The translations under genes were made by a program, and so were the position numbers. Positions 1-64,000 of a stretch of DNA of 64,000 bases are shown here, piece by piece; the first letter of the stretch is position 1, and each line of letters opens with the position of its first letter. The DNA is taken from sequence record OK335775.1. One strand, written 5' to 3'. Below the pieces are notes generated by a model, which saw only the letters and a list, made by a program, of their open reading frames with translations, ran no database searches and was not told the DNA's origin. Origin of the DNA: Escherichia phage PSD2002.

Positions 1-249
1 CTCGATAGCCGCAATTTTAAATCTATTGTCCTGGTCTTGTCTAATCATTTCAGTATAAGAGGCATAAGTAGTCTCTTTATAAAAGTTTAGAATATACTCG
101 CCTTTATACCAAACCAATGCCATAAAGAACAATAATACCACGACTAGGACCCGGGAAAAAACTACTTTCCCGGAAGAAGTATCTTTAAAAATTCTATCAA
201 GAAGTCCAAAAAGTAGGTCTGATAATGATATTCCTACTTTTGGTTCCAT
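1..249 (-). CDS. t: Holin (gene t), N-terminal part; gene runs off the window start
   Basis: Reverse-strand ATG at 247-249 preceded by AAGGAG and a TATAAATA late promoter; translation MEPKVGISLSDLLFGLLDRIFKD... resembles T4 holin T N-terminus; position downstream of gene 38 as in T4. Confidence 0.75.
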   Translation of the reverse strand, partial: MEPKVGISLSDLLFGLLDRIFKDTSSGKVVFSRVLVVVLLFFMALVWYKGEYILNFYKETTYASYTEMIRQDQDNRFKIAAIE

Positions 250-267
250 ACTTTTCTCCTTTAAAGA

Positions 268-275
268 TATTTATA
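268..275 (-). promoter_or_regulatory. Late promoter for holin gene t
   Basis: Minus-strand TATAAATA followed by AAGGAG RBS and ATG. Confidence 0.65.
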
Positions 276-286
276 GCGCTTATGTA

Positions 287-1081
287 CTATAGCCAGGAAC
301 CGTAGATAACACCTGTATTATGCCAAGTAGGAGAACTTCCAGCAACAGCAGCTCCTGCGCCGCCACCAGCGCCGACTTTTAGAACTTTACCACCATCAGA
401 CCATGCATTCTGACCTGCGCCGCCAGCATCGCCACCCTGACCAGAGTGAGCATTTCCGTATTGATAACCACCTCCTGGACTATCCAAAGAAGCTCCGCCA
501 CCTGAATATCCACCACCACCGCCTGGGCCAAATGGTCTTCCTCCACCACCGCCAATATCTTGCCAGTTTGCACCAGAGTGAGGACGATAAGCGATACCAC
601 CGCCGCCACCGCCACCGCCGCAGATAACCCCACCATTATTAATTCTTAAACGACCGCCAATATCATTTACAATACAAGTTCCACCCAATTGGCCGTTGCC
701 ATCGCCGCCCGAGTGGGTCCATCCACCTTGACCACCTCGGCCCCATATATGAACCCCACCACCAATATTCAATTGAACATATTCGTTTGGAGTATCCCCA
801 TACATAAAGAACAATGGAACATCACGGGTATAAGATACTAATGTATCTGTAAGATTAAACACAATAGGCGCACTACCGGCTTCAAAGCAACGGTCGCGGA
901 ACCATTGCCCATTAAAGTTATGGTCCCCACCTAAAGTATGAATTACTTCAACAGACCGACCGTTCATATTACTCATCCAAAACGGAATACCCATTCTCAA
1001 TCGCTGGGCGGCGCCGCCCATCCAATTTTGTCCTGTATTAGCTACTGCAGACGATCCTACCCACGGTCCTCCAACTGCCAT
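287..1081 (-). CDS. 38: Long tail fibre tip adhesin gp38 (T2-type, glycine-rich motifs)
   Basis: ORF track 287..1093 (TTG at 1093); ATG at 1081 with GGAGGT RBS preferred. Conserved N-terminal region ([25 protein letters not shown]) then poly-Gly motifs separating variable segments, typical of T2/T6 gp38; follows gene 37. Confidence 0.8.
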
Positions 1082-1093
1082 ATAAACCTCCAA

Positions 1094-1107
1094 GGGGCCT
1101 AAGCCCC
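1094..1107 (-). promoter_or_regulatory. Short GC hairpin between genes 37 and 38 overlapping gene 38 RBS region
   Basis: ggggc-ctaa-gcccc palindrome. Confidence 0.35.
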
Positions 1108-1112
1108 TCTTA

Positions 1113-4100
1113 TTATTTTAACAATGATTTAATTAGTGCTTTAAGTTCTTCAATCTCTGATTTCAATTCTGCTATTTCTGCAGTGTGCTCATTGATTGCA
1201 GCTGTATTTAAACCAATTACACCGTTATAGTTTAAACGAAGTAAAGCTTCACCGTCAGGGTCGCCTTCAACCAATTCAGGTAAAATAGCTTGAACTTCTT
1301 GAGCAATTAAACCAGCATTAGGTTCCCATTTCTGATTACCTTCTTCATCCAGGCCACGTTTCTGCATATAAGTGTAACCGTTAATTTTTGAAAGTGTTTG
1401 TGAAGCATTTTCAAATTTAACAAGGTCTTTTTTAACACGAATATCAGAACGAACATAAACATCACGAACAAATGTCGAATAGCTATCGTTTGCCTGAACT
1501 AAATGGCCGTGAGAAATAATTGCTCTGCCAACTTCTGTCCAAAAAGATCCATTTGAATCCCAAAGGCCCGGATGAGATTGATACATTGTACCCCAGCTTG
1601 CAATATGTACACTATTAGCAACCATATTGATTCGGCCGTCACCGCCGTGTGATAATCCTGTGTCGTTATCACCAATAGCAATACTAGGAGAGCCTAATCC
1701 ATTAACAGTACCAACACCAATTGCAGGAGTCTGGACTAAAGACGGGGCGTAAAATAAACCACTAGAGTGGAATTCGAAAATACCTACAGGACCGTTGCCA
1801 TTTTCCTGGTTACCAACACGAATTATAGCTTGTCCCCATGTTTGTGGAGTACGACGCATACCGAAATCAACACCTGATATGTATCCTTCGTTAGTAATAC
1901 CAGATTTTCCTTTGATAATCGGATAATAACTATCATTACCGACGTTGCCAAAATCCACAAATACAGGAGCTTCTAAACCCCATTGGTCACCCCATGCACC
2001 AGATTGATGAGCCACCCATTGTGCAGCCTTTATATAAAGTCGGTCCCTATTAAAATAAAAAGTATCCGACCCCTGAGGAGCTAAACCAACTTCTCCACTA
2101 TTATGAATATTAACGCCTGAATTAGTTTGGAAACTATAAAACGATAAGTTGTTATCAGCGCCGCCATTACCAACATACCAGTTATTAACGCCTGCTTTTT
2201 GTCCTTTCACATAACCAGATTCGGTTGCAGCACTGTTAATAACAATAGCATCCGAGTTTGCATTAAGAGTTAAGCGGCCTGTCATTGTGTCGCCTTCTTT
2301 AGAAACACGGCTATAGACAGCACCAAGAAGATTGGTTACATCACCGGCAGAAGTAAACGTTTTCCAGATATCAGACCAGATGTTACCATTTTTGGCAATA
2401 GTAGCTTCACCACCGCCAACCTGCACGTTATCCGGGAAATTAACTGTACCATCAGCATTAAATCTTGATGTATGACCTTGGGTCCCGTCTTCTTTGTAAT
2501 GATGCAAAACAAAAGTCCCGGAATTAATTTCAGTACCTAAAGACCAAACAGCTTTTCCTTGTAAGAATTTCTGCTTAACAATAGGATAATATTTACTTAC
2601 CGCGTCATCATCAATTTCTTGGAAAACAGGAGCTGCTTGTGCATATTGAATATCATAACCACCCGCACCGGCGCCGTGTCCACCGAATTTAATATAACCG
2701 TTTGCTGCAAAAGAAGCATAACTCAAATCTAAGTCAGGAATAACTACCTTACCATTACTTAAATCTATACTTAAAGGACGAAGTGGCCCTATATCGCCGG
2801 TTTTACCTTCACCAAAGGCGGTAGGAATAATATGTAGGCTTGTTTCTGAACGGCGGAAAATGGCGCCGTAGTCATCATTCCAAATTCTAAGAGCATTGAC
2901 AGCATTACCAGCAATAGTGCCGGAGGCGTTAACTTCTTTACCGACATTTATGCTTTCGTTTACATTCATGCCACCATTTAAATGGGCTTCAACTTTGTCA
3001 TCGGTTTTGCGCTGAATATACCACATCCAACTAGTGGCATCAGATATTTCCATTACGTTTTTGCGGTCACCAGCGACATTAGTAAAGGTATTACCCCAAA
3101 CGCTGATAGTCATATTATCAACTGAACTACTTCCTGTTGTATTTCCTCTGAACATAAGAGTCGAAGCGTTGTTGCGGCCATCAATATTAACCGAACCACC
3201 AACAACATCAATATTACCAGGAGTAACTAACAAACCACCAGCGGTGTTAACGTTTGTAGTACCCTTACCACGGAAATAGTGGTGATAATTGCCACCTTGA
3301 TAATAACCTAAAAGAGTTTGACCGTCACCATACGCGTTATTATCATGATAAGTGACAACCGTCGCCAAAGCATAGTTTTCCGACGGAGGAGTGGTTAAAT
3401 CGGTACCGTTTACAGAATAACCCATAACCATTTTTCTAAGACTGGTGGTTTCTGCAGGGCCGTACAGGAAAGTTCTCGTGCCGTTATTAACGCTGAAATA
3501 ATATCCATCCTGATGCCATTTTAACCCGGTGTCATTATCGCCAAGAGCAATTGAAGCCGTTCCTAATTCAGAATATCCTTTAGAGTCGCCTGGGGTGCCT
3601 ACAGAAATAGAATGACCAGCTTTCAATCCGCCAGACCAGGTAAACGACCAAAGATAAGCTTCTAAGCCATCTCCAGCATACCAGGTTATTCCATCACTAT
3701 CTTTAACTTCATGGAATATACGTGCTCCTACAGCATTTCGCATAACACGGAGGCGGTTAATAGCCGTTTCGCTTTCTGTCATTGGAGTGTTATTTGCTAA
3801 TGAATAGATATCATAATCGCCCGTCTTCTTCCCATTTGTAATAACTTTATCGGTCAAAATCTGAGGAGACGAAATAGATTTCCATGCTGATACTTCAGGT
3901 GAAGTAAATAGGCCACTGCCTGAAAATGCATAAGTGCTTTCGCTTGCAGTAGAATAATCCTGTACGCGAATATTAACTACTTGGTTAGTTGCTCCTGCAT
4001 TATTAGGAGAAAAAATAATACCACGCTCACGGTCATCGCCATCAAAGAAACGAAGATGAGAAGTTGAGGCACTCTTAGAAATAAGTTCACCACCGTGGGT

Positions 4101-4415
4101 CATAATCTGCCCGGCGGCAATAATATCGCGAGTTACTCGAGCAATACCATTGAGATTGAAATCACCAATTTGAGTAAATACACCATTAAGTGTATAATCA
4201 CCGGTTTGATTGTAGTTACCGGTATGAATAACATTGCCGTCAATATTACCACCTTTAGCAAAGCCAAGGTCAATGATGGCACCGGTGTCGTCTTTAGTAA
4301 AAAGTAAACGGTCCTTTAAGTTAATAGCCAGTTCGCCTTCAGCCAACTGGGCTGGTGCCGGACGTACACCAGCTACTTTACTTCTTTTAAATTGGATTTG
4401 CTTTAAAGTAGCCAT
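1113..4415 (-). CDS. 37: Long tail fibre distal subunit gp37 with C-terminal intramolecular-chaperone-like domain
   Basis: 1100 aa; N-terminus [13 protein letters not shown]...[12 protein letters not shown] matches T4 gp37; C-terminal ~110 aa (SDIRVKKDL...[10 protein letters not shown]...[13 protein letters not shown]...coiled coil) resembles peptidase S74 auto-cleaving chaperone domain. Confidence 0.9.
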
Positions 4416-4423
4416 AATGCCTC

Positions 4424-5071
4424 TTAATAATAACCAAAATCTTGAATAGAATCTTTAATAACAATCTGGTCAAAACGAGGAACGTGTCCTGCGTCAGAGG
4501 CCGGATTCAGCGAAATAAAGTTAGGAGCAGCAAGTACTCCGGTCATTGTTTGCATGTTAGTATTATTTATTTGGACTTGTTTTGCGTTATCTACTAATGG
4601 CAATCCGACTTGGGCTTTAGTAGGGGTGTTGCCTGGGCTGAATACGCGGCCAGATTCATCGTATACCTGACGGAATAATGAATCACCCATTACGGTAAGT
4701 CGTTTAGCACCAACTGCTGTATTCGGGTCAAATATTATAAATGGAGTACCGTTTTCCGTTTCATATCCAAAAGCGCCTTTAATACGGAAAGAAGCCGTGA
4801 ACGGTGCTCCACCAGTTCTTGTTCCTAATTTAATACCGTATCCATTAGTATCATTAAAGGTCAGCCCTTTTTCAAAATACACGTTATTCTTATAATTGCC
4901 GCCGTTTGCTTTTGAAACAAAGTCGTTATCAGCGGCTTGTGGTTTATTATATTCGGTATAAACTTTATATGTTTTGTAAAGAAGGTCATTTGATACAGGC
5001 GTTAAGGGAAAATTACCTTGGTGCCATAATACTGAACCTCCTGCTGTAGAACCTAATTTTAAATCTGCCAT
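4424..5071 (-). CDS. 36: Long tail fibre hinge connector gp36
   Basis: 215 aa; MADLKLGSTAGGSVLWHQGNFPL... and C-terminal PRFDQIVIKDSIQDFGYY match T4 gp36. Confidence 0.9.
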   Translation of the reverse strand: MADLKLGSTAGGSVLWHQGNFPLTPVSNDLLYKTYKVYTEYNKPQAADNDFVSKANGGNYKNNVYFEKGLTFNDTNGYGIKLGTRTGGAPFTASFRIKGAFGYETENGTPFIIFDPNTAVGAKRLTVMGDSLFRQVYDESGRVFSPGNTPTKAQVGLPLVDNAKQVQINNTNMQTMTGVLAAPNFISLNPASDAGHVPRFDQIVIKDSIQDFGYY

Positions 5072-5120
5072 TTGAGTTTCCTTTGGGAGTTATAGCCTTT
5101 TATATATTTATGGCCGTAGA

Positions 5121-5146
5121 AAACGAAAAAGGAACCCGAAGGTTCC
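5121..5146 (-). terminator. Rho-independent terminator after gene 35
   Basis: On minus strand GGAACC-UUCG-GGUUCC followed by UUUUUCGUUUU. Confidence 0.65.
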
Positions 5147-6268
5147 TTAATATTTTTCTCTAAATTCAGCGACCCAAACCTGACCAGGTTTAGTGCCTGT
5201 TTTATCATATAGCTGGGCTATGGTAGTACCCATATTTTTAGTTTCCGTACCAAAGTTCATACGAATACCGTTAACACCAAATTCAGCAGGTTTTGGCTGA
5301 GGTTCTGATTCAGATATCTCACCGAACATAACATTTCGAACTCCGCCTTGGCCAGCCGAAGCTGTTTTTCTGGCATAAAGAGTAAAGTCTGTAGTACCTT
5401 CAGGAACCATTACTACCCGTTCAAATGTCATCCATGCACCAGCAGGAACGTTGGAAGGAACGTCCATATTAACTGTCCCAGTTAAAGCACCTGAGGCATT
5501 AAAAAATCTAACAGACATCTGAGAGGTCCCGACGTCTTTTAAAGCTTGGTCATACATTAATTGAAACTTAAGGTAAAAGAATTCACCTGGCTTCATGTTA
5601 TAATCTGTTAATGGGGTGGTAGGAGATTCGGTAGGAAATCGCTTAATTTCATCTCCCTCATTGCTTAGATAAGTGCTTTCGTCTTCAACAATTCTGACAG
5701 GATATCCTGTACCACCGACGTCGCTGATATCATCAAATACCACTTCTAATGGAGTAGAAACATCTTCGACAAGCACCCCATCATTATAAAGCACATGTTC
5801 CATTACTATAGCATTCCTTCCTGAAACATAAAATGCAGAATAAGATGGCTCAAACCGGTCTATTAACCATTTAGTAGGGAATGCGGTACTTCCTGCTGCA
5901 CGGAACCAATCGATAAGTTTTTGTGAAGCATTTAATCTACCAGAAGATACTAAACAAACTATTCTATTGGCCGGTATAGAATTTATATACGTTATAAAAG
6001 CTTCAGAAATAACATCAAAATCTTTTGTAAAACTATAAGTTTTGTTAGCCACTATTTTAGGTTCAGCACTAACATCAATTTCTATAAGGTTTAATCCATT
6101 TTGAAAATTCTGGGAACCGAAGTTCCCATCTTGAAATTTAACATATGCTTTTGTGGTAGACTTAGTACAACTACCCGCTATACTAAGTTTATACCTTACA
6201 GCATTGTTTTCAGATAATGTAGGAACCTGGACATATCCTTGTCCAAATTCTGCCATAAATCTTTCCAT
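5147..6268 (-). CDS. 35: Long tail fibre hinge protein gp35
   Basis: 373 aa; MERFMAEFGQGYVQ...KPAEFGVNGIR... matches T4 gp35 in length and sequence. Confidence 0.9.
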   Translation of the reverse strand: MERFMAEFGQGYVQVPTLSENNAVRYKLSIAGSCTKSTTKAYVKFQDGNFGSQNFQNGLNLIEIDVSAEPKIVANKTYSFTKDFDVISEAFITYINSIPANRIVCLVSSGRLNASQKLIDWFRAAGSTAFPTKWLIDRFEPSYSAFYVSGRNAIVMEHVLYNDGVLVEDVSTPLEVVFDDISDVGGTGYPVRIVEDESTYLSNEGDEIKRFPTESPTTPLTDYNMKPGEFFYLKFQLMYDQALKDVGTSQMSVRFFNASGALTGTVNMDVPSNVPAGAWMTFERVVMVPEGTTDFTLYARKTASAGQGGVRNVMFGEISESEPQPKPAEFGVNGIRMNFGTETKNMGTTIAQLYDKTGTKPGQVWVAEFREKY

Positions 6269-6276
6269 AATACCTC

Positions 6277-9200
6277 TTATTCAATCCACTCAAACTTAAC
6301 GGATTTAGTGACCGGGTCAGGAATAATACGAACGTTACCAATACGTAACCAATCAAGGATTGTAATGTTACCCATTGTAGCGTTATCAGCAGGCAATGCA
6401 CCAACCTCTTCCGCAGAAGGAGGGTTATCTGCCGTATAGACCATAGAGAACGTAGTCCATGCGTTTTTATTTTTCTGCCAGGTACGTGTATAACGAATAG
6501 TACCACCATTCAGTCCTGTAGGATAGCACACCCAATCCTGATAACATGAATCCAATGTATTACCAAACTGAGTTAACGTACCAGGATATTTAACTTCCTT
6601 ATCACGAACAGAATAATCAAACCAAGTACCACGTAATTTCTGACCTGATGTACCGAGAACCTCGTCACCAAAACTACCGTCTTCGTTACGATAACGAATA
6701 GCCGGAGAACTAAATGCACCCGTTTCTGTCAACCAACCAGAAGCATTCCATATCTCATCAGAAACACCGGCAGGTTTAGTTTGGACCGTATCAATATTAA
6801 CCTGACGTTTAGTTTTCATCGTCCAATAACCAGGGAACAGGTTAAATGTAGCCGAATCATTGATATCGACAGACCAGAAGCCAACGGTTTCTGCAGTAGG
6901 GGCCTGCGATGCTAATGTAGGTTTAACACCAACAGAGCGGACGTATTTTTGAGCAACCAAACCATTATTTGCCGATACCTGTCCGGTGGAAACGATAGTA
7001 CCTGAAGTAGTTACGTTTTGCAATGAAGACAGAGCAGAAGCATTTAATGTAGTTGTAGAAACACCGTTAGAAGTGGTTATACCTGTGATATTAGCATTCT
7101 TAGAAATACTAATGGAACCACTATTAACAGCAAAGTCACCAGTCGTATTAAAGGTCCAGTAGAAAGATTCTAAAGAACCCGGCGATGGAAGATAATGTAT
7201 TTTAAAATCACGAGTTCCGTCGTTTACAGTGCCTAAAGAGAATGTACCTTGCCCTAAACGTTGTTTAACAATAGGATGGAACTTGGCATCCGGGGTCGAA
7301 TTTATCTCGGCAAAAATCGGAGCTAAAGTATCACCTTGAGAGTTCCAAGTACCTGCACCAGATTGGGGTCCTACAAATTTAATAGATTTACCTGAGCTAA
7401 CAGATACATCATTTTTAAAAGTAGAATTTCCAGTTACTTCTAGAGAACCTAAAATAGTGTTGCCGGTAATATTAGCCGTACTAGAAGACACTAGAGGAGC
7501 GGCCAGGTTCAATTGTTTTGTCAACGTTAAAGAACCATTAACCGTTTGGTCAACGTCTCTACGAATGAACTGGAGTGAATCTAGGCCATCCAATTTCTCG
7601 GAGTTCACAGCCGTAGCATTTATAGGTAAAAAGTTCTGTAAAGTTTTATTCATCTCGTAAGATGAAACCGCATAACCTGTTTTAGGGTAGTTAGCTGCGT
7701 TCAGAACAGTATCGTCGTTCTCATAAAGGCCTGTACCTGAGTTAAATTTAACACCAGAACCGGTAACTTTATTTCCTGAATAGGTTAAAGCACCTTCGGT
7801 TAATTTAACAAATCCACGACGAAGTGCAGTAGCTTCCCAAGTAGTTTCGGTCTGTACTACATATTTTAAACCAGAAGGGCTTACAGCCAAAACTTTAGAA
7901 GTTCCTGCGGTTGTTTCGGTATTGGTTGCAACACGAATAATACCTTCAGAACTTTCAGTAGATTTTTTAGAGTGTAATTTCAAAGGAGTGATGATGGTTT
8001 TGTCATCAGTACCAACGTTGACTTCGGTCTGGGTCGCCAGGCGAGCAGTACCACGTTGAGTCTCATTTGCTTCTCTAATATCTAGTGTATAATGGTTCCA
8101 TAAGGTTCCTGATTCAACCAAACCACTGGCTGCTGAGACAGAAGTTCTAGCAGTATCATTAAATCTTGTTTTAATTTTCAACGGAGTTGAAATAACATTA
8201 TCTAACGTACCTGCATCAAATTCTACCTGTGTTGCAATTCTAGCAATACCAGTCAATCCTTCCATAGCTTTCCTATCATTTAACGTCTTAGGCGTTACCG
8301 CACGAGTATAATCTGTTCCAGTATCAGTTTCCTGTTGCGTAGCAATTTCAATTAACCCTGTACGAGTATCAAGAGCCACACGAGCATGTAATGTTTCCGG
8401 AGAAACAGCACTGTTGGCAAATCCACTTGCCGATTGGCCTGCGTTAACTTCAGATTGGTTAGAAAGATATACCGTACCCTGTTGAACTTGGGTAGCTTTA
8501 TACTGGTCAAGAGCTTTAGGAGAAATAACCAAATTGCCTACGTTCTTATTATAAACGTTAGTACCTACGGTGTCCCTAGCAGTCGCAGGAGTGGTTCCTA
8601 CAGTAGAGGTATATGTTACAATACCTGAAAGACTTTCCGAACCCTGGCGCGCTTGTAGCTTCTTAGGAGTGATGATTGTAGTATCATCTATACCAGCATC
8701 AGTTTCAACTTGCGTAGCAATTTCAGCAACACCACGACGAGTTTCGGTTGCAGTACGTTCGTTTAATTTCTTAGGAGAAATAATCAAATCGTCCTGGAAT
8801 GCGAAGGTTGTGTCCTGGTTCACCTGAGCAGTAGTAGCAATACGAGCAATACCACGACGAGATTCAGTCGCCACACGATTAGCTAAAGTCTGCGGAGTAA
8901 TTGCCAGTTCTTTTTCAGGATTATTTTCATGGTCAACGTTTGCTTGAGTCTGGGACGCAAGGGCAATAACACCTAAACGAGCACGAGTTAAATCATCTTT
9001 AGAATCCACACGTTCTATAGTAGGAACGTTCTGGGCAACAACCCAATATTTGCCACCTGTAGTGGTGTCTTCGATATAACTCAGTTCAATAACCGGAGTA
9101 TAACTTATATCGCCATTAAAGGTCAGTACATCATTCAATACCCATTCGGTTTCTGGTGGATATTCTGAACGTTTAGGGAATTGAAGCAATTGAACAGAAG

Positions 9201-10326
9201 AAGCAATCTTATCTCCTACAGCAGCCTTAATATTTACCGTCTGAGCTTTACGGAGATAGTTCAGAGCAATCTTAACGACATCACCCTGGGCTACGCCTGT
9301 AGGTAATGTGATATTAATCGTCTGCGGCGTGGTGTTATTAGGACCAAAAACAATAACGCTTTCGTTAGCCAAGAGTTCAACATCATCGCGAATTACACGT
9401 AAGCGAGTTTGAAGGTCGCCGTCCCAAACATACCATAATTTTTCGTTAGAGTTATAAACGAAGAATCCATCGCCTGAGGTACGGAATTCCATGCTATGCT
9501 GATCAGGTTTACCTAATGCAGACGAAGCATCAAACGTTTCAACGATTAAGTGGAACTTACTTCCTAAACCATCGATATCAACGGTTTTAATCATATCACC
9601 TTGGTTCGCATACTTAGGAAGAGTAAACTTAATTACTGCACCTGAAGTATAACGACGGAGAACATTATCACCGGCTTGAGCTTGGAACTGAGCGGTGTTC
9701 GGTTCTACACGAATACCACGTTCTTCGTTACCAGCTTCCCAGAAATGCCAAAGACGGTTAGCAAAGATAAGCATGTTATAAGAAAAAGGCTTCGTAATTA
9801 AGGTCTCAGTAAACTGATTACCAAAACGAACAATTTTCTGGTTACCACCACCAGGAGCAGAACTAGACTGAACCTTTATTTCGTTATAACCAACACGTCC
9901 ACCGATATCTTTAATTACAACGGTATCGCCGTCTGTAGGGTTAGGAGGCAAGGTAAATGTAGTAAAGCTAGCAGCGGAATCCACCGCAATATATTCACCA
10001 GAAGCCAGTTGGCGTGTAGGAGATGCTACGGTAATCCATTTAGGGTCCGTACGGGTAGCGGTCCAATAACCAGGTACAAAGGTTCCTGCCGGAGCATCGA
10101 TATCGCGTTGAGCAACCCAGATACGTTGGTCATGGATTACGGCGAACCCTTTCTTATATCCACGCGTCTCGTCGTACGCCTGGATGGTGTTCTCATCTAT
10201 AAAGAATTCAACGTTGACGCCGTCGTCTAATACATTGTAATCGGCTTTGGCAACATTGATAACTTTCTCGCCTGCAGCATCGAGTCCGGATGTAGCACGG
10301 AAGGCAGGTTTTAAAATATCGGCCAT
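6277..10326 (-). CDS. 34: Long tail fibre proximal subunit gp34
   Basis: 1349 aa; N-terminus and repeated TRRGxA...ATQ motifs as in T4 gp34; preceded by late promoter. Confidence 0.9.
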   Translation of the reverse strand: MADILKPAFRATSGLDAAGEKVINVAKADYNVLDDGVNVEFFIDENTIQAYDETRGYKKGFAVIHDQRIWVAQRDIDAPAGTFVPGYWTATRTDPKWITVASPTRQLASGEYIAVDSAASFTTFTLPPNPTDGDTVVIKDIGGRVGYNEIKVQSSSAPGGGNQKIVRFGNQFTETLITKPFSYNMLIFANRLWHFWEAGNEERGIRVEPNTAQFQAQAGDNVLRRYTSGAVIKFTLPKYANQGDMIKTVDIDGLGSKFHLIVETFDASSALGKPDQHSMEFRTSGDGFFVYNSNEKLWYVWDGDLQTRLRVIRDDVELLANESVIVFGPNNTTPQTINITLPTGVAQGDVVKIALNYLRKAQTVNIKAAVGDKIASSVQLLQFPKRSEYPPETEWVLNDVLTFNGDISYTPVIELSYIEDTTTGGKYWVVAQNVPTIERVDSKDDLTRARLGVIALASQTQANVDHENNPEKELAITPQTLANRVATESRRGIARIATTAQVNQDTTFAFQDDLIISPKKLNERTATETRRGVAEIATQVETDAGIDDTTIITPKKLQARQGSESLSGIVTYTSTVGTTPATARDTVGTNVYNKNVGNLVISPKALDQYKATQVQQGTVYLSNQSEVNAGQSASGFANSAVSPETLHARVALDTRTGLIEIATQQETDTGTDYTRAVTPKTLNDRKAMEGLTGIARIATQVEFDAGTLDNVISTPLKIKTRFNDTARTSVSAASGLVESGTLWNHYTLDIREANETQRGTARLATQTEVNVGTDDKTIITPLKLHSKKSTESSEGIIRVATNTETTAGTSKVLAVSPSGLKYVVQTETTWEATALRRGFVKLTEGALTYSGNKVTGSGVKFNSGTGLYENDDTVLNAANYPKTGYAVSSYEMNKTLQNFLPINATAVNSEKLDGLDSLQFIRRDVDQTVNGSLTLTKQLNLAAPLVSSSTANITGNTILGSLEVTGNSTFKNDVSVSSGKSIKFVGPQSGAGTWNSQGDTLAPIFAEINSTPDAKFHPIVKQRLGQGTFSLGTVNDGTRDFKIHYLPSPGSLESFYWTFNTTGDFAVNSGSISISKNANITGITTSNGVSTTTLNASALSSLQNVTTSGTIVSTGQVSANNGLVAQKYVRSVGVKPTLASQAPTAETVGFWSVDINDSATFNLFPGYWTMKTKRQVNIDTVQTKPAGVSDEIWNASGWLTETGAFSSPAIRYRNEDGSFGDEVLGTSGQKLRGTWFDYSVRDKEVKYPGTLTQFGNTLDSCYQDWVCYPTGLNGGTIRYTRTWQKNKNAWTTFSMVYTADNPPSAEEVGALPADNATMGNITILDWLRIGNVRIIPDPVTKSVKFEWIE

Positions 10327-10359
10327 TTTATTTCCTTTTCGTTTTCAGGGTATAGAACT

Positions 10360-10367
10360 ATTTATAG
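10360..10367 (-). promoter_or_regulatory. T4-type late promoter (TATAAATA) for gene 34
   Basis: Plus strand tatttata = minus strand TATAAATA, about 35 nt upstream of gene 34 ATG. Confidence 0.7.
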
Positions 10368-10373
10368 CAAGAT

Positions 10374-10402
10374 GTTTACTTCCTTAAAACCCGTGATATA
10401 AT
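10374..10402 (+). promoter_or_regulatory. T4-type early promoter for rnh (GTTTAC - 17 nt - TATAAT)
   Basis: gtttac at 10374-10379, 17 nt spacer, tataat at 10397-10402, divergent from the gene 34 late promoter. Confidence 0.65.
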
Positions 10403-10433
10403 GGACCTCTCAACTACTTGAACAGAGGTTCAT

Positions 10434-11381
10434 ATGAACGATTTAGATTTTTTACTTCCTGAAGAAGACCAACAAAAAGATGGATTTTTACTCCTAGATT
10501 TCAGCCAAATCATTATGGCTGCAGCTTTCCAAGAGTTTGGTGAGAATGCTGGATTTCCTAAAGTAACTACAGCAATGCTTCGACACCTCGTGTTGAATTC
10601 AATTAAGAAAAATATTAAAGACTTTAAAAAACAGGGGTACAACCAACTGGTTATTTGTGTTGATAACTCTAAATCAGGTTATTGGCGTCGTCGCTATTCA
10701 CCTTATTATAAGAAAAACCGTGCTAAGGCTCGTGAAGAATCATTATTTGATTGGGAAGGCTTATTTACGGCAATGCATATTATTGTTGATGAGCTTGAAC
10801 ATAACATGCCTTATATTGTTATGAACATCGATACTGTCGAGGCCGATGACCATATTGCTGTTTTAACCCGTATCCTTACGGCTTTAGGCCATCCTGTTAT
10901 GATCGGTTCTTCGGATGGTGACTTTACCCAACTTCATAAATTCCCTGGGGTAAAACAATGGTCTCCAATGCAGAAAAAATTCGTCAAAACAAAATCTGGC
11001 GATTCATTATTGGATTGTGTAACCAAGGTTGTTAAAGGCGACCGTAAAGATAACGTTGCGAGTATTAAAGTTCGTGGTGATTACTGGTTGACAATGGTTG
11101 AAGGCGAACGTACTCCTAGCACTCGTGCCAAGGAACTTGAAGCAATTGCTCTTAATTATTACGACCATGATATAATTAAAACACTTCTTACTGAAGAACA
11201 ATATGAACGTTTCTGTGAAAACCAAATCTTAATTGATATGGACTTTATTCCAGATGATATTGTTGCTTTAATTACTGAAAGATATAATACGTATAACAAA
11301 CCTTCGAAATCTAAAGTTTATCCTTATTTCGTTAAATCTGGTTTGTCTAAACTAACCGCTACAGTAGCTGATTTTTATTAA
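10434..11381 (+). CDS. rnh: RNase H / 5'-3' exonuclease (flap endonuclease)
   Basis: 315 aa; LLDFSQI...SGYWRR...YYKKNRAKAREES..WEG...SSDGDFTQLHK...WSPMQKK... matches T4 RNase H. Confidence 0.9.
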   Translation: MNDLDFLLPEEDQQKDGFLLLDFSQIIMAAAFQEFGENAGFPKVTTAMLRHLVLNSIKKNIKDFKKQGYNQLVICVDNSKSGYWRRRYSPYYKKNRAKAREESLFDWEGLFTAMHIIVDELEHNMPYIVMNIDTVEADDHIAVLTRILTALGHPVMIGSSDGDFTQLHKFPGVKQWSPMQKKFVKTKSGDSLLDCVTKVVKGDRKDNVASIKVRGDYWLTMVEGERTPSTRAKELEAIALNYYDHDIIKTLLTEEQYERFCENQILIDMDFIPDDIVALITERYNTYNKPSKSKVYPYFVKSGLSKLTATVADFY

Positions 11382-11391
11382 GGTGAATATA

Positions 11392-11661
11392 ATGGCTAAA
11401 GAAAAAGTGAAAGTTGAATTCAATCAAGAAGAACATGGTAACACATTGGCACAACTGATTAAGTCGGCTTCTGATACTAAATTAAAAATGGAAGCTTACG
11501 GTGACGAAATTAAAGATATCAAAGACCGTGCTAAGACTGAACTTGGTGTAGACGGTAAAATGTTTAACCAACTGTTTTCCCTGTACCATAAAGGCACTCG
11601 TGAACGTTTCGAAGACGAAAAAACTGAAGTGGTAGAACTGTATGACACAATCTTTGAATGA
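11392..11661 (+). CDS. dsbA: dsDNA-binding protein DsbA (late transcription enhancer)
   Basis: ORF track starts at GTG 11383; ATG at 11392 with AGGTG RBS gives 89 aa, the length of T4 DsbA; position between rnh and 33. Confidence 0.7.
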   Translation: MAKEKVKVEFNQEEHGNTLAQLIKSASDTKLKMEAYGDEIKDIKDRAKTELGVDGKMFNQLFSLYHKGTRERFEDEKTEVVELYDTIFE

Positions 11662-11944
11662 TTTTGATGGAGCGGTTAATACCGCTTCCGAACCTGTCCA
11701 TGTATTGGTAAATAAACAACAGAATGGTCTCGATATTGAGGCCTTTGTTGAGGCTGAAGGTTGTAGCTACCTCGAAGCGGCTACCGCATGGTTGGAAGAG
11801 AACAGCATCCCTGAAGGTAACTTTGCTCGTTATTTGCCTGCAGGAATTATTGATAAAATTATGAACGAAGCCATTGATGATAACTTGCTTCGACCTTCAA
11901 TGGCTCGAACGCAAAAAACTAATACTCTGGATTTCTTGTTATGA
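11642..11944 (+). CDS. 33: Late transcription co-activator gp33
   Basis: 100 aa acidic protein between dsbA and 59, as in T4. Confidence 0.65.
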   Translation: MTQSLNDFDGAVNTASEPVHVLVNKQQNGLDIEAFVEAEGCSYLEAATAWLEENSIPEGNFARYLPAGIIDKIMNEAIDDNLLRPSMARTQKTNTLDFLL

Positions 11945-12594
11945 TTAAGATTCGCATGCCACCAAACAATAACCGTATGGTGAATGGTAAGAGCGTATAT
12001 TCACTATACTTAATGCTCAAACATCACTTCAATGCCAAATACGACGTTATAAAATATAACTGGGTCATGCGAATCTCTGATACGGCTTATCAAAAACGTC
12101 GTGACAAATATTTCTTTGAGAAATTGAGTGATAAATACACTTTGAAAGAGCTTGCTCTTATCTTCATGAGTAACTTGGTGGCTAACCAAGACGCATGGAT
12201 TGGCGACATCAGTGATGCTGACGCCTTAGTCTTTTACCGAGAATATATCGGTAGACTTAAAAGAATAAAACAAGTTTTTGAGGATGATATCAAAAACATC
12301 TATTATTTCAGTAAGAAAGTGGAAGTTAAAGCGCTTTCTGAAATTTTTGATTATAATAAAAAAGTTAACTCGAGCTATATTTTTAAGCTCCTTCAATCGA
12401 ATGTTATTTCATTCGAAACGTTTATTTTGCTTGATTCATTTATGGATATAATTGATAAACATGATGAACAGACCAACGATTTAGTGTGGTCTAAGTATTC
12501 GACTAAATTAAATGCTTACAAAAAAATTCTTATAGTAGATTCTATTGAGGCTCGTAAATTGTTCATTGAAACAATTAAGGGTTGTAAATTTTGA
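11941..12594 (+). CDS. 59: Helicase loader gp59
   Basis: 217 aa; ...DVIKYNWVMRISD..YQKRRDKYFF...LVANQDAWIGDISDADALVFYREYIGRLK... matches T4 gp59. Confidence 0.9.
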   Translation: MIKIRMPPNNNRMVNGKSVYSLYLMLKHHFNAKYDVIKYNWVMRISDTAYQKRRDKYFFEKLSDKYTLKELALIFMSNLVANQDAWIGDISDADALVFYREYIGRLKRIKQVFEDDIKNIYYFSKKVEVKALSEIFDYNKKVNSSYIFKLLQSNVISFETFILLDSFMDIIDKHDEQTNDLVWSKYSTKLNAYKKILIVDSIEARKLFIETIKGCKF

Positions 12595-13226
12595 ATATAG
12601 TTTATAAAATGACTTGGCTTAATCGTCAGGCTAATAATATTAAGCCGTTTTCGTACATAGGTTCTAAAACTAATTGTACTTTTGAAAATGGCGTGATTAT
12701 TGACTGTAAAGGTAAAGAGTATTGGACCTCTTGCGAGCAATCAAGATTTAAAGAGGCCATCGAAGAAGAAAAACCTATTGTTGAAATTTTGGCTATAACG
12801 CCATTTGATATTGTTATTAATATTGAACGTTCAGAACAATTGGAAGTTCAAGCTAGAGATAATGATGATTATTTTAATTTGGTTTATGCCGGTGGCGGAT
12901 TTGGAGTCTTTGGATGCACTCACCCAGCCAAACGTCCTGAAGTTAGAGCCCATATGAAAGCTGCTAACTATATGAATCAACCCGATTACCGTCCTTGGAA
13001 AACTTCTAGAGCAAACCCTTTAGATTGGATGCTTAGTGATATTGCTTATACTAATTATTGTATAATTAATTCTAGTGGAAGAGCTTGTGGATGGAGGCGT
13101 CTCATTAACTCTGGTATAAATGTTAGTGAAACTACATCAAAGAGTATGATTAAACAATTTAATGAGGGTTGGATTCCTAATGATGACCCTGAATTCATTA
13201 AGTTAAAAATGCTTTATTCGAAGTGA
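12591..13226 (+). CDS. GIY-YIG family (Seg-like) homing endonuclease, free-standing, between genes 59 and 32
   Basis: 211 aa from TTG at 12591 overlapping gp59 TGA (TTGA); N-terminus IVYKMTWLNRQANNIKPFSYIGSKTN fits GIY...YIGS motif; FGVFGCTHP...EVRAHMKAAN resembles I-TevI linker / NUMOD3 region; same location as segG in T4. Catalytic residues not all evident, may be degenerate. Confidence 0.5.
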   Translation: MNIVYKMTWLNRQANNIKPFSYIGSKTNCTFENGVIIDCKGKEYWTSCEQSRFKEAIEEEKPIVEILAITPFDIVINIERSEQLEVQARDNDDYFNLVYAGGGFGVFGCTHPAKRPEVRAHMKAANYMNQPDYRPWKTSRANPLDWMLSDIAYTNYCIINSSGRACGWRRLINSGINVSETTSKSMIKQFNEGWIPNDDPEFIKLKMLYSK

Positions 13227-13324
13227 TATATAATTACTTCATCTTCAAAACCTAGTTATCAAGGTAAACGTGATAACAACAACTGTTAATAAATTTATTA
13301 AATATATCAAATAAGGTAAATAAT

Positions 13325-14236
13325 ATGTCTATGTTTAAACGCCGTAATCCTGCTGAACTTGCTGCTCAACTGTCTGCAATGAAAGGTGGCTCTTCTTTCT
13401 CGTCTGATGACAAATCCGAATGGAAATTGAAAGATGACAATGGCGTAGGAACCGCAGTTATTCGATTCCTTCCTTCGAAAAACGAAGCTAATCCATCCCC
13501 ATTCGTTAAGCTTGTTAACCATGGTTTTAAGAAAAATGGTCAGTGGTATATCGAATCATGTACGTCTACTCATGGTGATTTCGATTCATGTCCTGTATGT
13601 AAATACATGAACCAGAATGATACCTTTAATACTAATAATGCCGAATACAAACTGATGAAACGTAAAACTTCCTTCTGGGCTAACATCCTTGTTATTAAGG
13701 ATAGTGCAGTGCCTGCTAACGAAGGTAAAGTGTTTAAATTCCGTTTCGGTCAGAAAATTATGGATAAAATCAACCAGATGGTTGAAGTTGATACCGATAT
13801 TGGTGAAGTGCCGGTTGACGTAACATGTCCGTTTGATGGTGCGAACTTCGTACTGAAATCTAAGAAAGTTGGCGACTTCAAGAACTATGACGATTCCAAA
13901 TTCATGGGTCAGTCTGAAATTCCTAACATCAATGATGAAGCTTACCAAGCTAAATTGATGGAAGAAATGCACGACCTTTCTAAACTGCTCGATTTCAAAT
14001 CATTCGAAACTAACGAAGCCAAGTTTAAGAAAGTTGTTGGTACAGCTGCTCTTGGTGGTGCTGCCGCTAAAGCTTCTGCAGCCGCTGATAAGATTGGTGA
14101 TGACCTGGACGCATTCAGTGCAGACCTTGATGCATATGATTCTAAACCATCTACACCGACTCGTTCCACTACTCCTGAGCCGTCAGTAAGTCCTTCTGAT
14201 GACGATGGTCTGGACGACCTGTTAGCTGGTCTATAA
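13325..14236 (+). CDS. 32: ssDNA-binding protein gp32
   Basis: 303 aa (301 aa from second ATG at 13331, T4 length); [13 protein letters not shown]...[10 protein letters not shown]...[12 protein letters not shown]...WANILVIKD...GKVFKFRFG... and acidic C-terminus match T4 gp32. Confidence 0.9.
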
Positions 14237-14252
14237 GTTATTGATTTATAAT

Positions 14253-14278
14253 GGGAAGACTTCGGTCTTCCCTTTTTG
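14253..14278 (+). terminator. Rho-independent terminator after gene 32
   Basis: gggaagac-ttcg-gtcttccc stem-loop followed by TTTTT. Confidence 0.7.
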
Positions 14279-14288
14279 GCATTTAATG

Positions 14289-14317
14289 GTTTACAACGCC
14301 TTTAAACATGATACTAT
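14289..14317 (+). promoter_or_regulatory. T4-type early promoter (PeSL-like cassette copy 1)
   Basis: gtttac + 17 nt + tactat; about 43 nt identical to the copy at 14995. Confidence 0.6.
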
Positions 14318-14346
14318 AGACCTATCAACTACATGAGGAAATAAAA

Positions 14347-14730
14347 ATGGAAATCGGTAAAAAATACGAACTTCGTCCTGAGCGTATCAAAGCTTTTATT
14401 AATATCACCCCTATCAATAATAACGATATGGTGGATATTATCCAAGACAATGGTGGTTGGTTTGAAGTAAAGGATACGATGACCTCGGATGGGGATAAAT
14501 TTGTAACTAAAATCAAATGTGCGAATGGTAAGATTTTTAGTGCAGACGGGACACTAGAGGAATATTTTGAATTGCATGAAGATGAGTTCTATTGCTTCCG
14601 TGAATGTGCTGAACAAGACGAAGTTGACGAACCCGTTACTAAGGTGGGCGTGACTCAAATCCATTGCATTGTTACCGAACAGAACGTTGACCAAATCATT
14701 GAACTTTTGCAAAAAACTTTTAAGGCCTAA
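14347..14730 (+). CDS. Hypothetical early protein (frd-32 intergenic block)
   Basis: 127 aa ORF with GAGGAA RBS directly after early promoter; no recognisable motif. Confidence 0.5.
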   Translation: MEIGKKYELRPERIKAFINITPINNNDMVDIIQDNGGWFEVKDTMTSDGDKFVTKIKCANGKIFSADGTLEEYFELHEDEFYCFRECAEQDEVDEPVTKVGVTQIHCIVTEQNVDQIIELLQKTFKA

Positions 14731-14731
14731 T

Positions 14732-14992
14732 ATGACTAAAGATGATTTCCTGGATGCAGTAGAAAAAGCCAGTGAGAAATTTGAAGTGATGGGTGTACGA
14801 GTTCATAAAGACCGAAATTACGGGCTCGATATCCAAACTTATTCATTATGGCTTGTAGGTGAACATAGTCTTGTAACCACCTTAGTTATGGGTGTTGATG
14901 CCCAACCTTTACTGGTTAAATTTAGAAGTATGGAAAAAGCTACCAAAGAAATGATTAAACTTGGTAAATGGCTTGATAAAATTCAAAAATAA
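14732..14992 (+). CDS. Hypothetical early protein
   Basis: 86 aa from first in-frame ATG after upstream stop (track ORF 14669..14992 overlaps previous gene). Confidence 0.45.
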   Translation: MTKDDFLDAVEKASEKFEVMGVRVHKDRNYGLDIQTYSLWLVGEHSLVTTLVMGVDAQPLLVKFRSMEKATKEMIKLGKWLDKIQK

Positions 14993-14994
14993 AT

Positions 14995-15023
14995 GTTTAC
15001 AACGCCTTTAAACATGATACTAT
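14995..15023 (+). promoter_or_regulatory. T4-type early promoter (PeSL-like cassette copy 2)
   Basis: Same 43-nt sequence as 14289-14331. Confidence 0.6.
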
Positions 15024-15055
15024 AGACCTATCAACTAATGAGTGAGGAAAATAAA

Positions 15056-15283
15056 ATGGCTAAGGTTAATATTGATATCGTTGATTTTGAATACACTTAC
15101 GAAGTTATCCGTAATCGTTATCCTTCTTTAGTTATGACCCATATTAAAGATACCCAATTCTGTAGTATGCAAATTGAAGTCCAAGGTCCTCTTGAAGACC
15201 TTACCCGCTTTATGGCTGACGAGTATTGTGACGGTATGCACCCGGAAGACACTAAATTTTATATGGGCTTAATTCAAAAATAA
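15056..15283 (+). CDS. Hypothetical early protein
   Basis: 75 aa from ATG with GAGGAA RBS (track start 15038 lies upstream of the RBS). Confidence 0.45.
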
Positions 15284-15313
15284 GTTTACACCAGGCTATG
15301 GTAGTGATACTAT
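15284..15313 (+). promoter_or_regulatory. T4-type early promoter
   Basis: gtttac + ~18 nt + tactat, then AAGGAG RBS. Confidence 0.55.
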
Positions 15314-15338
15314 AGCCTTATCAACTAAGGAGAATAAA

Positions 15339-17037
<1,699 letters not shown>

Positions 17038-17094
17038 AAATTCAAATAATCTGTACTCTGTTTTTGGTTATTATGGTCGGACTGAATTTCATTC

Positions 17095-17102
17095 TATAAA
17101 TA
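17095..17102 (+). promoter_or_regulatory. Possible late promoter TATAAATA upstream of nrdA
   Basis: Exact TATAAATA inside an inverted repeat (ggactga...tcagtcc). Confidence 0.35.
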
Positions 17103-17108
17103 TCAGTC

Positions 17109-17135
17109 CATGCTTAACAGGTTCTATGATAGAAT
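17109..17135 (+). promoter_or_regulatory. Possible MotA-dependent middle promoter for nrdA
   Basis: MotA-box-like atgcttaa, 12 nt spacer, -10 tagaat. Confidence 0.45.
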
Positions 17136-17165
17136 AATTATAGAACCTAACATATTGAGGAAATT

Positions 17166-19421
17166 ATGCAAGTACAAAAAAGTAGTGGTGTATCCCAAGA
17201 TTTTGACGCACAAAAAATTATTAAAGTTCTGACTTGGGGCTGTGAAGGAACCCAAATCGACCCCTATGAATTATACGAAGAAATCAAATCCCATCTTCGT
17301 GACGGTATGACTACCAAAGATATCCAAAATCTGACTGTTAAGGTAGCAGCCAACCTTATTTCGGTTGAAGAACCTGATTACCAATATGTTGCTGCAAAGC
17401 AATTGATGTTTGCACTGCGTAAAGAAGTTTACGGCCAGTTTGAACCGCGTAGTTTTATCGACCATATTTCCTATTGCGTTAACGAAGGTAAATATGACCC
17501 CGAATTGTTGTCTCGATATTCTGCAGAAGAAATTACTTTCTTAGAATCTCATATCAAGCATGAACGTGACTTTGAATTAACCTATGCGGGTGCAATGCAG
17601 CTGAAAGAGAAATATCTGGTTAAAGATAAAACAACCGGTAAAATCTACGAAACCCCTCAGTTCGCTATCATGTGTATTGGTATGGCCTTACACCAAGACG
17701 AGCCAGGTAATCGTTTAGCACATATTATTCGTTTTTATGATGCCGTAAGTACTCGTCAGGTTTCATTACCAACTCCTATTATGGCTGGAGCACGTACACC
17801 AACCCGTCAATTTAGTTCTTGTGTGGTTATTGAAGCAGGCGACTCACTGAAATCTATTAACAAAACTGCTAGCTCAATAATTGAATACATTTCTAAACGT
17901 GCCGGTATTGGTATCAACGTTGGTATGATTCGTGCTGAAGGTTCTCGTATTGGCATGGGTGAAGTCAAACATACAGGCGTTATTCCATTCTGGAAACATT
18001 TCCAGACTGCTGTTAAATCATGTTCACAAGGTGGAATCCGTGGCGGCGCTGCTACTGCTTATTATCCTATTTGGCATTTGGAAGTTGAAAATCTGCTCGT
18101 TCTGAAAAACAACAAAGGCGTAGATGAGAACCGTATTCGTCATATGGACTACGGAATCCAGATGAACGACCTTATGATGGAACGTTTCGGTAAAAATGAT
18201 TACATCACGCTGTTTAGTCCTCATGAAATGGGTGGTGAGCTTTATTATTCTTATTTCGAAGACCAAGACCGTTTCCGTGAATTGTATGAAGCAGCTGAAA
18301 AAGACCCTAGTATTCGTAAGAAACGTATTAAAGCACGTGACCTCTTCGAATTGTTCATGACCGAACGTTCAGGCACTGCACGAATTTATCCTCAGTTCGT
18401 TGATAACACTAACAACTTCACACCATTTATTCGTGAAAAAGCTCCTATTCGACAGAGCAACTTGTGTTGTGAAATTGCTATCCCGACTACTGATGTAAAT
18501 AGTCCTGATGCTGAGGTAGGCTTGTGTACTTTGGCAGCATTCGTATTGGATAACTTCGATTGGCAGGACCAAGACAAAATCAACGAGCTCGCTGAAGTCC
18601 AGGTACGTGCACTAGATAACCTGTTGGACTACCAAGATTATCCTGTTCCTGAAGCTCTGAAGGCCAAGAAACGTCGTAACCTGGGTGTTGGTGTTACTAA
18701 CTACGCCGCTTGGTTGGCAAGCAACTTTGCTTCTTATGAAGACGCTAACGATTTAACTCACGAACTGTTTGAGAGATTACAATATGGACTTATCCGAGCA
18801 TCAATCAAGTTGGCCGAAGAAAAAGGACATTGCGAGTATTATTCAGACACTAAATGGTCTCGAGGCGAATTACCTATCGACTGGTACAATAAAAAGATTG
18901 ACCAAATCGCAGCCCCTAACTATGTTTGTGACTGGGCGTCGTTGCGGGAAGACTTGGCTAAACATGGCATCCGTAATAGCACATTATCAGCACTTATGCC
19001 GTGTGAATCAAGCAGCCAGGTTTCCAACTCTACAAACGGTATCGAACCTCCACGTGGTCCGGTAAGTATTAAAGAATCTAAAGAAGGTAACTTCCGTCAG
19101 GTAGTTCCTAATGTAGAACATAACCAAGGGCTCTACGATTACGCTTGGACCCTCGCTAAGAAAGGTAATAAACCTTATCTTACCCAAGTGGCGATTATGT
19201 TGAAATGGGTGTGTCAATCGGCATCAGCTAACACGTATTATGACCCACAGATTTTTCCAAAAGGAAAAGTTCCGATGTCTGTAATGCTTGATGACCTGCT
19301 ATATTTCTGGTATTATGGCGGAAAAAATCTCTATTATCACAATACCCGTGATGGCTCTGGTACTGATGACTATGAAATCGAAACTCCTAAAGCCGACGAT
19401 TGTGCAGCTTGTAAGCTTTAA
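17166..19421 (+). CDS. nrdA: Aerobic ribonucleotide reductase large subunit
   Basis: 751 aa; class I RNR alpha motifs (ATP-cone N-terminus, NLCCEI, C-terminal CxxC tail). Confidence 0.95.
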   Translation: MQVQKSSGVSQDFDAQKIIKVLTWGCEGTQIDPYELYEEIKSHLRDGMTTKDIQNLTVKVAANLISVEEPDYQYVAAKQLMFALRKEVYGQFEPRSFIDHISYCVNEGKYDPELLSRYSAEEITFLESHIKHERDFELTYAGAMQLKEKYLVKDKTTGKIYETPQFAIMCIGMALHQDEPGNRLAHIIRFYDAVSTRQVSLPTPIMAGARTPTRQFSSCVVIEAGDSLKSINKTASSIIEYISKRAGIGINVGMIRAEGSRIGMGEVKHTGVIPFWKHFQTAVKSCSQGGIRGGAATAYYPIWHLEVENLLVLKNNKGVDENRIRHMDYGIQMNDLMMERFGKNDYITLFSPHEMGGELYYSYFEDQDRFRELYEAAEKDPSIRKKRIKARDLFELFMTERSGTARIYPQFVDNTNNFTPFIREKAPIRQSNLCCEIAIPTTDVNSPDAEVGLCTLAAFVLDNFDWQDQDKINELAEVQVRALDNLLDYQDYPVPEALKAKKRRNLGVGVTNYAAWLASNFASYEDANDLTHELFERLQYGLIRASIKLAEEKGHCEYYSDTKWSRGELPIDWYNKKIDQIAAPNYVCDWASLREDLAKHGIRNSTLSALMPCESSSQVSNSTNGIEPPRGPVSIKESKEGNFRQVVPNVEHNQGLYDYAWTLAKKGNKPYLTQVAIMLKWVCQSASANTYYDPQIFPKGKVPMSVMLDDLLYFWYYGGKNLYYHNTRDGSGTDDYEIETPKADDCAACKL

Positions 19422-19474
19422 TAAAATCTGATTATAATTGACTCATGGATGAGTCACTAACAAATGAGAATAAT

Positions 19475-20614
19475 ATGTCTACAGTTTTTAATACCACCCC
19501 AGTTGATGTTTTAGTCGAGCCGATGTTCTTTGGTTCAGGATTGGGTATTGCCCGTTATGATATCCAACGTCATAAAGTATTCGAAGAGCTTTGTGAAAAG
19601 CAGTTGAGTTTTTTCTGGCGTCCAGAAGAAGTCAACTTGATGATGGATGCTGCTCAATTTAATAAGCTTCCACAATTCCAACAAAATATTTTTACCAATA
19701 ACCTGAAGTATCAATCACTTCTGGATAGTATCCAAGGACGTGCTCCTTCTGCTGCACTTCAAGCCTTGATTTCAGACCCTAGCCTTGATACATGGGTGGC
19801 TACATGGACCTTTAGTGAGACTATTCACTCTCGTTCATATACCCATATCATGCGTAACCTCTATACAGACCCGTCAAAGGTATTTGATGAAATTCTGTTA
19901 GATGACGCTATTATGAAACGTGCTGAATCTATTGGACGTTATTATGATGACGTTATTAAGAAAACTCGCTATTGGCAGAATGCTTTAGAAGAATATCATG
20001 AGTTTAGCGAAGGCGTAAAACAGGCTAAATACGAACTAATGCGTTCTCTTTACCTCTGTCTGCACGTAATCAACGCCCTGGAAGCTATTCGTTTTTACGT
20101 ATCTTTCGCATGCACCTTTAACTTCCATAAAAACATGGAAATCATGGAAGGTAATGCTAAGATTATGAAGTTCATTGCACGTGATGAACAGCTTCACCTT
20201 AAAGGTACTCAGTACATTATTCGTCAACTCCAACTTGGTACTGATGGCGACGAATGGGTTAAAATTGCTCAAGAGTGCGAACAAGAAGCAGTTGATATTT
20301 TCATGGAAGTTAACCGTCAAGAAAAAGAATGGGCTGCTCACCTGTTCAAAGATGGTACTTGCCCTGGATTAAATACTCAGAACATGGGTGCTTTTGTAGA
20401 TTACCTGACAGTTTCTCGTATGAAGCAATGTGGCTTACCGTGTCCTATTACTGATGCTCCTACTCGCCATCCGTATCCTTGGATTCGCGAATACCTGAAC
20501 TCTGATTCAGTGCAGGCTGCTCCTCAGGAAGTGGAAATCAGTTCTTATCTTGTAGCACAAATTGATAACGATGTCGATGAAAAAGTAATGGCATCGTACA
20601 AGAAATATTTTTAA
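19475..20614 (+). CDS. nrdB: Aerobic ribonucleotide reductase small subunit (uninterrupted, no intron)
   Basis: Track ORF 19445..20614; start at MSTVFNTTPVD chosen by similarity to T4 NrdB N-terminus; di-iron ligand motifs present; continuous ORF. Confidence 0.9.
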   Translation: MSTVFNTTPVDVLVEPMFFGSGLGIARYDIQRHKVFEELCEKQLSFFWRPEEVNLMMDAAQFNKLPQFQQNIFTNNLKYQSLLDSIQGRAPSAALQALISDPSLDTWVATWTFSETIHSRSYTHIMRNLYTDPSKVFDEILLDDAIMKRAESIGRYYDDVIKKTRYWQNALEEYHEFSEGVKQAKYELMRSLYLCLHVINALEAIRFYVSFACTFNFHKNMEIMEGNAKIMKFIARDEQLHLKGTQYIIRQLQLGTDGDEWVKIAQECEQEAVDIFMEVNRQEKEWAAHLFKDGTCPGLNTQNMGAFVDYLTVSRMKQCGLPCPITDAPTRHPYPWIREYLNSDSVQAAPQEVEISSYLVAQIDNDVDEKVMASYKKYF

Positions 20615-20619
20615 GGAAT

Positions 20620-20638
20620 GGGGCTTCGGCCCCTTATT
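20620..20638 (+). terminator. GC hairpin with UUCG loop between nrdB and denA (terminator or RNA processing/translation control element)
   Basis: ggggc-ttcg-gcccc followed by ttatt; overlaps region just upstream of denA ATG. Confidence 0.45.
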
Positions 20639-20641
20639 GCT

Positions 20642-21055
20642 ATGAAAGAAATCGCAGACGAATTTAGCTTTATCAAGTACGTCACCCTAGAACTCCAAGA
20701 TGACGCCAGCATTGCTCCACTCACAGTACCAAATAAACAAAATGTCATATATGCTATAGCGGTTGATGATATACTAGTCTACATCGGGAAGACTAAAAAT
20801 CTTCGTAAGCGCATCAACTACTACCGAACCGCTATTAATCGTAAGGACCAAACGTCAGATTCGACCAAGTCCATTCTGATTCATGAAGCACTAATGGCAG
20901 GTAAAAAGGTAGAGTTCTATGCACGGCAGTGCTTTAATCTGTCGATGACTAACGAACTTGGAACTATGTCAGTTGAGACCATGTCTCTTGAAGAGCCAAT
21001 GTTCATAAAGAAATTTAATCCACCTTGGAATACCCAACACCGATTAAAAGGATAA
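20642..21055 (+). CDS. denA: Endonuclease II (GIY-YIG family, host DNA degradation)
   Basis: 137 aa from MKEIADE; VIYAIAVDDILVYIGKTKNLRKRINYY GIY-YIG motif; position after nrdB as in T4. Confidence 0.75.
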   Translation: MKEIADEFSFIKYVTLELQDDASIAPLTVPNKQNVIYAIAVDDILVYIGKTKNLRKRINYYRTAINRKDQTSDSTKSILIHEALMAGKKVEFYARQCFNLSMTNELGTMSVETMSLEEPMFIKKFNPPWNTQHRLKG

Positions 21056-21059
21056 AGCA

Positions 21060-22208
21060 ATGATTGAATTATATGATAACTTGATGGCCCTGGTTAAAAA
21101 CTCGACTAAATCTAAGTTCTTCTTTAAAGACTTTCAGAGTGCGCTAGGAGTCAACTATCGCATCTTTAGTTATAACTATGCATCGTACAGTGATTGGTTG
21201 GAAGACGGCGCACTAGAGTGCCGAGGCATTATGTTTGAAATGGACGAGAACGGTCCAGTACGTATTGCTGCTCGTCCTATGCAAAAGTTCTTTAACCTTG
21301 ACGAAAACCCTCTGACCATCGGTCTAGATTTGTCACCAGAAAATATTGACCTCGTAATGGCTAAGGAAGATGGTTCTCTGATTTCTACATTCATGGACCG
21401 ACAGTATCTTTCTGTTAAATCTAAAGGCTCTATCCATTCATCAATGGTGCATGATTCTTTACGGTTCCTTCGTCTCCCTGAGAACGAGGCCTTTGCCGCA
21501 CGTCTAGAAGAAATCACTAAAGCTGGGTATACCTGCAACCTTGAATATGTAGCACCTACCAACCGTATCGTTCTGGCTTACCAAGAAACAAACCTCATCC
21601 TGTTGAACGTTCGTAATAATGAAACAGGTGAATATATTCCGTATGCTGAATTGTTTAAAGATGGTGCCCTGCGTAAGCATTTGGTTGAAAGTTATGAGCT
21701 CGCTGAGGGCGATTTCGTAGAAAACATCCGTAAGCAGGAAGGCATTGAAGGTTTCATCTTTGTACTGAAAGATGGTACGTTCTTTAAACTCAAAACCGCC
21801 TGGTACAGTGCACTGCATCATACCAAAGATTCCATTAACAATAACGAACGTTTGTTTGAAGTTGTAGTGGCTGGTGGTACTGATGACCTTCGTGGTCTGT
21901 TCAGTACGGATTCGTTTGCTATCGAGAAAATCGATGCCTTTGAACGTATCCATTTAGATTACTTAGAACAATCATTAGCCTTGTTAGAAGCAGCGTACTC
22001 CCAACTTAAGGGTCGCGACCGTAAGGACTACGCCGTTACTGGTCAACTAATCCTTAAGGACTTTCCAGGGTTGTTCTCTATTCTTATGCAGGCGTACGTA
22101 GGCGGCATTAATTATGATACGGTCATGGACCAGATTAACTCTGTGTTCTTGAAAAACCATAAAGCCCAAATCCCTGAAAAATATTTGAAAGAAATTGTGG
22201 TAGAGTAG
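21060..22208 (+). CDS. rnlA: RNA ligase 1 / tail fibre attachment protein gp63
   Basis: 382 aa; YRIFSYNYASYSDWL..ALECRGIMFEMD...EDGSL (ligase lysine-motif region) matches T4 Rnl1. Confidence 0.85.
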   Translation: MIELYDNLMALVKNSTKSKFFFKDFQSALGVNYRIFSYNYASYSDWLEDGALECRGIMFEMDENGPVRIAARPMQKFFNLDENPLTIGLDLSPENIDLVMAKEDGSLISTFMDRQYLSVKSKGSIHSSMVHDSLRFLRLPENEAFAARLEEITKAGYTCNLEYVAPTNRIVLAYQETNLILLNVRNNETGEYIPYAELFKDGALRKHLVESYELAEGDFVENIRKQEGIEGFIFVLKDGTFFKLKTAWYSALHHTKDSINNNERLFEVVVAGGTDDLRGLFSTDSFAIEKIDAFERIHLDYLEQSLALLEAAYSQLKGRDRKDYAVTGQLILKDFPGLFSILMQAYVGGINYDTVMDQINSVFLKNHKAQIPEKYLKEIVVE

Positions 22209-22236
22209 TTTACATCTCCTCATGATGTGTTAGTAT
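22208..22236 (+). promoter_or_regulatory. T4-type early promoter for alc, embedded in 8-bp inverted repeat
   Basis: gtttac + 17 nt + tagtat; ctcctcat ... atgaggag inverted repeat spans promoter and RBS. Confidence 0.55.
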
Positions 22237-22266
22237 AGACTTACCAACTAATGAGGAGAAAACAAA

Positions 22267-22767
22267 ATGAATATGCAAATGATTACTAACGAAATGGTTG
22301 TTAAGGCTTTTGGTGATTCTACTGACGGTATCCAAGTTTTTAAAGGTTCTCGTGCAGTAGGTTACCTGACCGATCTTCGTGTTACTTTAGCTAAAAATGC
22401 TAAAAAGAAAATCAAGCAAAAAGAATACTCTACCCGTTACGCTGAAGAAAAGCGTGAAGCCATGCCCGAAGCTGTTAACTCTATGGTTGAGTTTCTCCGA
22501 AACAACCTTTCCAAATACGATGCCGAGGTGTTTATTAATATTAGCCAACCTAATGTTAAAATCTCAGGCATCACTTTCTATTTGATTTGTGACCCATTAA
22601 GCGACAAGTTTAATCGCCTTGGCATTTCAAGTCCTTACCATACTGCTGAAGAATTATGTTTTATGTTTGAAACGTATAAAATTCAGTGTGAAAATCCTAA
22701 AACGGTTCTTATTAATTCCCTGTCACGTGATGACATCATCGAGATTATTACCAAATGTCTAAATTAA
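22267..22767 (+). CDS. alc: Alc-like protein (host transcription shut-off)
   Basis: 166 aa, position between 63 and pseT region as in T4 (Alc 167 aa); sequence identity not independently verified. Confidence 0.55.
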   Translation: MNMQMITNEMVVKAFGDSTDGIQVFKGSRAVGYLTDLRVTLAKNAKKKIKQKEYSTRYAEEKREAMPEAVNSMVEFLRNNLSKYDAEVFINISQPNVKISGITFYLICDPLSDKFNRLGISSPYHTAEELCFMFETYKIQCENPKTVLINSLSRDDIIEIITKCLN

Positions 22768-23108
22768 GTATTTACCTTTTAGCTGGAGCCATTGCAGTAG
22801 GTGCTTATGGTTTTATTTCGTATCAATCAAGCCGTATTGATACCCTTACCGAAGAACTGAAAACAACCCAGCAAACAGCTAAACAGAACGCTGAAGCTGT
22901 AGAGGACCTTCGTGGTCAATACTCTGATATTGAATTCCGTACTACTGAAATGAATGCCCGAATGGATAAAATTAAGGTAGAAAATGAAAAGCTCCGTAAA
23001 GATTCGAAGAAGGCGCACGTGGTGGCAAGTAAGCCAGGATTGGTCGAAAAACAAATCAACAAGTCCTTCGATTCCTTTACAGAAGACTTCAGGAGCATTA
23101 CAGAATGA
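22755..23108 (+). CDS. Inner-membrane spanin (i-spanin, Rz-like)
   Basis: 117 aa; N-terminal TM helix (LSIYLLAGAIAVGAYGFISY) followed by coiled-coil periplasmic domain; T4 pseT.3 position. Confidence 0.7.
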   Translation: MSKLSIYLLAGAIAVGAYGFISYQSSRIDTLTEELKTTQQTAKQNAEAVEDLRGQYSDIEFRTTEMNARMDKIKVENEKLRKDSKKAHVVASKPGLVEKQINKSFDSFTEDFRSITE

Positions 23109-23395
23109 TTAAATTATCTGTAGTAGTATTATCTATTGGCTTGTTAGTTGGATGTGCCCAGGACATCCCTGTAGTGCCTAAGCAACAACTACATCCTTCG
23201 TGGCCACAACCTATCGCCGAACATAATGTTAAATGGCAGGTTAAGGTAATCGACGGTAAGGCCTGGGTTGGAATGCCATTTGAAGATTCCCAAGAACATC
23301 GTATTTGGTTGAACGACGTAAAAAGATATGTACAAGACCAGAAATCCATGTTATGTTATTATCGTTCCGGTCTAAAAGAGGAGAAGTGCAAATGA
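23105..23395 (+). CDS. Outer-membrane lipoprotein spanin (o-spanin, Rz1-like)
   Basis: 96 aa; signal peptide with lipobox LLVGC; ATGA overlap with i-spanin; T4 pseT.2 position. Confidence 0.7.
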   Translation: MIKLSVVVLSIGLLVGCAQDIPVVPKQQLHPSWPQPIAEHNVKWQVKVIDGKAWVGMPFEDSQEHRIWLNDVKRYVQDQKSMLCYYRSGLKEEKCK

Positions 23396-23499
23396 TTGAA
23401 GCGTGTACTGATGGATGGGATATTGTTAGATTTGGTTTTGTCTGCTTTTGTTTTGGAATTCTGATTAGTATATGTATTGGCGGTCTTTTCGGAAAGTAG
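23392..23499 (+). CDS. Small hydrophobic protein (single TM)
   Basis: 35 aa from ATG with GAGGAG RBS, ATGA overlap with o-spanin stop; FGFVCFCFGILISICIGGLF hydrophobic segment. Confidence 0.35.
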   Translation: MIEACTDGWDIVRFGFVCFCFGILISICIGGLFGK

Positions 23500-23528
23500 T
23501 TTACAAACTCTTGGGAGCAGAGTATAAT
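23499..23528 (+). promoter_or_regulatory. T4-type early promoter
   Basis: gtttac + ~18 nt + tataat, -10 flanked by ggagc/gctcc inverted repeat. Confidence 0.55.
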
Positions 23529-23562
23529 GCTCCTACGGATTATAAAATTTGAGGAAATTATT

Positions 23563-24041
23563 ATGACTTTACGTGATAACAGTTTTGTGGCTAAGCCTGA
23601 ATACATTTCAGGCGTTAAATCTCCTGTATTACAAAAGCTCTTAAAATTAGGGTCCTGTGCAAGTACACCGCTTGAAAAGAAGGCAACTTTCAATTTTGCT
23701 TGGGCTATTGTGGACGGTATTGATGTAGTAAGACAGGTAACTTTTTATGCTCCAGGGTCTATTGAGCCTTCGCAGATTATTAATTTGAATGGAAGTAATT
23801 ATATCACCATCCAACAATGGTATCGTATGATGCGCCCGGTTTGGGAATACCCTGAATTCATTGAAGAGTACAATGAAAAAGAACGTATTCGCGAGCTAGT
23901 AAAAAGTTTTGAATATGCGGCTAAACGCCATGGACAAATGCAATCCGCAGTAACCCTCGGTGATGTTCCTGAAAGTGTTGCTTACGAATCAGGTAAAACC
24001 CTTAAAACTTGCCGTGAAGAACTTTATAAGGAACTTGGTGT

Positions 24042-24045
<4 letters not shown>
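23563..24045 (+). CDS. Hypothetical early protein
   Basis: 160 aa from ATG with GAGGA RBS. Confidence 0.5.
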
Positions 24046-25245
<1,200 letters not shown>

Positions 25246-25246
<1 letters not shown>

Positions 25247-25443
25247 TGAATAATATCGAAAAGATTTTTCGTACAATCGAAGAAATTGAAAAACGTAAAT
25301 GCTTTTTCTTCGGCGTATGGCCTTTAACTGATGGACGTATTGGCCTGGATGTTATGGACTATAAAGATGAAGACAAGGTCGATGGTGGTATTTTTAAATC
25401 CGCTCCTGAACTCCTTGCCTTCTTGGAAGAACATTATGTATAA
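25246..25443 (+). CDS. Hypothetical small protein
   Basis: 65 aa from ATG overlapping pseT stop (TAATG). Confidence 0.4.
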
Positions 25444-25651
25444 CAAACACCACGAAGTTGAAGAAGAAGCTTATAAAGAGCTTCAGAAACTGGTAGGTCA
25501 GAATATGTCTCCTACCCTCATTAACTCACTAGCAGCCCTTCGTAATGACCTCAATGAACGTTACAAAGGCGAGTACTATGTTGAGTTCGTTCCTCTGACT
25601 GAAGTCGTTGACCGGTTTATTGTTAACGTGAAGGTCCATACTGTACACTGA
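25436..25651 (+). CDS. Hypothetical small protein
   Basis: 72 aa from ATG overlapping previous stop. Confidence 0.4.
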   Translation: MYNKHHEVEEEAYKELQKLVGQNMSPTLINSLAALRNDLNERYKGEYYVEFVPLTEVVDRFIVNVKVHTVH

Positions 25652-25658
25652 GGTAATT

Positions 25659-25937
25659 ATGTTCCCTACTTATTCTGAAATTGTTAAAGTAGTTTTTAGT
25701 CAGATTGTATCTGATTACCTATACGAACCTGTCAACACGTCGACTGAACTAAAGGTGCATGGTCGTTTGTCTGCTATTCTGGAAATCATGTTCCCGGATG
25801 CAGTTGATGCAATCACTGTTCAACTCACGCCTGGTGCAGCAATTGCAATTGTCCCATTTAAAATTGATAACCACATTTTGGCTATTTCATGCAAAATGGA
25901 CTTCCAGAAACAAACGGTAGTTGTCGAAGCAATTTAA
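25659..25937 (+). CDS. Hypothetical protein
   Basis: 92 aa ORF. Confidence 0.45.
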   Translation: MFPTYSEIVKVVFSQIVSDYLYEPVNTSTELKVHGRLSAILEIMFPDAVDAITVQLTPGAAIAIVPFKIDNHILAISCKMDFQKQTVVVEAI

Positions 25938-25939
25938 GT

Positions 25940-25969
25940 GTTTACACTATGGTAGGACTGTGGTATAGT
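25940..25969 (+). promoter_or_regulatory. T4-type early promoter inside 9-bp inverted repeat (PeSL-like)
   Basis: gtttac + 17-18 nt + tatagt; ggtaggact ... agtcctacc flanks the -10. Confidence 0.55.
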
Positions 25970-25999
25970 AGTCCTACCGAAACAAATGAGGAAATCGAA

Positions 26000-26554
26000 A
26001 TGAGCCAGTTCTTTGAAGAGCGTAAGTTTTATAAGTTCGTTGGTGAATACACTAAAAACAAATTCACTAATAACGGTGCTTATGGCCTCAATACAGCTTT
26101 TGCTAAGTATGTGGGTATGAATCCGTTTGAAGTTGAAATTGATTACCATAACGGGAAGCCACGTGTAAGCCGAATTCGTGTATATGACGAGATGATGTTT
26201 GTCGACCCGAGCAAAATGACAGGTAATCCTAATGATGCAAATAGTGTTCTTTTTAATTCATCAGGCTTTTTTAGCCATGAATTCGAATACTTTATCGAAG
26301 TGGTAGACCCTAAAGAACTGCAGTTAGTTTTCCAGAACCCTGAAATCAAACCTATTAAAACTCCGGCCGATTGGAAAGTGCTTATTGTTAAAAATGGTAA
26401 GATTGAAGTTCATTCTCGCCATAACACAAAGGAACAAGCCGATCGTCAGGCTGAAGAGCTTTTGACCAGTTCGTTCCAACAAGTGTGTTATATTGTTAAA
26501 GGCGACGTTACCCAAGCTACCACTACCAAACAACTTAAGTTGGAGACCATCTAA
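26000..26554 (+). CDS. Hypothetical protein
   Basis: 184 aa from ATG with GAGGAA RBS. Confidence 0.5.
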   Translation: MSQFFEERKFYKFVGEYTKNKFTNNGAYGLNTAFAKYVGMNPFEVEIDYHNGKPRVSRIRVYDEMMFVDPSKMTGNPNDANSVLFNSSGFFSHEFEYFIEVVDPKELQLVFQNPEIKPIKTPADWKVLIVKNGKIEVHSRHNTKEQADRQAEELLTSSFQQVCYIVKGDVTQATTTKQLKLETI

Positions 26555-26787
26555 TGCTGAGCGAACAACCTATTACTGTAGAGCAGTTCCAAGTTAAAGT
26601 TAAAGAATTTGCTCAGGCCCTGATTAATAAGGTTTCTGTACGTTTTCCTGACGCAACTCTGCGAGTAATTCAGGAATCACCACGTGCGGTATTGGTTATC
26701 GTTAATCCTAAAAATGGCGGCCAGATTACCCAGTTGAAACTTGGTTCTGATGGTCTGGTCGAAGCGCAGCGAGTGTTCATAGAATGA
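26554..26787 (+). CDS. Hypothetical protein
   Basis: 77 aa ORF. Confidence 0.45.
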   Translation: MLSEQPITVEQFQVKVKEFAQALINKVSVRFPDATLRVIQESPRAVLVIVNPKNGGQITQLKLGSDGLVEAQRVFIE

Positions 26788-27329
26788 AAGCAAGCACATA
26801 CCTTCAGATTGCATATCTGATTTCTCAAGAATCAAAATGTTGTTCATGGAAAGTGGGTGCGGTTATCGAAAAGAATGGTCGCATTATCTCTACAGGTTAT
26901 AACGGTTCGCCTTCCGGTGGTGTTAACTGTTGTGACCATGCTGTAGAACAGGACTGGACCCGTGTTGTGTATGACCCGACGCGAATGTCGCATAAATCCG
27001 TTCTTCTTAAAGAACACCGAATGGCTCACGCTGCATGGTCATCTAAAAATGAAATCCATGCCGAACTGAATGCTATTTTGTTTGCAGCTCGTACCGGAAG
27101 TTCTATTGATGGCGCTACGATGTACGTGACATTATCTCCGTGCGCCGATTGTGCTAAGTCTATTGCGCAGTCTGGAATTAAAACATTGGTTTATGCTGAG
27201 CTCTATGACCGAAATCCTGAAGGGTGGGACGATATCCTCCGTGAATCAGGCATCGAAGTTATCCAGTATAATCGTACAGGTCTCCGTTCTTTGAACTGGG
27301 AATCAATTCAAAACTATTGCGGTGAATAA
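26784..27329 (+). CDS. cd: dCMP deaminase
   Basis: 181 aa; zinc-binding HAE...PCxxC motifs (HAELNAI, SPCADCAK). Confidence 0.85.
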   Translation: MKASTYLQIAYLISQESKCCSWKVGAVIEKNGRIISTGYNGSPSGGVNCCDHAVEQDWTRVVYDPTRMSHKSVLLKEHRMAHAAWSSKNEIHAELNAILFAARTGSSIDGATMYVTLSPCADCAKSIAQSGIKTLVYAELYDRNPEGWDDILRESGIEVIQYNRTGLRSLNWESIQNYCGE

Positions 27330-27634
27330 TGAATATTTTATTTGAAAAACCTAAACAAGTGGTTACTGTTGATTACACAGATACATTTATTGATGCTCTT
27401 CTCCAAAAAGGTATCAAATCTATTAAAGTAGGTCCACTTTATGTTATTGAACAGCTTAAAGGCAATTCTACTGGCGAAATTTCGACTCATTCTACTAGTG
27501 ATATCGAATATGTTATCGACCAATTGGTAAATGTAAACCCAGAATTGGTATTAGTCCGTGAAGTTCGTAAAGAAACTCGTGGCGGCGAAACCAAGTATAT
27601 TGTCCGCATTGATTATATAAAAATCGAAGGCTAA
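27329..27634 (+). CDS. Hypothetical protein
   Basis: 101 aa ORF. Confidence 0.5.
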   Translation: MNILFEKPKQVVTVDYTDTFIDALLQKGIKSIKVGPLYVIEQLKGNSTGEISTHSTSDIEYVIDQLVNVNPELVLVREVRKETRGGETKYIVRIDYIKIEG

Positions 27635-27657
27635 GCATCCTAATTGAAGGAAACAAA

Positions 27658-27891
27658 ATGAAATTTCGTTTAGTTAAGTTTTCAGGTCTGAACTCAAAAG
27701 GTGAAAACCTGATAGCTTATTCAGTAGAATATAAAAAGTACTTTTTCTCTCGTTGGAAATCGTACTATAAATCCGAGTGGGTTCGCGCTGAAATGAAATA
27801 TAAAACGGTGCCTATTCTTGATAATTGCCATAGCCTATTAAGAGCTCTAAAAGAGCGTAATGCAACCACTATCAAAACTATTCTGGAATAA
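27658..27891 (+). CDS. Hypothetical protein
   Basis: 77 aa ORF. Confidence 0.45.
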   Translation: MKFRLVKFSGLNSKGENLIAYSVEYKKYFFSRWKSYYKSEWVRAEMKYKTVPILDNCHSLLRALKERNATTIKTILE

Positions 27892-27893
27892 TT

Positions 27894-28193
27894 ATGATTT
27901 TAACCGAACAAGAAACTATTCGTCTCCGTGAAAAAGTCAAGACTATTTTGTCTGTTGGTTTTCACGAAGTCCTGTTTGAAAAAGCTGATGGTAGTGCCCG
28001 TCGTATGACTTGTACTCGCGACTTAGACCTGCTGCCGTATAAAGAAGTCCAGGCCCCTGGGCCAGAAGCCAATAAAGAATCTGTTAATTATATCAGAGTA
28101 TTTGATACCAAGGTTAATGATTGGCGCTCATTCCGTTTCGATAAGCTGATTTCTATTAACGGCCTTCAGACTGAAACTCTGCTTGTCCTGTAA
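27894..28193 (+). CDS. Hypothetical protein
   Basis: 99 aa ORF. Confidence 0.5.
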   Translation: MILTEQETIRLREKVKTILSVGFHEVLFEKADGSARRMTCTRDLDLLPYKEVQAPGPEANKESVNYIRVFDTKVNDWRSFRFDKLISINGLQTETLLVL

Positions 28194-28220
28194 TATGCTT
28201 TAAGAATAGCGTGTTATTAT
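28194..28220 (+). promoter_or_regulatory. Possible MotA-dependent middle promoter for gene 31
   Basis: MotA box atgcttta, 12 nt spacer, -10 tattat. Confidence 0.45.
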
Positions 28221-28251
28221 TAATCTATCAACAAAACAATATGGATTAAAT

Positions 28252-28575
28252 ATGGAACTTCCTATTAAAGCGGTCGGAGAATATGTTATTCTCGTTTCCG
28301 AACCAAAACAAGCCGGTGATGAAGAAACTACTGCATCTGGTATCGTTATTGGCAAACTTCATCAAGGTGAAATCCCTGAACTTTGTGAAATTTATTCTGT
28401 AGGACCTGATGTCCCTGAAGATTTTTGTGAAGTAGGCGATTTGACTCCACTTCCTGTTGGTAAGATTGCTAACGTGCCTCATCCGTTGGTTGCATTGGGT
28501 ATTAAACAACCTAAAGAAATTAAACAAAAATTCGTTACCTGTCACTATAAAGCTATTCCTTGCCTTTATAAGTGA
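28252..28575 (+). CDS. 31: Co-chaperonin gp31 (GroES analogue for capsid folding)
   Basis: 107 aa; [17 protein letters not shown]...VGPDVPE.FCEVGDL...[23 protein letters not shown] matches T4 gp31. Confidence 0.85.
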
Positions 28576-28721
28576 TATAAATAATAATATGGATTGGCTG
28601 CCGGACTAGTTAGTTAACCGGAGAATCCTAAGCGGTGGACTACAACTGAGAGACTTGCCGAAAGGAAGTGAAATTCAGAAGAACGTGTCCACCAATCTTT
28701 ATCTCGAATTGAGAAACTAAA

Positions 28722-28970
28722 ATGAACAAACAATTGAATCACGCTCTTGAACTGCAACGCAACGCTTGGAACAACGGTCACGAAAACTACGGCGCATCTA
28801 TTGATGTTGAGGCCGAAGCACTGGAAATCCTGCGTTATTTCAAACATCTGAATCCTGCTCAGGCTACTCTGGCTGCTGAACTGGAAGCTAAAGATGAACT
28901 GAAATTTGCTAAGCCTTTGGCTTCAGCAGCTCGTAAAGCAGTACGTCATTTTATTATTACCCTGAAGTAA
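28722..28970 (+). CDS. rIII: rIII-like lysis inhibition accessory protein
   Basis: 82 aa, same size and position (after gene 31) as T4 rIII. Confidence 0.5.
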   Translation: MNKQLNHALELQRNAWNNGHENYGASIDVEAEALEILRYFKHLNPAQATLAAELEAKDELKFAKPLASAARKAVRHFIITLK

Positions 28971-29048
28971 GTTAAATCGAGGAGCCGTCGAACTGTTTGA
29001 TTAATGATTTGCGAATCATTATAGTTTTAAGACCCCAACAGTTTTACG

Positions 29049-29077
29049 GTGTACCTCTTGAATGTATTTTGTACTAT
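29049..29077 (+). promoter_or_regulatory. T4-type early promoter upstream of a long leader
   Basis: gtgtac + 17 nt + tactat; an additional promoter-like ttga...tatagt with internal palindrome lies at 28995-29025. Confidence 0.4.
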
Positions 29078-29232
29078 CACGCGTCAGAAAAAGGTTATCT
29101 GTCTAAGTCGTGGTTGGTATGATGACGAGGTTTATGGTTATCCTGTCGTTAAATATCCTAAACCTATGTTCCCCTTGAGGGCTTGCGCAGGCAACGCCAA
29201 TAAGTCCTGCATCCTAATTTAAGAGATTTAAA

Positions 29233-29394
29233 ATGGCTAAGAAAGAAGTTAAAGTAGTTGACGGTACCTCTAAACGCGCTGGTTACAAGCGTGCGTCCAA
29301 CAAGCGTATCAATCAGGTAGTTGATAAGCTTCAAGCTCGTGCTCGTGCAGTATTGCGTGCAGATGCTGCTTGCTTTGGTAAGCCTCAGGCATAA
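29233..29394 (+). CDS. Small basic protein (53 aa), not in ORF track
   Basis: Manually translated MAKKEVKVVDGTSKRAGYKRASNKRINQVVDKLQARARAVLRADAACFGKPQA; followed directly by a strong terminator. Confidence 0.4.
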   Translation: MAKKEVKVVDGTSKRAGYKRASNKRINQVVDKLQARARAVLRADAACFGKPQA

Positions 29395-29399
29395 GTTAT

Positions 29400-29427
29400 G
29401 GGACTCCGAAGAGTCCCATTTTTGTTT
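29400..29427 (+). terminator. Rho-independent terminator
   Basis: gggactc-cgaa-gagtccc stem-loop followed by atttttgttt. Confidence 0.75.
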
Positions 29428-29446
29428 CTAAATCTTTAAAAAAATG

Positions 29447-29475
29447 GTGTACATCTCCGGTAGGCATGATACTAT
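29447..29475 (+). promoter_or_regulatory. T4-type early promoter in inverted repeat (PeSL-like), shared leader with 29889 copy
   Basis: gtgtac + 17 nt + tactat; tgtacat...atgtaca inverted repeat; downstream leader tatagac.tgtaccaaataatacgaaaacaaact repeated at 29914. Confidence 0.55.
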
Positions 29476-29516
29476 AGACATGTACCAAATAATACGAAAA
29501 CAAACTGGAGAATAAA

Positions 29517-29885
29517 ATGAAAATCAATCTTAACTCATATATCAAATGTAAAGACCACGACGGTTACAAAGCAATCGAAACTAAAGAAATGCAATGGCAC
29601 TTGTACAAAGAACAATTTGAATTTGTAGGTTGCATGACTCCGGAAGGTCCTTCTGATGACTTCTCTTGGAAAATTATGGTAACAAACTTTTTTACCGGTG
29701 ATACCTACGAACTGAAAACTATCATAACCGGTAAGATTCGTTGTAAGACCTATGAAGATGAAGAAACCGGTTATTCTGAAGATGTTACATGGTATCAAAA
29801 TGGTCGCACTACTGCTGATGAGTTGATTGAAAAAATGAAAGCCAAAGGTGAATTAAATTTAGATAATTGGATTAAAGTTGCATAA
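29517..29885 (+). CDS. Hypothetical early protein
   Basis: 122 aa ORF after early promoter. Confidence 0.5.
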   Translation: MKINLNSYIKCKDHDGYKAIETKEMQWHLYKEQFEFVGCMTPEGPSDDFSWKIMVTNFFTGDTYELKTIITGKIRCKTYEDEETGYSEDVTWYQNGRTTADELIEKMKAKGELNLDNWIKVA

Positions 29886-29888
29886 AAC

Positions 29889-29917
29889 AGTTTACTTTGG
29901 TACAGGTTGTGTTATTA
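29889..29917 (+). promoter_or_regulatory. T4-type early promoter in 9-bp inverted repeat (PeSL-like)
   Basis: gtttac + 17 nt + tattat; ggtacaggt ... acctgtacc. Confidence 0.55.
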
Positions 29918-29967
29918 TAGACCTGTACCAAATAATACGAAAACAAACTAAACCAAAGGATAATAAA

Positions 29968-30333
29968 ATGAACTACATCAACTTCGAACGTAAATATGTT
30001 TCTATCGGTGCGGTTGGTTCTAACGAATACATGTGTTTATGGGAGCATAAAAACGGTTCAGTTTGCGAAATCGACCATTGGGTTTCTCCTGATTATGTTT
30101 ATATGCGATTTGAAAATGGTATCACTCTTTCAATCACTAAAGAAGGTTCTTCTTTTAAAATAGCTTTAGATGATGATTTCCGTCAACGTGATTTAGGTAC
30201 TCATCCTTGCTGGAACGGCGTTAATCGTAAGCTTCTGGTTAAAACCTGGATTCGTCACATCCTGAGCAACCGAGCTAAACCTGAACACCTGGAAGCAATC
30301 TTTGATGTAGTTCTGAACGAATTCGATATCTAA
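29968..30333 (+). CDS. Hypothetical early protein
   Basis: 121 aa from ATG after repeated leader (track ORF start 29878 lies upstream of the promoter). Confidence 0.5.
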   Translation: MNYINFERKYVSIGAVGSNEYMCLWEHKNGSVCEIDHWVSPDYVYMRFENGITLSITKEGSSFKIALDDDFRQRDLGTHPCWNGVNRKLLVKTWIRHILSNRAKPEHLEAIFDVVLNEFDI

Positions 30334-30343
30334 TCTTAAAAAT

Positions 30344-30362
30344 GGAGGCTTCGGCCTCCTTT
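30344..30362 (+). terminator. GC hairpin with UUCG loop (terminator / processing signal)
   Basis: ggaggc-ttcg-gcctcc followed by ttt. Confidence 0.45.
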
Positions 30363-30374
30363 GAGGAAAATATT

Positions 30375-30662
30375 ATGTTTATGACCACTTATTTCGATAC
30401 TCGTAAAAATTTCTGTGAAGTTGTTTTCTCTAAAGCAGGTAAAGACGTTCCTGCCGACAAACAACCTACTCGTGAATCTATTAAGGCCTATGCTGATGTT
30501 GTATGCCCTGTAGAATTCCGTACTGTTAATGGTCGTGATACCTTAGCAATCACTAAGCTCAACCGTGATATCAATATCGACCCTAGTGCCGCCCGTGAAG
30601 TCAATACCTCTGACATCTATGGTGGTAATGTTAAATCACACGGCTTTCAGATGAGGTTCTAA
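30375..30662 (+). CDS. Hypothetical protein
   Basis: 95 aa from ATG with GAGGA RBS downstream of hairpin. Confidence 0.45.
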   Translation: MFMTTYFDTRKNFCEVVFSKAGKDVPADKQPTRESIKAYADVVCPVEFRTVNGRDTLAITKLNRDINIDPSAAREVNTSDIYGGNVKSHGFQMRF

Positions 30663-30856
30663 TGCAACTATTTTTATCGCAAACAGTCCAGTTAAAAGGC
30701 GTAGGTATTCCTGGAATGATTTCCAAGGTTCTACCTGCTTTTAAATTAGGTAATGTTATTATTAAAGAAGCCTACACCGTCTTATGGGTCGATGGAACTG
30801 AAGACGTTCGCATGGGCGGTGAACTGTCTGTAATCAAATGTTTAAAGCGAGGATAA
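30662..30856 (+). CDS. Hypothetical small protein
   Basis: 64 aa ORF. Confidence 0.4.
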   Translation: MQLFLSQTVQLKGVGIPGMISKVLPAFKLGNVIIKEAYTVLWVDGTEDVRMGGELSVIKCLKRG

Positions 30857-30857
30857 T

Positions 30858-31070
30858 ATGTTTAAGAAATTGATTCAGAAATTATTAGGTACGGAAATGG
30901 TCGAAGTGACTTATCGTGTAACTGATTTATCTCCTGTGCATCCACAAGATGAACCATATACTAAAACAATTAAAATGCTGAAATCTGACGGCGGATTATC
31001 TATTAAAGACCGTCTACCTTGTTATGGTCATTGGGCTGATGTAGAGATTATCAGTGTCAAAGATATTTAA
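30858..31070 (+). CDS. Hypothetical small protein, tandem paralogue A
   Basis: 70 aa; MFKKLIQKLLG.E.VEVTYRV.DLSP......IISVKDI shared with adjacent ORF. Confidence 0.5.
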   Translation: MFKKLIQKLLGTEMVEVTYRVTDLSPVHPQDEPYTKTIKMLKSDGGLSIKDRLPCYGHWADVEIISVKDI

Positions 31071-31079
31071 GGAGTCTTC

Positions 31080-31292
31080 ATGATTAAGAAATTATTTAAA
31101 AAGCTGTTTGGCTTGGAACTGGTTGAAGTGACTTATCGTGTTATTGATTTATCACCGCCATATGCTTGCGATGAAGATGCTATTAAAACTGTTGTTATGC
31201 GAAAAACATATCGCGGGCAGTCAATTAAAGAAAGATTGCCAGATCATGGCATGTGGTATGCAACCAAGATTATCAGTGTCAAAGATGTCTGA
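31080..31292 (+). CDS. Hypothetical small protein, tandem paralogue B
   Basis: 70 aa; about 50 percent identical to 30858..31070 with conserved termini. Confidence 0.5.
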   Translation: MIKKLFKKLFGLELVEVTYRVIDLSPPYACDEDAIKTVVMRKTYRGQSIKERLPDHGMWYATKIISVKDV

Positions 31293-31743
31293 GTTAGAAA
31301 TCAGAAGTAATTTTCCGTGGCCATCGTGTGCATTAAGTAACTTTGCTAAATGGCCTTTCGTTATGGATGGTATCCAATTTGGAGGGCTCGAAGGATTCCT
31401 CCAAGGGTGTAAGGTGAGAAATCATGAACAACAAAAACGTATATTTGGGATGTCCGGTCTGGCCGCACAACAAACTGGAAGAGCTTATGCAAGAGCTGCG
31501 GACCGTGGGACGCTTTTCTGGCTTGGAATTCCCTTTTCAAGATACTCTACATCATGGAAAGAGTTGTATACAAATGCATATTTTGAAGCAGCGCTCCAAA
31601 ACAAAGGATTCCGCGACGCATTACAAGCTACAAAGGGCAAAGTTTTAAAGCATTCGATGGCGAGTCACCTTACAGAATGTGATACAATACTAACTGAAAA
31701 AGAGTTTATCGACATCCTAAACAAATTGAGAGATTTATTATGA
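31285..31743 (+). CDS. NADAR (YbiA-like) domain protein, putative ADP-ribose/N-glycoside hydrolase
   Basis: 152 aa from ATG overlapping previous stop; LSNFAKWPF.MDG..F.G.EGFLQG.K resembles YbiA/NADAR core (SNFA.WP...DG...E..FQA.K). Confidence 0.55.
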   Translation: MSELEIRSNFPWPSCALSNFAKWPFVMDGIQFGGLEGFLQGCKVRNHEQQKRIFGMSGLAAQQTGRAYARAADRGTLFWLGIPFSRYSTSWKELYTNAYFEAALQNKGFRDALQATKGKVLKHSMASHLTECDTILTEKEFIDILNKLRDLL

Positions 31744-32378
31744 AACCAGTTATCTTAACAGATATCGATGGAGTATGTTTAAGTTGGCAGTCCGGCTTGC
31801 CTTATTTCGCACAGAAATATAATTTGCCTTTAGAACATATTTTGAATATGATTCAGGACGAACGTTTCTTATCTCCTGGTGAGCTGTTTAATTGTGATAA
31901 TGAATTAGGCGCTCGTTTAATCGAGAAGTACAATCAGTCAGATTTTATTCGTTATCTGTCTCCTTACATGGACGCATTAAAACATATCAACAAGCTCAAA
32001 AAAGACTTCGATTTTGTAGCCGTGACTGCGCTAGGCGACTCAATTGATGCACTGCTGAATAGACAATTCAATTTGAATGCTTTGTTCCCTGGCGCATTCA
32101 AGGAGATTCTGATGTGTGGTCATTCAGAATCAAAAGAAGACCTCTTCATAAGAGCTAAAAATACGTACGGTAAACGTATTAAGTTTTATGTTGATGATTT
32201 GGCTCACCACTGTGATGCTGCATCTAATGTTCTCATGGATATCCAAGTTTATTGGTTAGCTCGTGGTGAACGTGACTTTAAACCTAATTTAGCCGTAAAG
32301 GTTAATTCATGGGACGATATCGCAGCAATCGAATCCCTTCGTAATAATGCCGCAGTTGAATGGATTGCTCGAGGTTAA
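31740..32378 (+). CDS. HAD-superfamily hydrolase (putative nucleotidase/phosphatase)
   Basis: 212 aa; N-terminal ILTDIDGV (HAD motif I DxDG) and later YVDD; ATGA overlap with NADAR gene. Confidence 0.55.
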   Translation: MKPVILTDIDGVCLSWQSGLPYFAQKYNLPLEHILNMIQDERFLSPGELFNCDNELGARLIEKYNQSDFIRYLSPYMDALKHINKLKKDFDFVAVTALGDSIDALLNRQFNLNALFPGAFKEILMCGHSESKEDLFIRAKNTYGKRIKFYVDDLAHHCDAASNVLMDIQVYWLARGERDFKPNLAVKVNSWDDIAAIESLRNNAAVEWIARG

Positions 32379-32379
32379 T

Positions 32380-32658
32380 ATGTTTGTAGTTCATACAATT
32401 TCAGACTATGGTCCTACCACTACAATGGATTATGGTCATGTAAACCAGTTTATTCGTCATGTGAATCATGATTACTCATTTGATGTAAATCCGGCTAAAG
32501 ACCATCCTGTTTGGCGCGAATGCGTCGAACAGGGATTCATTTATGTCCACTTTATGTCCAAGTTCAAATCTGATGGGCGAATGAGATTTGTGTTCTCTTA
32601 TCATAAGCGATTAGACTTGCTTTTGGCTGATGTGGCTTATAATAGAATCCATGACTAA
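32380..32658 (+). CDS. Hypothetical protein
   Basis: 92 aa from first ATG after upstream stop. Confidence 0.45.
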   Translation: MFVVHTISDYGPTTTMDYGHVNQFIRHVNHDYSFDVNPAKDHPVWRECVEQGFIYVHFMSKFKSDGRMRFVFSYHKRLDLLLADVAYNRIHD

Positions 32659-32668
32659 TGAGGTGATT

Positions 32669-34195
32669 ATGATTTTAGATATTTTAAACGAAATTGCTGC
32701 TATTGATTCTACTAAAGCTAAAGAAGCCATTATTGCTCGTGAAAAGGACAATGAGCTTCTGAAACGTGTTTATCGTATGGCTTATACCCGTCGTCTGAAC
32801 TACGGTATTAAAAAGTGGCCAGAACCTGGATTTACATCTCAATCCTTTGGTATGATTACTCTTGAAGACCTTCTTGATTTCGCTGAATTCACATTAGCCA
32901 CACGTAAGATTACGGGTAATGCGGCTATTGAAGAACTGGCTCAAATCATTGCTGATGCTAAGGCCCCGGATGCCGAGGTATTACGTCGTGTAATGATGCG
33001 CGACCTTGAATGTGGTGCATCGATTTCTATTGCTAACAAGGTTTGGAAAGGTTTAATCCCTGAACAACCGCAGATGTTGGCGAGTTCTTATGATGAAGCT
33101 TTGATTAAGAAAAATATTAAATGGCCAGCGTTTGCTCAATTAAAAGCTGATGGTGCTCGTTGTTTTGCCGAAGTTCGTAACGATGGTGTGACATTCCTTA
33201 CTCGTGGTGGTAATGAATACCAAGGGCTTCATCTTTTAGCTGCTGAATTAATGGCGATGACCGAAGAAGCTCGTCAACGTCATCCTAATGGCGTTATGAT
33301 TGATGGCGAATTAGTTTACCATACTCCTAAAGTTGAACCTAAAGCATCTAATGATTTGTTTAGTATGTTTGACGAGGAACTTCCTGAATTAAGTAAAGCC
33401 AAAGAATTCCAAACTGTCGCCGATCGTTCTACGTCAAATGGATTGGCTAATAAGGCTCTTCAAGGAACTATCACCCCATCTGAAGCCGCTGGTATGGTAT
33501 TACAGGCATGGGATTATGTCCCACTGGATGTCGTGTATTCTGAAGGCAAAATTAAAGGTGATAAGTATGATGTACGCTTTACAGCCTTAGAACTTATGGT
33601 GGCTCATAATGTCGTATTGCATGGCACAACGCGTGTTGAAGCTATCGAAAACCAGTGGGTTAATAATCTTGAAGAAGCTAAAGTCGTTTATAAGAAATAT
33701 GTCGACCAAGGTCTGGAAGGTATTATCCTTAAGAACATGGACTCCTACTGGGAAAACCGCCGTTCTAAGAATCTTATCAAGTTCAAAGAAGTAATCGATA
33801 TTGCTTTAGAAGTGGTGGGTTATTATGAACACTCGAAGGACCCTAACAAACTAGGCGGTGTTGAATTAGTATCACATTGTCGTCGAATTACAAGTGACTG
33901 TGGTTCAGGCTTTAAAGATACCACCCATAAGAAAGATAAATCAGGTAAAAAAGTATTGATTCCATTGGAAGACCGTCCTGATTTAGACCGTGAACTTCTT
34001 ATGAAACAAGCTCGTGAAGGTAAGTTGATTGGACGTATTGCTGACTGTGAATGTAATGGTTGGGTTCATTCTAAAGGACGTACTGATACTGTAGGTATTT
34101 TCCTTCCAATTATTAAAGGTTGGCGTTTCGATAAAACAGAAGCTGATACATTTGAAGATGTATTCGGGTCGTGGGACCAAACAGGACTTAATTAA
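32669..34195 (+). CDS. 30: ATP-dependent DNA ligase gp30
   Basis: 508 aa from MILDILNEIA; ligase motifs (KADGAR adenylation lysine, IDGELVY, EGIILK) and overall colinearity with T4 DNA ligase. Confidence 0.9.
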   Translation: MILDILNEIAAIDSTKAKEAIIAREKDNELLKRVYRMAYTRRLNYGIKKWPEPGFTSQSFGMITLEDLLDFAEFTLATRKITGNAAIEELAQIIADAKAPDAEVLRRVMMRDLECGASISIANKVWKGLIPEQPQMLASSYDEALIKKNIKWPAFAQLKADGARCFAEVRNDGVTFLTRGGNEYQGLHLLAAELMAMTEEARQRHPNGVMIDGELVYHTPKVEPKASNDLFSMFDEELPELSKAKEFQTVADRSTSNGLANKALQGTITPSEAAGMVLQAWDYVPLDVVYSEGKIKGDKYDVRFTALELMVAHNVVLHGTTRVEAIENQWVNNLEEAKVVYKKYVDQGLEGIILKNMDSYWENRRSKNLIKFKEVIDIALEVVGYYEHSKDPNKLGGVELVSHCRRITSDCGSGFKDTTHKKDKSGKKVLIPLEDRPDLDRELLMKQAREGKLIGRIADCECNGWVHSKGRTDTVGIFLPIIKGWRFDKTEADTFEDVFGSWDQTGLN

Positions 34196-34365
34196 TGAAA
34201 GTTTATTTAGAAACAATTGTTATATCAAATACAAATATTACGGCAGTCTCTCAAATCATCCTTGATTTTGAGGACGAAATAGCTTTTGCCGATTTTAAAG
34301 ATACCTTCGATGGCTATGAAAAAGGCCCTACATTCGAAGTATATCGTACACTGTTACCACTTTAA
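34195..34365 (+). CDS. Possible small protein (56 aa), not in ORF track
   Basis: ATG overlapping ligase stop (TAATG); followed by short GC hairpin; weak RBS. Confidence 0.3.
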   Translation: MKVYLETIVISNTNITAVSQIILDFEDEIAFADFKDTFDGYEKGPTFEVYRTLLPL

Positions 34366-34382
34366 GGCCTTCGGGCCTTTTC
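34365..34382 (+). terminator. Short GC hairpin with UUCG loop
   Basis: aggcc-ttcg-ggcct followed by tttt. Confidence 0.4.
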
Positions 34383-34385
34383 TGG

Positions 34386-34393
34386 CATAAATA
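34386..34393 (+). promoter_or_regulatory. Possible late promoter (CATAAATA variant) for Alt-like operon
   Basis: cATAAATA 22 nt upstream of ATG with AAGAGGA RBS; first base deviates from TATAAATA. Confidence 0.4.
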
Positions 34394-34415
34394 AGGTTAT
34401 TAAAGAGGAATTATT

Positions 34416-36311
34416 ATGTCCGAACAATTGAATGAGGTATTTGATGGTGATATAAATTTATCTGCTGTCAATTTAAACCCTAAACTTAAAGTCCCACAGA
34501 TTTGGAATATAAAGGCTGAAGGTAACGAGAACCTTGTTGCCCGCATGGTTTCATATACTTCCGAAGGCGATGTAATTCGTCAGGTTAAGCCTGGTGACAA
34601 GTATGTTCATGTCGTTTTAATGAGCCTATCGGCTAAAGGTTCTCCTGCCGAACTCAAAGGTGGATTAGGTACCAATCCTATTTCCGCTATTCGTTCTATA
34701 TTTGATATCGTCTATGAACAGGTCAAGGCCCTTCGTATGGACGCTGTTATGTTCCGTTTTCCTACCAAGAAAATGAAAGGGCAGGAAAAAGCTATACAGA
34801 GGGTATTGGCTAAATTAATAGCCTCTAGAGCAGGCGGACAGTTTAAAGTTCTTGATGCCTTGTATCAATTCACCGGTAAGCATTCGTATGTTTTTATCTA
34901 TCGTAAAAATAAAAATATAGAATCTATAAATGGTATTCCTAATATTAATTTAGAATTGTATACTAAAGTCGAATCTGAAGTCGGTGACGTGTATGTTTCA
35001 AAGAAAACAGGCGAAGATGTTACCAAACTAGAAGCTATAGCTAAGTCCATAGACGAAATAGAAAAATCACGTTCTGATAAAACTGTTATAACCAAAACAA
35101 AGGTTTCTAAACGTGCTGCTATCAATGCTTTATATCCTACAGCAGAGCCTACAGGATTGAGTAAATTTTCGGCAGAGCACAAAAAAGCTTATGCAGATTA
35201 TTCTGCTACTAGTTCCGTTCATTCTTCTGAAGATTCTAAAGAAAGCCAAATAGCTTTAGCCAGTAATAAAATATTAAAAGACACCTCTAAAGAAATGGCA
35301 GAATATTTGGATTATATTTTTAACGGTGTTAATCCATCATTTGAAGTAGACGAGCGCAAACTTAAACTAATTGCTGATATAAAGTTTGCTTTAGAGGCAT
35401 CAGATTCTTTAGATAAATCTAATAGTGTCATAGAGGCTTTAAAATCAGGTAAATCTCATGTAGACATTCTTAGACTAGTCGCTGCGGCCCTTTTAGATGA
35501 TTCAGTTAAAGGTACTTGGGCTAGAGAATCTAAAATCAAGGAAGTAATAAAATCCTTAGTAGCAGTTTATACAAAATCTATCCAACCGTTGTTTAAGATA
35601 TCTGATAATCCTAATTTATCCAAACCTCAAGAAGAGGCAGTCAAAAAGTATACTCGTGGCGGCTACAACCATATAAACAACTTTTTGCTAGGTAAAACAG
35701 ATACCACCGATGAAATGATAAAAATGATTGGTGAGTTGGATTCTACATTTGAAAATGGTACAAAACTTCCTAAAGGAACCATAGTGTATCGTTCTCAGAT
35801 AATGCCTACCGAAATGGCTTTGAATTCTATAAAACATAAGGTGATGTATCTTCCTATTTTTGCATCAACTTCATTGGCTCCTAATATTTTCGGTGAAATG
35901 GGTCATGCTCAATCCAACTTAGACCCTGAAGCTCTTTCTAGCGATATAGATAGTAATCTTGAAGACACCATTAAAAGTGCGACCGGAAGTGCTAGAGATA
36001 CCATTAAGCTAGGGTTAATTATTAAAGGTGCTGATAAAATTAAGGTTATTGTGCCCGGTGACTTGGCTAATTGGTCTACAGAAACCGAAGTAATTCTTCC
36101 TCGTGGGGTTATGCTTAAGATTAATAAAGTATACGGTGCTTCCAAGGGACCTATGGGTTCAATTGGTAAATATGTTTTAGTGGAATGTGAAGTTGTAGCT
36201 ACCGAGCAAATCACAGAGGAAGATTCATATAGCACCGGATTCTCGTTTGGAAATTATGATAGAATTATGTATGAAGATTCTATGGAAAAATTAGCAAATT
36301 TATTTAAATAG
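34416..36311 (+). CDS. Alt-like ADP-ribosyltransferase paralogue 1 (putative injected head protein)
   Basis: 631 aa; conserved N-terminal about 230 aa shared with two downstream ORFs; LNE/VF N-terminus resembles prohead protease cleavage/capsid-targeting site; C-terminal R-S-E ART signature (VYRSQ, FASTSL, TETEVILPRG). Confidence 0.7.
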   Translation: MSEQLNEVFDGDINLSAVNLNPKLKVPQIWNIKAEGNENLVARMVSYTSEGDVIRQVKPGDKYVHVVLMSLSAKGSPAELKGGLGTNPISAIRSIFDIVYEQVKALRMDAVMFRFPTKKMKGQEKAIQRVLAKLIASRAGGQFKVLDALYQFTGKHSYVFIYRKNKNIESINGIPNINLELYTKVESEVGDVYVSKKTGEDVTKLEAIAKSIDEIEKSRSDKTVITKTKVSKRAAINALYPTAEPTGLSKFSAEHKKAYADYSATSSVHSSEDSKESQIALASNKILKDTSKEMAEYLDYIFNGVNPSFEVDERKLKLIADIKFALEASDSLDKSNSVIEALKSGKSHVDILRLVAAALLDDSVKGTWARESKIKEVIKSLVAVYTKSIQPLFKISDNPNLSKPQEEAVKKYTRGGYNHINNFLLGKTDTTDEMIKMIGELDSTFENGTKLPKGTIVYRSQIMPTEMALNSIKHKVMYLPIFASTSLAPNIFGEMGHAQSNLDPEALSSDIDSNLEDTIKSATGSARDTIKLGLIIKGADKIKVIVPGDLANWSTETEVILPRGVMLKINKVYGASKGPMGSIGKYVLVECEVVATEQITEEDSYSTGFSFGNYDRIMYEDSMEKLANLFK

Positions 36312-36319
36312 GATAGATT

Positions 36320-38401
36320 ATGACCCAATTAAATGAAGTGTTCGAGTCCGAAGGTACACTGCCTGTTGTGAACTTGAACCCAAAACTTAAAGTACCTCAG
36401 ATTTGGAAGATTGGAGACGCGGAGTCTCAGTTAGTAGCACGTATGGTATCCTACGCTTCTGAAGGTGATGCTATTAAACAAGTTAAAATGGGTGATAAAT
36501 ATGCCCACGTTATCCTTATGAGCCTTTCAGCTAAAGGTTCGCCTGCCGAACTTAAAGGCGGCTTAGGCCCTACTCCTGTAGATGCGATTAATACTATTTT
36601 TGATGTGGTTTATGACCAAGTTAAAAAGCTTCGTATGGATGCCGTGATGTTCCGTTTCCCTACTAAGAAAATGAAAGGTCAAGGCCCTATCGTTCAACGG
36701 ATTATCCAACGTTTGGTAGCACAGAAAACCGGTGGACGTTTTAAAGTGGTTCCGGCTATGTACCAATTTACCGGTAAACATACTTACATCCTGGTAGTTC
36801 GTAAACAAGCTGATATAGAAGATATCAAAGGTATGCCTGGAATTAATGCTGAATTGTATACTAAGGTAGATTCTGATGTCGGTGAAGTTTATATTTCTAA
36901 AAAAGAAGGCGTACAGGTTACTAAAGAAACTGCTATCGCCGGTAGTATTGCTAAGGTTGAAGAACGTCGCACTGATAAAATGGTTATAACCAAGACTAAG
37001 ATTTCTCGACGTGCTATTGCAGCAAGTCAATCGTTAGAATCTTATCGTAATGAAAGTGGGCTGTTTAAGAAATATGAAGCTACTGCAGTAGATTTTAATA
37101 AACCGGCAACAGTTCCATTAATCCCTGAGGCCCAGGAAATGGTCACTAATAACAATTCTCCTGCGGCTAAAAATAAGGTTGCTAATATAGTAGCTGAAGG
37201 CACTGCTGAAGAATTGCATTACGACTATAAATTGTTCCCACTTCACGGTATTGGTGAAATCCAAGAGAAAATTAAAGAGAAAATTCTTACAGCTATCAAA
37301 AATGAACCTTTGACATCTGTTAAAGCCCTGGAAAAATATGCCTCTACCATTAATACCATTTTCGAAGAATATAAAGGCGAGTGGCTGGCTATCCATAACA
37401 GAACTCGTAAAGGCCAACCTGACGACGTCTGGAATGAATTAACCGAGTCCAAGTGGAAAGCAGCCAAGACTAAGTTCATTAAAAAACGTGTGTATAGTTT
37501 TGCTGGCGTAGGTGGTGGTATTATGGTCGATATTACTATTGCTCGTGAGGGCTCTAAATATACCCCATCACAAAAGCGCGGCATCAGAGAATATTGTGGT
37601 TCAGGATATACAGACATAAATAATCTTCTTTTAGGACGTTATAATCCCCAGAACTATGAGGTTATGAGCGAAAAAGATATCGAATCTGCAGTTAATAATT
37701 TGGATTCCGCTTTTGAAAATGGCGACCGTATACCAGAAGGCATCACAGTTTATCGTGCACAGAGTATGACTGCTCCTATATACGAAGCACTAGTTAAAAA
37801 TAAAGTGTTCTATTTCAGAAATTTTGTATCTACTTCTTTAACTCCTATAATTTTCGGACGTTTTGGTGTTACACACGCTGGTATTGGTCTTTTAGAACCG
37901 GAAGTTCGCAACGAATTGACAGTTGATAAAAATGAAGAAGGAATAACTATTAATCCTAATGAAATAAGAGCGTATAAGGAAAATCCCGATTACGTTAAGG
38001 TTCAAATAGGATGGGCCATTGATGGGGCTCATAAAGTTAATGTCGTATATCCAGGAAATCTCGGAATAGCAACTGAAGCCGAAGTTATTCTACCGCGTGG
38101 ATTAATGGTCAAAGTTAATAAAATAACAGATGCTTCTAATAATGATGGAACAACATCTAGTAATACAAAACTCATCCAAGCTGAAGTTATGACAACAGAT
38201 GAGCTTCAAGAATCTGTTGTATATGATGGTGATGTACTAATGGAAACCGGCGAGTTGGTCGTATATCAAGATGACTTCGATACTTCCGAAAGCCCCTTAT
38301 CTTTTGATTCATTTGTTAAATCTACACGGTTTGATGTACTGCCTCTTTTGGCTTCATGCATAGACCTCTATGACATCCCAGAAAAATTCATCCAAGGGTA
38401 A
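36320..38401 (+). CDS. Alt-like ADP-ribosyltransferase paralogue 2
   Basis: 693 aa; same N-terminal module; ART signature VYRAQ, FVSTSL, TEAEVILPRG. Confidence 0.7.
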   Translation: MTQLNEVFESEGTLPVVNLNPKLKVPQIWKIGDAESQLVARMVSYASEGDAIKQVKMGDKYAHVILMSLSAKGSPAELKGGLGPTPVDAINTIFDVVYDQVKKLRMDAVMFRFPTKKMKGQGPIVQRIIQRLVAQKTGGRFKVVPAMYQFTGKHTYILVVRKQADIEDIKGMPGINAELYTKVDSDVGEVYISKKEGVQVTKETAIAGSIAKVEERRTDKMVITKTKISRRAIAASQSLESYRNESGLFKKYEATAVDFNKPATVPLIPEAQEMVTNNNSPAAKNKVANIVAEGTAEELHYDYKLFPLHGIGEIQEKIKEKILTAIKNEPLTSVKALEKYASTINTIFEEYKGEWLAIHNRTRKGQPDDVWNELTESKWKAAKTKFIKKRVYSFAGVGGGIMVDITIAREGSKYTPSQKRGIREYCGSGYTDINNLLLGRYNPQNYEVMSEKDIESAVNNLDSAFENGDRIPEGITVYRAQSMTAPIYEALVKNKVFYFRNFVSTSLTPIIFGRFGVTHAGIGLLEPEVRNELTVDKNEEGITINPNEIRAYKENPDYVKVQIGWAIDGAHKVNVVYPGNLGIATEAEVILPRGLMVKVNKITDASNNDGTTSSNTKLIQAEVMTTDELQESVVYDGDVLMETGELVVYQDDFDTSESPLSFDSFVKSTRFDVLPLLASCIDLYDIPEKFIQG

Positions 38402-38404
38402 ATA

Positions 38405-40528
38405 ATGGAAAATTTAAATGAGGTTTTTGATAGTGATTCCGCTAAAAACTATCCAGTAACAAATCTTAAACCGGGTTCCGGTATTCCACAGATTTTCTCT
38501 ATCCAAGCACCAGGTAATGATAATCTGGTTGCTCGTATGGTATCTTATGCGTCTCAAGGAGACGCTATTAAAATGGTTAAGCCGGGCGACAAATATGTTC
38601 ATGTTATCTTAATGAGTTTATCTGCTAAAGGCGCTCCGGCAGAACTCAAGGGTGGTTTGGGTACCGATCCACTCGGTACACTGAACACCATTTTCGATAC
38701 CATATATGAACAAATAAACAAACTTAAAATGGACGCGGTTTTGTTCCGTTTCCCTACTAAGAAAATGAAAGGTAAAGGTCCTACCGTTCAGCGCGTATTA
38801 GCTCGCTTGGCTATGGCTCGTACCGGTGGTAAGTTTAAAGTTGTTGACGACATGTTCCAATTCAGCGGAAAACATACCTACGTTCTTTTAGTACGTCGTG
38901 GTGCTAGTATTGAAGATATCAAGGGTATGCCTGAAATTAATGCCGATCTTTATACTAAAGTTGAGTCTAAAGTTGGCGAAGTGTATGTTTCTAAGAAAAC
39001 CGGCCAGGCTGTAAGTAAGGTCGAAGCCGTAGCGGCATCTATTGCACAAGTTGAAGAGAAACGTACTGATAAGGCTGTCATTACTCGTACTAAGATTTCG
39101 CGTCGTATGGCAGCGGCGGCGCAGTATTCTACTGCTGAGCCTGAAACTTTGTCCTCTAAAGAATTGCAGGTTTATAACGAGTTTGAAGCTTCTGTACCGG
39201 TTCACACGGCTGAAGGCCCTGAGAACGAAGGTATTGAACAGATTAGTCAGAACTTTAAAAAAGGTGCCATTACTAAAATGCGTCAGGCTTCTCAGTTTAA
39301 ATCTAAGAGCGAGGACCTTGCCAACTTTAGATACACTATTGCTCTCACACACGCTTTAATGACTGATAGTAAATTTAAACTAAATTATGCTAATAGAGAT
39401 AAACAAGGGTTTGAAATTTACTCTAATAATATGGCATTTTTTAATACAGAAGTCGATAGACTTTTAAGTGGCCTTTCGCAAATCAATACAACCAATAGTC
39501 TGGATATTATTAAGAAAATTGTTAATAACCTGAGTACCCGTTTTAAGGGTTCCCCTTCAGAGAAAGCATCTAGAATTGCTTTCGCTATGGAAGCCGTTTA
39601 TAAACTGGTTAACGATTCTATTAGTGATGCATATGCTTATTCAGGCGAGCTCATTAAACCTAAGGACCTAACCAAAGATGAAAGCAATGCTATTATTGAA
39701 TATTGCGCGGCTGAATATGCTCCTATGAACTTATTCCTTTTAGGTAAACCTGAATCCGAAAACAATACAACGGCTATTAAATTGATTAAGGATTTAGACT
39801 CAGCATTTACTAAGGGTATTAAACTTCCTAAGGGTACTATTTTGTATCGTGGTCAGGATTTGCCATACAAAATTCTGCGCCATAATATCGATAACAAAAC
39901 ATTTTACTTTAAGAACTTTGTGTCAGCCTCATTAAAGCCTAACATCTTTGGTGAATTCGGTAAAAATTATATGGCCCTCGACAACCAAGCCGTTTTTGTT
40001 GGTGGTGAAGGTTCTTTGTCCTCCGCTGATGAGTTGTTTAAATTGGCTAGTGGTAGTTCATCTGATGTGGGTGAAGTCGATGACGAAGAGGTAGAATGGG
40101 AAGAAGACGAGTTTGGTAATCCAATTGCACCTGAAGGTCCTGCAGATAGAATTGCTGAAATTGGTATGGTTATTCGAGGTGCTGAAGCAGTTAAAGTTAT
40201 CGCTCCTGGTGACCTTACAGAATATGCCGAAGAAGCAGAAATTATCCTTCCGCGTGGATTATTGTTGAAGGTTGATAAAGTAGCGGCTTTTGCCATGAAT
40301 GATAGAGTATCTCACAAATACCTTATGGAAGCTACCGTAACGCCTCCTTCAGAGCTCAGCGAATCTGTTTACGATGGTGACCATTTGATGGAAACTGGTG
40401 AAGTTCGCCTGATGGATGGATTTAGTCAATTCTTGGTTAATGAATCCGTTTCTGAAAGCAACGAAGCTATGGAAATCCTTGCCGCGTCTTTGGATATCTC
40501 TTCTTTATCAAATAAATTCAAAATGTAG
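38405..40528 (+). CDS. Alt-like ADP-ribosyltransferase paralogue 3 (variant STS motif)
   Basis: 707 aa; same N-terminal module; ART signature LYRGQ, FVSASL, EEAEIILPRG; extra acidic insert (DDEEVEWEEDE). Confidence 0.65.
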   Translation: MENLNEVFDSDSAKNYPVTNLKPGSGIPQIFSIQAPGNDNLVARMVSYASQGDAIKMVKPGDKYVHVILMSLSAKGAPAELKGGLGTDPLGTLNTIFDTIYEQINKLKMDAVLFRFPTKKMKGKGPTVQRVLARLAMARTGGKFKVVDDMFQFSGKHTYVLLVRRGASIEDIKGMPEINADLYTKVESKVGEVYVSKKTGQAVSKVEAVAASIAQVEEKRTDKAVITRTKISRRMAAAAQYSTAEPETLSSKELQVYNEFEASVPVHTAEGPENEGIEQISQNFKKGAITKMRQASQFKSKSEDLANFRYTIALTHALMTDSKFKLNYANRDKQGFEIYSNNMAFFNTEVDRLLSGLSQINTTNSLDIIKKIVNNLSTRFKGSPSEKASRIAFAMEAVYKLVNDSISDAYAYSGELIKPKDLTKDESNAIIEYCAAEYAPMNLFLLGKPESENNTTAIKLIKDLDSAFTKGIKLPKGTILYRGQDLPYKILRHNIDNKTFYFKNFVSASLKPNIFGEFGKNYMALDNQAVFVGGEGSLSSADELFKLASGSSSDVGEVDDEEVEWEEDEFGNPIAPEGPADRIAEIGMVIRGAEAVKVIAPGDLTEYAEEAEIILPRGLLLKVDKVAAFAMNDRVSHKYLMEATVTPPSELSESVYDGDHLMETGEVRLMDGFSQFLVNESVSESNEAMEILAASLDISSLSNKFKM

Positions 40529-40558
40529 TTTACAACACCACAAGGATGTGGTACTATT
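40528..40558 (+). promoter_or_regulatory. T4-type early promoter
   Basis: gtttac + 17-19 nt + tactat then GAGGAG RBS. Confidence 0.5.
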
Positions 40559-40585
40559 ACCTTACACAAACATGAGGAGAACATT

Positions 40586-40876
40586 ATGAAATCTGCATTC
40601 CGTTTTAATGGTCAAGAACTGGTAGTTGAAAACGTTATCCCTGCTTCCGAAGAGTTTGACAGTGCCGTAGGTAATGAATTACGTCGAGTTTTCGGTGAAG
40701 ACAAACAGTTTGATATCCGACCTGTTGAGAATTTTTCTTATCCAGAACAAACCGAAAACATTTTTAACGGTGTAGTGACAGGACAACTCGAATCTGAAGC
40801 TCCTATTTCTATCACGGTCTTTGTTAAAAAGCAGCCATTAATGACTGCAGCAGGTTTCATTTCGTTCCGTAAATAA
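40586..40876 (+). CDS. Hypothetical early protein
   Basis: 96 aa ORF between early promoter and bidirectional terminator. Confidence 0.5.
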   Translation: MKSAFRFNGQELVVENVIPASEEFDSAVGNELRRVFGEDKQFDIRPVENFSYPEQTENIFNGVVTGQLESEAPISITVFVKKQPLMTAAGFISFRK

Positions 40877-40883
40877 ACCCCTA

Positions 40884-40912
40884 AAGGAGAGCATATGCTC
40901 TCCTTTTTTGTT
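40884..40912. terminator. Bidirectional rho-independent terminator
   Basis: aggagagcat-atgctctcct palindrome followed by TTTTTT; separates convergent genes. Confidence 0.7.
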
Positions 40913-41864
40913 ATAACAGCCTCGATATTCCATTATTAATAGCACGCCCACCAAATGTATTAACCAATCCTGTTAATCCACTAGAAGCTCCTGAAAGTCT
41001 ACTTAATTTGGCCACTGAAGAACTCAGCGAATTGCTCTCACTTAGCCCAGCGACGCCTTTAATAATCTTATCTTCCAACCACTCATAAGCAGCTTGTTTA
41101 CCAACTGCACCCGTCTGTACACTTCTATAAGCAAATGTAACATCAAATGAAGCAATTTGGTTATCACCGTCGTAGGATAATTCCGGTGACGAAACACCAA
41201 CAGGAACACAACCATTAAGCATTACTACTGTATGGGGTAATCCATTACGAGAATGAAGGTTGACTTGAATGTCGGCTTCAACATCCTCGGGTAATGCTCT
41301 TAATTGTGTAATAGGGTCTTGAACACTATTAACCCAATCATTAAAAGCACGGTAGTTAGCAGCTTCAGAATCCATACGGAAGCTTAATACTAATGGAGAA
41401 TATTCTCTTCCGGTAATTTTGATGTTAGGTGAGTTGTGGTTCAAATCCATTTCATAGTTCAAAGTATTATCCGGGATTTTAACGGCGTGGACTAAAAGAC
41501 CTGCCGTAGGATAGGCCATATTGAAAAAATCCATCAGATATGTACCTACTTCAAACTCCCCTAGTAAGCTCTGCACAACCCTGGATGACATAGCTCCAAT
41601 CAAATATTTACTTATGCCTGACTTACGAATCAACTTCTGAGTGCCCGCTGTCACTAATGTCGTAACACCTTGGGTCAACTCTCCTTGTGTAATACCAAAC
41701 AAATCGCTATTCAATGGGATATTGTTAAATAAAGCTCCACCAAACTGGTCGAGGAGCGCTTGGGATTTAGAAGAAGGAACCGTAGCAAATACTACACTAA
41801 ACAGGTTATTCCTCTGTAGGTCAATATTAATTGCCTGGTTCTGAAATTCTTGTAAAGTATACAT
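40911..41864 (-). CDS. 54: Baseplate tail tube initiator gp54
   Basis: 317 aa; length and order (29-48-54) as T4. Confidence 0.8.
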   Translation of the reverse strand: MYTLQEFQNQAINIDLQRNNLFSVVFATVPSSKSQALLDQFGGALFNNIPLNSDLFGITQGELTQGVTTLVTAGTQKLIRKSGISKYLIGAMSSRVVQSLLGEFEVGTYLMDFFNMAYPTAGLLVHAVKIPDNTLNYEMDLNHNSPNIKITGREYSPLVLSFRMDSEAANYRAFNDWVNSVQDPITQLRALPEDVEADIQVNLHSRNGLPHTVVMLNGCVPVGVSSPELSYDGDNQIASFDVTFAYRSVQTGAVGKQAAYEWLEDKIIKGVAGLSESNSLSSSVAKLSRLSGASSGLTGLVNTFGGRAINNGISRLL

Positions 41865-42952
41865 TAGAATCCTTCCGTATAAAGTGAGCCACGGTTAAGA
41901 GTAATAATTTCACGGAAAGTAACTTCTAAACTAAACGTAGATGGTAAGTTAGGAGCAATAGCCAATCCGTTAAAATGGCCGTCCGGAGTTTTATCAAAAC
42001 GGATACTCTGGATTTGGCATGGACCAAAAATATCTTCACGACCATCATATGAACTGCTATCACCAAAGTTTCGGATATACCAAATGGTTGGGTTACTTAC
42101 CACAATAACATTAGAAAGGAAGCTTGTAATACTTTCCCCTAATAGCTTACCGTCAAACTTGTCAATAGCTTCTTTTTTAAACGTAGAACGATACCAGGTA
42201 TCAATCTTATCTTTTAATTCGCCTGCGAAGGCTGAATTGCCTGTTTCGCCATAAGAATAGTAATTAAAGATTTCATATATTTTAATAATCTGGATAAGGT
42301 CTTGGGCATTTCGTGGAGTCATTTCCCAAGTGAATACCTTAGTACGGTTATCCGGGCCGGCGTACATACTACGAGCTGTAGTGTATATCTGTTCGCCTGA
42401 ATCAGCCATTACGCCGTTAGTCACAGATTCTAATGCACCAAATACCGCGGTACTAGCAACGTTACTTAAAATACCTGTAGCAGTACCACCGCCTTTAGTA
42501 ATTAAGGACTCACCAACATCATTAAATTTGTGTGATACGGAATCCACATCAGATTTAGAACGAGGTAAAAGGATATTAGCTAAGGCTTGGGTATCAAATT
42601 TAACGCCCTTAGTATTTCCACCAAATAAGTTTTTAACAGCACTATATGTTCCACTATTGCCTGTTAATTTGCTGGCTGCACTTGAGAACTTTTTAGTCAT
42701 TTGACTCGAACGGTCGTTACGCAAATCCGGAGATACACGAGAACTAAAATTATATGCGGTAAAAAGCAATCCATTTTTATAGAGGTCGTTTAATACCATA
42801 TCGGTTGAGGTATCATTACCTGAAGCCCGCTCAGCTGGATACTGAGCGGTTACCGTGGTTTTTATTGGTGGTGTTTTAGATTGACCTGCGGAGGTCTTTG
42901 AACCTCCTTTAAACAAGGAGGCTACATCAAAGTCAAGTTCTTTTACTTTCAT
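41864..42952 (-). CDS. 48: Baseplate tail tube cap gp48
   Basis: 362 aa (T4 364 aa), position between 29 and 54. Confidence 0.8.
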   Translation of the reverse strand: MKVKELDFDVASLFKGGSKTSAGQSKTPPIKTTVTAQYPAERASGNDTSTDMVLNDLYKNGLLFTAYNFSSRVSPDLRNDRSSQMTKKFSSAASKLTGNSGTYSAVKNLFGGNTKGVKFDTQALANILLPRSKSDVDSVSHKFNDVGESLITKGGGTATGILSNVASTAVFGALESVTNGVMADSGEQIYTTARSMYAGPDNRTKVFTWEMTPRNAQDLIQIIKIYEIFNYYSYGETGNSAFAGELKDKIDTWYRSTFKKEAIDKFDGKLLGESITSFLSNVIVVSNPTIWYIRNFGDSSSYDGREDIFGPCQIQSIRFDKTPDGHFNGLAIAPNLPSTFSLEVTFREIITLNRGSLYTEGF

Positions 42953-42960
42953 TATTAATC

Positions 42961-44697
42961 CTAATTAACTTTAGTAGCTTGACGCATACCAGGAGCAGGA
43001 GTAGAGGACTGTGGAGGCATATTATAGCTTGTCTTACTCGTTTTCTTGATATTCGTTTGCTGATTTATTTGAGTTGGAGCTTGCTGACTATATTTAGCAT
43101 TTTCCTTTGCTCTCATTTGCTCATCAACCTTTTTAACCTGGGTATTTTCAGGAGATTCCGCTACAGAAGCAGGTTTAGGCTTTTCAGCTTCATTAAATTT
43201 CTCTAAAGATTTATTCATCTTATCAAGTAATTGCTGGATATTAAGGTCTTTCGGTGCCCCACCTTTAGCCATAATAGGGTCGGCCAATTGTTTCTCGATA
43301 TCAGCTTTAAATGCTTTAGCATTTTCGATATCTTTAGAATCTGGCTTCATTATATTATCAGCGGTTTGTGTCAAACGAATAATATCAGCCTGAGCTTTAT
43401 CACGTTTCTTGAAATACTCTAAACGTTCTTCTTCAGGGAGGTCACGGAAGCTTGTGTCAATTCCACCTGCGCGTAATTGGTCGGCTTGTTCTTTAGTAAG
43501 ATTACCGTATTTCTCTGCCTGGTTTATAAGCTCAGGTTTATCCTTATACTTCTTATTCATTTTCTCGGCTGTTTCTAAAGCCTCGGCTGAACGTCTATCA
43601 TGGTACTTGGCCACTTTAGTTTGGTCTTCATCGTCCAAAGTGGCTCCGGTATTTTGCTGATATGACATTAAAGCAGAAGCCTCTACGTTTTCAGCTAAAT
43701 CACCCATACCAGGTATTTTACTTAAAATAGCAGAAATCAACTTAGAAATACCAAGCATTAAAAGTTGTGCCATATTTTTGGTAAGATTAACCATACCACG
43801 AATAATAGCTTCAGCCAGACCTAACCAGTTTCCTTCACTAAACATGGCTTCAGCATTCTTGGCCCATGTCATTAGCCCTTCAAGTAATGGTCCCCACTCT
43901 TTAAACTTATCGTTAAATTCTTTCCACCCTGACTCAAATTGGTCCATGAAATATTGGAAGTATACGCGAATGGCATCTATACCAAATATTAAAAGGACTA
44001 AACCTGCTGCGAGTTTAGCAGCTTCAGCGGCAGCGGTAATGGTATACTTAAAAAGCATGCCTGAAATTCTATCAGCGACGCCTATAGAAGCTTTAAATCC
44101 CTTTTCAGTTATTTTAGTAAGGGCTTCGATTTTCTCGGAAAGAGAAGTCTTATCACCTTCTTTACCTTCATCTGAATTTTTAGGAGGCTCAGGCATAAAT
44201 TCGGCGTCAGGTTTATTATCTTCAGGTGGAAGAATATCTTCAACAACAGCAGGAACTTTAGGAGTTTCGGCCTTAGGTTCTTCTGGAATAGAGTCTTCAA
44301 TAACCTTTAATGAGCTCCCTTCCGGTGGAATAGAAATACCAGAAAATTTAGCCTCCAACATATTAGAAAGCTTATTAATCTTTTCGTTTAATGCATCCGA
44401 AAGAGCTTTAGACTGTTGGGTTTGTTCTGATATGGCTTCGGCCGTTAATTCTGTTCCAGCGACAACATCTTGGACGCTTTTGTCTACTCGGTCTACAGAA
44501 TTAATAATCTGGTTAGACTTTGTCTCAACAACTTCAGAGAGCAATTCAGACGCCGCCTGGGAATCGGATAAAACATCTGATATATTTCCTAATTCGTCGT
44601 TCTGAGTTTGGGCTAGCGCCTCAGCACGACGCTGAGGAGCCATTTCTTCAATCAGTTTATTGCGACGAAAACTATTCTGATTAGATTCGTTCTTCAT
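42961..44697 (-). CDS. 29: Baseplate hub / tail length determinator gp29
   Basis: 578 aa (T4 590 aa), central hydrophobic segment, position after 28. Confidence 0.8.
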   Translation of the reverse strand: MKNESNQNSFRRNKLIEEMAPQRRAEALAQTQNDELGNISDVLSDSQAASELLSEVVETKSNQIINSVDRVDKSVQDVVAGTELTAEAISEQTQQSKALSDALNEKINKLSNMLEAKFSGISIPPEGSSLKVIEDSIPEEPKAETPKVPAVVEDILPPEDNKPDAEFMPEPPKNSDEGKEGDKTSLSEKIEALTKITEKGFKASIGVADRISGMLFKYTITAAAEAAKLAAGLVLLIFGIDAIRVYFQYFMDQFESGWKEFNDKFKEWGPLLEGLMTWAKNAEAMFSEGNWLGLAEAIIRGMVNLTKNMAQLLMLGISKLISAILSKIPGMGDLAENVEASALMSYQQNTGATLDDEDQTKVAKYHDRRSAEALETAEKMNKKYKDKPELINQAEKYGNLTKEQADQLRAGGIDTSFRDLPEEERLEYFKKRDKAQADIIRLTQTADNIMKPDSKDIENAKAFKADIEKQLADPIMAKGGAPKDLNIQQLLDKMNKSLEKFNEAEKPKPASVAESPENTQVKKVDEQMRAKENAKYSQQAPTQINQQTNIKKTSKTSYNMPPQSSTPAPGMRQATKVN

Positions 44698-45208
44698 TTA
44701 AGATATCCATGATTTTAAGCAATCCTTTGATAGGACCATTAGGACCAGGGATAGCTACAGTAGAAGTTATATCGTCGGCCCATGTAGCAACAAAGGCAGG
44801 CATATCCAGAAAATCTGGTACATCATCACCAAGATAAAGAGATTGTAGTACACTATCAACAGGACCAAATGTTTGAAATGGTTCATGTGATTTAAATTTA
44901 AACGTTTTACCTTGGAACTGGAATTCAAGTCGTTGGCAAATATAAAGGTCATTTAAATTATATGTGAATCCATCTTTAGTTACTTTTTCTTTTAATCGTC
45001 CGTTGAATTCTAAAAGGTGTAAAGCAGCAAAATCTGTTTCTGCTGCAGACAGTCCTTTACAAATGGATTCCATTGTCATATAGAGGGCCTTGTAAGGGTC
45101 CTTTTCATCTTTAACCAATTTCTGGTGTTTAAGACCCAATTTAGGAATGGAAATCTCTTTGTCACCCAGCGTTATTTTCTTGATCGGGAGTATCAGTTTT
45201 AAGTTCAT
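44681..45208 (-). CDS. 28: Baseplate hub distal subunit gp28
   Basis: 175 aa from ATG with GAAGGT RBS (track start 45250 lacks RBS); position between 27 and 29. Confidence 0.65.
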
Positions 45209-46331
45209 TTTTAACCTTCGGCGGTTCTTCAATCTTAATAGGCTTACCATTAGTAAACATATAAAGGTTTGTAATTGATGTATTGTTACTCACTTCATGA
45301 ATAACTTCGTCTACATAAAAATCGTACTGGAATTGGTTTTTAGGGTCATAGAAATTAATCTTATCGCCTGGAGTTAGTTCAAAGTTACCATATACCTTAC
45401 AATGAGCGTATCCATCGTATTGGGCCATAGTAACTAATCTATCGGCTTCTTCAAAACCGTTTCGGTAGGTATAATCAGAATATCCACCGGAGCGAGAAAC
45501 CAATATACTGTTTTGCCCGTCACCAAAAGTAATTCGTGTGGCGTTTTTGTCTAAGAAAGAGTGGGCGTATACAGTAGCGTTTTCATATGGTTTTCTGGAA
45601 TGTTGGTTGGCTTTAGTTAACCATTCAAAATCAAATGCGATAGGTGTATCCATATCTTGAACGTATTGACCTATTAATCGCGGCTCACCCACTACAAAAT
45701 TAATAGGCTCTTGGTTAACCATAAATTCGTAGTCCATGATAGAAATACCATCTATATCTTCCCAGACAAATACAAATTTATCAGATTCAACGGCCATACC
45801 TACTTCTCGTACAAATTCCATATAACGGTCCATTGAATCACACCAAGGAACATTAGGAACGTAAACGTTTATCCCGTTCAAAGGAGGAGCAAGAAGCGGA
45901 CGGTCTTGATAAATAACACCAATCATTTCAGTTAATGTTTCTTGAACACTCGGGAAGAACATACGACTAAATTTAAGATTCTCTAAAAAGTGGATTGGGG
46001 CGAGTTGTATTGTTATGATATTGTCGCCCTTCGAATCCACTCCTACAGCAAAGTGTTTACTTCCATAAATTCTTGATTGGGTACGTTCAGAGTTAGCATT
46101 CTTAACAGAAATTTGAATAATCTGCTCACCGTCCATTTTAGTATGAAGGTTCTTTGCATCATAAAACTGAAGCAACCCTTCATTACTACCGTAAAGCCCA
46201 TCTCGCATTGTTAGAGTAGTAAATGTCGCGCCTAGTTCAACAAAACGATGCTCTAACCAGGCGTCATAATCTTCGTAAAGGCGTATACTAATATTAGGAA
46301 AGCCTTCACGTTGCATAGTTTTTGAACTCAT
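45162..46331 (-). CDS. 27: Baseplate hub subunit gp27
   Basis: 389 aa (T4 391 aa); AAGGA RBS; ATGA overlap with gene 51. Confidence 0.85.
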
Positions 46332-47080
46332 TTCTTAAGGTCCTTTTCAACCAAAGACAAAGCAATACCGCGTTCGATTGGAATCATCTGCATAATGCTT
46401 TCTAATGAATAATTGTTCTTTACCAGTAAATGGTTTATTTGGTAAAATAAAAATATCTCATCCGGGTTGACTATAAGCTTAAACACCTCTAAAATATCGG
46501 TATACGTAATTGTTCTACGATTACAGCATCCATATTTTAGTTCAAAATTAATAGGGCTAGTTTGTTTGACTATATCCTCTAAAGTGGATAAGTCTATAGC
46601 ATCTATTACGGCTAATTGGTCTTCTTCAGAAAGGTCAGTCCAATTATATTTCCCGTTTTCATCTTCCACGGTTTGGAGGGTGTTCAGAATCAATTCGGAT
46701 TTGTCTTGATATTCTATTTCCGGAAATTTGAATGTTAGCTTCAAGCCGGCCACTTCAATTGTGGGATTATCTAACTTGGTCTGTTTCAAATTGAATAAAA
46801 CTTGTCTATCCTTTTCACACTTACTACAAGTGTATCGGATAGGAATTTTGGTCTTGCCGAGTGATGACGTATAAAGTTCAATGAACATATATGGGCGCCA
46901 TGACATAGGATATTCACCGAAGTATTCTTCCAGTAACTCATCTAAAATTTGTTTTTGCTCTTCAGGTGATTTATTATTCATGTCATTTCGAATCAAAATA
47001 AAATCACGATAATCAGCTACTGTAAAAGGTTTAAATCGGTGGACTCCATCAGGCATTTCACAACGTACTATATTAGCCAT
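46328..47080 (-). CDS. 51: Baseplate hub assembly catalyst gp51
   Basis: 250 aa from [12 protein letters not shown] (track start 47131 lacks RBS and overlaps gene 26 start); late promoter and AAGAGGA RBS upstream. Confidence 0.7.
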
Positions 47081-47100
47081 AGGGTGTCCTCTTATTGATG

Positions 47101-47112
47101 TATTTATAAATA
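47101..47112. promoter_or_regulatory. Palindromic divergent late promoters TATTTATAAATA serving gene 51 (minus) and gene 26 (plus)
   Basis: TATAAATA readable on both strands within a 12-nt perfect palindrome; RBS and ATG on each side. Confidence 0.7.
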
Positions 47113-47130
47113 AGCTTAAAGGAGAAGACA

Positions 47131-47754
47131 ATGAATTATACTTTTGACGTAAAAATTAAAAACAAAACCATAAAATGCAGAGCATTTACCCTCAGAGAGT
47201 ATAAGGACTTGCTCCAAGCTAAATTAGAAGGCAGAATAGAGTCCTTTATCAATGAACTCATTTCGAATTGCACAGATGCTCGTGATTTAAACAAGCAAGA
47301 ATCTGAGCTCCTGGTGATAAACCTGTGGGCCCATTCATTAGCTGAAGTGAATATAGAACGTGAGTGGAGTTGTAGTTGTGGCCGCTCACAGGTTGTCCCT
47401 ATGACACTAACTCGAGCAACATTGGGTAAAGAGCCGGATGTTATTAAAGACTTTGGCAACTTTAAAATTGTTTTCAGATATCCTAAACTCTTTGAAGATA
47501 AAAATAGAGCTATGATGGTCGCAGGGTGTATCGATTATATTTTAACTTCTGCAGGCGAAAAGCTTCTTCTTTCCGATTTAAGCGGTGCGGAACTTGATGA
47601 CCTTTATTCTGTGATAACAGAAAAAGATATAAAAGAAGTTTATGATGCACTAGTCGCCCCTAAGCCTATTTTGGCTATACCTATTTCTTGTGAATGTGGT
47701 GAACACACCGTCCACGTTATTGAGGGACTTAAAGAGTTCTTTAAGGTGATGTAA
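47131..47754 (+). CDS. 26: Baseplate hub subunit gp26
   Basis: 207 aa (T4 208 aa), divergent from 51 as in T4. Confidence 0.75.
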   Translation: MNYTFDVKIKNKTIKCRAFTLREYKDLLQAKLEGRIESFINELISNCTDARDLNKQESELLVINLWAHSLAEVNIEREWSCSCGRSQVVPMTLTRATLGKEPDVIKDFGNFKIVFRYPKLFEDKNRAMMVAGCIDYILTSAGEKLLLSDLSGAELDDLYSVITEKDIKEVYDALVAPKPILAIPISCECGEHTVHVIEGLKEFFKVM

Positions 47755-48143
47755 TGAATATCAATAAAATGTATTCAGATTTAGACCCTGAAATGAGGAC
47801 GTCTTGGAATAGAGACGTCGCTAAAGCTACAGGTGCTCGCGCAGTAAAAAATAGTTTGTTAGGCATTATTACTACTCGCAAGGGTTCGCGCCCTTTTATG
47901 CCTGAATTCGGTTGTGACATCAGCAACCAATTGTTTGAGAATATTACTCCATTAATCACGGATACCATTAAGCGTAATATAGTTTCCGCAGTGCGGAACT
48001 TCGAACCCAGAATTTCTGCTCTAGCTGTAGGTGTGACACCTGTGTACGATGATAACTCGATTATCGTGACCGTTCAGTTTAGTATCGTTGATGACCCAGA
48101 TACATTAGAGCAAATTAGAATCCAGCTCTCACAGAGTGGTTAA
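47754..48143 (+). CDS. 25: Baseplate wedge subunit gp25
   Basis: 129 aa (T4 132 aa); ATGA overlap with gene 26. Confidence 0.8.
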   Translation: MNINKMYSDLDPEMRTSWNRDVAKATGARAVKNSLLGIITTRKGSRPFMPEFGCDISNQLFENITPLITDTIKRNIVSAVRNFEPRISALAVGVTPVYDDNSIIVTVQFSIVDDPDTLEQIRIQLSQSG

Positions 48144-48170
48144 TTGCTGTTCAAATGAATAGTGTATAAT
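48144..48170 (+). promoter_or_regulatory. Possible middle promoter for uvsY
   Basis: MotA-box-like ttgctgtt about 13 nt upstream of -10 tataat. Confidence 0.3.
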
Positions 48171-48201
48171 GGTCCTATGGTTATTACACAGGAAACATGC
48201 G

Positions 48202-48636
48202 ATGAGTAAAGAGATTGAGTACAAGTTGGAGTCGTTTCAAGATGCTTTGGATGAAGATTTAAAGATTGATGGGACTCGTTTACAGTACGAAGTACAGAAC
48301 AACGTTTTGCTGCACAGCAAATGGCTAAGGCTGTATACGAATTGTAAGAAAGAAATAATGAGATTAGAAATCCAGAAAAAGACCTCACTTAAGAAGCGAT
48401 TAGATTTCTACACGGGACGTGGAGAGCCTGGTGATGAGGTTTGTATGGACCAATATGAGAAATCTGAATTAAAGACCGTTATGGCTGCGGATTCTAGTGT
48501 AATTAAAATCGACACATCAATTCAGTATTGGGCTTTATTACAAGACTTTTGTAGTTCAGCACTTGATGCTATTAAGGCGCGTGGTTTTAACCTTAAGACC
48601 ATGCATGAGATGAGACAATTTGAGGCGGGCAAATGA
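48202..48636 (+). CDS. uvsY: Recombination mediator UvsY
   Basis: 144 aa from MSKEIEYK; ...LQYE.QNNV.L.SKWL...RLE.QKK..LK.RLD.Y.GRG...MD.YEKSE.KTV...D....DTS.QYW..L.DFCS.ALDAIK.RGF... matches T4 UvsY. Confidence 0.85.
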   Translation: MSKEIEYKLESFQDALDEDLKIDGTRLQYEVQNNVLLHSKWLRLYTNCKKEIMRLEIQKKTSLKKRLDFYTGRGEPGDEVCMDQYEKSELKTVMAADSSVIKIDTSIQYWALLQDFCSSALDAIKARGFNLKTMHEMRQFEAGK

Positions 48637-48737
48637 GTTATCGTAAACCAGTCATCAATAAATGCCCTAAACCATCTAAAGAGCGGATGGACGAACTCCA
48701 AAAATTCATTAATGCTGCTTTAGCAAGTAATAAATAG
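48633..48737 (+). CDS. Possible small protein (34 aa, uvsY.-1 position)
   Basis: ATGA overlap with uvsY stop; not in ORF track. Confidence 0.3.
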   Translation: MSYRKPVINKCPKPSKERMDELQKFINAALASNK

Positions 48738-48765
48738 GTATGTAAGTTAAACTAAGGAGACAATC

Positions 48766-48933
48766 ATGTCAGATAAGATTTGCGTTGTCTGTAAAACTCC
48801 AATCGATGCTGCATTGGTTGTTGAAACAGAAAAAGGTCCGGTTCATCCGGGCTCATGCTATAATTACGTTCAAAGCCTGCCGGTTACGGAAAACACTGAA
48901 GAACAGCTGAACGAAACCCAATTACTACTTTAG
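48766..48933 (+). CDS. Small Cys-containing protein (55 aa, uvsY.-2 position)
   Basis: AAGGAGA RBS; MSDKICVVCKTPID...HPGSCYNY (CxxC...C, zinc-ribbon-like); followed by terminator. Confidence 0.4.
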   Translation: MSDKICVVCKTPIDAALVVETEKGPVHPGSCYNYVQSLPVTENTEEQLNETQLLL

Positions 48934-48962
48934 TCTAGTGTGTATAGCCATTTATGGTTATT

Positions 48963-48990
48963 GGCCCTTCCGAAAGGTTGGGCCTTTTTT
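48963..48990 (+). terminator. Rho-independent terminator
   Basis: ggcccttcc-gaaa-ggttgggcc stem followed by TTTTTT. Confidence 0.65.
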
Positions 48991-48992
48991 GT

Positions 48993-49220
48993 TTAGAAAT
49001 CTTCCTCTTCCTCGTCGTCCATCGACTCCAATTCAGCTCTCTTACCAGCCAATGCATCACGCACGCTAATATCATCCGAATCACGAAGTTCGGCTTCCTT
49101 ACTACGAGTTTTGTAATACTTTTCCAATTCCTTCAGACCATCCATAGTCTGACAAGAACCAATTTTAGCCATGAAGCTTTCAATAGATGCTTCTTGAATA
49201 ACTTCTTTAAAGGTTTTCAT
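48993..49220 (-). CDS. UvsW.1-like small acidic protein
   Basis: 75 aa, acidic C-terminus (DDEEEEDF); lies downstream of uvsW as T4 uvsW.1 does, but here separated from uvsW by an endonuclease gene. Confidence 0.5.
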   Translation of the reverse strand: MKTFKEVIQEASIESFMAKIGSCQTMDGLKELEKYYKTRSKEAELRDSDDISVRDALAGKRAELESMDDEEEEDF

Positions 49221-49912
49221 AAATCCACCTGTTTCATTAAATTTCTGATTTTGTGACGAGAAAGACCCGTGGCTTCAGAAGCTTGTTTCATCGAGCCATA
49301 TTCAACACCATTTATAGTAACCTTTTTAGCTGCCGGGTTTTTAGATGGGTCTTTATATCTTTCTTTAGCTTTATCTGAAATTTTCTTAGAAGCTTCAGGG
49401 GTATGATTTTTACCATACATGCCGTTGCCGGCACCGGAATTTCTTTCAGATATAGCTTGACATTGTTCTTGCGTGTATTTATAAGGATTCGCTTTTTTAG
49501 TTGCAGATATTTTATCGCCCCATAAAATAGGTCTACCTTTAAATAAATTGCTCATATATTCTTTATGAGCTTCAGTGTGGTGCTTACCGTAAAATGGATT
49601 TCCTTCTCCAGTCTGAAGAATTGCCAATTGCCTACGTTCCCACCCATATGATTTACTAAATTGTCTTTTATGAGTCCTGGAGCTCATACCCATAGAAATA
49701 ACAGCTTTTATGAGACCGTAGTTATTTGGATAAATTTTGGCCAGTAATTTATGAGCTATAAAATGTTCTTCTGGGGTAAGGCGTACTCTATTTTCTTGAG
49801 TATCAGGCCCACCAATACACGACGGGATAATATGATGAGATTCTGTATAACCCATAGGTTTAGAAGCCTTTCGGCTTCTAATTAAATTGTCATAAATTTT
49901 TTGATAATTCAA
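49217..49912 (-). CDS. Free-standing HNH homing endonuclease (I-TevIII/Mob-like)
   Basis: 231 aa starting at TTG overlapping uvsW TGA; N-terminus MNYQKIY; HNH core GYTESHHIIPSCIGGPDTQENRVRLTPEEHFIAH; two NUMOD3-like repeats (G.GNP.YGKHHT.EA, G.GNGMYGKNHT.EASKKIS); C-terminal HTH-like INGVEYGSMKQASEATGLSRHKIRN. Confidence 0.8.
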   Translation of the reverse strand: MNYQKIYDNLIRSRKASKPMGYTESHHIIPSCIGGPDTQENRVRLTPEEHFIAHKLLAKIYPNNYGLIKAVISMGMSSRTHKRQFSKSYGWERRQLAILQTGEGNPFYGKHHTEAHKEYMSNLFKGRPILWGDKISATKKANPYKYTQEQCQAISERNSGAGNGMYGKNHTPEASKKISDKAKERYKDPSKNPAAKKVTINGVEYGSMKQASEATGLSRHKIRNLMKQVDL

Positions 49913-51405
49913 ATTTGGACCTCTTTCATGACATAATTAAATTTCTCGTCTGCGTACCGTTGAATACGTTCTAATCCATGTTTTAATGCATAATTTAGGT
50001 GAATGTATTTCTTTTTAGAATCTTTGGATTTAGGTTTCACCCCCATGTCATCGATGATGTCAAAAACTTGGGCTGTTGTTTTAGATTTGTGTTTACGTAA
50101 AACCCTTCCTATGGTTTGCAGTACCGTTACCTTGGATTTTACTGGATGGGCAAATACAACGTGGTGAAGGTTCTTAACGGAAATACCTGTAGAGAACACA
50201 CCATAACTTGCCACAACAATAATACCCTTACCATTTTCCGCCATTACCTTCAGAGCATTACGCGTTTCGGTATTAACTTCACCCGATACGTAATAAACTT
50301 CTTTATGTTGCTCTTTAACCATTTCAAAAAGAGTTTTACCGTGTTCGATGTTTTTAAACATCAGGAATACGTTCTCTTCTTTCTTAGCGAGTTTAACAGC
50401 TAAATTAGCAACCCATTTATTACGACGAGTAGCCTTAGTAATGACCTTGATTTCTGATTGGTAATCTTTACCTTTCATTTTAACCGTGAATTCGTCTGGG
50501 TATCGAAGGAAAATACTGTTGATTTTAAGGTCAGTAACCTGTCCTTCTTCCATTAATTGGGAGGTGGATACTGGCTTAAACACATCACCAAACAAGCCCA
50601 TATATTGCATTAAATTAGCTTTACCATCTTTTAAAGAACCCGACAAACCGAATTTAAACATACAGTTGGTTAGGCCTTCGATGATAGTAGAAATAGATTT
50701 ACCTGTAGCCAAATGGCATTCGTCGTTCATAAACATACCGAACTGAGCAAACCATTCTTTAGGTTGCTTGATAGCGGTTTGATAAGTTGAAACATAAATC
50801 ATTGCATCGGAATCACGAGCAGTACCTGAACGAATACCAAGCATTGCGGCTTTAGGGAACAGACGATAATCGATGAAGTCATTAATCATCTGGTCGACAA
50901 GTGCAGTAGTAGGAACTAATATAAGGATTTTACCTTCATAGTTCTCAACGTAATATCGACTCAGGAGCGCCTGGATTAATGATTTACCTGCGGATGTAGG
51001 TAAATTCAGAATTGCACGACGTTTTGTCAGGCCGTTGTATACGGCTTCATTCTGATACCAATGAGGCTCAATCTTGGTAGACCCTGAATAAATTTCTTGA
51101 GAAGCCACCCATGAGTCAAAATCTTCACGAGAAATATCTTCCTGTTCAAGAATACGTGGGTCAATCCACAGAGAGTATTCAAATTGTTCAGCGAACTTTT
51201 TAATTTGAGGAACCAATCCATATGGCAGTTTACGGTTATAATCCAGAAGGCGAATACGTCCGTCCCATTGACCATAACGAAATTTAGGGTTGAATTTATA
51301 TCCATCAGCTTCAAAGCTAAAATAGTCTCTGAGTTCGTAGAATGTAGATTCATCGCATTCAATACGGACATGACTAAAATTATCAAAATGTACTTGAATT
51401 TGCAT
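49909..51405 (-). CDS. uvsW: DNA helicase UvsW
   Basis: 498 aa; SF2 helicase motifs (PTSAGKS Walker A, DECH box) and end-to-end similarity to T4 UvsW. Confidence 0.9.
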   Translation of the reverse strand: MQIQVHFDNFSHVRIECDESTFYELRDYFSFEADGYKFNPKFRYGQWDGRIRLLDYNRKLPYGLVPQIKKFAEQFEYSLWIDPRILEQEDISREDFDSWVASQEIYSGSTKIEPHWYQNEAVYNGLTKRRAILNLPTSAGKSLIQALLSRYYVENYEGKILILVPTTALVDQMINDFIDYRLFPKAAMLGIRSGTARDSDAMIYVSTYQTAIKQPKEWFAQFGMFMNDECHLATGKSISTIIEGLTNCMFKFGLSGSLKDGKANLMQYMGLFGDVFKPVSTSQLMEEGQVTDLKINSIFLRYPDEFTVKMKGKDYQSEIKVITKATRRNKWVANLAVKLAKKEENVFLMFKNIEHGKTLFEMVKEQHKEVYYVSGEVNTETRNALKVMAENGKGIIVVASYGVFSTGISVKNLHHVVFAHPVKSKVTVLQTIGRVLRKHKSKTTAQVFDIIDDMGVKPKSKDSKKKYIHLNYALKHGLERIQRYADEKFNYVMKEVQI

Positions 51406-51419
51406 AAGTAATTCTCAGT

Positions 51420-51427
51420 TATAAATA
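51420..51427 (+). promoter_or_regulatory. Late promoter TATAAATA for inh-hoc
   Basis: Exact TATAAATA about 33 nt upstream of ATG at 51461. Confidence 0.6.
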
Positions 51428-51433
51428 TAGTTA

Positions 51434-51441
51434 TATTTATA
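51434..51441 (-). promoter_or_regulatory. Late promoter (TATAAATA on minus strand) for uvsW
   Basis: Plus-strand tatttata about 30 nt upstream of uvsW start codon. Confidence 0.5.
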
Positions 51442-51460
51442 CACCAACAAGAGACTAATT

Positions 51461-52132
51461 ATGGATACTCAATATATTGAAGAGCTTCGTGCACTCGAAG
51501 ATAAAAAAGAAGCTAAAGCTAAGTTAATCGAATACGGCGAACAGTTCGGTTTAAAACTTAAGAAAACCCGTTCGTTTGATAATTTGATTATCGATATCTC
51601 TGAAGGCCTTAAAGCCTTGGCTGACGAACCACTCCCAGAAACCGAAGGGTTGTCCATTTCTGATTTGATTGATGCTGCCGACGAACTTACAGGTGCTAAC
51701 GAATTTGTTGATGGTGCTGAACCAGCTAAAGAAGAAGCCACCCTGTTGTTCGATGCCCCTGAGGCTGCAGTAGAAGTCGTTGAGGTAGCCGAACTTCCTA
51801 AGGTAGAGATTATCGAAGAGGATGTTCCATTTGACGAAGAGAAATTCAAAGGGGCTATAGCCAAGGTTGTTGAATCTGAAAAACCTGTATTCTCTTTACC
51901 TGAAAACTTCAGTCCTAATCTTTTGCTTATCGGTAAGAACCCAGGTTATTGCACCGTTCCTTGGTGGATTTACCAATGGATTTCTGAGACTCCGGATTGG
52001 AAAGAACGTCCAACTGCTTTCCAACATCCTTCTGCCCACCAAACATTATTTAGTCTGATTTATTACATTAATCGTAATGGTTCAGTATTAGTACGTGAAA
52101 CTCGTAACTCATCTTTTGTCACTTTAAAATAA
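51461..52132 (+). CDS. inh: Probable Inh (prohead protease inhibitor) homologue
   Basis: 223 aa acidic protein in the T4 inh position between uvsW and hoc; identity by synteny only. Confidence 0.45.
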   Translation: MDTQYIEELRALEDKKEAKAKLIEYGEQFGLKLKKTRSFDNLIIDISEGLKALADEPLPETEGLSISDLIDAADELTGANEFVDGAEPAKEEATLLFDAPEAAVEVVEVAELPKVEIIEEDVPFDEEKFKGAIAKVVESEKPVFSLPENFSPNLLLIGKNPGYCTVPWWIYQWISETPDWKERPTAFQHPSAHQTLFSLIYYINRNGSVLVRETRNSSFVTLK

Positions 52133-52141
52133 GGGTTTATT

Positions 52142-52990
52142 ATGGCTTATACCGTAGATATGGCTCCTTTGGCGGCTACGGCCGTTATTGGAGCAACAAC
52201 CAATTTCACTGCGACCGGTTCCGGTGCTGCAGCTGAAGGTACCGAATCATTTGTCTGGACCGTTGATGGCGTTCCTCAATCTTCTGTGACTGCTGCAATG
52301 GATTATGTTGCTGTTGGCCCGGCAGGCAGCAAGACTATTAAAGTTGTTGCAACAACTACACCGGCGGACGGCGAACCAGAAACAGCTGAAGCCGAAACAA
52401 CTTTAACTATCCAGAATAAAACCATTTCCGGTGTTTCTGTGACATTAACCCCAGCTTCGATTAATGTTCCGGAAGGCACTCCAGCTTCTTTTAAAGCGGA
52501 TGTGGTCGGCGCTCCTGCTGGTGCTACTTTTGCCTATTCTTGGAAGAAAGACGGTTCTCCTGTAGTTGGCACCACGGATACTCTAGCAATCGATACAAGC
52601 ACTGAAGGTTCACAGGTTATTGAAGTTTCTGTTGTGGTTTCGGCGACTGATTATAACCCGGCGACTGTCACAAAAACCGGTAATGTAACAGTCACGGCTA
52701 AAGTCGCACCGGTTCCGGATGGCGAATTACCTTACGTTCATCCACTCCCTGTTCGTAATTCAGCATATATTTGGGTTGGTTGGTGGGTTATGGATGAAAT
52801 CCAGAAAATGACTCTTGAAGGCAAAGACTGGAAAACAGATGACCCGGATAGCCCGTATTATTTGCACCGATATACACTTCAAAAAATGATTACCGACTAT
52901 TCAGAGGTTGATGTACAAGAATCTCGTAATGGCCGAATTATTCATCGCACCGCTTTAGAAGCTGGTATTATATACGATTACATTTATTAA
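52142..52990 (+). CDS. hoc: Outer capsid protein Hoc (shortened, about two Ig-like domains plus capsid-binding C-terminus)
   Basis: 282 aa; Thr/Val-rich Ig-like repeats; C-terminus LPYVHPLP.R.SAYIW.GWWVMDEIQKMT.EGKDWKTDDPDS.YYLHRYTLQKM matches T4 Hoc capsid-binding domain. Confidence 0.8.
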   Translation: MAYTVDMAPLAATAVIGATTNFTATGSGAAAEGTESFVWTVDGVPQSSVTAAMDYVAVGPAGSKTIKVVATTTPADGEPETAEAETTLTIQNKTISGVSVTLTPASINVPEGTPASFKADVVGAPAGATFAYSWKKDGSPVVGTTDTLAIDTSTEGSQVIEVSVVVSATDYNPATVTKTGNVTVTAKVAPVPDGELPYVHPLPVRNSAYIWVGWWVMDEIQKMTLEGKDWKTDDPDSPYYLHRYTLQKMITDYSEVDVQESRNGRIIHRTALEAGIIYDYIY

Positions 52991-52993
52991 TAA

Positions 52994-53016
52994 TGGGCCT
53001 TGCGGCCCATTTTGCA
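52994..53016 (+). terminator. Rho-independent terminator after hoc
   Basis: atgggcc-ttgc-ggcccat followed by tttgcatt. Confidence 0.6.
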
Positions 53017-53044
53017 TTAAAGTACAAAATTCCTGTTTACAAGT

Positions 53045-53074
53045 TAAAAATTCTATGTTAAGATGGGTTTACCA
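53045..53074 (+). promoter_or_regulatory. T4-type early promoter
   Basis: gtttac + ~18 nt + taagat. Confidence 0.45.
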
Positions 53075-53093
53075 ACTCAACGAGAGAATTGTT

Positions 53094-53303
53094 ATGGATA
53101 AGGTTAAAGTACATTTTTTACACGAATCTGGGTTGAATTTTATAGAAATTGCTAAAAAAATGGGCGGGACCGCTAAGGACATGGCCAAAGCATGGGTTGA
53201 TGTAGAACAAGCCAAGGCCAAATTTAAAGCGAAAGAAAAGGTTGTTTATCGTAAAAGATTGAACAACAAGGTTCGGCGCAAAGCGCGTTCTAGTTCAAAG
53301 TAA
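53094..53303 (+). CDS. Hypothetical small basic protein, possible helix-turn-helix
   Basis: 69 aa from ATG downstream of promoter; SGLNFIEIAKKMGGTAKDMAKAW resembles an HTH; Lys/Arg-rich C-terminus. Confidence 0.4.
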   Translation: MDKVKVHFLHESGLNFIEIAKKMGGTAKDMAKAWVDVEQAKAKFKAKEKVVYRKRLNNKVRRKARSSSK

Positions 53304-53417
53304 TATGCTTTAAATTTAGGTGTGATATAATGGGTCTAGGTCCTTCCGTTAAACCATTTGGCTTGGTGACAGAAGACTACTAGCTCTTCTATTTAATTAT
53401 ATTTATTATGGTGATTT

Positions 53418-54425
53418 ATGTTCAAGAAATATAGCAGTCTCGAAAACCACTACAACAGTAAGTTTATCGAAAAACTCCGTACTAACGGTTTGACTGGTGG
53501 TGAATGGGTAGCACGTGAGAAGATTCATGGAACCAACTTTAGTTTAATCATAGAACGTGACGCAGTCACATGCGCCAAGCGCACTGGCCCTATCCTCCCT
53601 GCTGAAGATTTCTATGGTTATGAAATTTTACTTAAGAACTATGCTGATTCTATTAAATCTGTTCAACATCTAATCGAATCGATTAATTACCAGTCATATC
53701 AGATTTACGGCGAATTCGCTGGGCCAGGTATCCAGAAGAATGTGGACTATGGTGATAAAGACTTTTATGTGTTCGATATCCGAGTTACTAAAGAAGATGG
53801 CTCAGAATCTGTTCTAACCGATACATTGATGGAAGCCTTCTGTATTATCCATAAGTTTAAGGTAGCTCCATGTCTGGCCACTGGTAGCTTTGAAGACCTT
53901 ATTAAACTTCCTAATGATTTTGATTCAGTTGTTCCTGATTATAATTTTGCAGTGGATAACGCAGGCTTAACTATTGCAAACTCAACCGATTTTATTCCTA
54001 AGGTAGAAGGTAAGGTATTCACGGCTGAAGGCTTTGTATTGAAACCTGATGTTCCTACCTGGCTTCCAAACGGAAATCGTGTGGCGATTAAATGTAAGAA
54101 CTCTAAATTCAGCGAGAAGAAAAAGTCTGATAAGCCTATTAAAGTTGCAGTGGTATTGTCCCAAGACGATATGGATTTGATGTGGCAATTCACCGATTAT
54201 GTGACTGTTAACCGCATTAACAATGTCATCAGTAAGATTGGCGAAGTATCGCCGAAGGATTTCGGAAAGGTGATGGGCTTGACAGTCCAGGATATCCTTG
54301 AAGAAGCCGCCCGTGAAGAATTGGAATTAACTGATGCGGAAAATCCCGTTGAAGTTAAAAAGCAGCTCGTTGAGTGCGTAAAAGAAACATTAAGACATGT
54401 ATGGATTGAACTAGTATCCAAATAA
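53418..54425 (+). CDS. rnlB: RNA ligase 2
   Basis: 335 aa; [12 protein letters not shown]...[10 protein letters not shown] (ligase lysine motif KxHG) ...[13 protein letters not shown]... matches T4 Rnl2. Confidence 0.85.
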
Positions 54426-54431
54426 ACGATA

Positions 54432-54459
54432 AAGGGACCTTACGGTCCCTTTTATTTTT
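54432..54459. terminator. Bidirectional rho-independent terminator between rnlB and gene 24 paralogue
   Basis: agggacc-ttac-ggtccct followed by TTTTATTTTT; U-rich on both strands. Confidence 0.7.
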
Positions 54460-55732
54460 CTAAAGGCGGTAATTTTACGCCGAGATAAGAACTCAATTGA
54501 CTTTGATTAGCCATTTTGTCCATATCAGAACCATCAATAATGCGGGCTTCTTTATCGTCCTTAGCGACGGTATAAGGGTTTGCAGACAATGCATAACGAG
54601 CAAGCAATGCTACTGTAGGTTGTAAGCTTTCCGGGTCAACAATAACCTTAAATTCACCAACTGAAGTATCACCTTCTTCGTCAACCACATTCAAACCTTC
54701 CGTATAAGGCGCATAATATAAAGATGCGACCGTCTGTCCTTCACCCATCTGGGCATTTACACCAACAATAACATAATCACATGGACTATTCATATCAGCA
54801 TAAAGTGGTAGGCCATTCTTTAATATACCATAAGCCAATTCGTCCTGGTCTTCCTTTTTCTCAACCCAACCAGAGGCGGCGAGAATAGCAGCACAACGAG
54901 AACTAGCTACTGCATAAGTCCCGGCAAAAGAAGTCTGTCGTTGGACGGCAGAGTTCATCTCACACATATAATAATATAATGTGCGAGCACGGTCCTGGGC
55001 ATTATCGTAGCGAGGGTTGGTAAGGTCTAATACACCCTTTTCAGAAACACCCTGGACTTTAAAACGAGAGCTCACGGTAATTAATGACTGTAATACATCC
55101 TTATTAATTTCTTCTGCCATTTGAATGCCTAGCAGATTTTCAACAAAATTAGGAGCATTAAACCCGTTAGATTCTAGGTCTTGGGCTAATTCGACTGTCA
55201 ATGAAGTTTTCAGTTTACGTGATTTAACTTCAGATTGCCATTTGTCGATACGGAATCCGGTTTCAGCAATTTCAGGATGGCCTTGTTCAAATTTAGAAGT
55301 AATAGCAGCATCCGACACCATACGGATATGGCCGGCTGCCACTGCTTCAGAAATAACTTCGCTGAGGTTGGTTTCTGTGGTTCCGGCGAAAGGAGATGCT
55401 TCTAGAACTTTAAACACTACGCTTTCAAACTGGAACATATCACCGACCGCATAAGCTGTAGATGAATCAGTAAATTCTGGAATATTTTCACGTTCCGTCA
55501 TACCAATCTGGCCCGCAAATGTTGCTCCACCAAGATAAGTCATTTTGTCGTCAGGATTCAGTACACGTACCCCATACAGAGCAGCAACCGGTTGATTTGT
55601 TTTTTGTTCAGCAACTAGGGCTTTAAAGATTCGTTTATTAGTTGCTTGGGTGTATGAAAGAAGAGCAGGACGGCCAACCGAGCTGGCAGCCGTCAATGTG
55701 GATTCTTTAATTAGGTCTACAATCTTAGACAT
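54452..55732 (-). CDS. Capsid vertex protein gp24 paralogue (second copy)
   Basis: 426 aa; about 50 percent identical along whole length to the adjacent gp24 (shared blocks SRKLKT.LTVELAQD.ESNGF.AP.F, INKDVLQSLITVS, YAPYTEGL, RYALSANPYTVAKDDKEAR.ID). Confidence 0.8.
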   Translation of the reverse strand: MSKIVDLIKESTLTAASSVGRPALLSYTQATNKRIFKALVAEQKTNQPVAALYGVRVLNPDDKMTYLGGATFAGQIGMTERENIPEFTDSSTAYAVGDMFQFESVVFKVLEASPFAGTTETNLSEVISEAVAAGHIRMVSDAAITSKFEQGHPEIAETGFRIDKWQSEVKSRKLKTSLTVELAQDLESNGFNAPNFVENLLGIQMAEEINKDVLQSLITVSSRFKVQGVSEKGVLDLTNPRYDNAQDRARTLYYYMCEMNSAVQRQTSFAGTYAVASSRCAAILAASGWVEKKEDQDELAYGILKNGLPLYADMNSPCDYVIVGVNAQMGEGQTVASLYYAPYTEGLNVVDEEGDTSVGEFKVIVDPESLQPTVALLARYALSANPYTVAKDDKEARIIDGSDMDKMANQSQLSSYLGVKLPPLEK

Positions 55733-57015
55733 TAATCAGCCTCGTAAATAATTGCCGGAAGTTTAACGCCAACCAGATAAGACATATTGCTCTGTCCAGC
55801 CATTAAATCCATATTGGTTGCATCGATAACACGAGCTTCTTTATCGTCTTTAGCCACGGTGTACGGGTTAGCTGATAGTGCATAACGAACCATCAGAGAA
55901 ATAGAAGGTTGTAATGAATCCGGGTCAACAATAACCTTATAAGCACCGACGTGTTCTTGGTCATCTAAATCTAAGCCTTCGGTATAGGGAGCGTAGAAAA
56001 TAGAACCGACAACTTCATTACCGCCGTAATTCTCTTTAACACCAACGGTAACATAATCTAATGGACTGTTAACGTCACAAAACAGAGGCAGACCATTCAA
56101 CAAATATCCGTATGCAGTTTCCGGAAGCCAATTATTATCTTCGGGTTTATGTTTTAACCAGCCAGAACCTGCAAGCATTGCAGCCACACGACTTGAAGCC
56201 ACAACAAACGTGCCAGAATAAGAAGTAGTTTTCTGGATTTCAGAATTCATCTCACAAACGAGTTCATAAAGTTTACGTGCAGATTCAGGAGCACTGTCAT
56301 AAGACAAATCGATGATGCCGTTATCAGATACACCAGTAACTTTATAACGTTTGGATACGGTTATTAGAGATTGCAGAACGTCTTTATTAATTTCATCTGC
56401 CATTACTGTAGCCAAGAGGTCTTCTAAGAACGCCGGCGCGTCAAAGCCATTTGATTCCATATCCTGCGCTAATTCTACAGTCAAAGCCGTCTTCAATTTA
56501 CGGGTCTTAACCGGAGCATTCCATTTATTAACCTGGAATACAGCATCAGAGATTTCTACATCACTCGCTTCAAATTTAGTGGTATGGGCAGCATCAGGAA
56601 CCAGACGACATGTTAATGACACTAAACCTTCTTGAAGAGCATCAGCCAATTCTGTGGCGCTAGTGGACGCGAGTGGGCTTGCTTTAAGAGCCTTATAAAC
56701 CACATTCTGGTACTTGAAATATTCACCCTGAGCAATCGCCTGGGCCTTATCTGTGAGTTCTGGGATAGTTTCACGGTCTTTAGAACCAACTTCACCACCA
56801 TAAGAGGCACCTGTCTGGAAACTAAATTCATTATCAGGGGTAAGATATTTGACACCATACAGTGCAGCAATAGGCTGGCTAGTACGTTGTTCGGCGATAA
56901 TATCACGGTAAATCAATTTGGTTGTAGCACGGGTCAAAGCAACAAGATTAGGGCGACCCAATGAGTTGCTGGAAGTAGTTGTTGACTCGCGCAGTAATTC
57001 GTTAATCTTTGCCAT
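55732..57015 (-). CDS. 24: Capsid vertex protein gp24
   Basis: 427 aa; MAKINELLRESTTT...GRPNLVALTRATTKLIY... matches T4 gp24; late promoter upstream. Confidence 0.9.
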   Translation of the reverse strand: MAKINELLRESTTTSSNSLGRPNLVALTRATTKLIYRDIIAEQRTSQPIAALYGVKYLTPDNEFSFQTGASYGGEVGSKDRETIPELTDKAQAIAQGEYFKYQNVVYKALKASPLASTSATELADALQEGLVSLTCRLVPDAAHTTKFEASDVEISDAVFQVNKWNAPVKTRKLKTALTVELAQDMESNGFDAPAFLEDLLATVMADEINKDVLQSLITVSKRYKVTGVSDNGIIDLSYDSAPESARKLYELVCEMNSEIQKTTSYSGTFVVASSRVAAMLAGSGWLKHKPEDNNWLPETAYGYLLNGLPLFCDVNSPLDYVTVGVKENYGGNEVVGSIFYAPYTEGLDLDDQEHVGAYKVIVDPDSLQPSISLMVRYALSANPYTVAKDDKEARVIDATNMDLMAGQSNMSYLVGVKLPAIIYEAD

Positions 57016-57043
57016 TGCGCTTTCCTTATTGAGGGTATATGTT

Positions 57044-57051
57044 TATTTATA
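57044..57051 (-). promoter_or_regulatory. Late promoter (TATAAATA on minus strand) for gene 24
   Basis: Plus-strand tatttata about 30 nt upstream of gene 24 start. Confidence 0.65.
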
Positions 57052-57057
57052 AAAGTT

Positions 57058-57087
57058 GTTTACAGCAAGATTCTCACATGTTACTAT
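57058..57087 (+). promoter_or_regulatory. T4-type early promoter
   Basis: gtttac + 17-18 nt + tactat then GAGGAG RBS. Confidence 0.55.
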
Positions 57088-57116
57088 AGACATATCAAAA
57101 CATGAGGAGATTAAAA

Positions 57117-57383
57117 ATGAACAAGTTAAACTTTATTCGTACTACTCTTTCCGCTCTTGATAAAGACATCAAAGCTCTGGTAGAAAAATTCGGTAACAAT
57201 CCTAATGGTAATGCAGTGAATGCCTTAGTTAAGAAATACGAAGCCATGGCTTATGCTACCGACTTCTGGTGGAACGGTGAATACTCTACCCATACCAAAG
57301 ACAAATCTGGTAACTGGCTGAAAATCCAAGAAAATCGTATTGACTTCCGTGATATCATCAACCGTCGAGTTAAGATTGCATAG
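57117..57383 (+). CDS. Hypothetical early protein inserted between late genes 23 and 24
   Basis: 88 aa from ATG after GAGGAG RBS; own early promoter and terminator; T4 has segD at this position. Confidence 0.5.
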   Translation: MNKLNFIRTTLSALDKDIKALVEKFGNNPNGNAVNALVKKYEAMAYATDFWWNGEYSTHTKDKSGNWLKIQENRIDFRDIINRRVKIA

Positions 57384-57398
57384 TACAGAAACAAGAAT

Positions 57399-57428
57399 GG
57401 GAGACCGAAGTCTCCCATAATAAGGTTA
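57399..57428. terminator. Bidirectional terminator (gene 23 and small early gene)
   Basis: gggagac-cgaa-gtctccc stem-loop with U-rich flanks on both strands. Confidence 0.7.
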
Positions 57429-57432
57429 TATC

Positions 57433-58992
57433 TTAGATACCTTTAACATATACACGACGGAAGTAACCATTCAGACCAAGGCTGTTAACGATGTCAGGCA
57501 TACCGCTCTGAATACGTTTGGTAGGAGCCTGTGCAGACGGGTCAGCGAACGGGTTGATACCGATACCGTAACGAGTTTTGAAGCCCATTACCGGTTGGAA
57601 GTTCTTCGGATCGGAACCACGCAGCGGGGTCAGTGCAACGTATGGAGCATAGTAGATACCTGCGTCCATTTCGTTAGCGCCTTTATAACCGATGGTGAAG
57701 TAATCGGAACGTGCATACTGGTCGATGTAAACGCGATATTTACCACCAAGAACACCGGCAAATACTGCTTTGGTTGTGTCAACGTTGAAACCTTGACCCA
57801 GACCTTGAGCTGCATAACTTACAGAAGTATCAACTGCAGCCAGTACGTTAACTACGTTACGGGAAGCGATGATGAAGTTACCAGCACCACGACCGGTCTG
57901 ACGAGCGATTTCGGCTGCTTCTTTATCAATCTGGAACAGAAGGGCTTTAAAGCTCTCACCGGCCCAACGAGCACCACGGATATCAATCGGGTCCTGGAAG
58001 TCAAACACACCAGCTTTAGCGCCAACGGTGTTGGTCATACCAGATTTACCAACCTGTGCAGAGTAGTTAATCCAATCGATAACTTCACGGTTGATTTCGA
58101 GCATAATTTCGGTAGCAAGGATACCGGACAGTTCAGCATCTGCATCCATACCGTGTACTGCACGAAGGTCCTGTGCCAGTTCGATAGAGTAGCTTGCTTT
58201 CAGCTGACGGGATTTAGCTTCGATAACTTGTTTGTCGATGCGGAAGCCCATTTCGTTCCACGGGTTATCGGTAGAACCGTTAAAGCCTTCCTGAAGTTCG
58301 GCGATAGAAGTAGCCATACCTTCAGCCAATTCAGCCAACTTACCAGCTTCAATCAAAGCGGTAACAGCAACATCCAGTTTAGCGGCATCAGTAGCAGCAG
58401 CATCAACGGTTACGGCTTCGACAGCCTGGAAGTGTGCAGCACCGGTAGCTTCGAAGAAGTGAGAATAAATTTTACCAACTTCCAGAACTTTGCTTGCAGC
58501 CAGTGCTTCGAAAGTTTCAGCAGCACCCTGACCAGAGAACATAGCGTCTGGAGAATACATCGGATGGAAAGCTTCTTTAGCGCCAGAAGCGATAGGGTCT
58601 TTACCATAAACTGCACGAAGGGCAAATACCTGGCCGGTAGGGTTATTCAGAGGCTGAACACCACAAATATCAAAAGCAATCAGATGAGGAATAGCACGAC
58701 GAACCATACCCATTACTGCCGGCCCAATCTGAGTTACAGCACCAGAAGTCTGGCCAGCTGCGATATTGGTAGCATCATAACCGTGGTCACCACCAATTTC
58801 AGCTTCGGTCAGGAAAGAACCAAATGCTTCAGAGATTTTTTCATCACGATATTCCGGAGCAGTCAGGATGTCTTGTTCCTGGTTTTCGAAAATTTTAGCG
58901 ATGATAGCTTGTTTAGAAGCACCCACGATTTCAGGAAGGGCTTCGTTTTCCAGCAGAGCGGACCATTTTTGAACTAATGCATTCTTTTTCAT
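57433..58992 (-). CDS. 23: Major capsid protein gp23
   Basis: 519 aa; near-identical blocks to T4 gp23 (EIGGDHGY, ATNIAAGQTSGAVTQIGPAVMGMVRRAIP, MGFKTRYGIGINPFA, FRRVYVKGI). Confidence 0.95.
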   Translation of the reverse strand: MKKNALVQKWSALLENEALPEIVGASKQAIIAKIFENQEQDILTAPEYRDEKISEAFGSFLTEAEIGGDHGYDATNIAAGQTSGAVTQIGPAVMGMVRRAIPHLIAFDICGVQPLNNPTGQVFALRAVYGKDPIASGAKEAFHPMYSPDAMFSGQGAAETFEALAASKVLEVGKIYSHFFEATGAAHFQAVEAVTVDAAATDAAKLDVAVTALIEAGKLAELAEGMATSIAELQEGFNGSTDNPWNEMGFRIDKQVIEAKSRQLKASYSIELAQDLRAVHGMDADAELSGILATEIMLEINREVIDWINYSAQVGKSGMTNTVGAKAGVFDFQDPIDIRGARWAGESFKALLFQIDKEAAEIARQTGRGAGNFIIASRNVVNVLAAVDTSVSYAAQGLGQGFNVDTTKAVFAGVLGGKYRVYIDQYARSDYFTIGYKGANEMDAGIYYAPYVALTPLRGSDPKNFQPVMGFKTRYGIGINPFADPSAQAPTKRIQSGMPDIVNSLGLNGYFRRVYVKGI

Positions 58993-59013
58993 GTGTTGTA
59001 TAACCTTATTAAA

Positions 59014-59829
59014 TTAAGAAATTCGTGATGCTGCGATTGCAGACAGGTCCGCGAAGGACAGGGTAGGCTTAGCGCCTTTTTCTTCAACTGCTTCTGAAAT
59101 GTAATTCAGTGCCGCAGCATCGTCTACATTTTTATTTATAGCGGCTTCGGTGATTGGGTTTCCAACGTCAGACTGACCTTTAACCATTTCAACAATAGCG
59201 CCAATTTTTTTACCGAATGCATCGGAATAATCCATGCCTTCTACCAGAGAACTGACTTTTTCTTTTTGAGATTCGGTCAGGTCTTTAGTTGCTTCCGTAA
59301 CAGCAACTTCACGCTGTACGTAATTAATATACGCATCGCGCATACCAACTTCTTCGAACAGACGAGCGGTTTCATCTTTCTGCTCTTGGAGCTCTTCTTC
59401 CATTTCAGCAACAACATCTACTGCTTCTTCTGGAACAACCACATTGTGTTCAACAAACAGTTCTTTCATACCCATCAACATGGATTCGAAAAGTTCGGCT
59501 TTAATACCTTTATCAACAGCCAGCTGGTTTTCAGCCATCCATTCTTTAGCAACGTGGTCAAGGAAACGACCTGCAGCTTCTTGGATTTTCTTATCGGCTT
59601 TTTCTTCAGCTTCTTCTTTATTTTTCTCGACTTCTTCTTCCGCTTTTTCAGCGATTTTAGCGATGTGAGATTCAGCCAGTTTCACGGCGTGTTGCTTGAC
59701 GGTAGCTTCGAATACAGTGCCGAAAGTTTCTTTTGCTTCCGGAGAAATATTAACTGATTCGAAAATACTATCAAGAGCAACGGAAGCATCAATATTCTGT
59801 GCTTCGGCAATCAGTTGTTCTTTAAGCAT
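59014..59829 (-). CDS. 22: Prohead core scaffold protein gp22
   Basis: 271 aa acidic coiled-coil protein (T4 269 aa), position between 21 and 23. Confidence 0.85.
   Translation of the reverse strand: MLKEQLIAEAQNIDASVALDSIFESVNISPEAKETFGTVFEATVKQHAVKLAESHIAKIAEKAEEEVEKNKEEAEEKADKKIQEAAGRFLDHVAKEWMAENQLAVDKGIKAELFESMLMGMKELFVEHNVVVPEEAVDVVAEMEEELQEQKDETARLFEEVGMRDAYINYVQREVAVTEATKDLTESQKEKVSSLVEGMDYSDAFGKKIGAIVEMVKGQSDVGNPITEAAINKNVDDAAALNYISEAVEEKGAKPTLSFADLSAIAASRIS
59133..59140 (-). promoter_or_regulatory. Possible late promoter for gene 23 inside 3' end of gene 22
   Basis: Plus-strand tatttata (minus TATAAATA) about 140 nt upstream of gene 23 start. Confidence 0.4.
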
Positions 59830-59856
59830 TTTGTAGTCCTGTTGTTTAGATAATAA

Positions 59857-59864
59857 TATTTATA
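59857..59864 (-). promoter_or_regulatory. Late promoter for gene 22
   Basis: Minus-strand TATAAATA about 28 nt upstream of gene 22 ATG. Confidence 0.6.
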
Positions 59865-60495
59865 ACGCTTTTTTCATGGCCTCTGCGAGAGCCATAAAGG
59901 CGTCATCGGCACTGGTATCGGTATCTACCGTTTGTGATTCTGTAATTTGCTTTGGAGTTACATAAGCATCAGGAGCAGATGGTCCCCATACTGCATCAAC
60001 ACCGACGGTTAATTTATAACCTTCGTTTACACGCTTATATCCTTTGTTGGTTTCGGTTAAAGAACCAAGACCACGAGAACTAACACCAGGAACCCAACCA
60101 GCACGGATATTTGCAGCTAGTTTATCACCCGGACCATGGTCACCTTCGATGATACGTGCACGTCCATAAACATCATTACCTTTCCACCACATATCTTCAA
60201 TAATGATAGCGGCTTGCATAGGGTCAACGTTAGCACGAGGTGGATGGTTTAATTCTCCTAAAGCTTGTTTAGTAGCAACCTGTTCTGCCATATAATCAGA
60301 AACGGCTTTTTCCAAAATAGGTTTTGGGTAAAGGCGTTTATTACGGTTAACTACCTCTGCTTGCATGAAAATGCCTTCTATATAAAGGCCGGGAGCAAGC
60401 CCAGAATTTTTTCCATCATGAGATTCCAACATAGGAACCCCATCGATAATTTCACCTGGTTGTCCCCAATGTTCGATGAGCAATTCAGGTTTCAT
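59860..60495 (-). CDS. 21: Prohead core protease gp21
   Basis: 211 aa; near-identical to T4 gp21 (GEIIDGVPMLESHDGK, GLYIEGIFMQAEVVNRNKRLYP, ELNHPPRANVDPMQAAIIIEDMWWKGNDVYGRARIIEGDHGPGDKLAANIRAGW). Confidence 0.9.
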   Translation of the reverse strand: MKPELLIEHWGQPGEIIDGVPMLESHDGKNSGLAPGLYIEGIFMQAEVVNRNKRLYPKPILEKAVSDYMAEQVATKQALGELNHPPRANVDPMQAAIIIEDMWWKGNDVYGRARIIEGDHGPGDKLAANIRAGWVPGVSSRGLGSLTETNKGYKRVNEGYKLTVGVDAVWGPSAPDAYVTPKQITESQTVDTDTSADDAFMALAEAMKKAL

Positions 60496-60923
60496 TAGTT
60501 AAGTCCAAAAGCTTTACGTTTAGAACGGGCTTTCTTACGCTTACGTTCGGCACGTACTTGAGTAGACGGGTTAGCACGTTTGGTTTTAGATGCTTTACGA
60601 GCAATCTGACGGCGTTTTGCTTTAGATAAACCTGTCGTTTGGAATGCGTTACGTTGACGGGTTTTAATATCTTTAGTACGAGTAAGCTCACCTTTAGAGG
60701 AAACGTGTTTAACGATAAATTCGTTAAGAGCCATTGATTCATTTAAAGAACCAAGAGCGATAGCACAATCGATATCGCCTTCAGCAATCATGTTCTCTAC
60801 AAGATTATTTATATCGCTTTTCTCGAGCGCTTCAGAAAGAGCAGCAAAACGTCCCTGTGCTTCTGGAATTTTGGCCTCTACGCTTTCTAGAGTTAATTCG
60901 TAATCATCAGGGATAAGGAACAT
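60495..60923 (-). CDS. 68: Prohead core protein gp68
   Basis: 142 aa (T4 141 aa), basic C-terminus, position between 67 and 21. Confidence 0.7.
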
Positions 60924-61189
60924 TATTCATCGTCCTCGTCTTTGCCATCATCACCTTCGTCCGCATCGTCAGATTCTTTTTTGTCTTTCTTATCTGCTTT
61001 ATCGGATTTTTTGTCATCTTCGTCTTCGTCATCTTCGTCGGCTTCTTCGCCTTCAATCATAACGGAGCGAGCAATTTCTGCTTTACGGGCTTCAATCAAA
61101 GCGGCTACTCGAGATTCGATAAGCGGGGCTGCTGCTTTACGAACTGCTACGAGGTCGTTTGATTTAATAGCTTCGATTAAATCTTCCAT
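60923..61189 (-). CDS. 67: Prohead core protein gp67
   Basis: 88 aa with highly acidic C-terminus, position after gene 20. Confidence 0.65.
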
Positions 61190-62763
61190 TAGAAATCCTC
61201 TTCTTCTTCATCTGGGTTTTGGAAACGAGCCTCTTTAGACTCTTCTTCAATTTGCTTAGCTTCTTGATTAATTTCTTCGTCAGTCATCTGGAGGAAATCT
61301 TTCATAGCCGTTTGATGTGAAATGTACTTACCAATAAATGGTTCGGCCATCGTTAGCATATTGATTCTGCGTTCCATGATTTCAGCATCTTTCATTTCAC
61401 TGAAATAGCTATCACGGTTAAATGTAACTTTAATATTATTTATTTCCTTTTCCCACTCATCTTCTGTAATAATCTTTTTAAGAATGAGGTTTGTTTTTAA
61501 CGGGTCTAGGAAAATTTCTTCAAATTTGTTTTGTAACTGACGAATCCATTTAGCAAATTTCAACTCATCACGAGTGATTGCTGTACCGGCATCAAACATA
61601 ACGCCTGAATTAGATTCACTAGGGATACGTGATTCTGGAATACGCAGTGCACGGTAAAGTGCTGTGCGGAAATAAAGAACGTCATCCATATCACTCATAC
61701 CAGTAGCACCTGGCATTGTATCAACTTCTGTTACCGCTTTACCGTCACGACGTTGCAACCAATAGTCTTCAGTCATGGACATATTGTGTTGTTGGTTTTT
61801 AATTTTACCTGTCGAAGCATCATACACCACACGGTTTTTCATCGTGTTCATGATATGTTGCATTTGTGCTGCAGCCTTACGTGAAGGCATATTACCTGTA
61901 TCGATATAAAACACACGACGGTCAGGAGCACGTGTAATACGGTAGATGACCATTGCGTCTTCCATCAATTTAAGCTGGTTTGCAGGCTTAATAGCACGTT
62001 GCAAATAGCCAATGATGTTTTTACCACAACAATCTAATAATCCTGAATGGGCATAAACCACAGCAGCACGAGGAATTTTAACTTTAGTCCCTGCTGAATA
62101 AATGCGTCCATCTGCGCAATAGCTTTCATGGCCTGTATCATAAACGAAAAACTCGCGATATCCGTCTACAACTTTAACACCATCTTCCATACGTGTAACG
62201 ATTTCACGAATATATTGGACTTGGCGTGGGTCTAAGCGACGAAGCTCTTGTACGCCATCTTTCATTTTTTTAGGGTTTATAATTTTATGAAAGAAAATTC
62301 TTGAGTCTACATACCAGCGTTGGAAATGGTCAGTGCCTTTACGTTGGAAATTTAAAAGGTTTAAAACGTCACTGAATTCGGCCAAGATTTTATCTTTAAT
62401 TGCTTGACTAAATTCTGTCCCGTCTAAATTCAATGCAACTACTTCTTTATCATCCTCGTAGACAATAGCGTCAGACACAATTTCCTGTACGGCGTTGTCG
62501 ACTTCATAGTTGTTCATTAAATTACGGTAGGTATCAATAAGTTCCCTGGTATTTTTAACTTCAGGCTCATTACTACCAAACATCTGTTGCATAAGAGCAT
62601 TATAAGGAATATTTTGCTCTTGTGTCTCAATTTCGCGAGCGCCATCATCAAGCTTAGGTGCGGTGACAGACTCTAAATTGTTATTAATTTGTTGTTTATA
62701 TTCTTTTTCGTCTTCATTAGCCCATGGCTTAAGAAAACTTAATATTGTATTAAAGTTTGCCAT
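61189..62763 (-). CDS. 20: Portal vertex protein gp20
   Basis: 524 aa (T4 524 aa); late promoter and stem-loop in leader. Confidence 0.9.
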
Positions 62764-62785
62764 TAGAGTCTCCGATGAATGGGAT

Positions 62786-62803
62786 AAGGAGCCGAAGCTC
62801 CTT
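62786..62803 (-). promoter_or_regulatory. Stem-loop in gene 20 5' leader (between late promoter and RBS)
   Basis: aaggagc-cgaa-gctcctt; on mRNA GGAGC-UUCG-GCUCC tetraloop hairpin. Confidence 0.5.
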
Positions 62804-62811
62804 GATAATTC

Positions 62812-62819
62812 TATTTATA
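62812..62819 (-). promoter_or_regulatory. Late promoter for gene 20
   Basis: Minus-strand TATAAATA about 50 nt upstream of gene 20 ATG. Confidence 0.6.
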
Positions 62820-62820
62820 C

Positions 62821-63312
62821 TCATTCCCACCAATCGATAGCGAACGTAGATTCGAAAGTTTCTACCTCGTTGTTTGAATCCCAATCCATCTGGACTTCAC
62901 CAACGTTAGTAGGCCATAAGCCGTAAATTGTAACTTCTTTGGTCACAGTCTTGCCGTCACGATGGAACTGGCGAACTACTGCTTGTTTCTTATATTCTGC
63001 AGGTGCTGCACCGGTAATTTCATTGGTCATACCATGACAGAGATTCTGCCAATCAACAATTGCCTGACGGGTGTCATGTGCATCATCGTTATAAATGGTA
63101 ATTGTCCAATCATCAAACGTACGGTCACCAGCTACGTTAATTTTACGGTTCATGTAGCCAACCGGTACTTTTTCTACAATGCCTGCCGGCATAGGTGCTG
63201 CTTTACATTTAAAGCTAAAGTTTTTACCAAGAAATGGAATTTCCACTTCGAAAAGGTTAGGGCGTGCAAAGTCACCAGATTCAAAAGCCCTAGTGATATC
63301 GGTAAGTTCCAT
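62821..63312 (-). CDS. 19: Tail tube protein gp19
   Basis: 163 aa (T4 163 aa), position between 18 and 20. Confidence 0.85.
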   Translation of the reverse strand: MELTDITRAFESGDFARPNLFEVEIPFLGKNFSFKCKAAPMPAGIVEKVPVGYMNRKINVAGDRTFDDWTITIYNDDAHDTRQAIVDWQNLCHGMTNEITGAAPAEYKKQAVVRQFHRDGKTVTKEVTIYGLWPTNVGEVQMDWDSNNEVETFESTFAIDWWE

Positions 63313-63330
63313 GGGATGCCTCTTAAGTCA

Positions 63331-63351
63331 GTTCCTGGACACACCAGGAAC
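63331..63351 (-). promoter_or_regulatory. Stem-loop in gene 19 5' leader
   Basis: 8-bp inverted repeat gttcctgg/ccaggaac between late promoter and ATG. Confidence 0.4.
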
Positions 63352-63364
63352 GTTCTGATTAATT

Positions 63365-63372
63365 TATTTATA
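63365..63372 (-). promoter_or_regulatory. Late promoter for gene 19
   Basis: Minus-strand TATAAATA about 53 nt upstream of gene 19 ATG. Confidence 0.6.
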
Positions 63373-63497
63373 ACAGTTGATAAATCATATTCCTAAAGAA
63401 TAATCAATCCCAGGCGCAATTCTACGTGATGTACGCTGTAACCAAACTCATGGTATAATGGTTTTAGGTTCTTTATATTACAGCCTGGGATAATAGA

Positions 63498-64000
63498 TTA
63501 TACTAAAGGTCCAATCAATTCATCAAAATCAGCACCAGTGCTCGTTGCAACGAAGTTCAACGTGATATAATTTATCGATCTCGCCGGCTTGATGTATATA
63601 TTAGCAATAAACTCGTTACGGTCAATAACCGCAGGGGTGTTCACTGTAGTATCACAAACCACACGTCCTTCATAAATCCCACCAAGTGCCTTAATACCAT
63701 CTAAATACTGAGAAACTTCCATACGGAAGCTTGAACGAGTGAAGTTGTCGTTCAATTCAAACAGCTTATATTTAGAGGCATCACCGATATTTTTCTTAAG
63801 CATGTTGAACAGACGGCGAACGTTAATGTGGTCCATCGGAGATGGAACTTTAGTTGCAGTCTTATCACCAAACAATACGAAACCATCACCACCAGCAAAA
63901 CCAACAACTGGGTTAATAGCTTCCTGGTACATGCGGTCACGTTGTGCTTGACGTGGTTCAATTGCCAATTTCAGAACGTTAAGAATCTGGCCACGGTTAT
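63498..64000 (-). CDS. 18: Tail sheath protein gp18, C-terminal part (gene continues beyond window end)
   Basis: ORF open to the window edge; C-terminal sequence (INVRRLF, PAVIDRNEF, KPARSINYI) sheath-like; position upstream of gene 19. Confidence 0.8.
   Translation of the reverse strand, partial: NRGQILNVLKLAIEPRQAQRDRMYQEAINPVVGFAGGDGFVLFGDKTATKVPSPMDHINVRRLFNMLKKNIGDASKYKLFELNDNFTRSSFRMEVSQYLDGIKALGGIYEGRVVCDTTVNTPAVIDRNEFIANIYIKPARSINYITLNFVATSTGADFDELIGPLV

Follow-up and report, generated by a model that had tools for sequence, protein, structure and literature searches.

A predicted MobE-like HNH homing endonuclease gene at the uvsW/uvsW.1 junction of Escherichia phage PSD2002

In a stretch of 64,000 nucleotides from Escherichia phage PSD2002 (OK335775.1; hereafter the window), the open reading frame lying between uvsW and uvsW.1 is, on the evidence of its sequence, a free-standing HNH homing endonuclease gene (HEG) of the T4 Mob family, MobE-like in kind, which very probably was recently copied as an intact gene into a Dhakavirus genome resembling QL01, where uvsW meets uvsW.1. 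The gene belongs to a known class and is an unremarkable example of it, though its junctions and regulation are unusually readable, and it leaves the general understanding of homing endonucleases unchanged. It would offer a clean natural case of recent homing, in which the empty site of QL01 shows the insert ends, the one-sided tract and the likely target region. The locus comprises the following features:

49217–49912, minus strand: MobE-like HNH homing endonuclease gene, free-standing, 231 codons with a TTG start, taken from the open reading frame listing
49909–51405, minus strand: uvsW helicase gene, 498 aa (Pfam UvsW_N 6.3e-44, ResIII and Helicase_C), the host gene and probable target
48993–49220, minus strand: uvsW.1, 75 aa (Pfam UvsW-1 2.5e-24), the 3' neighbour of the HEG
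51434–51441, minus strand: late-promoter consensus TATAAATA 5' of uvsW, located by pattern search, a presumed promoter

The HEG is bounded by complete uvsW and uvsW.1 reading frames, one on each side, and its stop codon TGA (49219–49217) is overlapped by the uvsW.1 ATG as ATGA. In the HEG-less genomes of QL01 and JS98 uvsW and uvsW.1 themselves overlap by ATGA, a pair that is split in PSD2002. An Rfam scan of 48700–51600 returned no family at E<=1, group I introns included, and the idea that the locus holds an intron of that kind or any other known RNA was rejected; tblastn found no second copy (paralog) of the HEG in the window. The product is 100% identical to the GenBank entry 'hypothetical protein PSD2002_0132'.

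The protein matches PHROG 655 'homing endonuclease' (4.7e-53) and aligns with T4 MobE by BLASTP at 36% identity over 219 columns (E=5e-27), and annotated mobD and mobE genes are also recovered by tblastn. These matches, the profile match to McrA given below and the lack of an Rfam intron bear out the initial annotation, which had called the ORF a free-standing HNH homing endonuclease with an I-TevIII/Mob-like N-terminus; the first seven residues, MNYQKIY, are identical to those of T4 MobE. Three parts of the product were delimited:

49751–49837, minus strand: HNH catalytic motif, residues 26–54, HHIIPSCIGGPDTQENRVRLTPEEHFIAH, placed by conserved residues and by alignment with McrA, IscB and Cas8-HNH
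49376–49612, minus strand: two NUMOD3 repeats, residues ~101–132 and ~145–179, from Pfam PF07460
49226–49351, minus strand: C-terminal beta-hairpin and two helices, residues ~188–229, a putative I-TevI-like helix-turn-helix, from the AF2 model and Foldseek

The HNH core described earlier (HH..N..H) is indeed present: H27, N41, H50 and H54 are invariant in the homologs, in sets of 54 and of 67, H26 is near-invariant (at least 90% conserved in both), and the motif aligns residue for residue with McrA, IscB and Cas8-HNH. The family profile matches the HNH motif of McrA (6ghc) with E=6e-4, and the AF2 model, with an overall pLDDT of 89, predicts a beta-beta-alpha arrangement around the motif (E24–27, E42–45, H47–60). 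The HMM search proposed with the initial annotation gave a divided answer: NUMOD3 was found, whereas no Pfam HNH model matched the HEG protein even at E<=1, though among its homologs the Bp7 HEG (26.7 bits) and T4 MobE (24.6 bits) pass the cutoff of 21.4, while T6, with 17.4 bits, falls below it. It is therefore the motif, together with transitive homology, that places the protein among the HNH endonucleases. PF07460 covers two stretches (5.6e-12; 45.8 bits, cutoff 20.4), as the claim of two NUMOD3-like repeats had it, and the family profile also matches residues 40–72 of I-TevI (1i3j; 2.7e-4). For the C-terminal module TIGR01453 gives 1.2e-7 and 32 bits, below its cutoff of 56. As to the helix-turn-helix-like module proposed for the C-terminus, sequence points to it weakly (Pfam I-TevI_DNA-bd, PF20987: E=0.067, 13.5 bits, below the cutoff of 27) and the structure model better; the latter predicts E198–200, E203–205, H208–215 and H219–229, and Foldseek relates it to the I-TevI DNA-binding domain 1i3j_A with a probability of 0.98, but with E=0.17 and TM(target) 0.46. 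The gene appears intact, being full length, with all catalytic residues and under strong purifying selection (dN/dS against orthologs 0.045–0.08).

The likeness to T4 MobE, which belongs to the nrdA/nrdB site, extends beyond the shared N-terminus: identity is ~60% over the first 60 residues, an HNH domain is followed by NUMOD3 repeats in both proteins, the start of each gene overlaps the preceding stop codon, and both genes contain a GC-rich hairpin (codons ~12–18) and are distributed sporadically. They differ in insertion site and presumed target (uvsW/uvsW.1 versus nrdA/nrdB), in the start codon (TTG versus AUG in MobE), in the C-terminal module (putatively I-TevI-like in the HEG, a Cys-rich end in MobE) and in the hairpin, which unlike that of mobE has no U-tract. 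The Edgell review (PMC2988022) lists MobE among the active endonucleases, with nicking of its target; for the HEG such activity is predicted. With I-TevI (1i3j) the HEG has in common a NUMOD3-type element and, putatively, a helix-turn-helix at the C-terminus, yet I-TevI is intron-encoded with a GIY-YIG catalytic domain, and only its DNA-binding half is related. T4 SegE is likewise a free-standing homing endonuclease with uvsW as target or host gene; it lies between inh and uvsW and targets uvsW (PMC2988022), but it is of another nuclease family, GIY-YIG, and on the 5' side of uvsW. In the window inh and uvsW are adjacent, with no SegE there. The uvsW/uvsW.1 junction is absent from the 15 T4 endonuclease sites in the Edgell review (PMC2988022), and literature searches on uvsW/uvsW.1 and homing endonucleases found no description of the uvsW-site element.

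The HEG is carried by 74 phage records, while the uvsW tract is found in ~1,057. In all 74, whose homologs have at least 58% identity, the gene adjoins uvsW, and the same holds for metagenomic orthologs with identities as low as 49%. Its distribution among T4-like phages is sporadic, with presence and absence at one identical junction (QL01, JS98 and many others are empty). The proposal of a mobile insertion thus stands: the gene is always beside uvsW, and near-isogenic HEG-less genomes exist. Some orthologs begin with ATG, as might be expected of an ancestral member of the uvsW operon, yet the ORF is sporadic and not ancestral. The uvsW-site HEGs of other Tevenvirinae (T6 ORF179, SP18 gp197, UP19, ESCO10, ACG-C40, Klebsiella and Proteus phages) share site and architecture at 58–98% identity, and several, like PSD2002, begin with TTG and have a duplicate of the uvsW tail, as described below. 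The uvsW/uvsW.1 junction of another phage holds an unrelated ORF of 119 aa.

The sequence comparisons support TTG as the real start of the HEG, in the arrangement with the uvsW stop that the initial annotation had pointed out:

49909–49912, minus strand: TTGA overlap of the HEG start TTG (49912–49910) and the uvsW stop TGA (49911–49909), read from the sequence

On the minus strand uvsW ends ...GTC CAA ATT TGA and shares TTGA with the HEG start, the TTG being built from the wobble base of the last uvsW codon and the TG of the uvsW stop; it is the earliest start codon after the in-frame stop. As TTG is a weak, rare initiator, used by 0 of 80 wider family members, and as the GenBank annotation of SP18 picked a downstream ATG, it could be argued that translation begins instead at the internal ATG (Met20), or that a frameshift at the overlap yields a UvsW-HEG fusion. 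We regard both as extremely improbable. The homologous position is never a non-start codon in 13 orthologs, at one shared position being TTG in six, ATG in four and GTG in three, so that seven carry ATG or GTG there; an NTGA overlap with the uvsW stop is found in 12 of them, and TAATG in the thirteenth, L035. Met20 is replaced by Ile in SP18, whereas in 54–67 homologs Y3 never varies and M1 and Y7 hardly do, all three being encoded 5' of this first ATG. Codons 1–19 are under purifying selection (dN/dS ~0.04 against SP18), helix 3–16 is modelled by AF2 at pLDDT 96–97, and a GAGG Shine-Dalgarno sequence (49923–49920) sits 7 nt 5' of the TTG. Against a fusion, the overlap sequence varies among orthologs, with no common slippery heptamer by eye.

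Comparison with insert-less relatives, as had been proposed, resolved the junctions of the element against QL01 and JS98 and gave an insert of 692 bp:

49232–49923, minus strand: 692-bp insert relative to QL01, junctions compared with QL01 and JS98, flanked by a 6-bp direct repeat ATGAAA, the ends ambiguous by 6 nt
49909–49923, minus strand: cassette-borne replacement uvsW tail GAGGTCCAAATTTGA (..EVQI*), containing GAGG, from comparison with QL01 and JS98
49217–49237, minus strand: ATGAAACAGGTGGATTTATGA, the resident (ancestral) tail of uvsW, matching letter for letter the uvsW 3' end in QL01 and JS98

The insertion point lies ~15 nt before the uvsW stop, and the uvsW tail is thereby duplicated. 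The earlier statement that the uvsW-uvsW.1 pair has been split is correct in that the two genes are contiguous in QL01 and JS98, but the element did not enter strictly between them, entry being inside uvsW. Where PSD2002 has GAGGTCCAAATTTGA, QL01 and JS98 carry CAGGTGGATTTATGA (..QVDL*); uvsW of PSD2002 now ends KEVQI* from the cassette, and a KEVxx tail is found at 7 of the 13 HEG-positive loci. The reading frame runs from the cassette into the resident tail, ATGAAACAGGTGGATTTATGA now coding for the HEG C-terminus MKQVDL* and still giving uvsW.1 its Shine-Dalgarno sequence (AGGTGG) and the ATGA overlap. Tails have been borrowed by the HEG elsewhere too, namely KQVEI in SP18, KTVNL in T6 (a T4-like HEG-less tail) and KEVKL in PM2.

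On the other side of the insert uvsW itself is altered:

49913–50134, minus strand: HEG-linked divergent tract at the uvsW 3' end, a putative co-conversion tract with the predicted target, from comparison with QL01

Apart from the insert and the terminal ~223 nt of uvsW, the window is 98–100% identical to HEG-less QL01 over ~4.7 kb, and this near-isogenic relation indicates that the HEG was acquired recently. The uvsW differences are concentrated in the final 252 nt, which hold 63 of the 80 (Fisher p=1.5e-36; the boundary falls 223 nt before the stop), with a divergence peak at ~49999–50043, coding for GVKPKS...KKKY.H; uvsW.1 shows 0 differences from QL01 over the whole gene. A one-sided divergent tract of 150–223 nt adjoins the HEG independently in three phage genera, and the uvsW 3' patch is seen in the pairs UP19/JS98, Bp7/QL01 and T6-type/T4-type and in Klebsiella phages. 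This pattern points to homing, with the target lying within the 3' end of uvsW. In a mixed infection the enzyme would nick or cut HEG-less uvsW within its last ~150–220 nt, and repair off the HEG-positive genome would copy the cassette together with the adjoining uvsW 3' tract, leaving a one-sided mosaic patch like that in the window.

The HEGs of different HEG-positive genomes share 97% identity, but their uvsW tracts are unlike one another (76–82%); the uvsW tract of the window finds its closest database counterpart in ESCO10, at only 85.7%. A common donor for these tracts was rejected, as they do not cluster, and given this dissimilarity one simple co-conversion from a common donor does not explain them. 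The same observation would suit a different account, in which the HEG is a decaying or domesticated passive remnant that no longer homes and the mosaicism of the uvsW 3' end is ordinary T4-like recombination; HEG-less pairs too show lowered identity in the uvsW tract (82–92%), the protein has no Pfam HNH match, and the junction, with its unrelated ORF in another phage, may simply tolerate insertions. We nevertheless consider such a remnant unlikely, given the low dN/dS of a full-length protein that keeps every catalytic residue, the recent acquisition implied by the QL01 pair, and the restriction of the divergence patch to one side of the HEG in three genera. Recent copying of an intact gene remains the reading that we favour.

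The second feature to be considered in relation to expression, after the overlapping start, lies within the 5' end of the coding sequence:

49860–49881, minus strand: 9-bp hairpin with a GAAA loop, UUAGAAGCC-GAAA-GGCUUCUAA, at HEG +31 to +52 (codons 11–18), -13.4 kcal/mol

It is the strongest local structure within ~1.1 kb. At the matching place 12 of the 13 orthologs have a hairpin of -12 to -15.6 kcal/mol with differing stem sequences, and those of SP18 and L036 contain G-U pairs, which form on the sense strand only. A universal feature of the family it is not, since strong hairpins occur in only 7–10 of 80 wider homologs. In T4 mobE a hairpin lies at +33 to +54, at matching codons, and is reported to function as a weak terminator within the gene, near its 5' end, stopping ~30% of transcripts (PMC2988022). 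A canonical intrinsic terminator was rejected for the HEG hairpin: no U-tract follows it and a consensus scan made no call. A conserved structure sequestering the ribosome-binding site was rejected as well. The fold of the window around the HEG start has z=-2.0, but RNAalifold over -50 to +70 of 7 orthologs yields a consensus of only -1.1 kcal/mol, and the window fold is thus not a conserved RBS-sequestering hairpin like that of I-TevI or Aeh1 mobE.

The late-promoter consensus TATAAATA is conserved in 10 orthologous loci, at ~-1530 relative to the HEG start, and is probably the source of the HEG-carrying transcript. The HEG would then be transcribed late together with uvsW and only weakly translated, through termination-reinitiation at the poor initiator TTG, and the hairpin, placed as is the weak terminator of T4 mobE, probably damps it further. 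Such low, translationally coupled expression, which we infer by analogy, would parallel the published mobE/nrdA layout, in which the mobE start overlaps the nrdA stop (PMC2988022). Less probably, the hairpin does not regulate the HEG at all and is instead an element stabilising or processing the 3' end of the uvsW mRNA, or a by-product of coding. It stands only ~30 nt past the uvsW stop, T4-type genomes (T6 locus) have a GGGC-UUCG-GCCC hairpin directly 3' of the uvsW tail sequence, and the missing U-tract fits as well. The residues encoded at the hairpin vary by lineage, however (RSRKAS, RAQNRAR, ERRKAS and RGLKRGL), so that the palindrome is not forced by protein coding, and T4 mobE has its hairpin at matching codons at another genomic site, with termination reported. 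The mobE-type expression layout, with the start on the upstream stop and a hairpin in the 5' coding region, is thus common to a second Mob lineage. The start codon itself provides a testable case of tuning, TTG being present in 6 of 13 orthologs versus 0 of 80 in the wider family.

A more far-reaching interpretation, which we think doubtful, sees the cassette as a self-contained 'seamless operon insert', shaped by co-evolution with the operon that it occupies, and as the driver of an arms race over uvsW. If so, the cassette would bring a substitute uvsW C-terminus and RBS and borrow the resident tail, leaving uvsW.1 coupled, and the dose of HEG would be tuned by the wobble base of the last uvsW codon (TTG/GTG/ATG) and by the mRNA hairpin. 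Repeated homing and escape would have turned the last ~220 nt of uvsW into a hypervariable, synonymously saturated mosaic, with a selfish endonuclease behind an arms race that plays out within a helicase gene otherwise under strong conservation.

The uvsW-site orthologs carry only automatic annotations: some read 'homing endonuclease' or 'hypothetical protein', and others bear the mistaken labels 'group I intron endonuclease' or 'GIY-YIG'. The present analysis allows correction of the 'hypothetical protein' entries of PSD2002 and T6, of the two erroneous labels, and of the shortened CDS of SP18, where the annotation of gp197 is 32 codons too short.

The endonuclease gene occupies the junction between uvsW and uvsW.1, and the following features, all on the minus strand and the hairpin lying within the endonuclease ORF, describe the locus:

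51434-51441, minus strand: late-promoter consensus TATAAATA, just 5' of uvsW, conserved in orthologous loci
49909-51405, minus strand: uvsW (Pfam UvsW_N, 6.3e-44; ResIII; Helicase_C)
49217-49912, minus strand: endonuclease ORF of 231 codons (ORF listing)
49860-49881, +31 to +52 of the endonuclease ORF: 9-bp stem with GAAA loop, -13.4 kcal/mol
48993-49220, minus strand: uvsW.1 (Pfam UvsW-1, 2.5e-24)

The 3' end of uvsW reads ATG AAA GAG GTC CAA ATT TGA on the minus strand, and the TTG at 49912-49910, the earliest possible endonuclease start downstream of an in-frame stop, is formed by the final base of the last uvsW codon and the TG of its stop (TTGA overlap), with GAGG 7 nt 5' of it. The endonuclease stop TGA in turn shares bases with the uvsW.1 ATG (ATGA overlap). 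The coordinates and the TTGA overlap claimed in the initial annotation, whose observation and interpretation are supported with refinements, are matched by the sequence, the strand being the minus one.

At 100% identity the protein corresponds to 'hypothetical protein PSD2002_0132' from Escherichia phage PSD2002, and PHROGs assigns it to family 655 'homing endonuclease' (4.7e-53). Pfam confirms the two NUMOD3-like repeats that had been proposed (5.6e-12), with a sub-threshold match to the I-TevI DNA-binding model (E=0.067); a further sub-threshold match, to the NCBIfam 'group I intron endonuclease', covers residues 108-227. The proposed HNH core stands as to its residues and homology, but the HMM check with Pfam gave no HNH model at E<=1. 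In the motif ESHHIIP...N...H..AH, residues H27, N41, H50 and H54 do not vary, and H26 hardly does, among the 54 and 67 homologs aligned. In the PDB, a profile of these homologs matches Cas8-HNH fusions, the HNH motif of McrA (6e-4), the I-TevI DNA-binding domain (2.7e-4) and a group II intron maturase (0.018). T4 MobE, which passes the Pfam HNH threshold and is listed as an active endonuclease nicking its target (PMC2988022), shares 36% identity (E=5e-27) and the MNYQKIY N-terminus. The HNH assignment is based on this motif, the profile matches and the homology to MobE. AlphaFold models (pLDDT 89 for the whole chain; 89.7 with pTM 0.81 for residues 1-104) fold residues 24-60 into a beta-beta-alpha unit (E24-27, E42-45, H47-60) and end, at the C-terminus, in a beta-hairpin followed by two helices. 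No Rfam family was matched in the region and thus no intron is recognisable. Judged from its sequence, the protein is a putative MobE-like free-standing HNH homing endonuclease, an uncharacterised but unsurprising member of this group. A literature search for such a gene at the uvsW site found no paper describing the element, which GenBank already lists with labels that are automatic or uninformative. The labels 'GIY-YIG homing endonuclease' and 'group I intron endonuclease' in other records are unsupported by domain evidence.

The unusual TTG start is also borne out. The start lies at the identical nucleotide, overlapping the uvsW stop, in 13/13 orthologs examined, being TTG in six (window, UP19, SP18, Bp7, T6 and the orthologous locus L034), ATG in four and GTG in three. 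Its first base occupies the wobble position of the last uvsW codon (Leu or Ile) and can therefore change with UvsW unaltered. Family-wide conservation of Y3 and Y7, a dN/dS of ~0.04 over codons 1-19, an Ile at position 20 in SP18 and a confident helix at residues 3-16 (pLDDT 96-97) show that translation takes in the first 19 codons. In the wider family from viral metagenomes (n=80) ATG is found in 78, GTG in two and TTG in none, so TTG is peculiar to the uvsW-site clade. In every one of the seven loci that have the 'KEV' tail with its GAGG, the start is TTG or GTG, an association only suggestive in this small, non-independent sample. In the SP18 RefSeq record (L002 2010-2705, NC_014595), gp197 (199 aa) is annotated from an internal ATG, leaving a 92-nt gap after uvsW and cutting off 32 N-terminal residues, among them the HH of the HNH motif. 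The locus itself retains the TTG/TTGA start.

As the late-promoter consensus 5' of uvsW is conserved, the endonuclease gene is probably co-transcribed with uvsW from this predicted promoter. We infer that it may be translated at a low level by coupling to uvsW, a situation comparable to the mobE/nrdA overlap that PMC2988022 discusses. The hairpin is the most stable local structure within ~1.1 kb and recurs at the equivalent place in 12/13 orthologs (-12 to -15.6 kcal/mol) with varying stems (GAGCCC/GGGCUC in T6; GAGAGGC/GCCUCUC in a Klebsiella phage; AGGGCUCG/CGAGCCCU in L034), the residues encoded across it varying as well. The SP18 and L036 hairpins contain G-U pairs, which the antisense strand lacks, and this points to a role at the RNA level. 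T4 mobE carries a similar hairpin at +33 to +54 (-16.7 kcal/mol), and a weak intrinsic terminator has been described in its 5' end, where ~30% of transcripts end (review PMC2988022). The function of the present hairpin is uncertain since no U-tract follows it in the window; it could act in attenuation, as a brake on translation or to stabilise an mRNA end. An RNAalifold consensus of 7 orthologs showed no conserved structure at the Shine-Dalgarno or the start, and only 7-10/80 wider homologs have a strong hairpin at the same position.

An exact copy of TATAAATA is also located within the ORF (49476-49483, minus strand, +430), ~260 nt upstream of uvsW.1; it is retained in the window, UP19, SP18 and two further loci (L033, L035) and absent from more distant orthologs, and could give rise to a separate late transcript for uvsW.1 or be there by chance through the encoded residues (PYKYT). 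Another hairpin that recurs, CAGACY...RGUCUG, lies inside uvsW.1 (~49130-49157, minus strand, -9.7 kcal/mol); found also in SP18, a Klebsiella phage, L036 and L038 (-12.1 to -14.2 kcal/mol), it may be no more than a by-product of codon conservation (CQT.DGLK). A GC-rich hairpin with flanking T-run (48960-49000), situated between uvsY.-2 and uvsW.1 where the two genes converge, corresponds to the bidirectional terminator 3' of uvsW.1 reported as conserved among T4-like genomes (PMC1524935).

The flanks match Dhakavirus genomes. In the empty site of QL01 and JS98, uvsW ends in NYVMKQVDL and its stop TGA overlaps the uvsW.1 ATG. Compared with QL01, the insert comprises 692 bp (49923-49232, minus strand) flanked by the 6-bp repeat ATGAAA. 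Its left end supplies a replacement uvsW tail, GAGGTCCAAATTTGA (..EVQI), and its right end is in frame with the resident tail CAGGTGGATTTATGA, so that the endonuclease terminates in NLMKQVDL and uvsW.1 retains its original Shine-Dalgarno and ATGA overlap. Insertion into a contiguous uvsW-uvsW.1 pair, as initially described, therefore holds, but the entry is ~15 nt inside uvsW, with the tail duplicated. The same tail ends both uvsW and the endonuclease in SP18 (KQVEI, 19-bp perfect repeat) and PM2 (KEVKL); in T6 the endonuclease tail KTVNL is the uvsW tail of T4-type phages without the gene, the T6 uvsW tail being KEVKL. Two uvsW pieces are annotated upstream of the endonuclease in the T6 (L006 1-1504, MH550421: uvsW and uvsW-B) and Bp7 (L003) records, which may be frameshifts or sequencing errors.

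Over ~4.7 kb the window and QL01 share 98-100% identity, the insert and the 3'-terminal part of uvsW excepted. There are 80 differences between the two uvsW genes, 63 of them within the final 252 nt and 17 over the first 1,242 nt (Fisher p=1.5e-36), and the divergent tract has its boundary 223 nt before the stop. The tract is saturated at synonymous sites (pS 0.74; pN 0.12), and the 342 nt that follow the uvsW.1 start show no difference. Similar one-sided patches distinguish other genomes with the gene from their nearest relatives without it, namely UP19 from JS98, Bp7 from QL01, the members of a Klebsiella phage pair, and T6-type from T4-type phages (over the last 150 nt, with a drop to 58% identity 100-150 nt before the stop), whereas pairs lacking the gene are far more alike in the tract (82-100% identity). 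Such a footprint is expected of homing with a cleavage site some way inside the neighbouring gene, as for SegF, SegG and MobE. The predicted target would thus lie in the ~150-220 nt before the uvsW stop, with the GVKPKS..KKKYVH codons (about 49999-50043) as its most likely neighbourhood. The tracts of different endonuclease-bearing genomes are only 76-82% identical to one another despite 97% identity between the endonuclease genes of the window and UP19, which one co-conversion event from a common donor does not explain; several rounds of conversion involving unsampled donors, or repair in patches, would have to be invoked. The window's tract has its closest database match at 85.7%. The value of the locus would be as a clean case, open to experiment, of recent homing and of expression control of the mobE type.

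Homologs of at least 58% identity adjoin uvsW in 74/74 phage records (Dhakavirus, Gaprivervirus, Tequatrovirus including T6, Bragavirus, and further Klebsiella, Morganella and Citrobacter phages), the uvsW tract being present in ~1,057 records. Six metagenomic orthologs, with identity down to 49%, occupy the same junction, and 2/24 IMG/VR uvsW loci carry the gene, which is under purifying selection (dN/dS 0.045 vs UP19, 0.08 vs SP18). In Bp7 (L003 2018-2800; also noted with UGJNEcP3/4) a 260-aa variant whose HNH passes Pfam has the common TTG/TTGA start, a KEVQL uvsW tail and the 5' hairpin, with an unrelated 200-residue C-terminal part (two-thirds), which suggests that DNA-binding modules are swapped onto a fixed N-terminal and junction scaffold. 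A T4-like phage without the HNH gene (L023 3497-3856, IMGVR_UViG_2974786931_000001) has in this junction an unrelated hydrophobic ORF of 119 aa, which starts at an ATG sharing bases with the uvsW stop (ATGA) and ends directly against uvsW.1. This suggests that the junction is a hotspot for insertions in general.

Follow-up and report, generated by a model that had tools for sequence, protein, structure and literature searches.

In bacteriophage T4, the reference phage for how prolate heads are assembled, a single vertex protein, gp24 (PDB 1YUE; in situ structures 5VF3, 7VRT and 7VS5), is present in 55 equivalent copies. Its 10 N-terminal residues are cleaved off, all 55 gp24* subunits adopt essentially one conformation, and the N-arm and I-domain linker 1 pair between adjacent subunits of one pentamer and reach the neighbouring gp23 hexamer (PMC9546572). 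The protein helps T4 heads to withstand heat, acid and proteases (PMC10580926). Together with the gp23 bypass-24 mutants, the gp23-to-gp24 duplication offers a parallel to the locus described here, in that some of the lattice positions pass to a duplicated capsid protein (PMC10580926, PMC3012670, PMC9546572); that step split hexamer from pentamer positions, and the two proteins are ~22–26% identical. A tandem pair of gp24 genes is not new, having been annotated and noted in a publication before: the GenBank gene names are 24a/24b in JS98 and JS10 and 24(1)/24(2) in VR7, another database annotation is ‘capsid vertex protein I/II’, and the Melville genome announcement records a tandem duplication in Melville and S16. 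Beyond that announcement, a literature search returned nothing relevant on gp24 duplication in JS98/Dhakavirus-type phages, the matches to a phiKZ ‘gp24’ concerning an unrelated protein. No proteome or structure of any two-copy phage was found in the literature or among solved structures; the virion proteome of the Klebsiella phage ValerieMcCarty was uninformative, as this phage is a single-copy Jiaodavirus.

The window analysed here, a 64000-nucleotide stretch of Escherichia phage PSD2002 (OK335775.1), is from a Dhakavirus and is >99.7% identical to Bp7, QL01, WG01 and E33. Its likeness to T4 with respect to gp24 lies in the gene position after gene 23, the late-promoter control and the 10-residue propeptide motif. 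T4, however, has one gp24 gene, whereas the gene order at this locus is 21-22-23-(orf)-24a-24b, followed by the convergent rnlB. As the earlier note had described, two adjacent minus-strand ORFs of 427 and 426 aa are present, namely gene 24a (copy A; 55732..57015), the orthologue of the T4 capsid vertex protein gp24, the product of which begins MAKINELLRESTTT, and gene 24b (copy B; 54452..55732), a divergent gp24 paralogue. The upstream neighbour is gene 23 for the major capsid protein (57433..58992, minus strand; 519 aa, 84% identical to T4 gp23), and the downstream neighbour is rnlB (RNA ligase 2; 53418..54425, plus strand).

The late promoter attributed to copy A was also found. The T4-type consensus TATAAATA (57044..57051, minus strand) has an exact match 28 nt 5′ of the ATG of 24a, and a Shine–Dalgarno-like AAGGAAA for 24a can be read from the sequence at 57021..57027 (minus strand). 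This match at 57051–57044 was the sole promoter match from gene 23 to rnlB, and the locus scan revealed no late-promoter consensus within 24a ahead of 24b. The two genes abut without a spacer, as claimed before, through a TAATG stop/start overlap (55730..55734, minus strand), in which the TAA stop of 24a (55734–55732) and the ATG of 24b (55732–55730) have 1 base in common and which we read as translational coupling. A GAGG Shine–Dalgarno sequence for 24b (55740..55743, minus strand) lies within the 3′ end of 24a, 7 nt before the ATG. The upstream edge of the 24a–24b unit is marked by a terminator-like hairpin just 3′ of gene 23 (57397..57418, minus strand), with a stem of 9 bp including five GC pairs and then a T-rich tail, and a bidirectional terminator-like hairpin (54431..54452, both strands), common to 24b and rnlB, overlaps the 24b stop codon. 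Judged from these signals, 24a and 24b are one late transcription unit running from the promoter through 24a, the junction and 24b to the hairpin. Promoter and hairpin scans of the locus, with one promoter and coupled translation, showed no visible separate regulation of 24b, and both proteins would be made late and in roughly coupled amounts.

BLASTP aligned A and B over their full length with 55% identity and 77% positives (E = 2e-177); the earlier note had estimated about 50%. Copy A and T4 gp24 have 70% of their residues in common, including all of the first 14, in agreement with the close match reported for this copy, and for copy B the identity is 57%. Against T4 gp24 (PDB 1yue), A gave E = 8e-198 and B gave E = 5e-151 over residues 1–423, compared with ~1e-11 for either copy against gp23, showing that B is gp24-like and not gp23-like. 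Both copies matched Pfam PF07068 (Gp23) with 330 bits (A) and 325 bits (B) at a cut-off of 24.4, and both matched phrog_138. The full-length alignment and the PF07068 and 1yue matches thus bear out the presence of two full-length gp24 homologues in tandem. Compared with T4 gp24, copy B has its own indels: NP-R after DLT, GDT in a flexible loop, and a KPED loop that is four residues shorter. An AlphaFold2 model of B from a 39-sequence alignment was poor (mean pLDDT 55, pTM 0.57) and served for a rough Foldseek ranking only, and not for interface mapping; the top three matches in this ranking were T4 gp24 chains (E = 2e-31 to 5e-26, TM-scores 0.46–0.54), with gp23 ranked lower. An HK97 fold carrying an I-domain insertion, like that of 1YUE, is confidently predicted for B from the 57% sequence identity to that structure.

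The adjacency of two similar genes, and nothing more, would speak for the second copy having decayed into a pseudogene, having arisen recently in this phage alone or being an artefact of assembly. Neither ORF is disrupted in any of the nine genomes compared, and dN/dS values of 0.04–0.09 for A and 0.05–0.10 for B show strong purifying selection, so that the pseudogene proposed as a counter-explanation fails on the sequence. A misassembled repeat fails as well, since the copies are 60% identical in DNA and their longest common exact run is 21 nt. Some 100 or more phages, sequenced independently, have the same pair, as do metagenomes. Intact ORFs, purifying selection, divergence and wide distribution together refute this explanation, to which we give practically no credence, and A and B are almost certainly a real functional pair of paralogues.

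Comparison with related genomes revealed that the duplication is neither new nor specific to this phage. The tandem pair was present in Dhaka-, Gapriver-, Gelderland-, Kanagawa- and Marfavirus, in FBB1-like contigs and in metagenomic contigs; it is common to at least six lineages and, as judged from the sequences, consists of old paralogues. Copy B was directly downstream of an A-type gp24 in all contexts examined and was never found in them without A. The distance at the junction was −4 to +1 nt in every two-copy locus examined (JS98, JS10, LHE83, IME281, VR7, Q7622, CF-SP2, PhiKpNIH-6, L020, L021/L022 and L023). A single gp24 copy is present in T4, Mosigvirus, Karamvirus and PEi20.

In both trees, the B clade, including the FBB1-like and metagenomic copies, was monophyletic with 100% bootstrap and stood apart from every upstream copy and every single-copy gp24. 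The A clade had a bootstrap of 100% and was sister to T4/Mosig/Karam, and A-type copies and T4/Mosig/Karam were grouped at 99%; these were neighbour-joining trees with limited taxa, in which the deep placement of B had only 34–57% support. The gp24 proteins of T4, Mosigvirus and Karamvirus fall within the A copies, a placement suggestive of a loss of 24b in the T4 lineage (Tequatro-, Mosig- and Karamvirus). Nine sites and one loop indel in the alignment unite A with T4/Mosig/Karam against B, compared with one site uniting A and B, which disfavours a simple origin of B by duplication of A in an ancestor shared by the five genera. Identities of A to B were ~60–62% both within and between genomes, on which ground gene conversion was rejected. 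A recent horizontal acquisition of B was rejected because GC3 is similar in the two copies (31% versus 34%) and the trees of A and B diverge in parallel; an ancient transfer from a different T4-like lineage is conceivable.

Near the N terminus, both copies carry a putative processing site. Codons 8–10 of A (L-R-E; 56986..56994, minus strand), identical with residues 8–10 of T4 gp24, are a predicted gp21 prohead-protease motif with the cut after Glu10, and mature T4 gp24* in 5vf3 starts at residue 11. Codons 8–10 of B (I-K-E; 55703..55711, minus strand) retain the cleavage motif I-x-E followed by serine, and I-x-E-S was present in all six aligned B orthologues (five named genera). Residues 8–11 are LRE/S in A and IKE/S in B, the slash marking the predicted cut; members of both clades keep the motif, which falls at the cleavage site of gp23 in the alignment. 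The predicted propeptide has 10 residues in both copies and ends in (L/I)-x-E, whereas that of gp23 has 65 residues. At the intracapsomer A-domain positions on which the gp23 bypass-24 mutations act (gp23 381, 384, 387 and 420), the gp23 residues are N, N, A and K, whereas A, B and all aligned gp24 have the gp24-type residues R, A, A and G, the exception being Ac42 gp24 with T rather than A at the third position. Both A and B would be expected to be incorporated into the prohead and trimmed of the first 10 residues by the gp21 protease. Copy B would then build pentameric vertex capsomers, because it retains the I-x-E/S motif and A-domain interface residues of the gp24 type and not of the gp23 type.

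The sequence thus favours B as a processed vertex subunit over the decoration role considered in the earlier note, and we regard B as probably such a subunit of the virion. Had B left the vertex, whether for a hexamer position, for decoration or for an assembly function outside the mature head, its long stem branch in the trees, a burst of change after the duplication, would be readily understood, and no structure or proteome found puts B at a vertex. However, B is full length with all domains, it has kept the 10-residue propeptide and the cleavage motif, it has gp24-type residues at the positions deciding between pentamer and hexamer in the gp23 bypass mutants, and it is far nearer to gp24 than to gp23 both in sequence and in the Foldseek ranking with the poor model. 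A role away from the vertex is therefore very improbable. Unlike in the gp23/gp24 step, the duplicate here keeps pentamer-type residues, so that any specialisation would lie among vertices or within pentamers.

Twenty substitutions are fixed specifically in B, 11 of them within residues 8–72. The B-only changes concentrate in the N-arm (residues 26–38) and I-domain linker 1 (residues 56–72), and the non-conservative changes fixed in B are L34R, D38A, P244Q, A359E and L415Y. We interpreted this clustering through the structural descriptions of T4 and not through a model of the present phage. As both regions form intra-pentamer contacts in T4, the likeliest arrangement, tentatively held and more speculative than a vertex location as such, is that B may build its own homopentamers at some of the 11 non-portal vertices, without free mixing with A. 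Mixed pentamers, one of the options named in the earlier note, would, if A and B co-assembled at every vertex, be in keeping with the fixed-ratio co-production suggested by the tight translational coupling and the conserved junction, and with the constant company of B and A. A five-membered ring, however, cannot alternate two subunits, and A–A, A–B, B–A and B–B interfaces would all be needed. In addition, the changes in B hit both partners of one contact (N-arm residues 26–29 and I-linker 1), which fits better with a self-matched B–B interface, and the independent reshuffling of A and B alleles among Dhakaviruses, seen in LHE83, speaks against tight A–B co-adaptation. Mixed pentamers are thus unlikely.

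The VR phages, which carry the pair, are low-temperature phages, and several relatives without B remain viable; both facts would suit B as an alternative or back-up vertex protein for particular conditions (temperature, host or escape from capsid-sensing defence), largely redundant with A. The heat, acid and protease stability that gp24 adds to T4 heads points the same way (PMC10580926). On the other hand, one promoter and coupled translation leave no separate regulation visible, redundant copies rarely hold a dN/dS of ~0.05 over such deep divergence, and the non-conservative changes fixed in B point to a distinct role. We consider a back-up function quite unlikely. On balance, we favour the overall account that the locus is the old, conserved 24a/24b capsid vertex pair of Dhakavirus-type T4-like phages. 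Two points count against this account: T4, Mosigvirus, Karamvirus and PEi20 do with a single gp24, and the one conformation of gp24* in T4 leaves no evident geometric reason for a further vertex protein.

For the present genome, the duplication is a matter of routine annotation and changes nothing. Its wider meaning is that a large group of close T4 relatives has maintained another vertex paralogue, under strong constraint, through a long stretch of evolution. The heads of these phages may bear two chemically distinct kinds of fivefold vertex, T4’s single gp24 being a secondary simplification after loss of 24b, a proposal that we regard as somewhat doubtful; B pentamers may, for example, take up the apical vertex alone or a ring of five vertices, and A pentamers the rest. 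If so, the prolate capsid would have a built-in distinction among its non-portal vertices. A B-marked subset of vertices would give a handle on how such a capsid tells cap, shoulder and apical vertices apart, and would offer T4-type nanoparticle engineering a second display site independent of the first. Loss of 24b in the T4 lineage, at which the phylogeny hints, would slightly revise the view of a single gp24 as the standard state.

Among the closest relatives, the pair in Bp7, QL01 and WG01 has >99.7% DNA identity to that of the window. The 24a/24b genes of JS98 and JS10 represent the same locus, 85–93% identical in DNA to the pair in the window. Order and junction are alike in all of these phages, with nothing essential beyond allele-level differences. 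Two allele types of B were distinguished, one in the window and JS10 and the other in JS98, IME281 and LHE83, with dS >1 between the types.

The ORF list for 52-60 kb contained two adjacent minus-strand ORFs at 54452-57015, as the earlier note had proposed: the upstream copy 24a (A; 55732..57015, 427 aa, N-terminus MAKINELLRESTTT) and the downstream copy 24b (B; 54452..55732, 426 aa, N-terminus MSKIVDLIKESTLT). They had been described as full-length paralogues approximately 50% identical, and BLASTP gave 55% identity and 77% positives over the full length (E = 2e-177). B was confirmed to abut A without a spacer, the TAA stop of A (55734-55732) having one base in common with the ATG of B (55732-55730) and the junction reading GAT TAA TG TCT, with a GAGG 7 nt 5' of B's ATG. 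The late promoter claimed for the upstream copy was located as the T4 consensus TATAAATA at 57051-57044 (minus strand), 28 nt 5' of A's ATG, and there was no further copy of it between gene 23 and rnlB. The hairpin search placed a terminator-like hairpin after gene 23 (57418-57397, minus strand) and a second one at the 24b/rnlB end (54431-54452), with a perfect 9-bp stem and a terminator score on both strands, which overlaps the 24b stop codon and is shared with the convergent rnlB. With a single promoter, these hairpins and the stop/start overlap, the two genes appear to form a bicistronic late unit with coupled translation. The locus order (21, 22, 23, a small opposite-strand ORF, 24a, 24b) is the T4 head cluster arrangement, and rnlB, a 24.3-like ORF, hoc and inh lie beyond 24b on the other strand.

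The tandem pair is real but already known, since public records annotate both genes: those of JS98 and JS10 label them '24a' and '24b gp24 head vertex protein', that of VR7 '24(1)' and '24(2)', and those of VR5, VR20, dhaeg and CGG4-1 'capsid vertex protein I/II'. Megablast of 54300-57200 found relatives that were all Dhakavirus, with 99.2-99.9% identity to 11 records (including Escherichia phages vB_EcoM-E33, QL01, WG01, Bp7 and IME540), 93% to JS10 and 85% to JS98. No discussion of the role of the second copy was found in the open literature, and all gp24 structures in the PDB come from T4-derived capsids (1yue, 5vf3, 7vrt, 7vs5 and 8gmo).

The genes were intact in 18/18 cases compared, and Nei–Gojobori dN/dS between orthologues, taken only where dS was unsaturated, was 0.04-0.09 for A and 0.05-0.10 for B; with intact ORFs and this ratio, the view of B as a pseudogene was refuted. 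Between A and B, dN was ~0.37 with dS saturated, nucleotide identity was 60% and the longest exact run in common was 21 nt. A–B identity was no higher within genomes than between genomes, and these values thus rule out both gene conversion between A and B and an assembly artefact. Comparative sequence evidence therefore indicates a real and functional paralogue pair. Among Dhakaviruses the alleles were mosaic: LHE83 (L018 153-2717, compared with window 54452-57015) carried a window-type 24a (dS 0.33) and a JS98-type 24b (dS 0.11, vs 1.11 to the window's 24b), pointing to recombination breakpoints in or between the two genes.

With B as tblastn query, 91 phage records matched at ≥80% identity, and in a sensitive DNA search 129 records spanned 80% or more of the B gene. 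Comparison of related genomes recovered the same tandem pair in five named genera and in FBB1-like/metagenomic contigs. Two copies lie between gene 23 and rnlB in Dhakavirus (JS98, JS10, LHE83 and IME281), and two were also present in Gaprivervirus VR7, Kanagawavirus Q7622, Gelderlandvirus CF-SP2 and Marfavirus PhiKpNIH-6. One copy was present in Jiaodavirus JD18, T4, Mosigvirus HX01, Karamvirus CC31, Winklervirus, Tegunavirus, Ac42, Bragavirus, Krischvirus, Slopekvirus, Tulanevirus and Kanagawavirus PEi20. Kanagawavirus, one ICTV genus, is therefore mixed in copy number (Q7622, L003, tandem pair; PEi20, L024, single), and the single gene of PEi20 is A/T4-type, 71% identical with Q7622 A. In a 5.8-billion-protein collection, B-like proteins formed a continuum from 90% down to 66% identity, including two proteins of Erwinia phage FBB1, P0019 (68%, B-like) and P0072 (57%). 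The contigs of three proteins picked from the 67-70% range (P0016, P0019 and P0020) read gene 23, A-type gp24, B-type gp24, with a 1-nt overlap. B lay directly 3' of an A-type gene in all contexts examined, the junction being -4 to +1 nt each time.

Neighbour-joining trees (Kimura distances, 200-300 bootstraps; 23, then 29 gp24 sequences) placed all included downstream copies in one clade (100%) and the upstream copies of the five genera in another (100%), sister to T4+Mosigvirus+Karamvirus (95%). The FBB1-type upstream copies branched just outside A plus T4/Mosig/Karam (99%), mirroring a split within the B clade. Site patterns agreed with this placement: nine alignment positions and a long 'KPEDxxxL' loop grouped A and T4/Mosig/Karam together, apart from B and the remaining single-copy phages, and only one position united A with B. 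The simplest reading is that the duplication came before the T4/Mosig/Karam and Dhakavirus-type lines parted, and that B was lost in the T4/Mosig/Karam line. The attachment point of the B stem was poorly supported (34-57% bootstrap), and B may have passed from one T4-like lineage to another long ago; base composition gave no hint that B was acquired recently (GC3 31% in B, 34% in A). A recent duplication was refuted. Thus the tandem duplication described earlier stood as a functional paralogue pair, but with five named genera, prior annotation and deep clades it is neither new nor recent.

Both copies matched PF07068 at ~325-330 bits. Alignment to the gp24 and gp23 families bore out the gp24-like nature of B (E = 5e-151 to T4 gp24, 1yue, over residues 1-423, vs ~1e-11 to gp23). 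The propeptide of 10 residues is retained in B, as is the (L/I)-x-E|S motif spanning residues 8-11 (IKE|S for the window's B; I-x-E-S in 6/6 aligned B orthologues of five named genera), and mature T4 gp24* begins at residue 11 (PMC9546572). The bypass-24 positions lie at a subunit interface in the capsomer core and decide whether gp23 can form pentamers (PMC9546572); at those homologous to gp23 N381, N384, A387 and K420, B carries the R, A, A and G typical of all gp24 sequences aligned, unlike gp23. By these three features B is a vertex-type rather than a hexamer-type subunit, and a non-vertex role, set against them, ranks third among the rival readings of its function. An AlphaFold2 model of B was so poor (pLDDT 55) that it yielded no more than a structure ranking, with T4 gp24 chains first and gp23 chains next.

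Twenty positions were fixed in the B clade (≥5/6 sequences) and fixed otherwise in A plus single-copy gp24 (≥12/13), 11 of them within residues 8-72 (L8I, A26S, L27Y, T32N, L34R, Y36F, D38A, K56R, Y57V, F66Y and Y72F); A clade-specific changes numbered only eight, every one conservative. In the expanded T4 head, gp24 residues 11-20 extend onto the adjoining gp23 hexamer, residues 26-29 β-pair with an I-domain linker belonging to the next gp24 of that pentamer, and the I-linkers make contacts within and between capsomers (PMC9546572). Read against these descriptions, the B-specific changes, many of them aromatic swaps, affect the two partners of a single contact within the pentamer, as we infer would be expected of a B subunit with a self-matched interface of its own. 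A is the canonical vertex protein, being the copy retained whenever a single one remains. We propose that a single late message would yield A and B in coupled amounts, that both would take up fivefold positions in the prohead and be trimmed by gp21, and that B would be a specialised second vertex subunit, probably assembling as homopentamers at some of the 11 non-portal vertices. Mixed A/B pentamers are the foremost rival, followed by a back-up copy of use only under some conditions. Against strong functional claims for B, T4's 55 gp24 subunits are conformationally uniform (PMC9546572) and a single copy suffices for several relatives. Where gp24b sits can be tested directly and bears on the best-studied prolate capsid.

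The gap between gene 23 and 24a holds a 93-aa ORF on the opposite strand (57102-57383, +) matching phrog_6003 (E = 8e-50), which is conserved in this slot in JS98 (orf173) and VR7 (ORF190c); in HX01 the corresponding slot holds a small hypothetical ORF, likewise on the opposite strand. The slot holds a homing endonuclease annotated segD-like in the Marfavirus locus and another homing endonuclease in Tegunavirus. Directly 3' of 24b, the FBB1-like and metagenomic two-copy contigs carry two extra co-oriented genes (L020 2676-4506; L021 4890-6427), one with a faint collagen-repeat match, and in VR7 a collagen-triple-helix-repeat protein adjoins hoc (L002 465-1748); these could be additional head-surface proteins. 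The whole window had 15 TATAAATA matches against 6.8 expected, with matches on both strands close together at 47101-47112 and 51420-51441, the plus-strand match at 51420-51427 lying just 5' of inh (start 51461).

What the first reader, a model, noticed from the sequence alone, without database searches (positions are those of the whole stretch)
57058..57428. Early-type gene cassette embedded between late head genes 23 and 24
An 88-aa ORF on the opposite strand to the flanking structural genes has its own early promoter, GAGGAG RBS and a bidirectional terminator. T4 carries the segD endonuclease at this position; here an unrelated small gene occupies it, suggesting the 23-24 junction is an insertion hot spot.
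Basis: partly seen in the sequence, partly recalled or inferred. Interest (0 to 1): 0.45.

Follow-up and report, generated by a model that had tools for sequence, protein, structure and literature searches.

The report
Early accessory gene between capsid genes
A small, self-contained early gene of unknown function sits backwards between the two main capsid genes of a JS98-type T4-like coliphage. It is a known hypothetical gene, but its slot is also where the selfish endonuclease gene segD lands, and that explains why T4's segD faces the wrong way.

Summary
The window is a Dhakavirus (JS98/Bp7-like) genome. ORF 57117..57383 (+, 88 aa) lies in the 417-nt gap between gene 24 and gene 23, both on the minus strand.

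- **Coding:** dN/dS is 0.08-0.12. It equals JS98 orf173 (PHROG 6003, unknown function) and is found in about 233 phage records.
- **Promoter:** GTTTACA-N17-TACTAT belongs to this phage's own early-promoter/leader class (11 sites against 0.86 expected). It is conserved in four genera, including upstream of T4 segD, whose transcript is classed early in published T4 omics.
- **Terminator:** the "bidirectional terminator" is the conserved gene-23 terminator. Its UUCG loop and U-tract are on the minus strand only.
- **Slot states:** empty (~85 nt), small ORF, small ORF+segD, or segD alone (T4).
- **Transfer:** ORF+segD has moved as a unit from Dhakavirus-type into Mosigvirus-type backgrounds. The segD+ phages silently recode the last codons of gene 23.
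- **The protein:** basic, a three-helix bundle with a beta-hairpin and no informative fold match. It is dispensable (pseudogene in RB69). Homologues sit in early-type small-gene arrays of rV5-like phages.

I read it as an early accessory, host-directed gene cassette, a new member of a known kind. Interest is modest.

The parts
55732..57015 (-). Gene 24a (head vertex protein, 427 aa), left flank of the slot
   Evidence: ORF list. Annotated as 24a/capsid vertex in JS98 and IME08. It is 55% identical to the tandem paralogue 24b at 54452..55732.
57044..57051 (-). T4-type late promoter box TATAAATA for gene 24 (reads tatttata on the + strand), back to back with the early promoter
   Evidence: Read from the sequence. 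It is invariant in all six aligned phages, T4 included, and present in empty-slot phages. Its assignment as a late promoter rests on the established T4 late-promoter consensus.
57058..57087 (+). Early sigma-70-type promoter: GTTTACA (-35), 17-nt spacer, TGn, TACTAT (-10)
   Evidence: Promoter scan. The motif class is enriched 11 against 0.86 expected. The hexamers and the 17-nt spacing are conserved in window/JS98/IME08, VR7, HX01 and T4 while the spacer sequence diverges. It fits the T4/PST PeSL promoter consensus TTTACW-N17-TAYWAT (PMC4122927). The homologous T4 promoter precedes segD, whose transcript is classed early (PMC9697503 Table S2).
57088..57116 (+). Stereotyped early leader (TAGACATATCAAAACATGAGGAG...) with the Shine-Dalgarno sequence GAGGAG at 57104..57109
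   Evidence: The same leader follows other early promoters at 14309, 15015, 15305 and 22228. SD-ATG spacing is 7 nt.
57117..57383 (+). 88-aa protein-coding gene (JS98 orf173 family, PHROG 6003): basic (pI 9.6), 10.2 kDa, soluble, a three-helix bundle with a beta-hairpin
   Evidence: phrog_6003 at E = 6.8e-50. dN/dS is 0.08-0.12. Homologues down to 27-40% identity keep the same length and the conserved G31-N32, N35 and Q71. The AF2 model has pLDDT 89.8.
57397..57418 (-). Gene-23 terminator hairpin: AUGGGAGAC-UUCG-GUCUCCCAU followed by UCUUGUUUCU on the - strand. It also forms at the 3' end of the ORF transcript, but without a U-tract
   Evidence: The terminator scan finds it on the - strand only. 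It is present with compensatory stem changes in T4, RB14, VR7, Marfa and Q7622, including phages with an empty slot.
57433..58992 (-). Gene 23 (major capsid protein, 519 aa), right flank. Its last ~9 codons (57433..57462) are the stretch that is silently recoded in segD-carrying relatives
   Evidence: ORF list. Codon comparison of 15 phages.

Best explanation
The feature is a self-contained early-expressed accessory-gene cassette lodged in the 23/24 intergenic region of a JS98-type (Dhakavirus) T4-like phage.

Proposed mechanism:
1. Right after infection, unmodified host sigma-70 RNA polymerase starts at GTTTACA-N17-TGtTACTAT (57058-57087). This is one copy of the phage's stereotyped early promoter/leader module (PeSL-like). 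[Inferred from motif class, conservation and the T4 segD transcript class.]
2. It transcribes rightwards, antisense to the late head operon, through an 88-aa ORF with a strong SD.
3. The RNA ends at, or is 3'-stabilised by, the hairpin that is primarily the gene-23 terminator. [Inferred.]
4. The product is a small basic cytoplasmic protein, a three-helix bundle with a beta-hairpin. It is non-essential and lineage-variable. Most likely it acts by binding a host or host-defence component (host take-over or counter-defence), not in head assembly. [Inferred, low confidence; the target is unknown.]
5. Independently of what the protein does, the promoter-to-hairpin slot is the landing site of the free-standing GIY-YIG homing endonuclease gene segD. 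segD inserts 3 nt after the ORF's stop and is expressed from the ORF's promoter. ORF+segD is then transferred between genera as one conversion tract. [Shown for the DNA; homing itself is inferred.]
6. T4 represents the derived state, in which only promoter, leader, segD and hairpin remain. That accounts for segD being the only T4 homing-endonuclease gene antisense to its neighbours.
For: - **Coding and selection:** dN/dS 0.08-0.12. The family spans about 233-237 phage records.
- **Early promoter:** motif enrichment of 11 against 0.86 expected, with 10 of 11 sites on the + strand in front of ATG-initiated ORFs, most with a Shine-Dalgarno sequence. The leader is shared with other early units. 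The -35, the -10 and the 17-nt spacing are conserved across four genera while the spacer diverges.
- **T4 counterpart:** T4 has TTTACA-17-TATTAT with TGn (10/12) upstream of segD. The segD transcript is classed 'early' and SegD protein is detected by MS (PMC9697503 supplement).
- **Dispensability:** most Tequatrovirus, Kanagawavirus, Marfavirus and Cronus have an empty slot (~82-97 nt). The RB69 copy carries a stop and a frameshift.
- **Not tied to head genes:** homologues sit in long same-strand arrays of small unknown genes in rV5-like phages and after the tail gene J in a siphovirus-like contig.
- **segD association and transfer:** IME08, UP19, 04086, LF82-3 and F2 carry ORF+segD. LF82-3 and F2 flanks are 94-100% HX01-type, while their ORF is 92-98% IME08-type and only 42-53% HX01-type.
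- **Recoding:** the last ~9 codons of gene 23 are silently recoded in segD+ genomes, identically in UP19, LF82-3 and F2.
- **Orthology:** IME08 SegD is 56% identical to T4 SegD over its full length.
Against: - There is no direct expression data for this ORF in any phage. 'Early' rests on promoter class and on T4 segD, and the T4 study's 'early' transcript class is broad.
- The + strand lacks a U-tract after the hairpin, so where the early transcript ends is unknown.
[quoted passage not shown] 2018, known to me only as a title cited in PMC10448857). Homing by the Dhakavirus-type SegD is therefore unproven, and ordinary recombination could have moved the tract.
- The direction of evolution (ORF ancestral and lost, or inserted) is unresolved.
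Confidence: 0.6

Rival explanations
1. The ORF is incidental and the functional product is the early antisense transcript. Lacking a U-tract on its strand, RNA from the early promoter reads through the hairpin into gene 23 and acts as 'anti-late' RNA that damps premature capsid-gene expression or affects the 23/24 mRNA.
For: The terminator scan finds the T-rich tail on the - strand only. After the hairpin the + strand reads AUAAUAAGGUU. The promoter and hairpin are retained where the ORF is degraded (RB69) or replaced (T4). Early anti-late RNA is an established T4 phenomenon (my own knowledge).
Against: The ORF is clearly maintained as a protein: dN/dS ~0.1 and length and motifs conserved down to 27-40% identity. 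It has a strong SD at optimal spacing. Family members occur in unrelated phages with no capsid gene downstream. Most T-even relatives have no promoter in the slot at all, so antisense control of gene 23 is not a conserved requirement.
Confidence: 0.1
2. The 88-aa protein is a head-morphogenesis accessory factor (for example an assembly chaperone or regulator for gp23/gp24, perhaps linked to the duplicated gene 24). Its position between the capsid genes would then be functional.
For: Strict synteny between 23 and 24 in three Tevenvirinae genera. Dhakavirus and Gaprivervirus, which have the closest alleles, also have two gene-24 paralogues.
Against: It is on the opposite strand with an early rather than late promoter. 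Mosigviruses have the ORF with a single gene 24. It is a pseudogene in the viable laboratory phage RB69. It is absent from T4 and most Tequatroviruses. Homologues lie in early-type gene arrays of rV5-like phages, which have unrelated capsid modules.
Confidence: 0.07
3. The small ORF is a functional part of the segD mobile element (for example a helper, regulator or self-immunity factor for SegD), rather than an independent accessory gene.
For: ORF and segD are adjacent, co-oriented and separated by 3 nt. They were co-transferred into Mosigvirus-type backgrounds.
Against: Most ORF-bearing genomes lack segD (window, JS98, VR7, HX01). T4 has segD without the ORF. Distant family members have no neighbouring gene with a nuclease domain on record. 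Co-transfer is what co-conversion of flanking DNA predicts anyway.
Confidence: 0.08
4. The ORF is a chance open frame in an AT-rich spacer and the promoter-like and RBS-like strings are coincidental.
For: Single sigma-70-like matches are no more frequent than in shuffled sequence. Many spurious ORFs of similar length exist on the antisense strands of neighbouring genes.
Against: dN/dS is 0.08-0.12 with dS up to saturation. Protein-level conservation reaches 27-40% identity in unrelated phages. The AF2 fold is confident at pLDDT 89.8. The promoter class is strongly enriched.
Confidence: 0.01

Closest known systems
JS98 orf173 / VR7 ORF190c / PHROG 6003 (hypothetical protein of Dhakavirus, Gaprivervirus and Mosigvirus)
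   Same: It is the same gene: 98% identical to JS98 orf173, 100% to Bp7 and IME540, and a full-length PHROG match at E = 6.8e-50. Position and orientation between 23 and 24 are the same.
   Different: Nothing differs. The family simply has no assigned function, expression class or structure in the sources I could consult.
PeSL (promoter-early stem-loop) bounded ORFan cassettes of T4-type phages (Arbiol et al. 2010, PMC2839356; Comeau et al. 2014, PMC4122927)
   Same: A small ORF of unknown function is preceded by an AT-rich region, a sigma-70-like early promoter fitting TTTACW-N17-TAYWAT, an SD and a start codon, and it is bounded by a GC-rich stem-loop. The promoter/leader is a repeated sequence in this genome, and a canonical PeSL with a near-identical UUCG hairpin sits at 14254-14328. 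The cassette shows presence/absence between relatives.
   Different: In a canonical PeSL the stem-loop lies immediately upstream of the promoter on the same strand, and the elements cluster in hyperplastic regions. Here the stem-loop is downstream of the ORF, is oriented for the opposite strand (it is the gene-23 terminator), and the unit sits inside the conserved head module. No second PeSL or mini-circle evidence is available.
T4 segD locus (free-standing GIY-YIG homing endonuclease gene between genes 23 and 24)
   Same: Same slot and same antisense orientation. The late promoter/early promoter/leader on one side and the UUCG terminator hairpin on the other are homologous. In IME08-like phages an orthologous segD (56% identity) shares the slot with the ORF.
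   Different: The window has no segD. Its cargo is an unrelated 88-aa protein with no nuclease motif.
Small early host-take-over or counter-defence proteins of T-even phages (for example AsiA, Arn, Dmd, Alc)
   Same: Similar size (60-170 aa), early promoter, soluble, dispensable or lineage-variable, with no cellular homologues. The comparison is with what I know of these proteins.
   Different: No sequence or fold similarity to any of them was detected. No target, toxicity or phenotype is known. A 2026 screen of 45 AV110 (Mosigvirus) early proteins picked candidates by homology to T4 early proteins, so it would not have picked up this T4-absent gene, and none of its named hits is this gene.

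Membership tests
PHROG 6003 / JS98 orf173 family | Full-length significant match to the family profile | tested here: met
   E = 6.8e-50, residues 1-88 on profile positions 1-88 of 90.
PHROG 6003 / JS98 orf173 family | Conserved synteny (between genes 23 and 24, opposite strand) in Tevenvirinae members | tested here: met
   Seen in JS98, IME08, VR7, HX01, EP32B, UPEC01, UP19, F2 and LF82-3.
T4-type early (sigma-70) transcription unit | -35 GTTTAC(A/T), 17-nt spacer, -10 TAnnAT, AT-rich upstream region | tested here: met
   GTTTACA-17-TACTAT with TGn and an upstream TATTTATAAAAG. The class is enriched 11 against 0.86 expected. It fits TTTACW-N17-TAYWAT (PMC4122927).
T4-type early (sigma-70) transcription unit | Transcript appears within the first minutes of infection and is made by unmodified host RNA polymerase | not testable with these tools
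   The only evidence is indirect. T4 segD, behind the homologous promoter, is classed as an early transcript (PMC9697503 Table S2).
PeSL (promoter-early stem-loop) cassette | Composite element: a stem-loop immediately upstream of an early promoter, followed by SD and start codon, all on the same strand | tested here: not met
   Upstream of the promoter is the gene-24 late promoter, not a stem-loop. The only hairpin is downstream of the ORF and carries its U-tract on the other strand. A canonical PeSL exists elsewhere, at 14254-14328.
PeSL (promoter-early stem-loop) cassette | Promoter/leader sequence repeated around the genome, providing homology for shuffling | tested here: met
   TGNTACTATAGACNTATCAA is found 6 times against 0.03 expected. 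The six units are aligned.
PeSL (promoter-early stem-loop) cassette | Excision as mini-circles by recombination between flanking PeSLs | not testable with these tools
   This needs inverse PCR on infected cells (method of PMC2839356).
Homing-endonuclease landing site (free-standing seg-type HEG locus) | HEG present or absent at an identical intergenic position in otherwise collinear relatives | tested here: met
   segD is absent in the window, JS98 and HX01 and present in IME08, UP19, 04086, LF82-3, F2 and T4, always between the ORF or leader and the hairpin.
Homing-endonuclease landing site (free-standing seg-type HEG locus) | Co-conversion of flanking markers with the HEG | tested here: met
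   LF82-3 and F2 have Mosigvirus-type flanks (94-100% to HX01) but a Dhakavirus-type ORF allele (92-98% to IME08) next to segD.
Homing-endonuclease landing site (free-standing seg-type HEG locus) | Target-site polymorphism (silent changes) protecting HEG+ genomes | tested here: inconclusive
   Silent substitutions cluster in the last ~9 codons of gene 23 in segD+ phages. However, the SegD cleavage site is unknown to me, Gapriverviruses without segD share part of the pattern, and Marfa shares TTT AGA.
Homing-endonuclease landing site (free-standing seg-type HEG locus) | Endonuclease cleaves HEG-less alleles and is preferentially inherited in crosses | not testable with these tools
   [quoted passage not shown] The Dhakavirus-type enzyme is untested.
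Known anti-defence or host-take-over protein families | Sequence or fold similarity to a characterised member | tested here: not met

The most novel reading that the evidence does not exclude
The 88-aa protein is a previously unrecognised early host-take-over or counter-defence effector, and a homing endonuclease drives its spread among T-even genera. In this reading segD uses the ORF's early promoter and carries the ORF (plus a silently recoded gene-23 terminus, the presumptive SegD target) into new genomes by co-conversion. The same architecture would explain T4's long-noted 'promoterless, antisense' segD.
Probability: 0.3. Interest if true: 0.55.

Novelty: new member of a known kind. Interest (0 to 1): 0.35.

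Why it matters
The gene itself is an already annotated hypothetical protein, so the locus is not a discovery in itself. Three things are useful.

1. It can now be assigned with reasonable confidence to the early, accessory class. That makes it a sensible candidate for host-take-over or anti-defence screens, which have so far missed it because they select candidates by homology to T4.
2. Comparison across genera gives a simple account of an oddity in the T4 literature. segD is the only homing-endonuclease gene antisense to its neighbours, and no promoter of its own was found for it. Here it occupies a conserved divergent early transcription slot whose promoter T4 still carries, and T4 omics data show that segD is expressed.
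3. The cross-genus transfer of ORF+segD and the clustered silent changes at the end of gene 23 give a concrete, testable prediction of where Dhakavirus-type SegD cuts. They also give an example of a homing endonuclease carrying an accessory gene into the middle of the conserved capsid module.

Tried and rejected
- **Function by sequence:** Pfam gave only DUF5380 at E = 0.11, below cut-off. NCBIfam and PADLOC gave only sub-threshold noise. A PDB profile search gave a best E of 0.15. None was informative.
- **Exhaustive profile search:** 1.84 billion representatives yielded only 10 hits. The two long ones (P0017, P0020) are repeat proteins matching short low-complexity stretches and were discarded.
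- **Paralogues and RNA families:** no paralogue of the ORF in the window. No Rfam family in the region.
- **Variable C-terminus:** tblastn rows covered only residues 1-72, which suggested a variable C-terminus. I rejected this because direct alignment shows full-length conservation.
- **Short direct repeat at the cassette edges:** gtttACAGcAAGA at the left, gtACAGaaACAAGA at the right, with a single copy in the empty Kanagawavirus site. This is suggestive of microhomology-mediated deletion or insertion, but the junctions do not match exactly and I did not rely on it.
- **Literature:** I found no expression or functional data for the ORF. The AV110 early-protein screen selected candidates by homology to T4 early proteins, so it would not have picked up this gene. 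The Sokolov 2018 SegD paper and the Miller 2003 T4 genome review are not in the library.
- **F2 as a Tequatrovirus example:** I rejected this. Its 23/24 flanks are 98% HX01-like.
Full report
**What the window is.** The region matches JS98/Bp7-type T4-like coliphages (genus Dhakavirus). The best hits are IME540 at 99.4% and LHE83 at 99.2%. On the minus strand lie gene 23 (major capsid protein, 57433..58992), gene 24a (vertex protein, 55732..57015) and a tandem paralogue 24b (54452..55732). rnlB follows on the plus strand.

**Checking the observation.**
- The 88-aa ORF is 57117..57383 on the plus strand.
- GAGGAG is at 57104..57109, 7 nt before the ATG.
- The promoter-like site is (G)TTTACA at 57058/9..57064, a 17-nt spacer, TG at 57079-80 and TACTAT at 57082..57087.
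- The hairpin is at 57397..57418, with a 9-bp stem and a 4-nt loop.

An upstream in-frame ATG at 57102, which some database records use, precedes the RBS. Homologues have a stop codon there, so the 88-aa start is the supported one.

**Is it a real gene?** Yes. It is JS98 orf173 and matches PHROG 6003 end to end (E = 6.8e-50, unknown function). tblastn finds it in 233 phage records. Pairwise dN/dS against JS98, IME08, LF82-3 and VR7 is 0.08-0.12, with synonymous sites close to saturation for VR7. Length and a set of residues (K3, F6, L11, L14, G31, N32, N35, Q71) are kept down to 27-40% identity.

**Is the promoter an early promoter?**
- A lone sigma-70-like hit is not significant: 2 found against 2.9 expected.
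- The stricter T4-type pattern GTTTAC-N17-19-TANNAT occurs 11 times in the 64-kb window against 0.86 expected, and 0 of 100 shuffles reach 11.
- Ten of the 11 sites are on the plus strand, each 15-50 nt upstream of an ATG-initiated ORF, most with a Shine-Dalgarno sequence. One of them lies 354 nt upstream of rnlB, separated from it by a small ORF.
- The -10 box and leader, TGNTACTATAGACNTATCAA, recur six times against 0.03 expected. The slot therefore carries a copy of this phage's stereotyped early promoter/leader module.
- The module fits the TTTACW-N17-TAYWAT consensus reported for T4/PST PeSL elements (PMC4122927).
- Across window/JS98/IME08 (Dhakavirus), VR7 (Gaprivervirus), HX01 (Mosigvirus) and T4 (Tequatrovirus), the -35 hexamer is invariant, the spacer is always 17 nt although its sequence diverges, and the -10 is TACTAT, CATAAT, TACTAT and TATTAT respectively.
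- In T4 this promoter (10/12 match, with TGn) sits in front of segD. In the T4 time-resolved omics study, segD is classed as an early transcript and a middle protein, and SegD is detected by mass spectrometry (PMC9697503 Table S2 and data tables).

That is indirect but consistent support for early expression of whatever sits in this slot. The study's 'early' class is broad, and no data exist for the ORF itself.

**The divergent late promoter.** The string tatttata at 57044..57051 is TATAAATA on the minus strand, which is the T4 late-promoter box for gene 24. It is invariant in all phages compared, including those with an empty slot. The early and late promoters are thus back to back.

**The 'bidirectional terminator'.** The hairpin folds on both strands, at -14.8 and -15.2 kcal/mol. 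The minus strand reads AUGGGAGAC-UUCG-GUCUCCCAU followed by UCUUGUUUCU, that is, a C(UUCG)G tetraloop plus a U-tract, and the scan calls a terminator on that strand only. The plus strand has a CGAA loop and an A-rich tail.

The same element follows gene 23 in T4, RB14, VR7, HX01, RB69, Q7622 and Marfa, whether or not the slot holds any gene, and the stem shows compensatory changes: GGGAACC/GGTTCCC in T4, GGGACC/GGTCCC in RB14, GGGAGAGC/GCTCTCCC in Marfa. It is the gene-23 terminator. For the ORF transcript it can at most act as a 3' hairpin or a weak stop.

**Comparative genomics of the slot.** A blastn survey with both flanks (1,490 records matched), followed by inspection of representative loci, shows four states.
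1. **Empty, about 82-97 nt.** Only the late promoter and the hairpin are present. This is the state in most Tequatroviruses (RB14, AR1 and others), Kanagawavirus Q7622, Marfa and Cronus.
2. **Small ORF, about 417 nt.** Dhakavirus, Gaprivervirus (64-67% aa identity) and Mosigvirus (33-36%).
3. **Small ORF plus segD, about 1.1 kb.** IME08, UP19, 04086 (segD intact but unannotated), LF82-3 and F2. segD starts 3 nt after the ORF's stop, on the same strand.
4. **segD alone, 814 nt.** T4, T4T and PST. segD follows the homologous promoter and leader directly.

In RB69 the ORF is a pseudogene, with an in-frame stop and a 1-nt deletion, and is annotated as two tiny ORFs. The promoter and hairpin are intact.

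**Cassette transfer.** LF82-3 has gene 24 and gene 23 flanks that are 94-100% identical to Mosigvirus HX01. Between the RBS and the hairpin, however, it is 92-98% identical to Dhakavirus IME08 and only 42-53% identical to HX01. F2 behaves the same way: its flanks are 98% HX01-like, its ORF is 92% and its segD 90% IME08-like. Its record labels it Tequatrovirus, but this region is Mosigvirus-like. So ORF+segD has moved between genera as a single tract with breakpoints at the shared regulatory elements.

All segD-carrying phages also show clustered silent substitutions in the last ~9 codons of gene 23.
- UP19, LF82-3 and F2 share TAC TTT AGA CGC GTC TAC GTT AAA GGA ATT TAA.
- segD-less phages have TAC TTC CGT CGT GTA TAT GTT AAA GGT ATC TAA.
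- T4 has the TTT AGA part.
- The protein (…YFRRVYVKGI) is unchanged.

This is the pattern expected for a homing-endonuclease target that is protected in HEG+ genomes, but I could not check it against a mapped SegD site. VR7 and UPEC01 (no segD) share GGA ATT, and Marfa shares TTT AGA, so it remains an inference. IME08 SegD is 56% identical to T4 SegD over its full length.

**Bearing on T4.** A review of T4 mobile elements singles out segD as the only homing-endonuclease gene oriented against its neighbours. It states that no segD-specific promoter was found and that expression may be vanishingly low (PMC2988022). The comparison here suggests a simple reading. segD is co-oriented with the unit it landed in, an antisense early transcription slot, and T4 retains that slot's promoter and leader. 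The later omics data, with an early transcript and detected protein, agree. I do not know whether this has been said in papers I could not access (Sokolov et al. 2018; Miller et al. 2003).

**The protein.** It is 10.2 kDa with pI 9.6 and GRAVY -0.65, has no Cys and no hydrophobic segment. AF2 with 16 diverse sequences gives pLDDT 89.8: helix 3-25, helix 31-47, a beta-hairpin at 52-61/67-71 and helix 77-87. The invariant G31-N32 and N35 lie in the turn between helices 1 and 2.

Outside the T-even group, the family lies in two contexts.
- In long same-strand arrays of small unknown genes in 141-kb rV5-like contigs, in the Vequintavirinae record ABPH49, and in a similar 35.5-kb contig of undetermined type. 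A T7 gene 0.6-like protein is one neighbour.
- Between the tail gene J and the replication module in a siphovirus-like contig.

These are accessory-gene contexts, and the small-gene arrays look early-type; none is a capsid-assembly context.

**Most likely mechanism.** Host RNA polymerase fires the early promoter on infection. The 88-aa basic protein is made in the first minutes and acts in the cytoplasm on a host or defence component. Late in infection the slot is flanked, and possibly traversed, by late transcription of 23 and 24.

- Shown: the gene is real and under selection, it carries an early-class promoter, it is dispensable, and it is horizontally shared.
- Inferred: the timing, the end of the transcript, and above all the function.

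I put the architectural and evolutionary account at about 0.75 and the host-directed binder role at about 0.35, for an overall confidence of 0.6. The rivals are an antisense-RNA role, a head-assembly role, a segD helper, and a chance ORF. They are weighed in the rival section, and none fits the distribution and selection data as well.

**Comparison with known kinds.** The unit works like the PeSL-bounded ORFan cassettes described for T4-type phages, and it shares their promoter/leader repeat. It fails the defining layout, however, because no stem-loop lies upstream of the promoter, and it sits inside the conserved head module where such elements were said to be rare (PMC4122927). It also meets three of five criteria for a free-standing homing-endonuclease locus: presence/absence at an identical site and co-conversion are met, target polymorphism is inconclusive, and the enzymology is untestable here.

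**Verdict.** The gene is an already catalogued hypothetical protein, so I call it a new member of a known kind (an early accessory cassette or homing site). The added value is modest: an expression class for the family, an explanation for T4 segD's orientation and promoter, and a predicted SegD target. Interest 0.35.

Noticed in passing
window 54452..57015 (- strand): There are two tandem gene-24 (head vertex) paralogues, 24a and 24b, 55% identical, with 24b starting at the last base of 24a. JS98, IME08 and VR7 have the same duplication. T4, RB69 and HX01 have one copy.
   Followed up: partly
window 57433..57462 (last ~9 codons of gene 23); L001, L013, L018, L019, L020: segD-carrying relatives have clustered purely silent substitutions here, including CGT to AGA and TAA to TGA. 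The pattern is identical in UP19, LF82-3 and F2, and T4 shares TTT AGA. This may be the SegD recognition or immunity site.
   Followed up: partly
L009 8211-8633 (RB69, reverse strand): The RB69 copy of the small ORF is a pseudogene, with an in-frame stop and a 1-nt deletion relative to HX01. It is annotated as two mini-ORFs (ORF188c and ORF189c). The promoter and hairpin are intact.
   Followed up: yes
window 14254..14328, 14995..15034, 15284..15324, 22208..22247, 40528..40557: The window has repeated early promoter/leader modules. The 29-nt promoters at 14289 and 14995 are identical. A canonical PeSL (GGGAAGAC-UUCG-GUCUUCCC hairpin, T-run, promoter) sits at 14254-14328, and its hairpin nearly matches the gene-23 terminator.
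   Followed up: partly
L019 (phage F2, NC_054913): The record's taxonomy says Tequatrovirus, but its gene 23/24 flanks are 98% identical to Mosigvirus HX01 and only 87% to T4.
   Followed up: partly
L020 1571-2233 (phage 04086): An intact segD reading frame lies in an unannotated 735-nt gap between the small ORF and gene 23.
   Followed up: yes
L001 143-1330 (IME08): IME08 has an extra 'tail fiber-like protein' gene between gene 24b and rnlB that the window and JS98 lack. This is another indel point at the edge of the head module.
   Followed up: no
L004 3720-3790 (T4, upstream of segD, reverse strand): T4 has TTTACA-17-TATTAT with TGn directly upstream of segD, although a 2010 review states that no segD-specific promoter was found. 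The second ATG of the annotated T4 segD (MFK-MKYLIY) aligns with the start codon of the small ORF and with the IME08 SegD start.
   Followed up: partly
P0013, P0021 (database proteins): The family member P0013 carries an evidently wrong source name ('NADPH-dependent curcumin reductase CurA'). P0021 (160 aa) is a chimera containing a 30-residue fragment of the ORF, probably an assembly artefact.
   Followed up: no
window 57061..57073 and 57385..57398; L011 ~935-955: A short imperfect direct repeat sits at the two edges of the cassette (tttACAGcAAGA and gtACAGaaACAAGA). The empty Kanagawavirus site has a single ctACAGaaACAAGA. This may be a trace of microhomology-mediated gain or loss.
   Followed up: no
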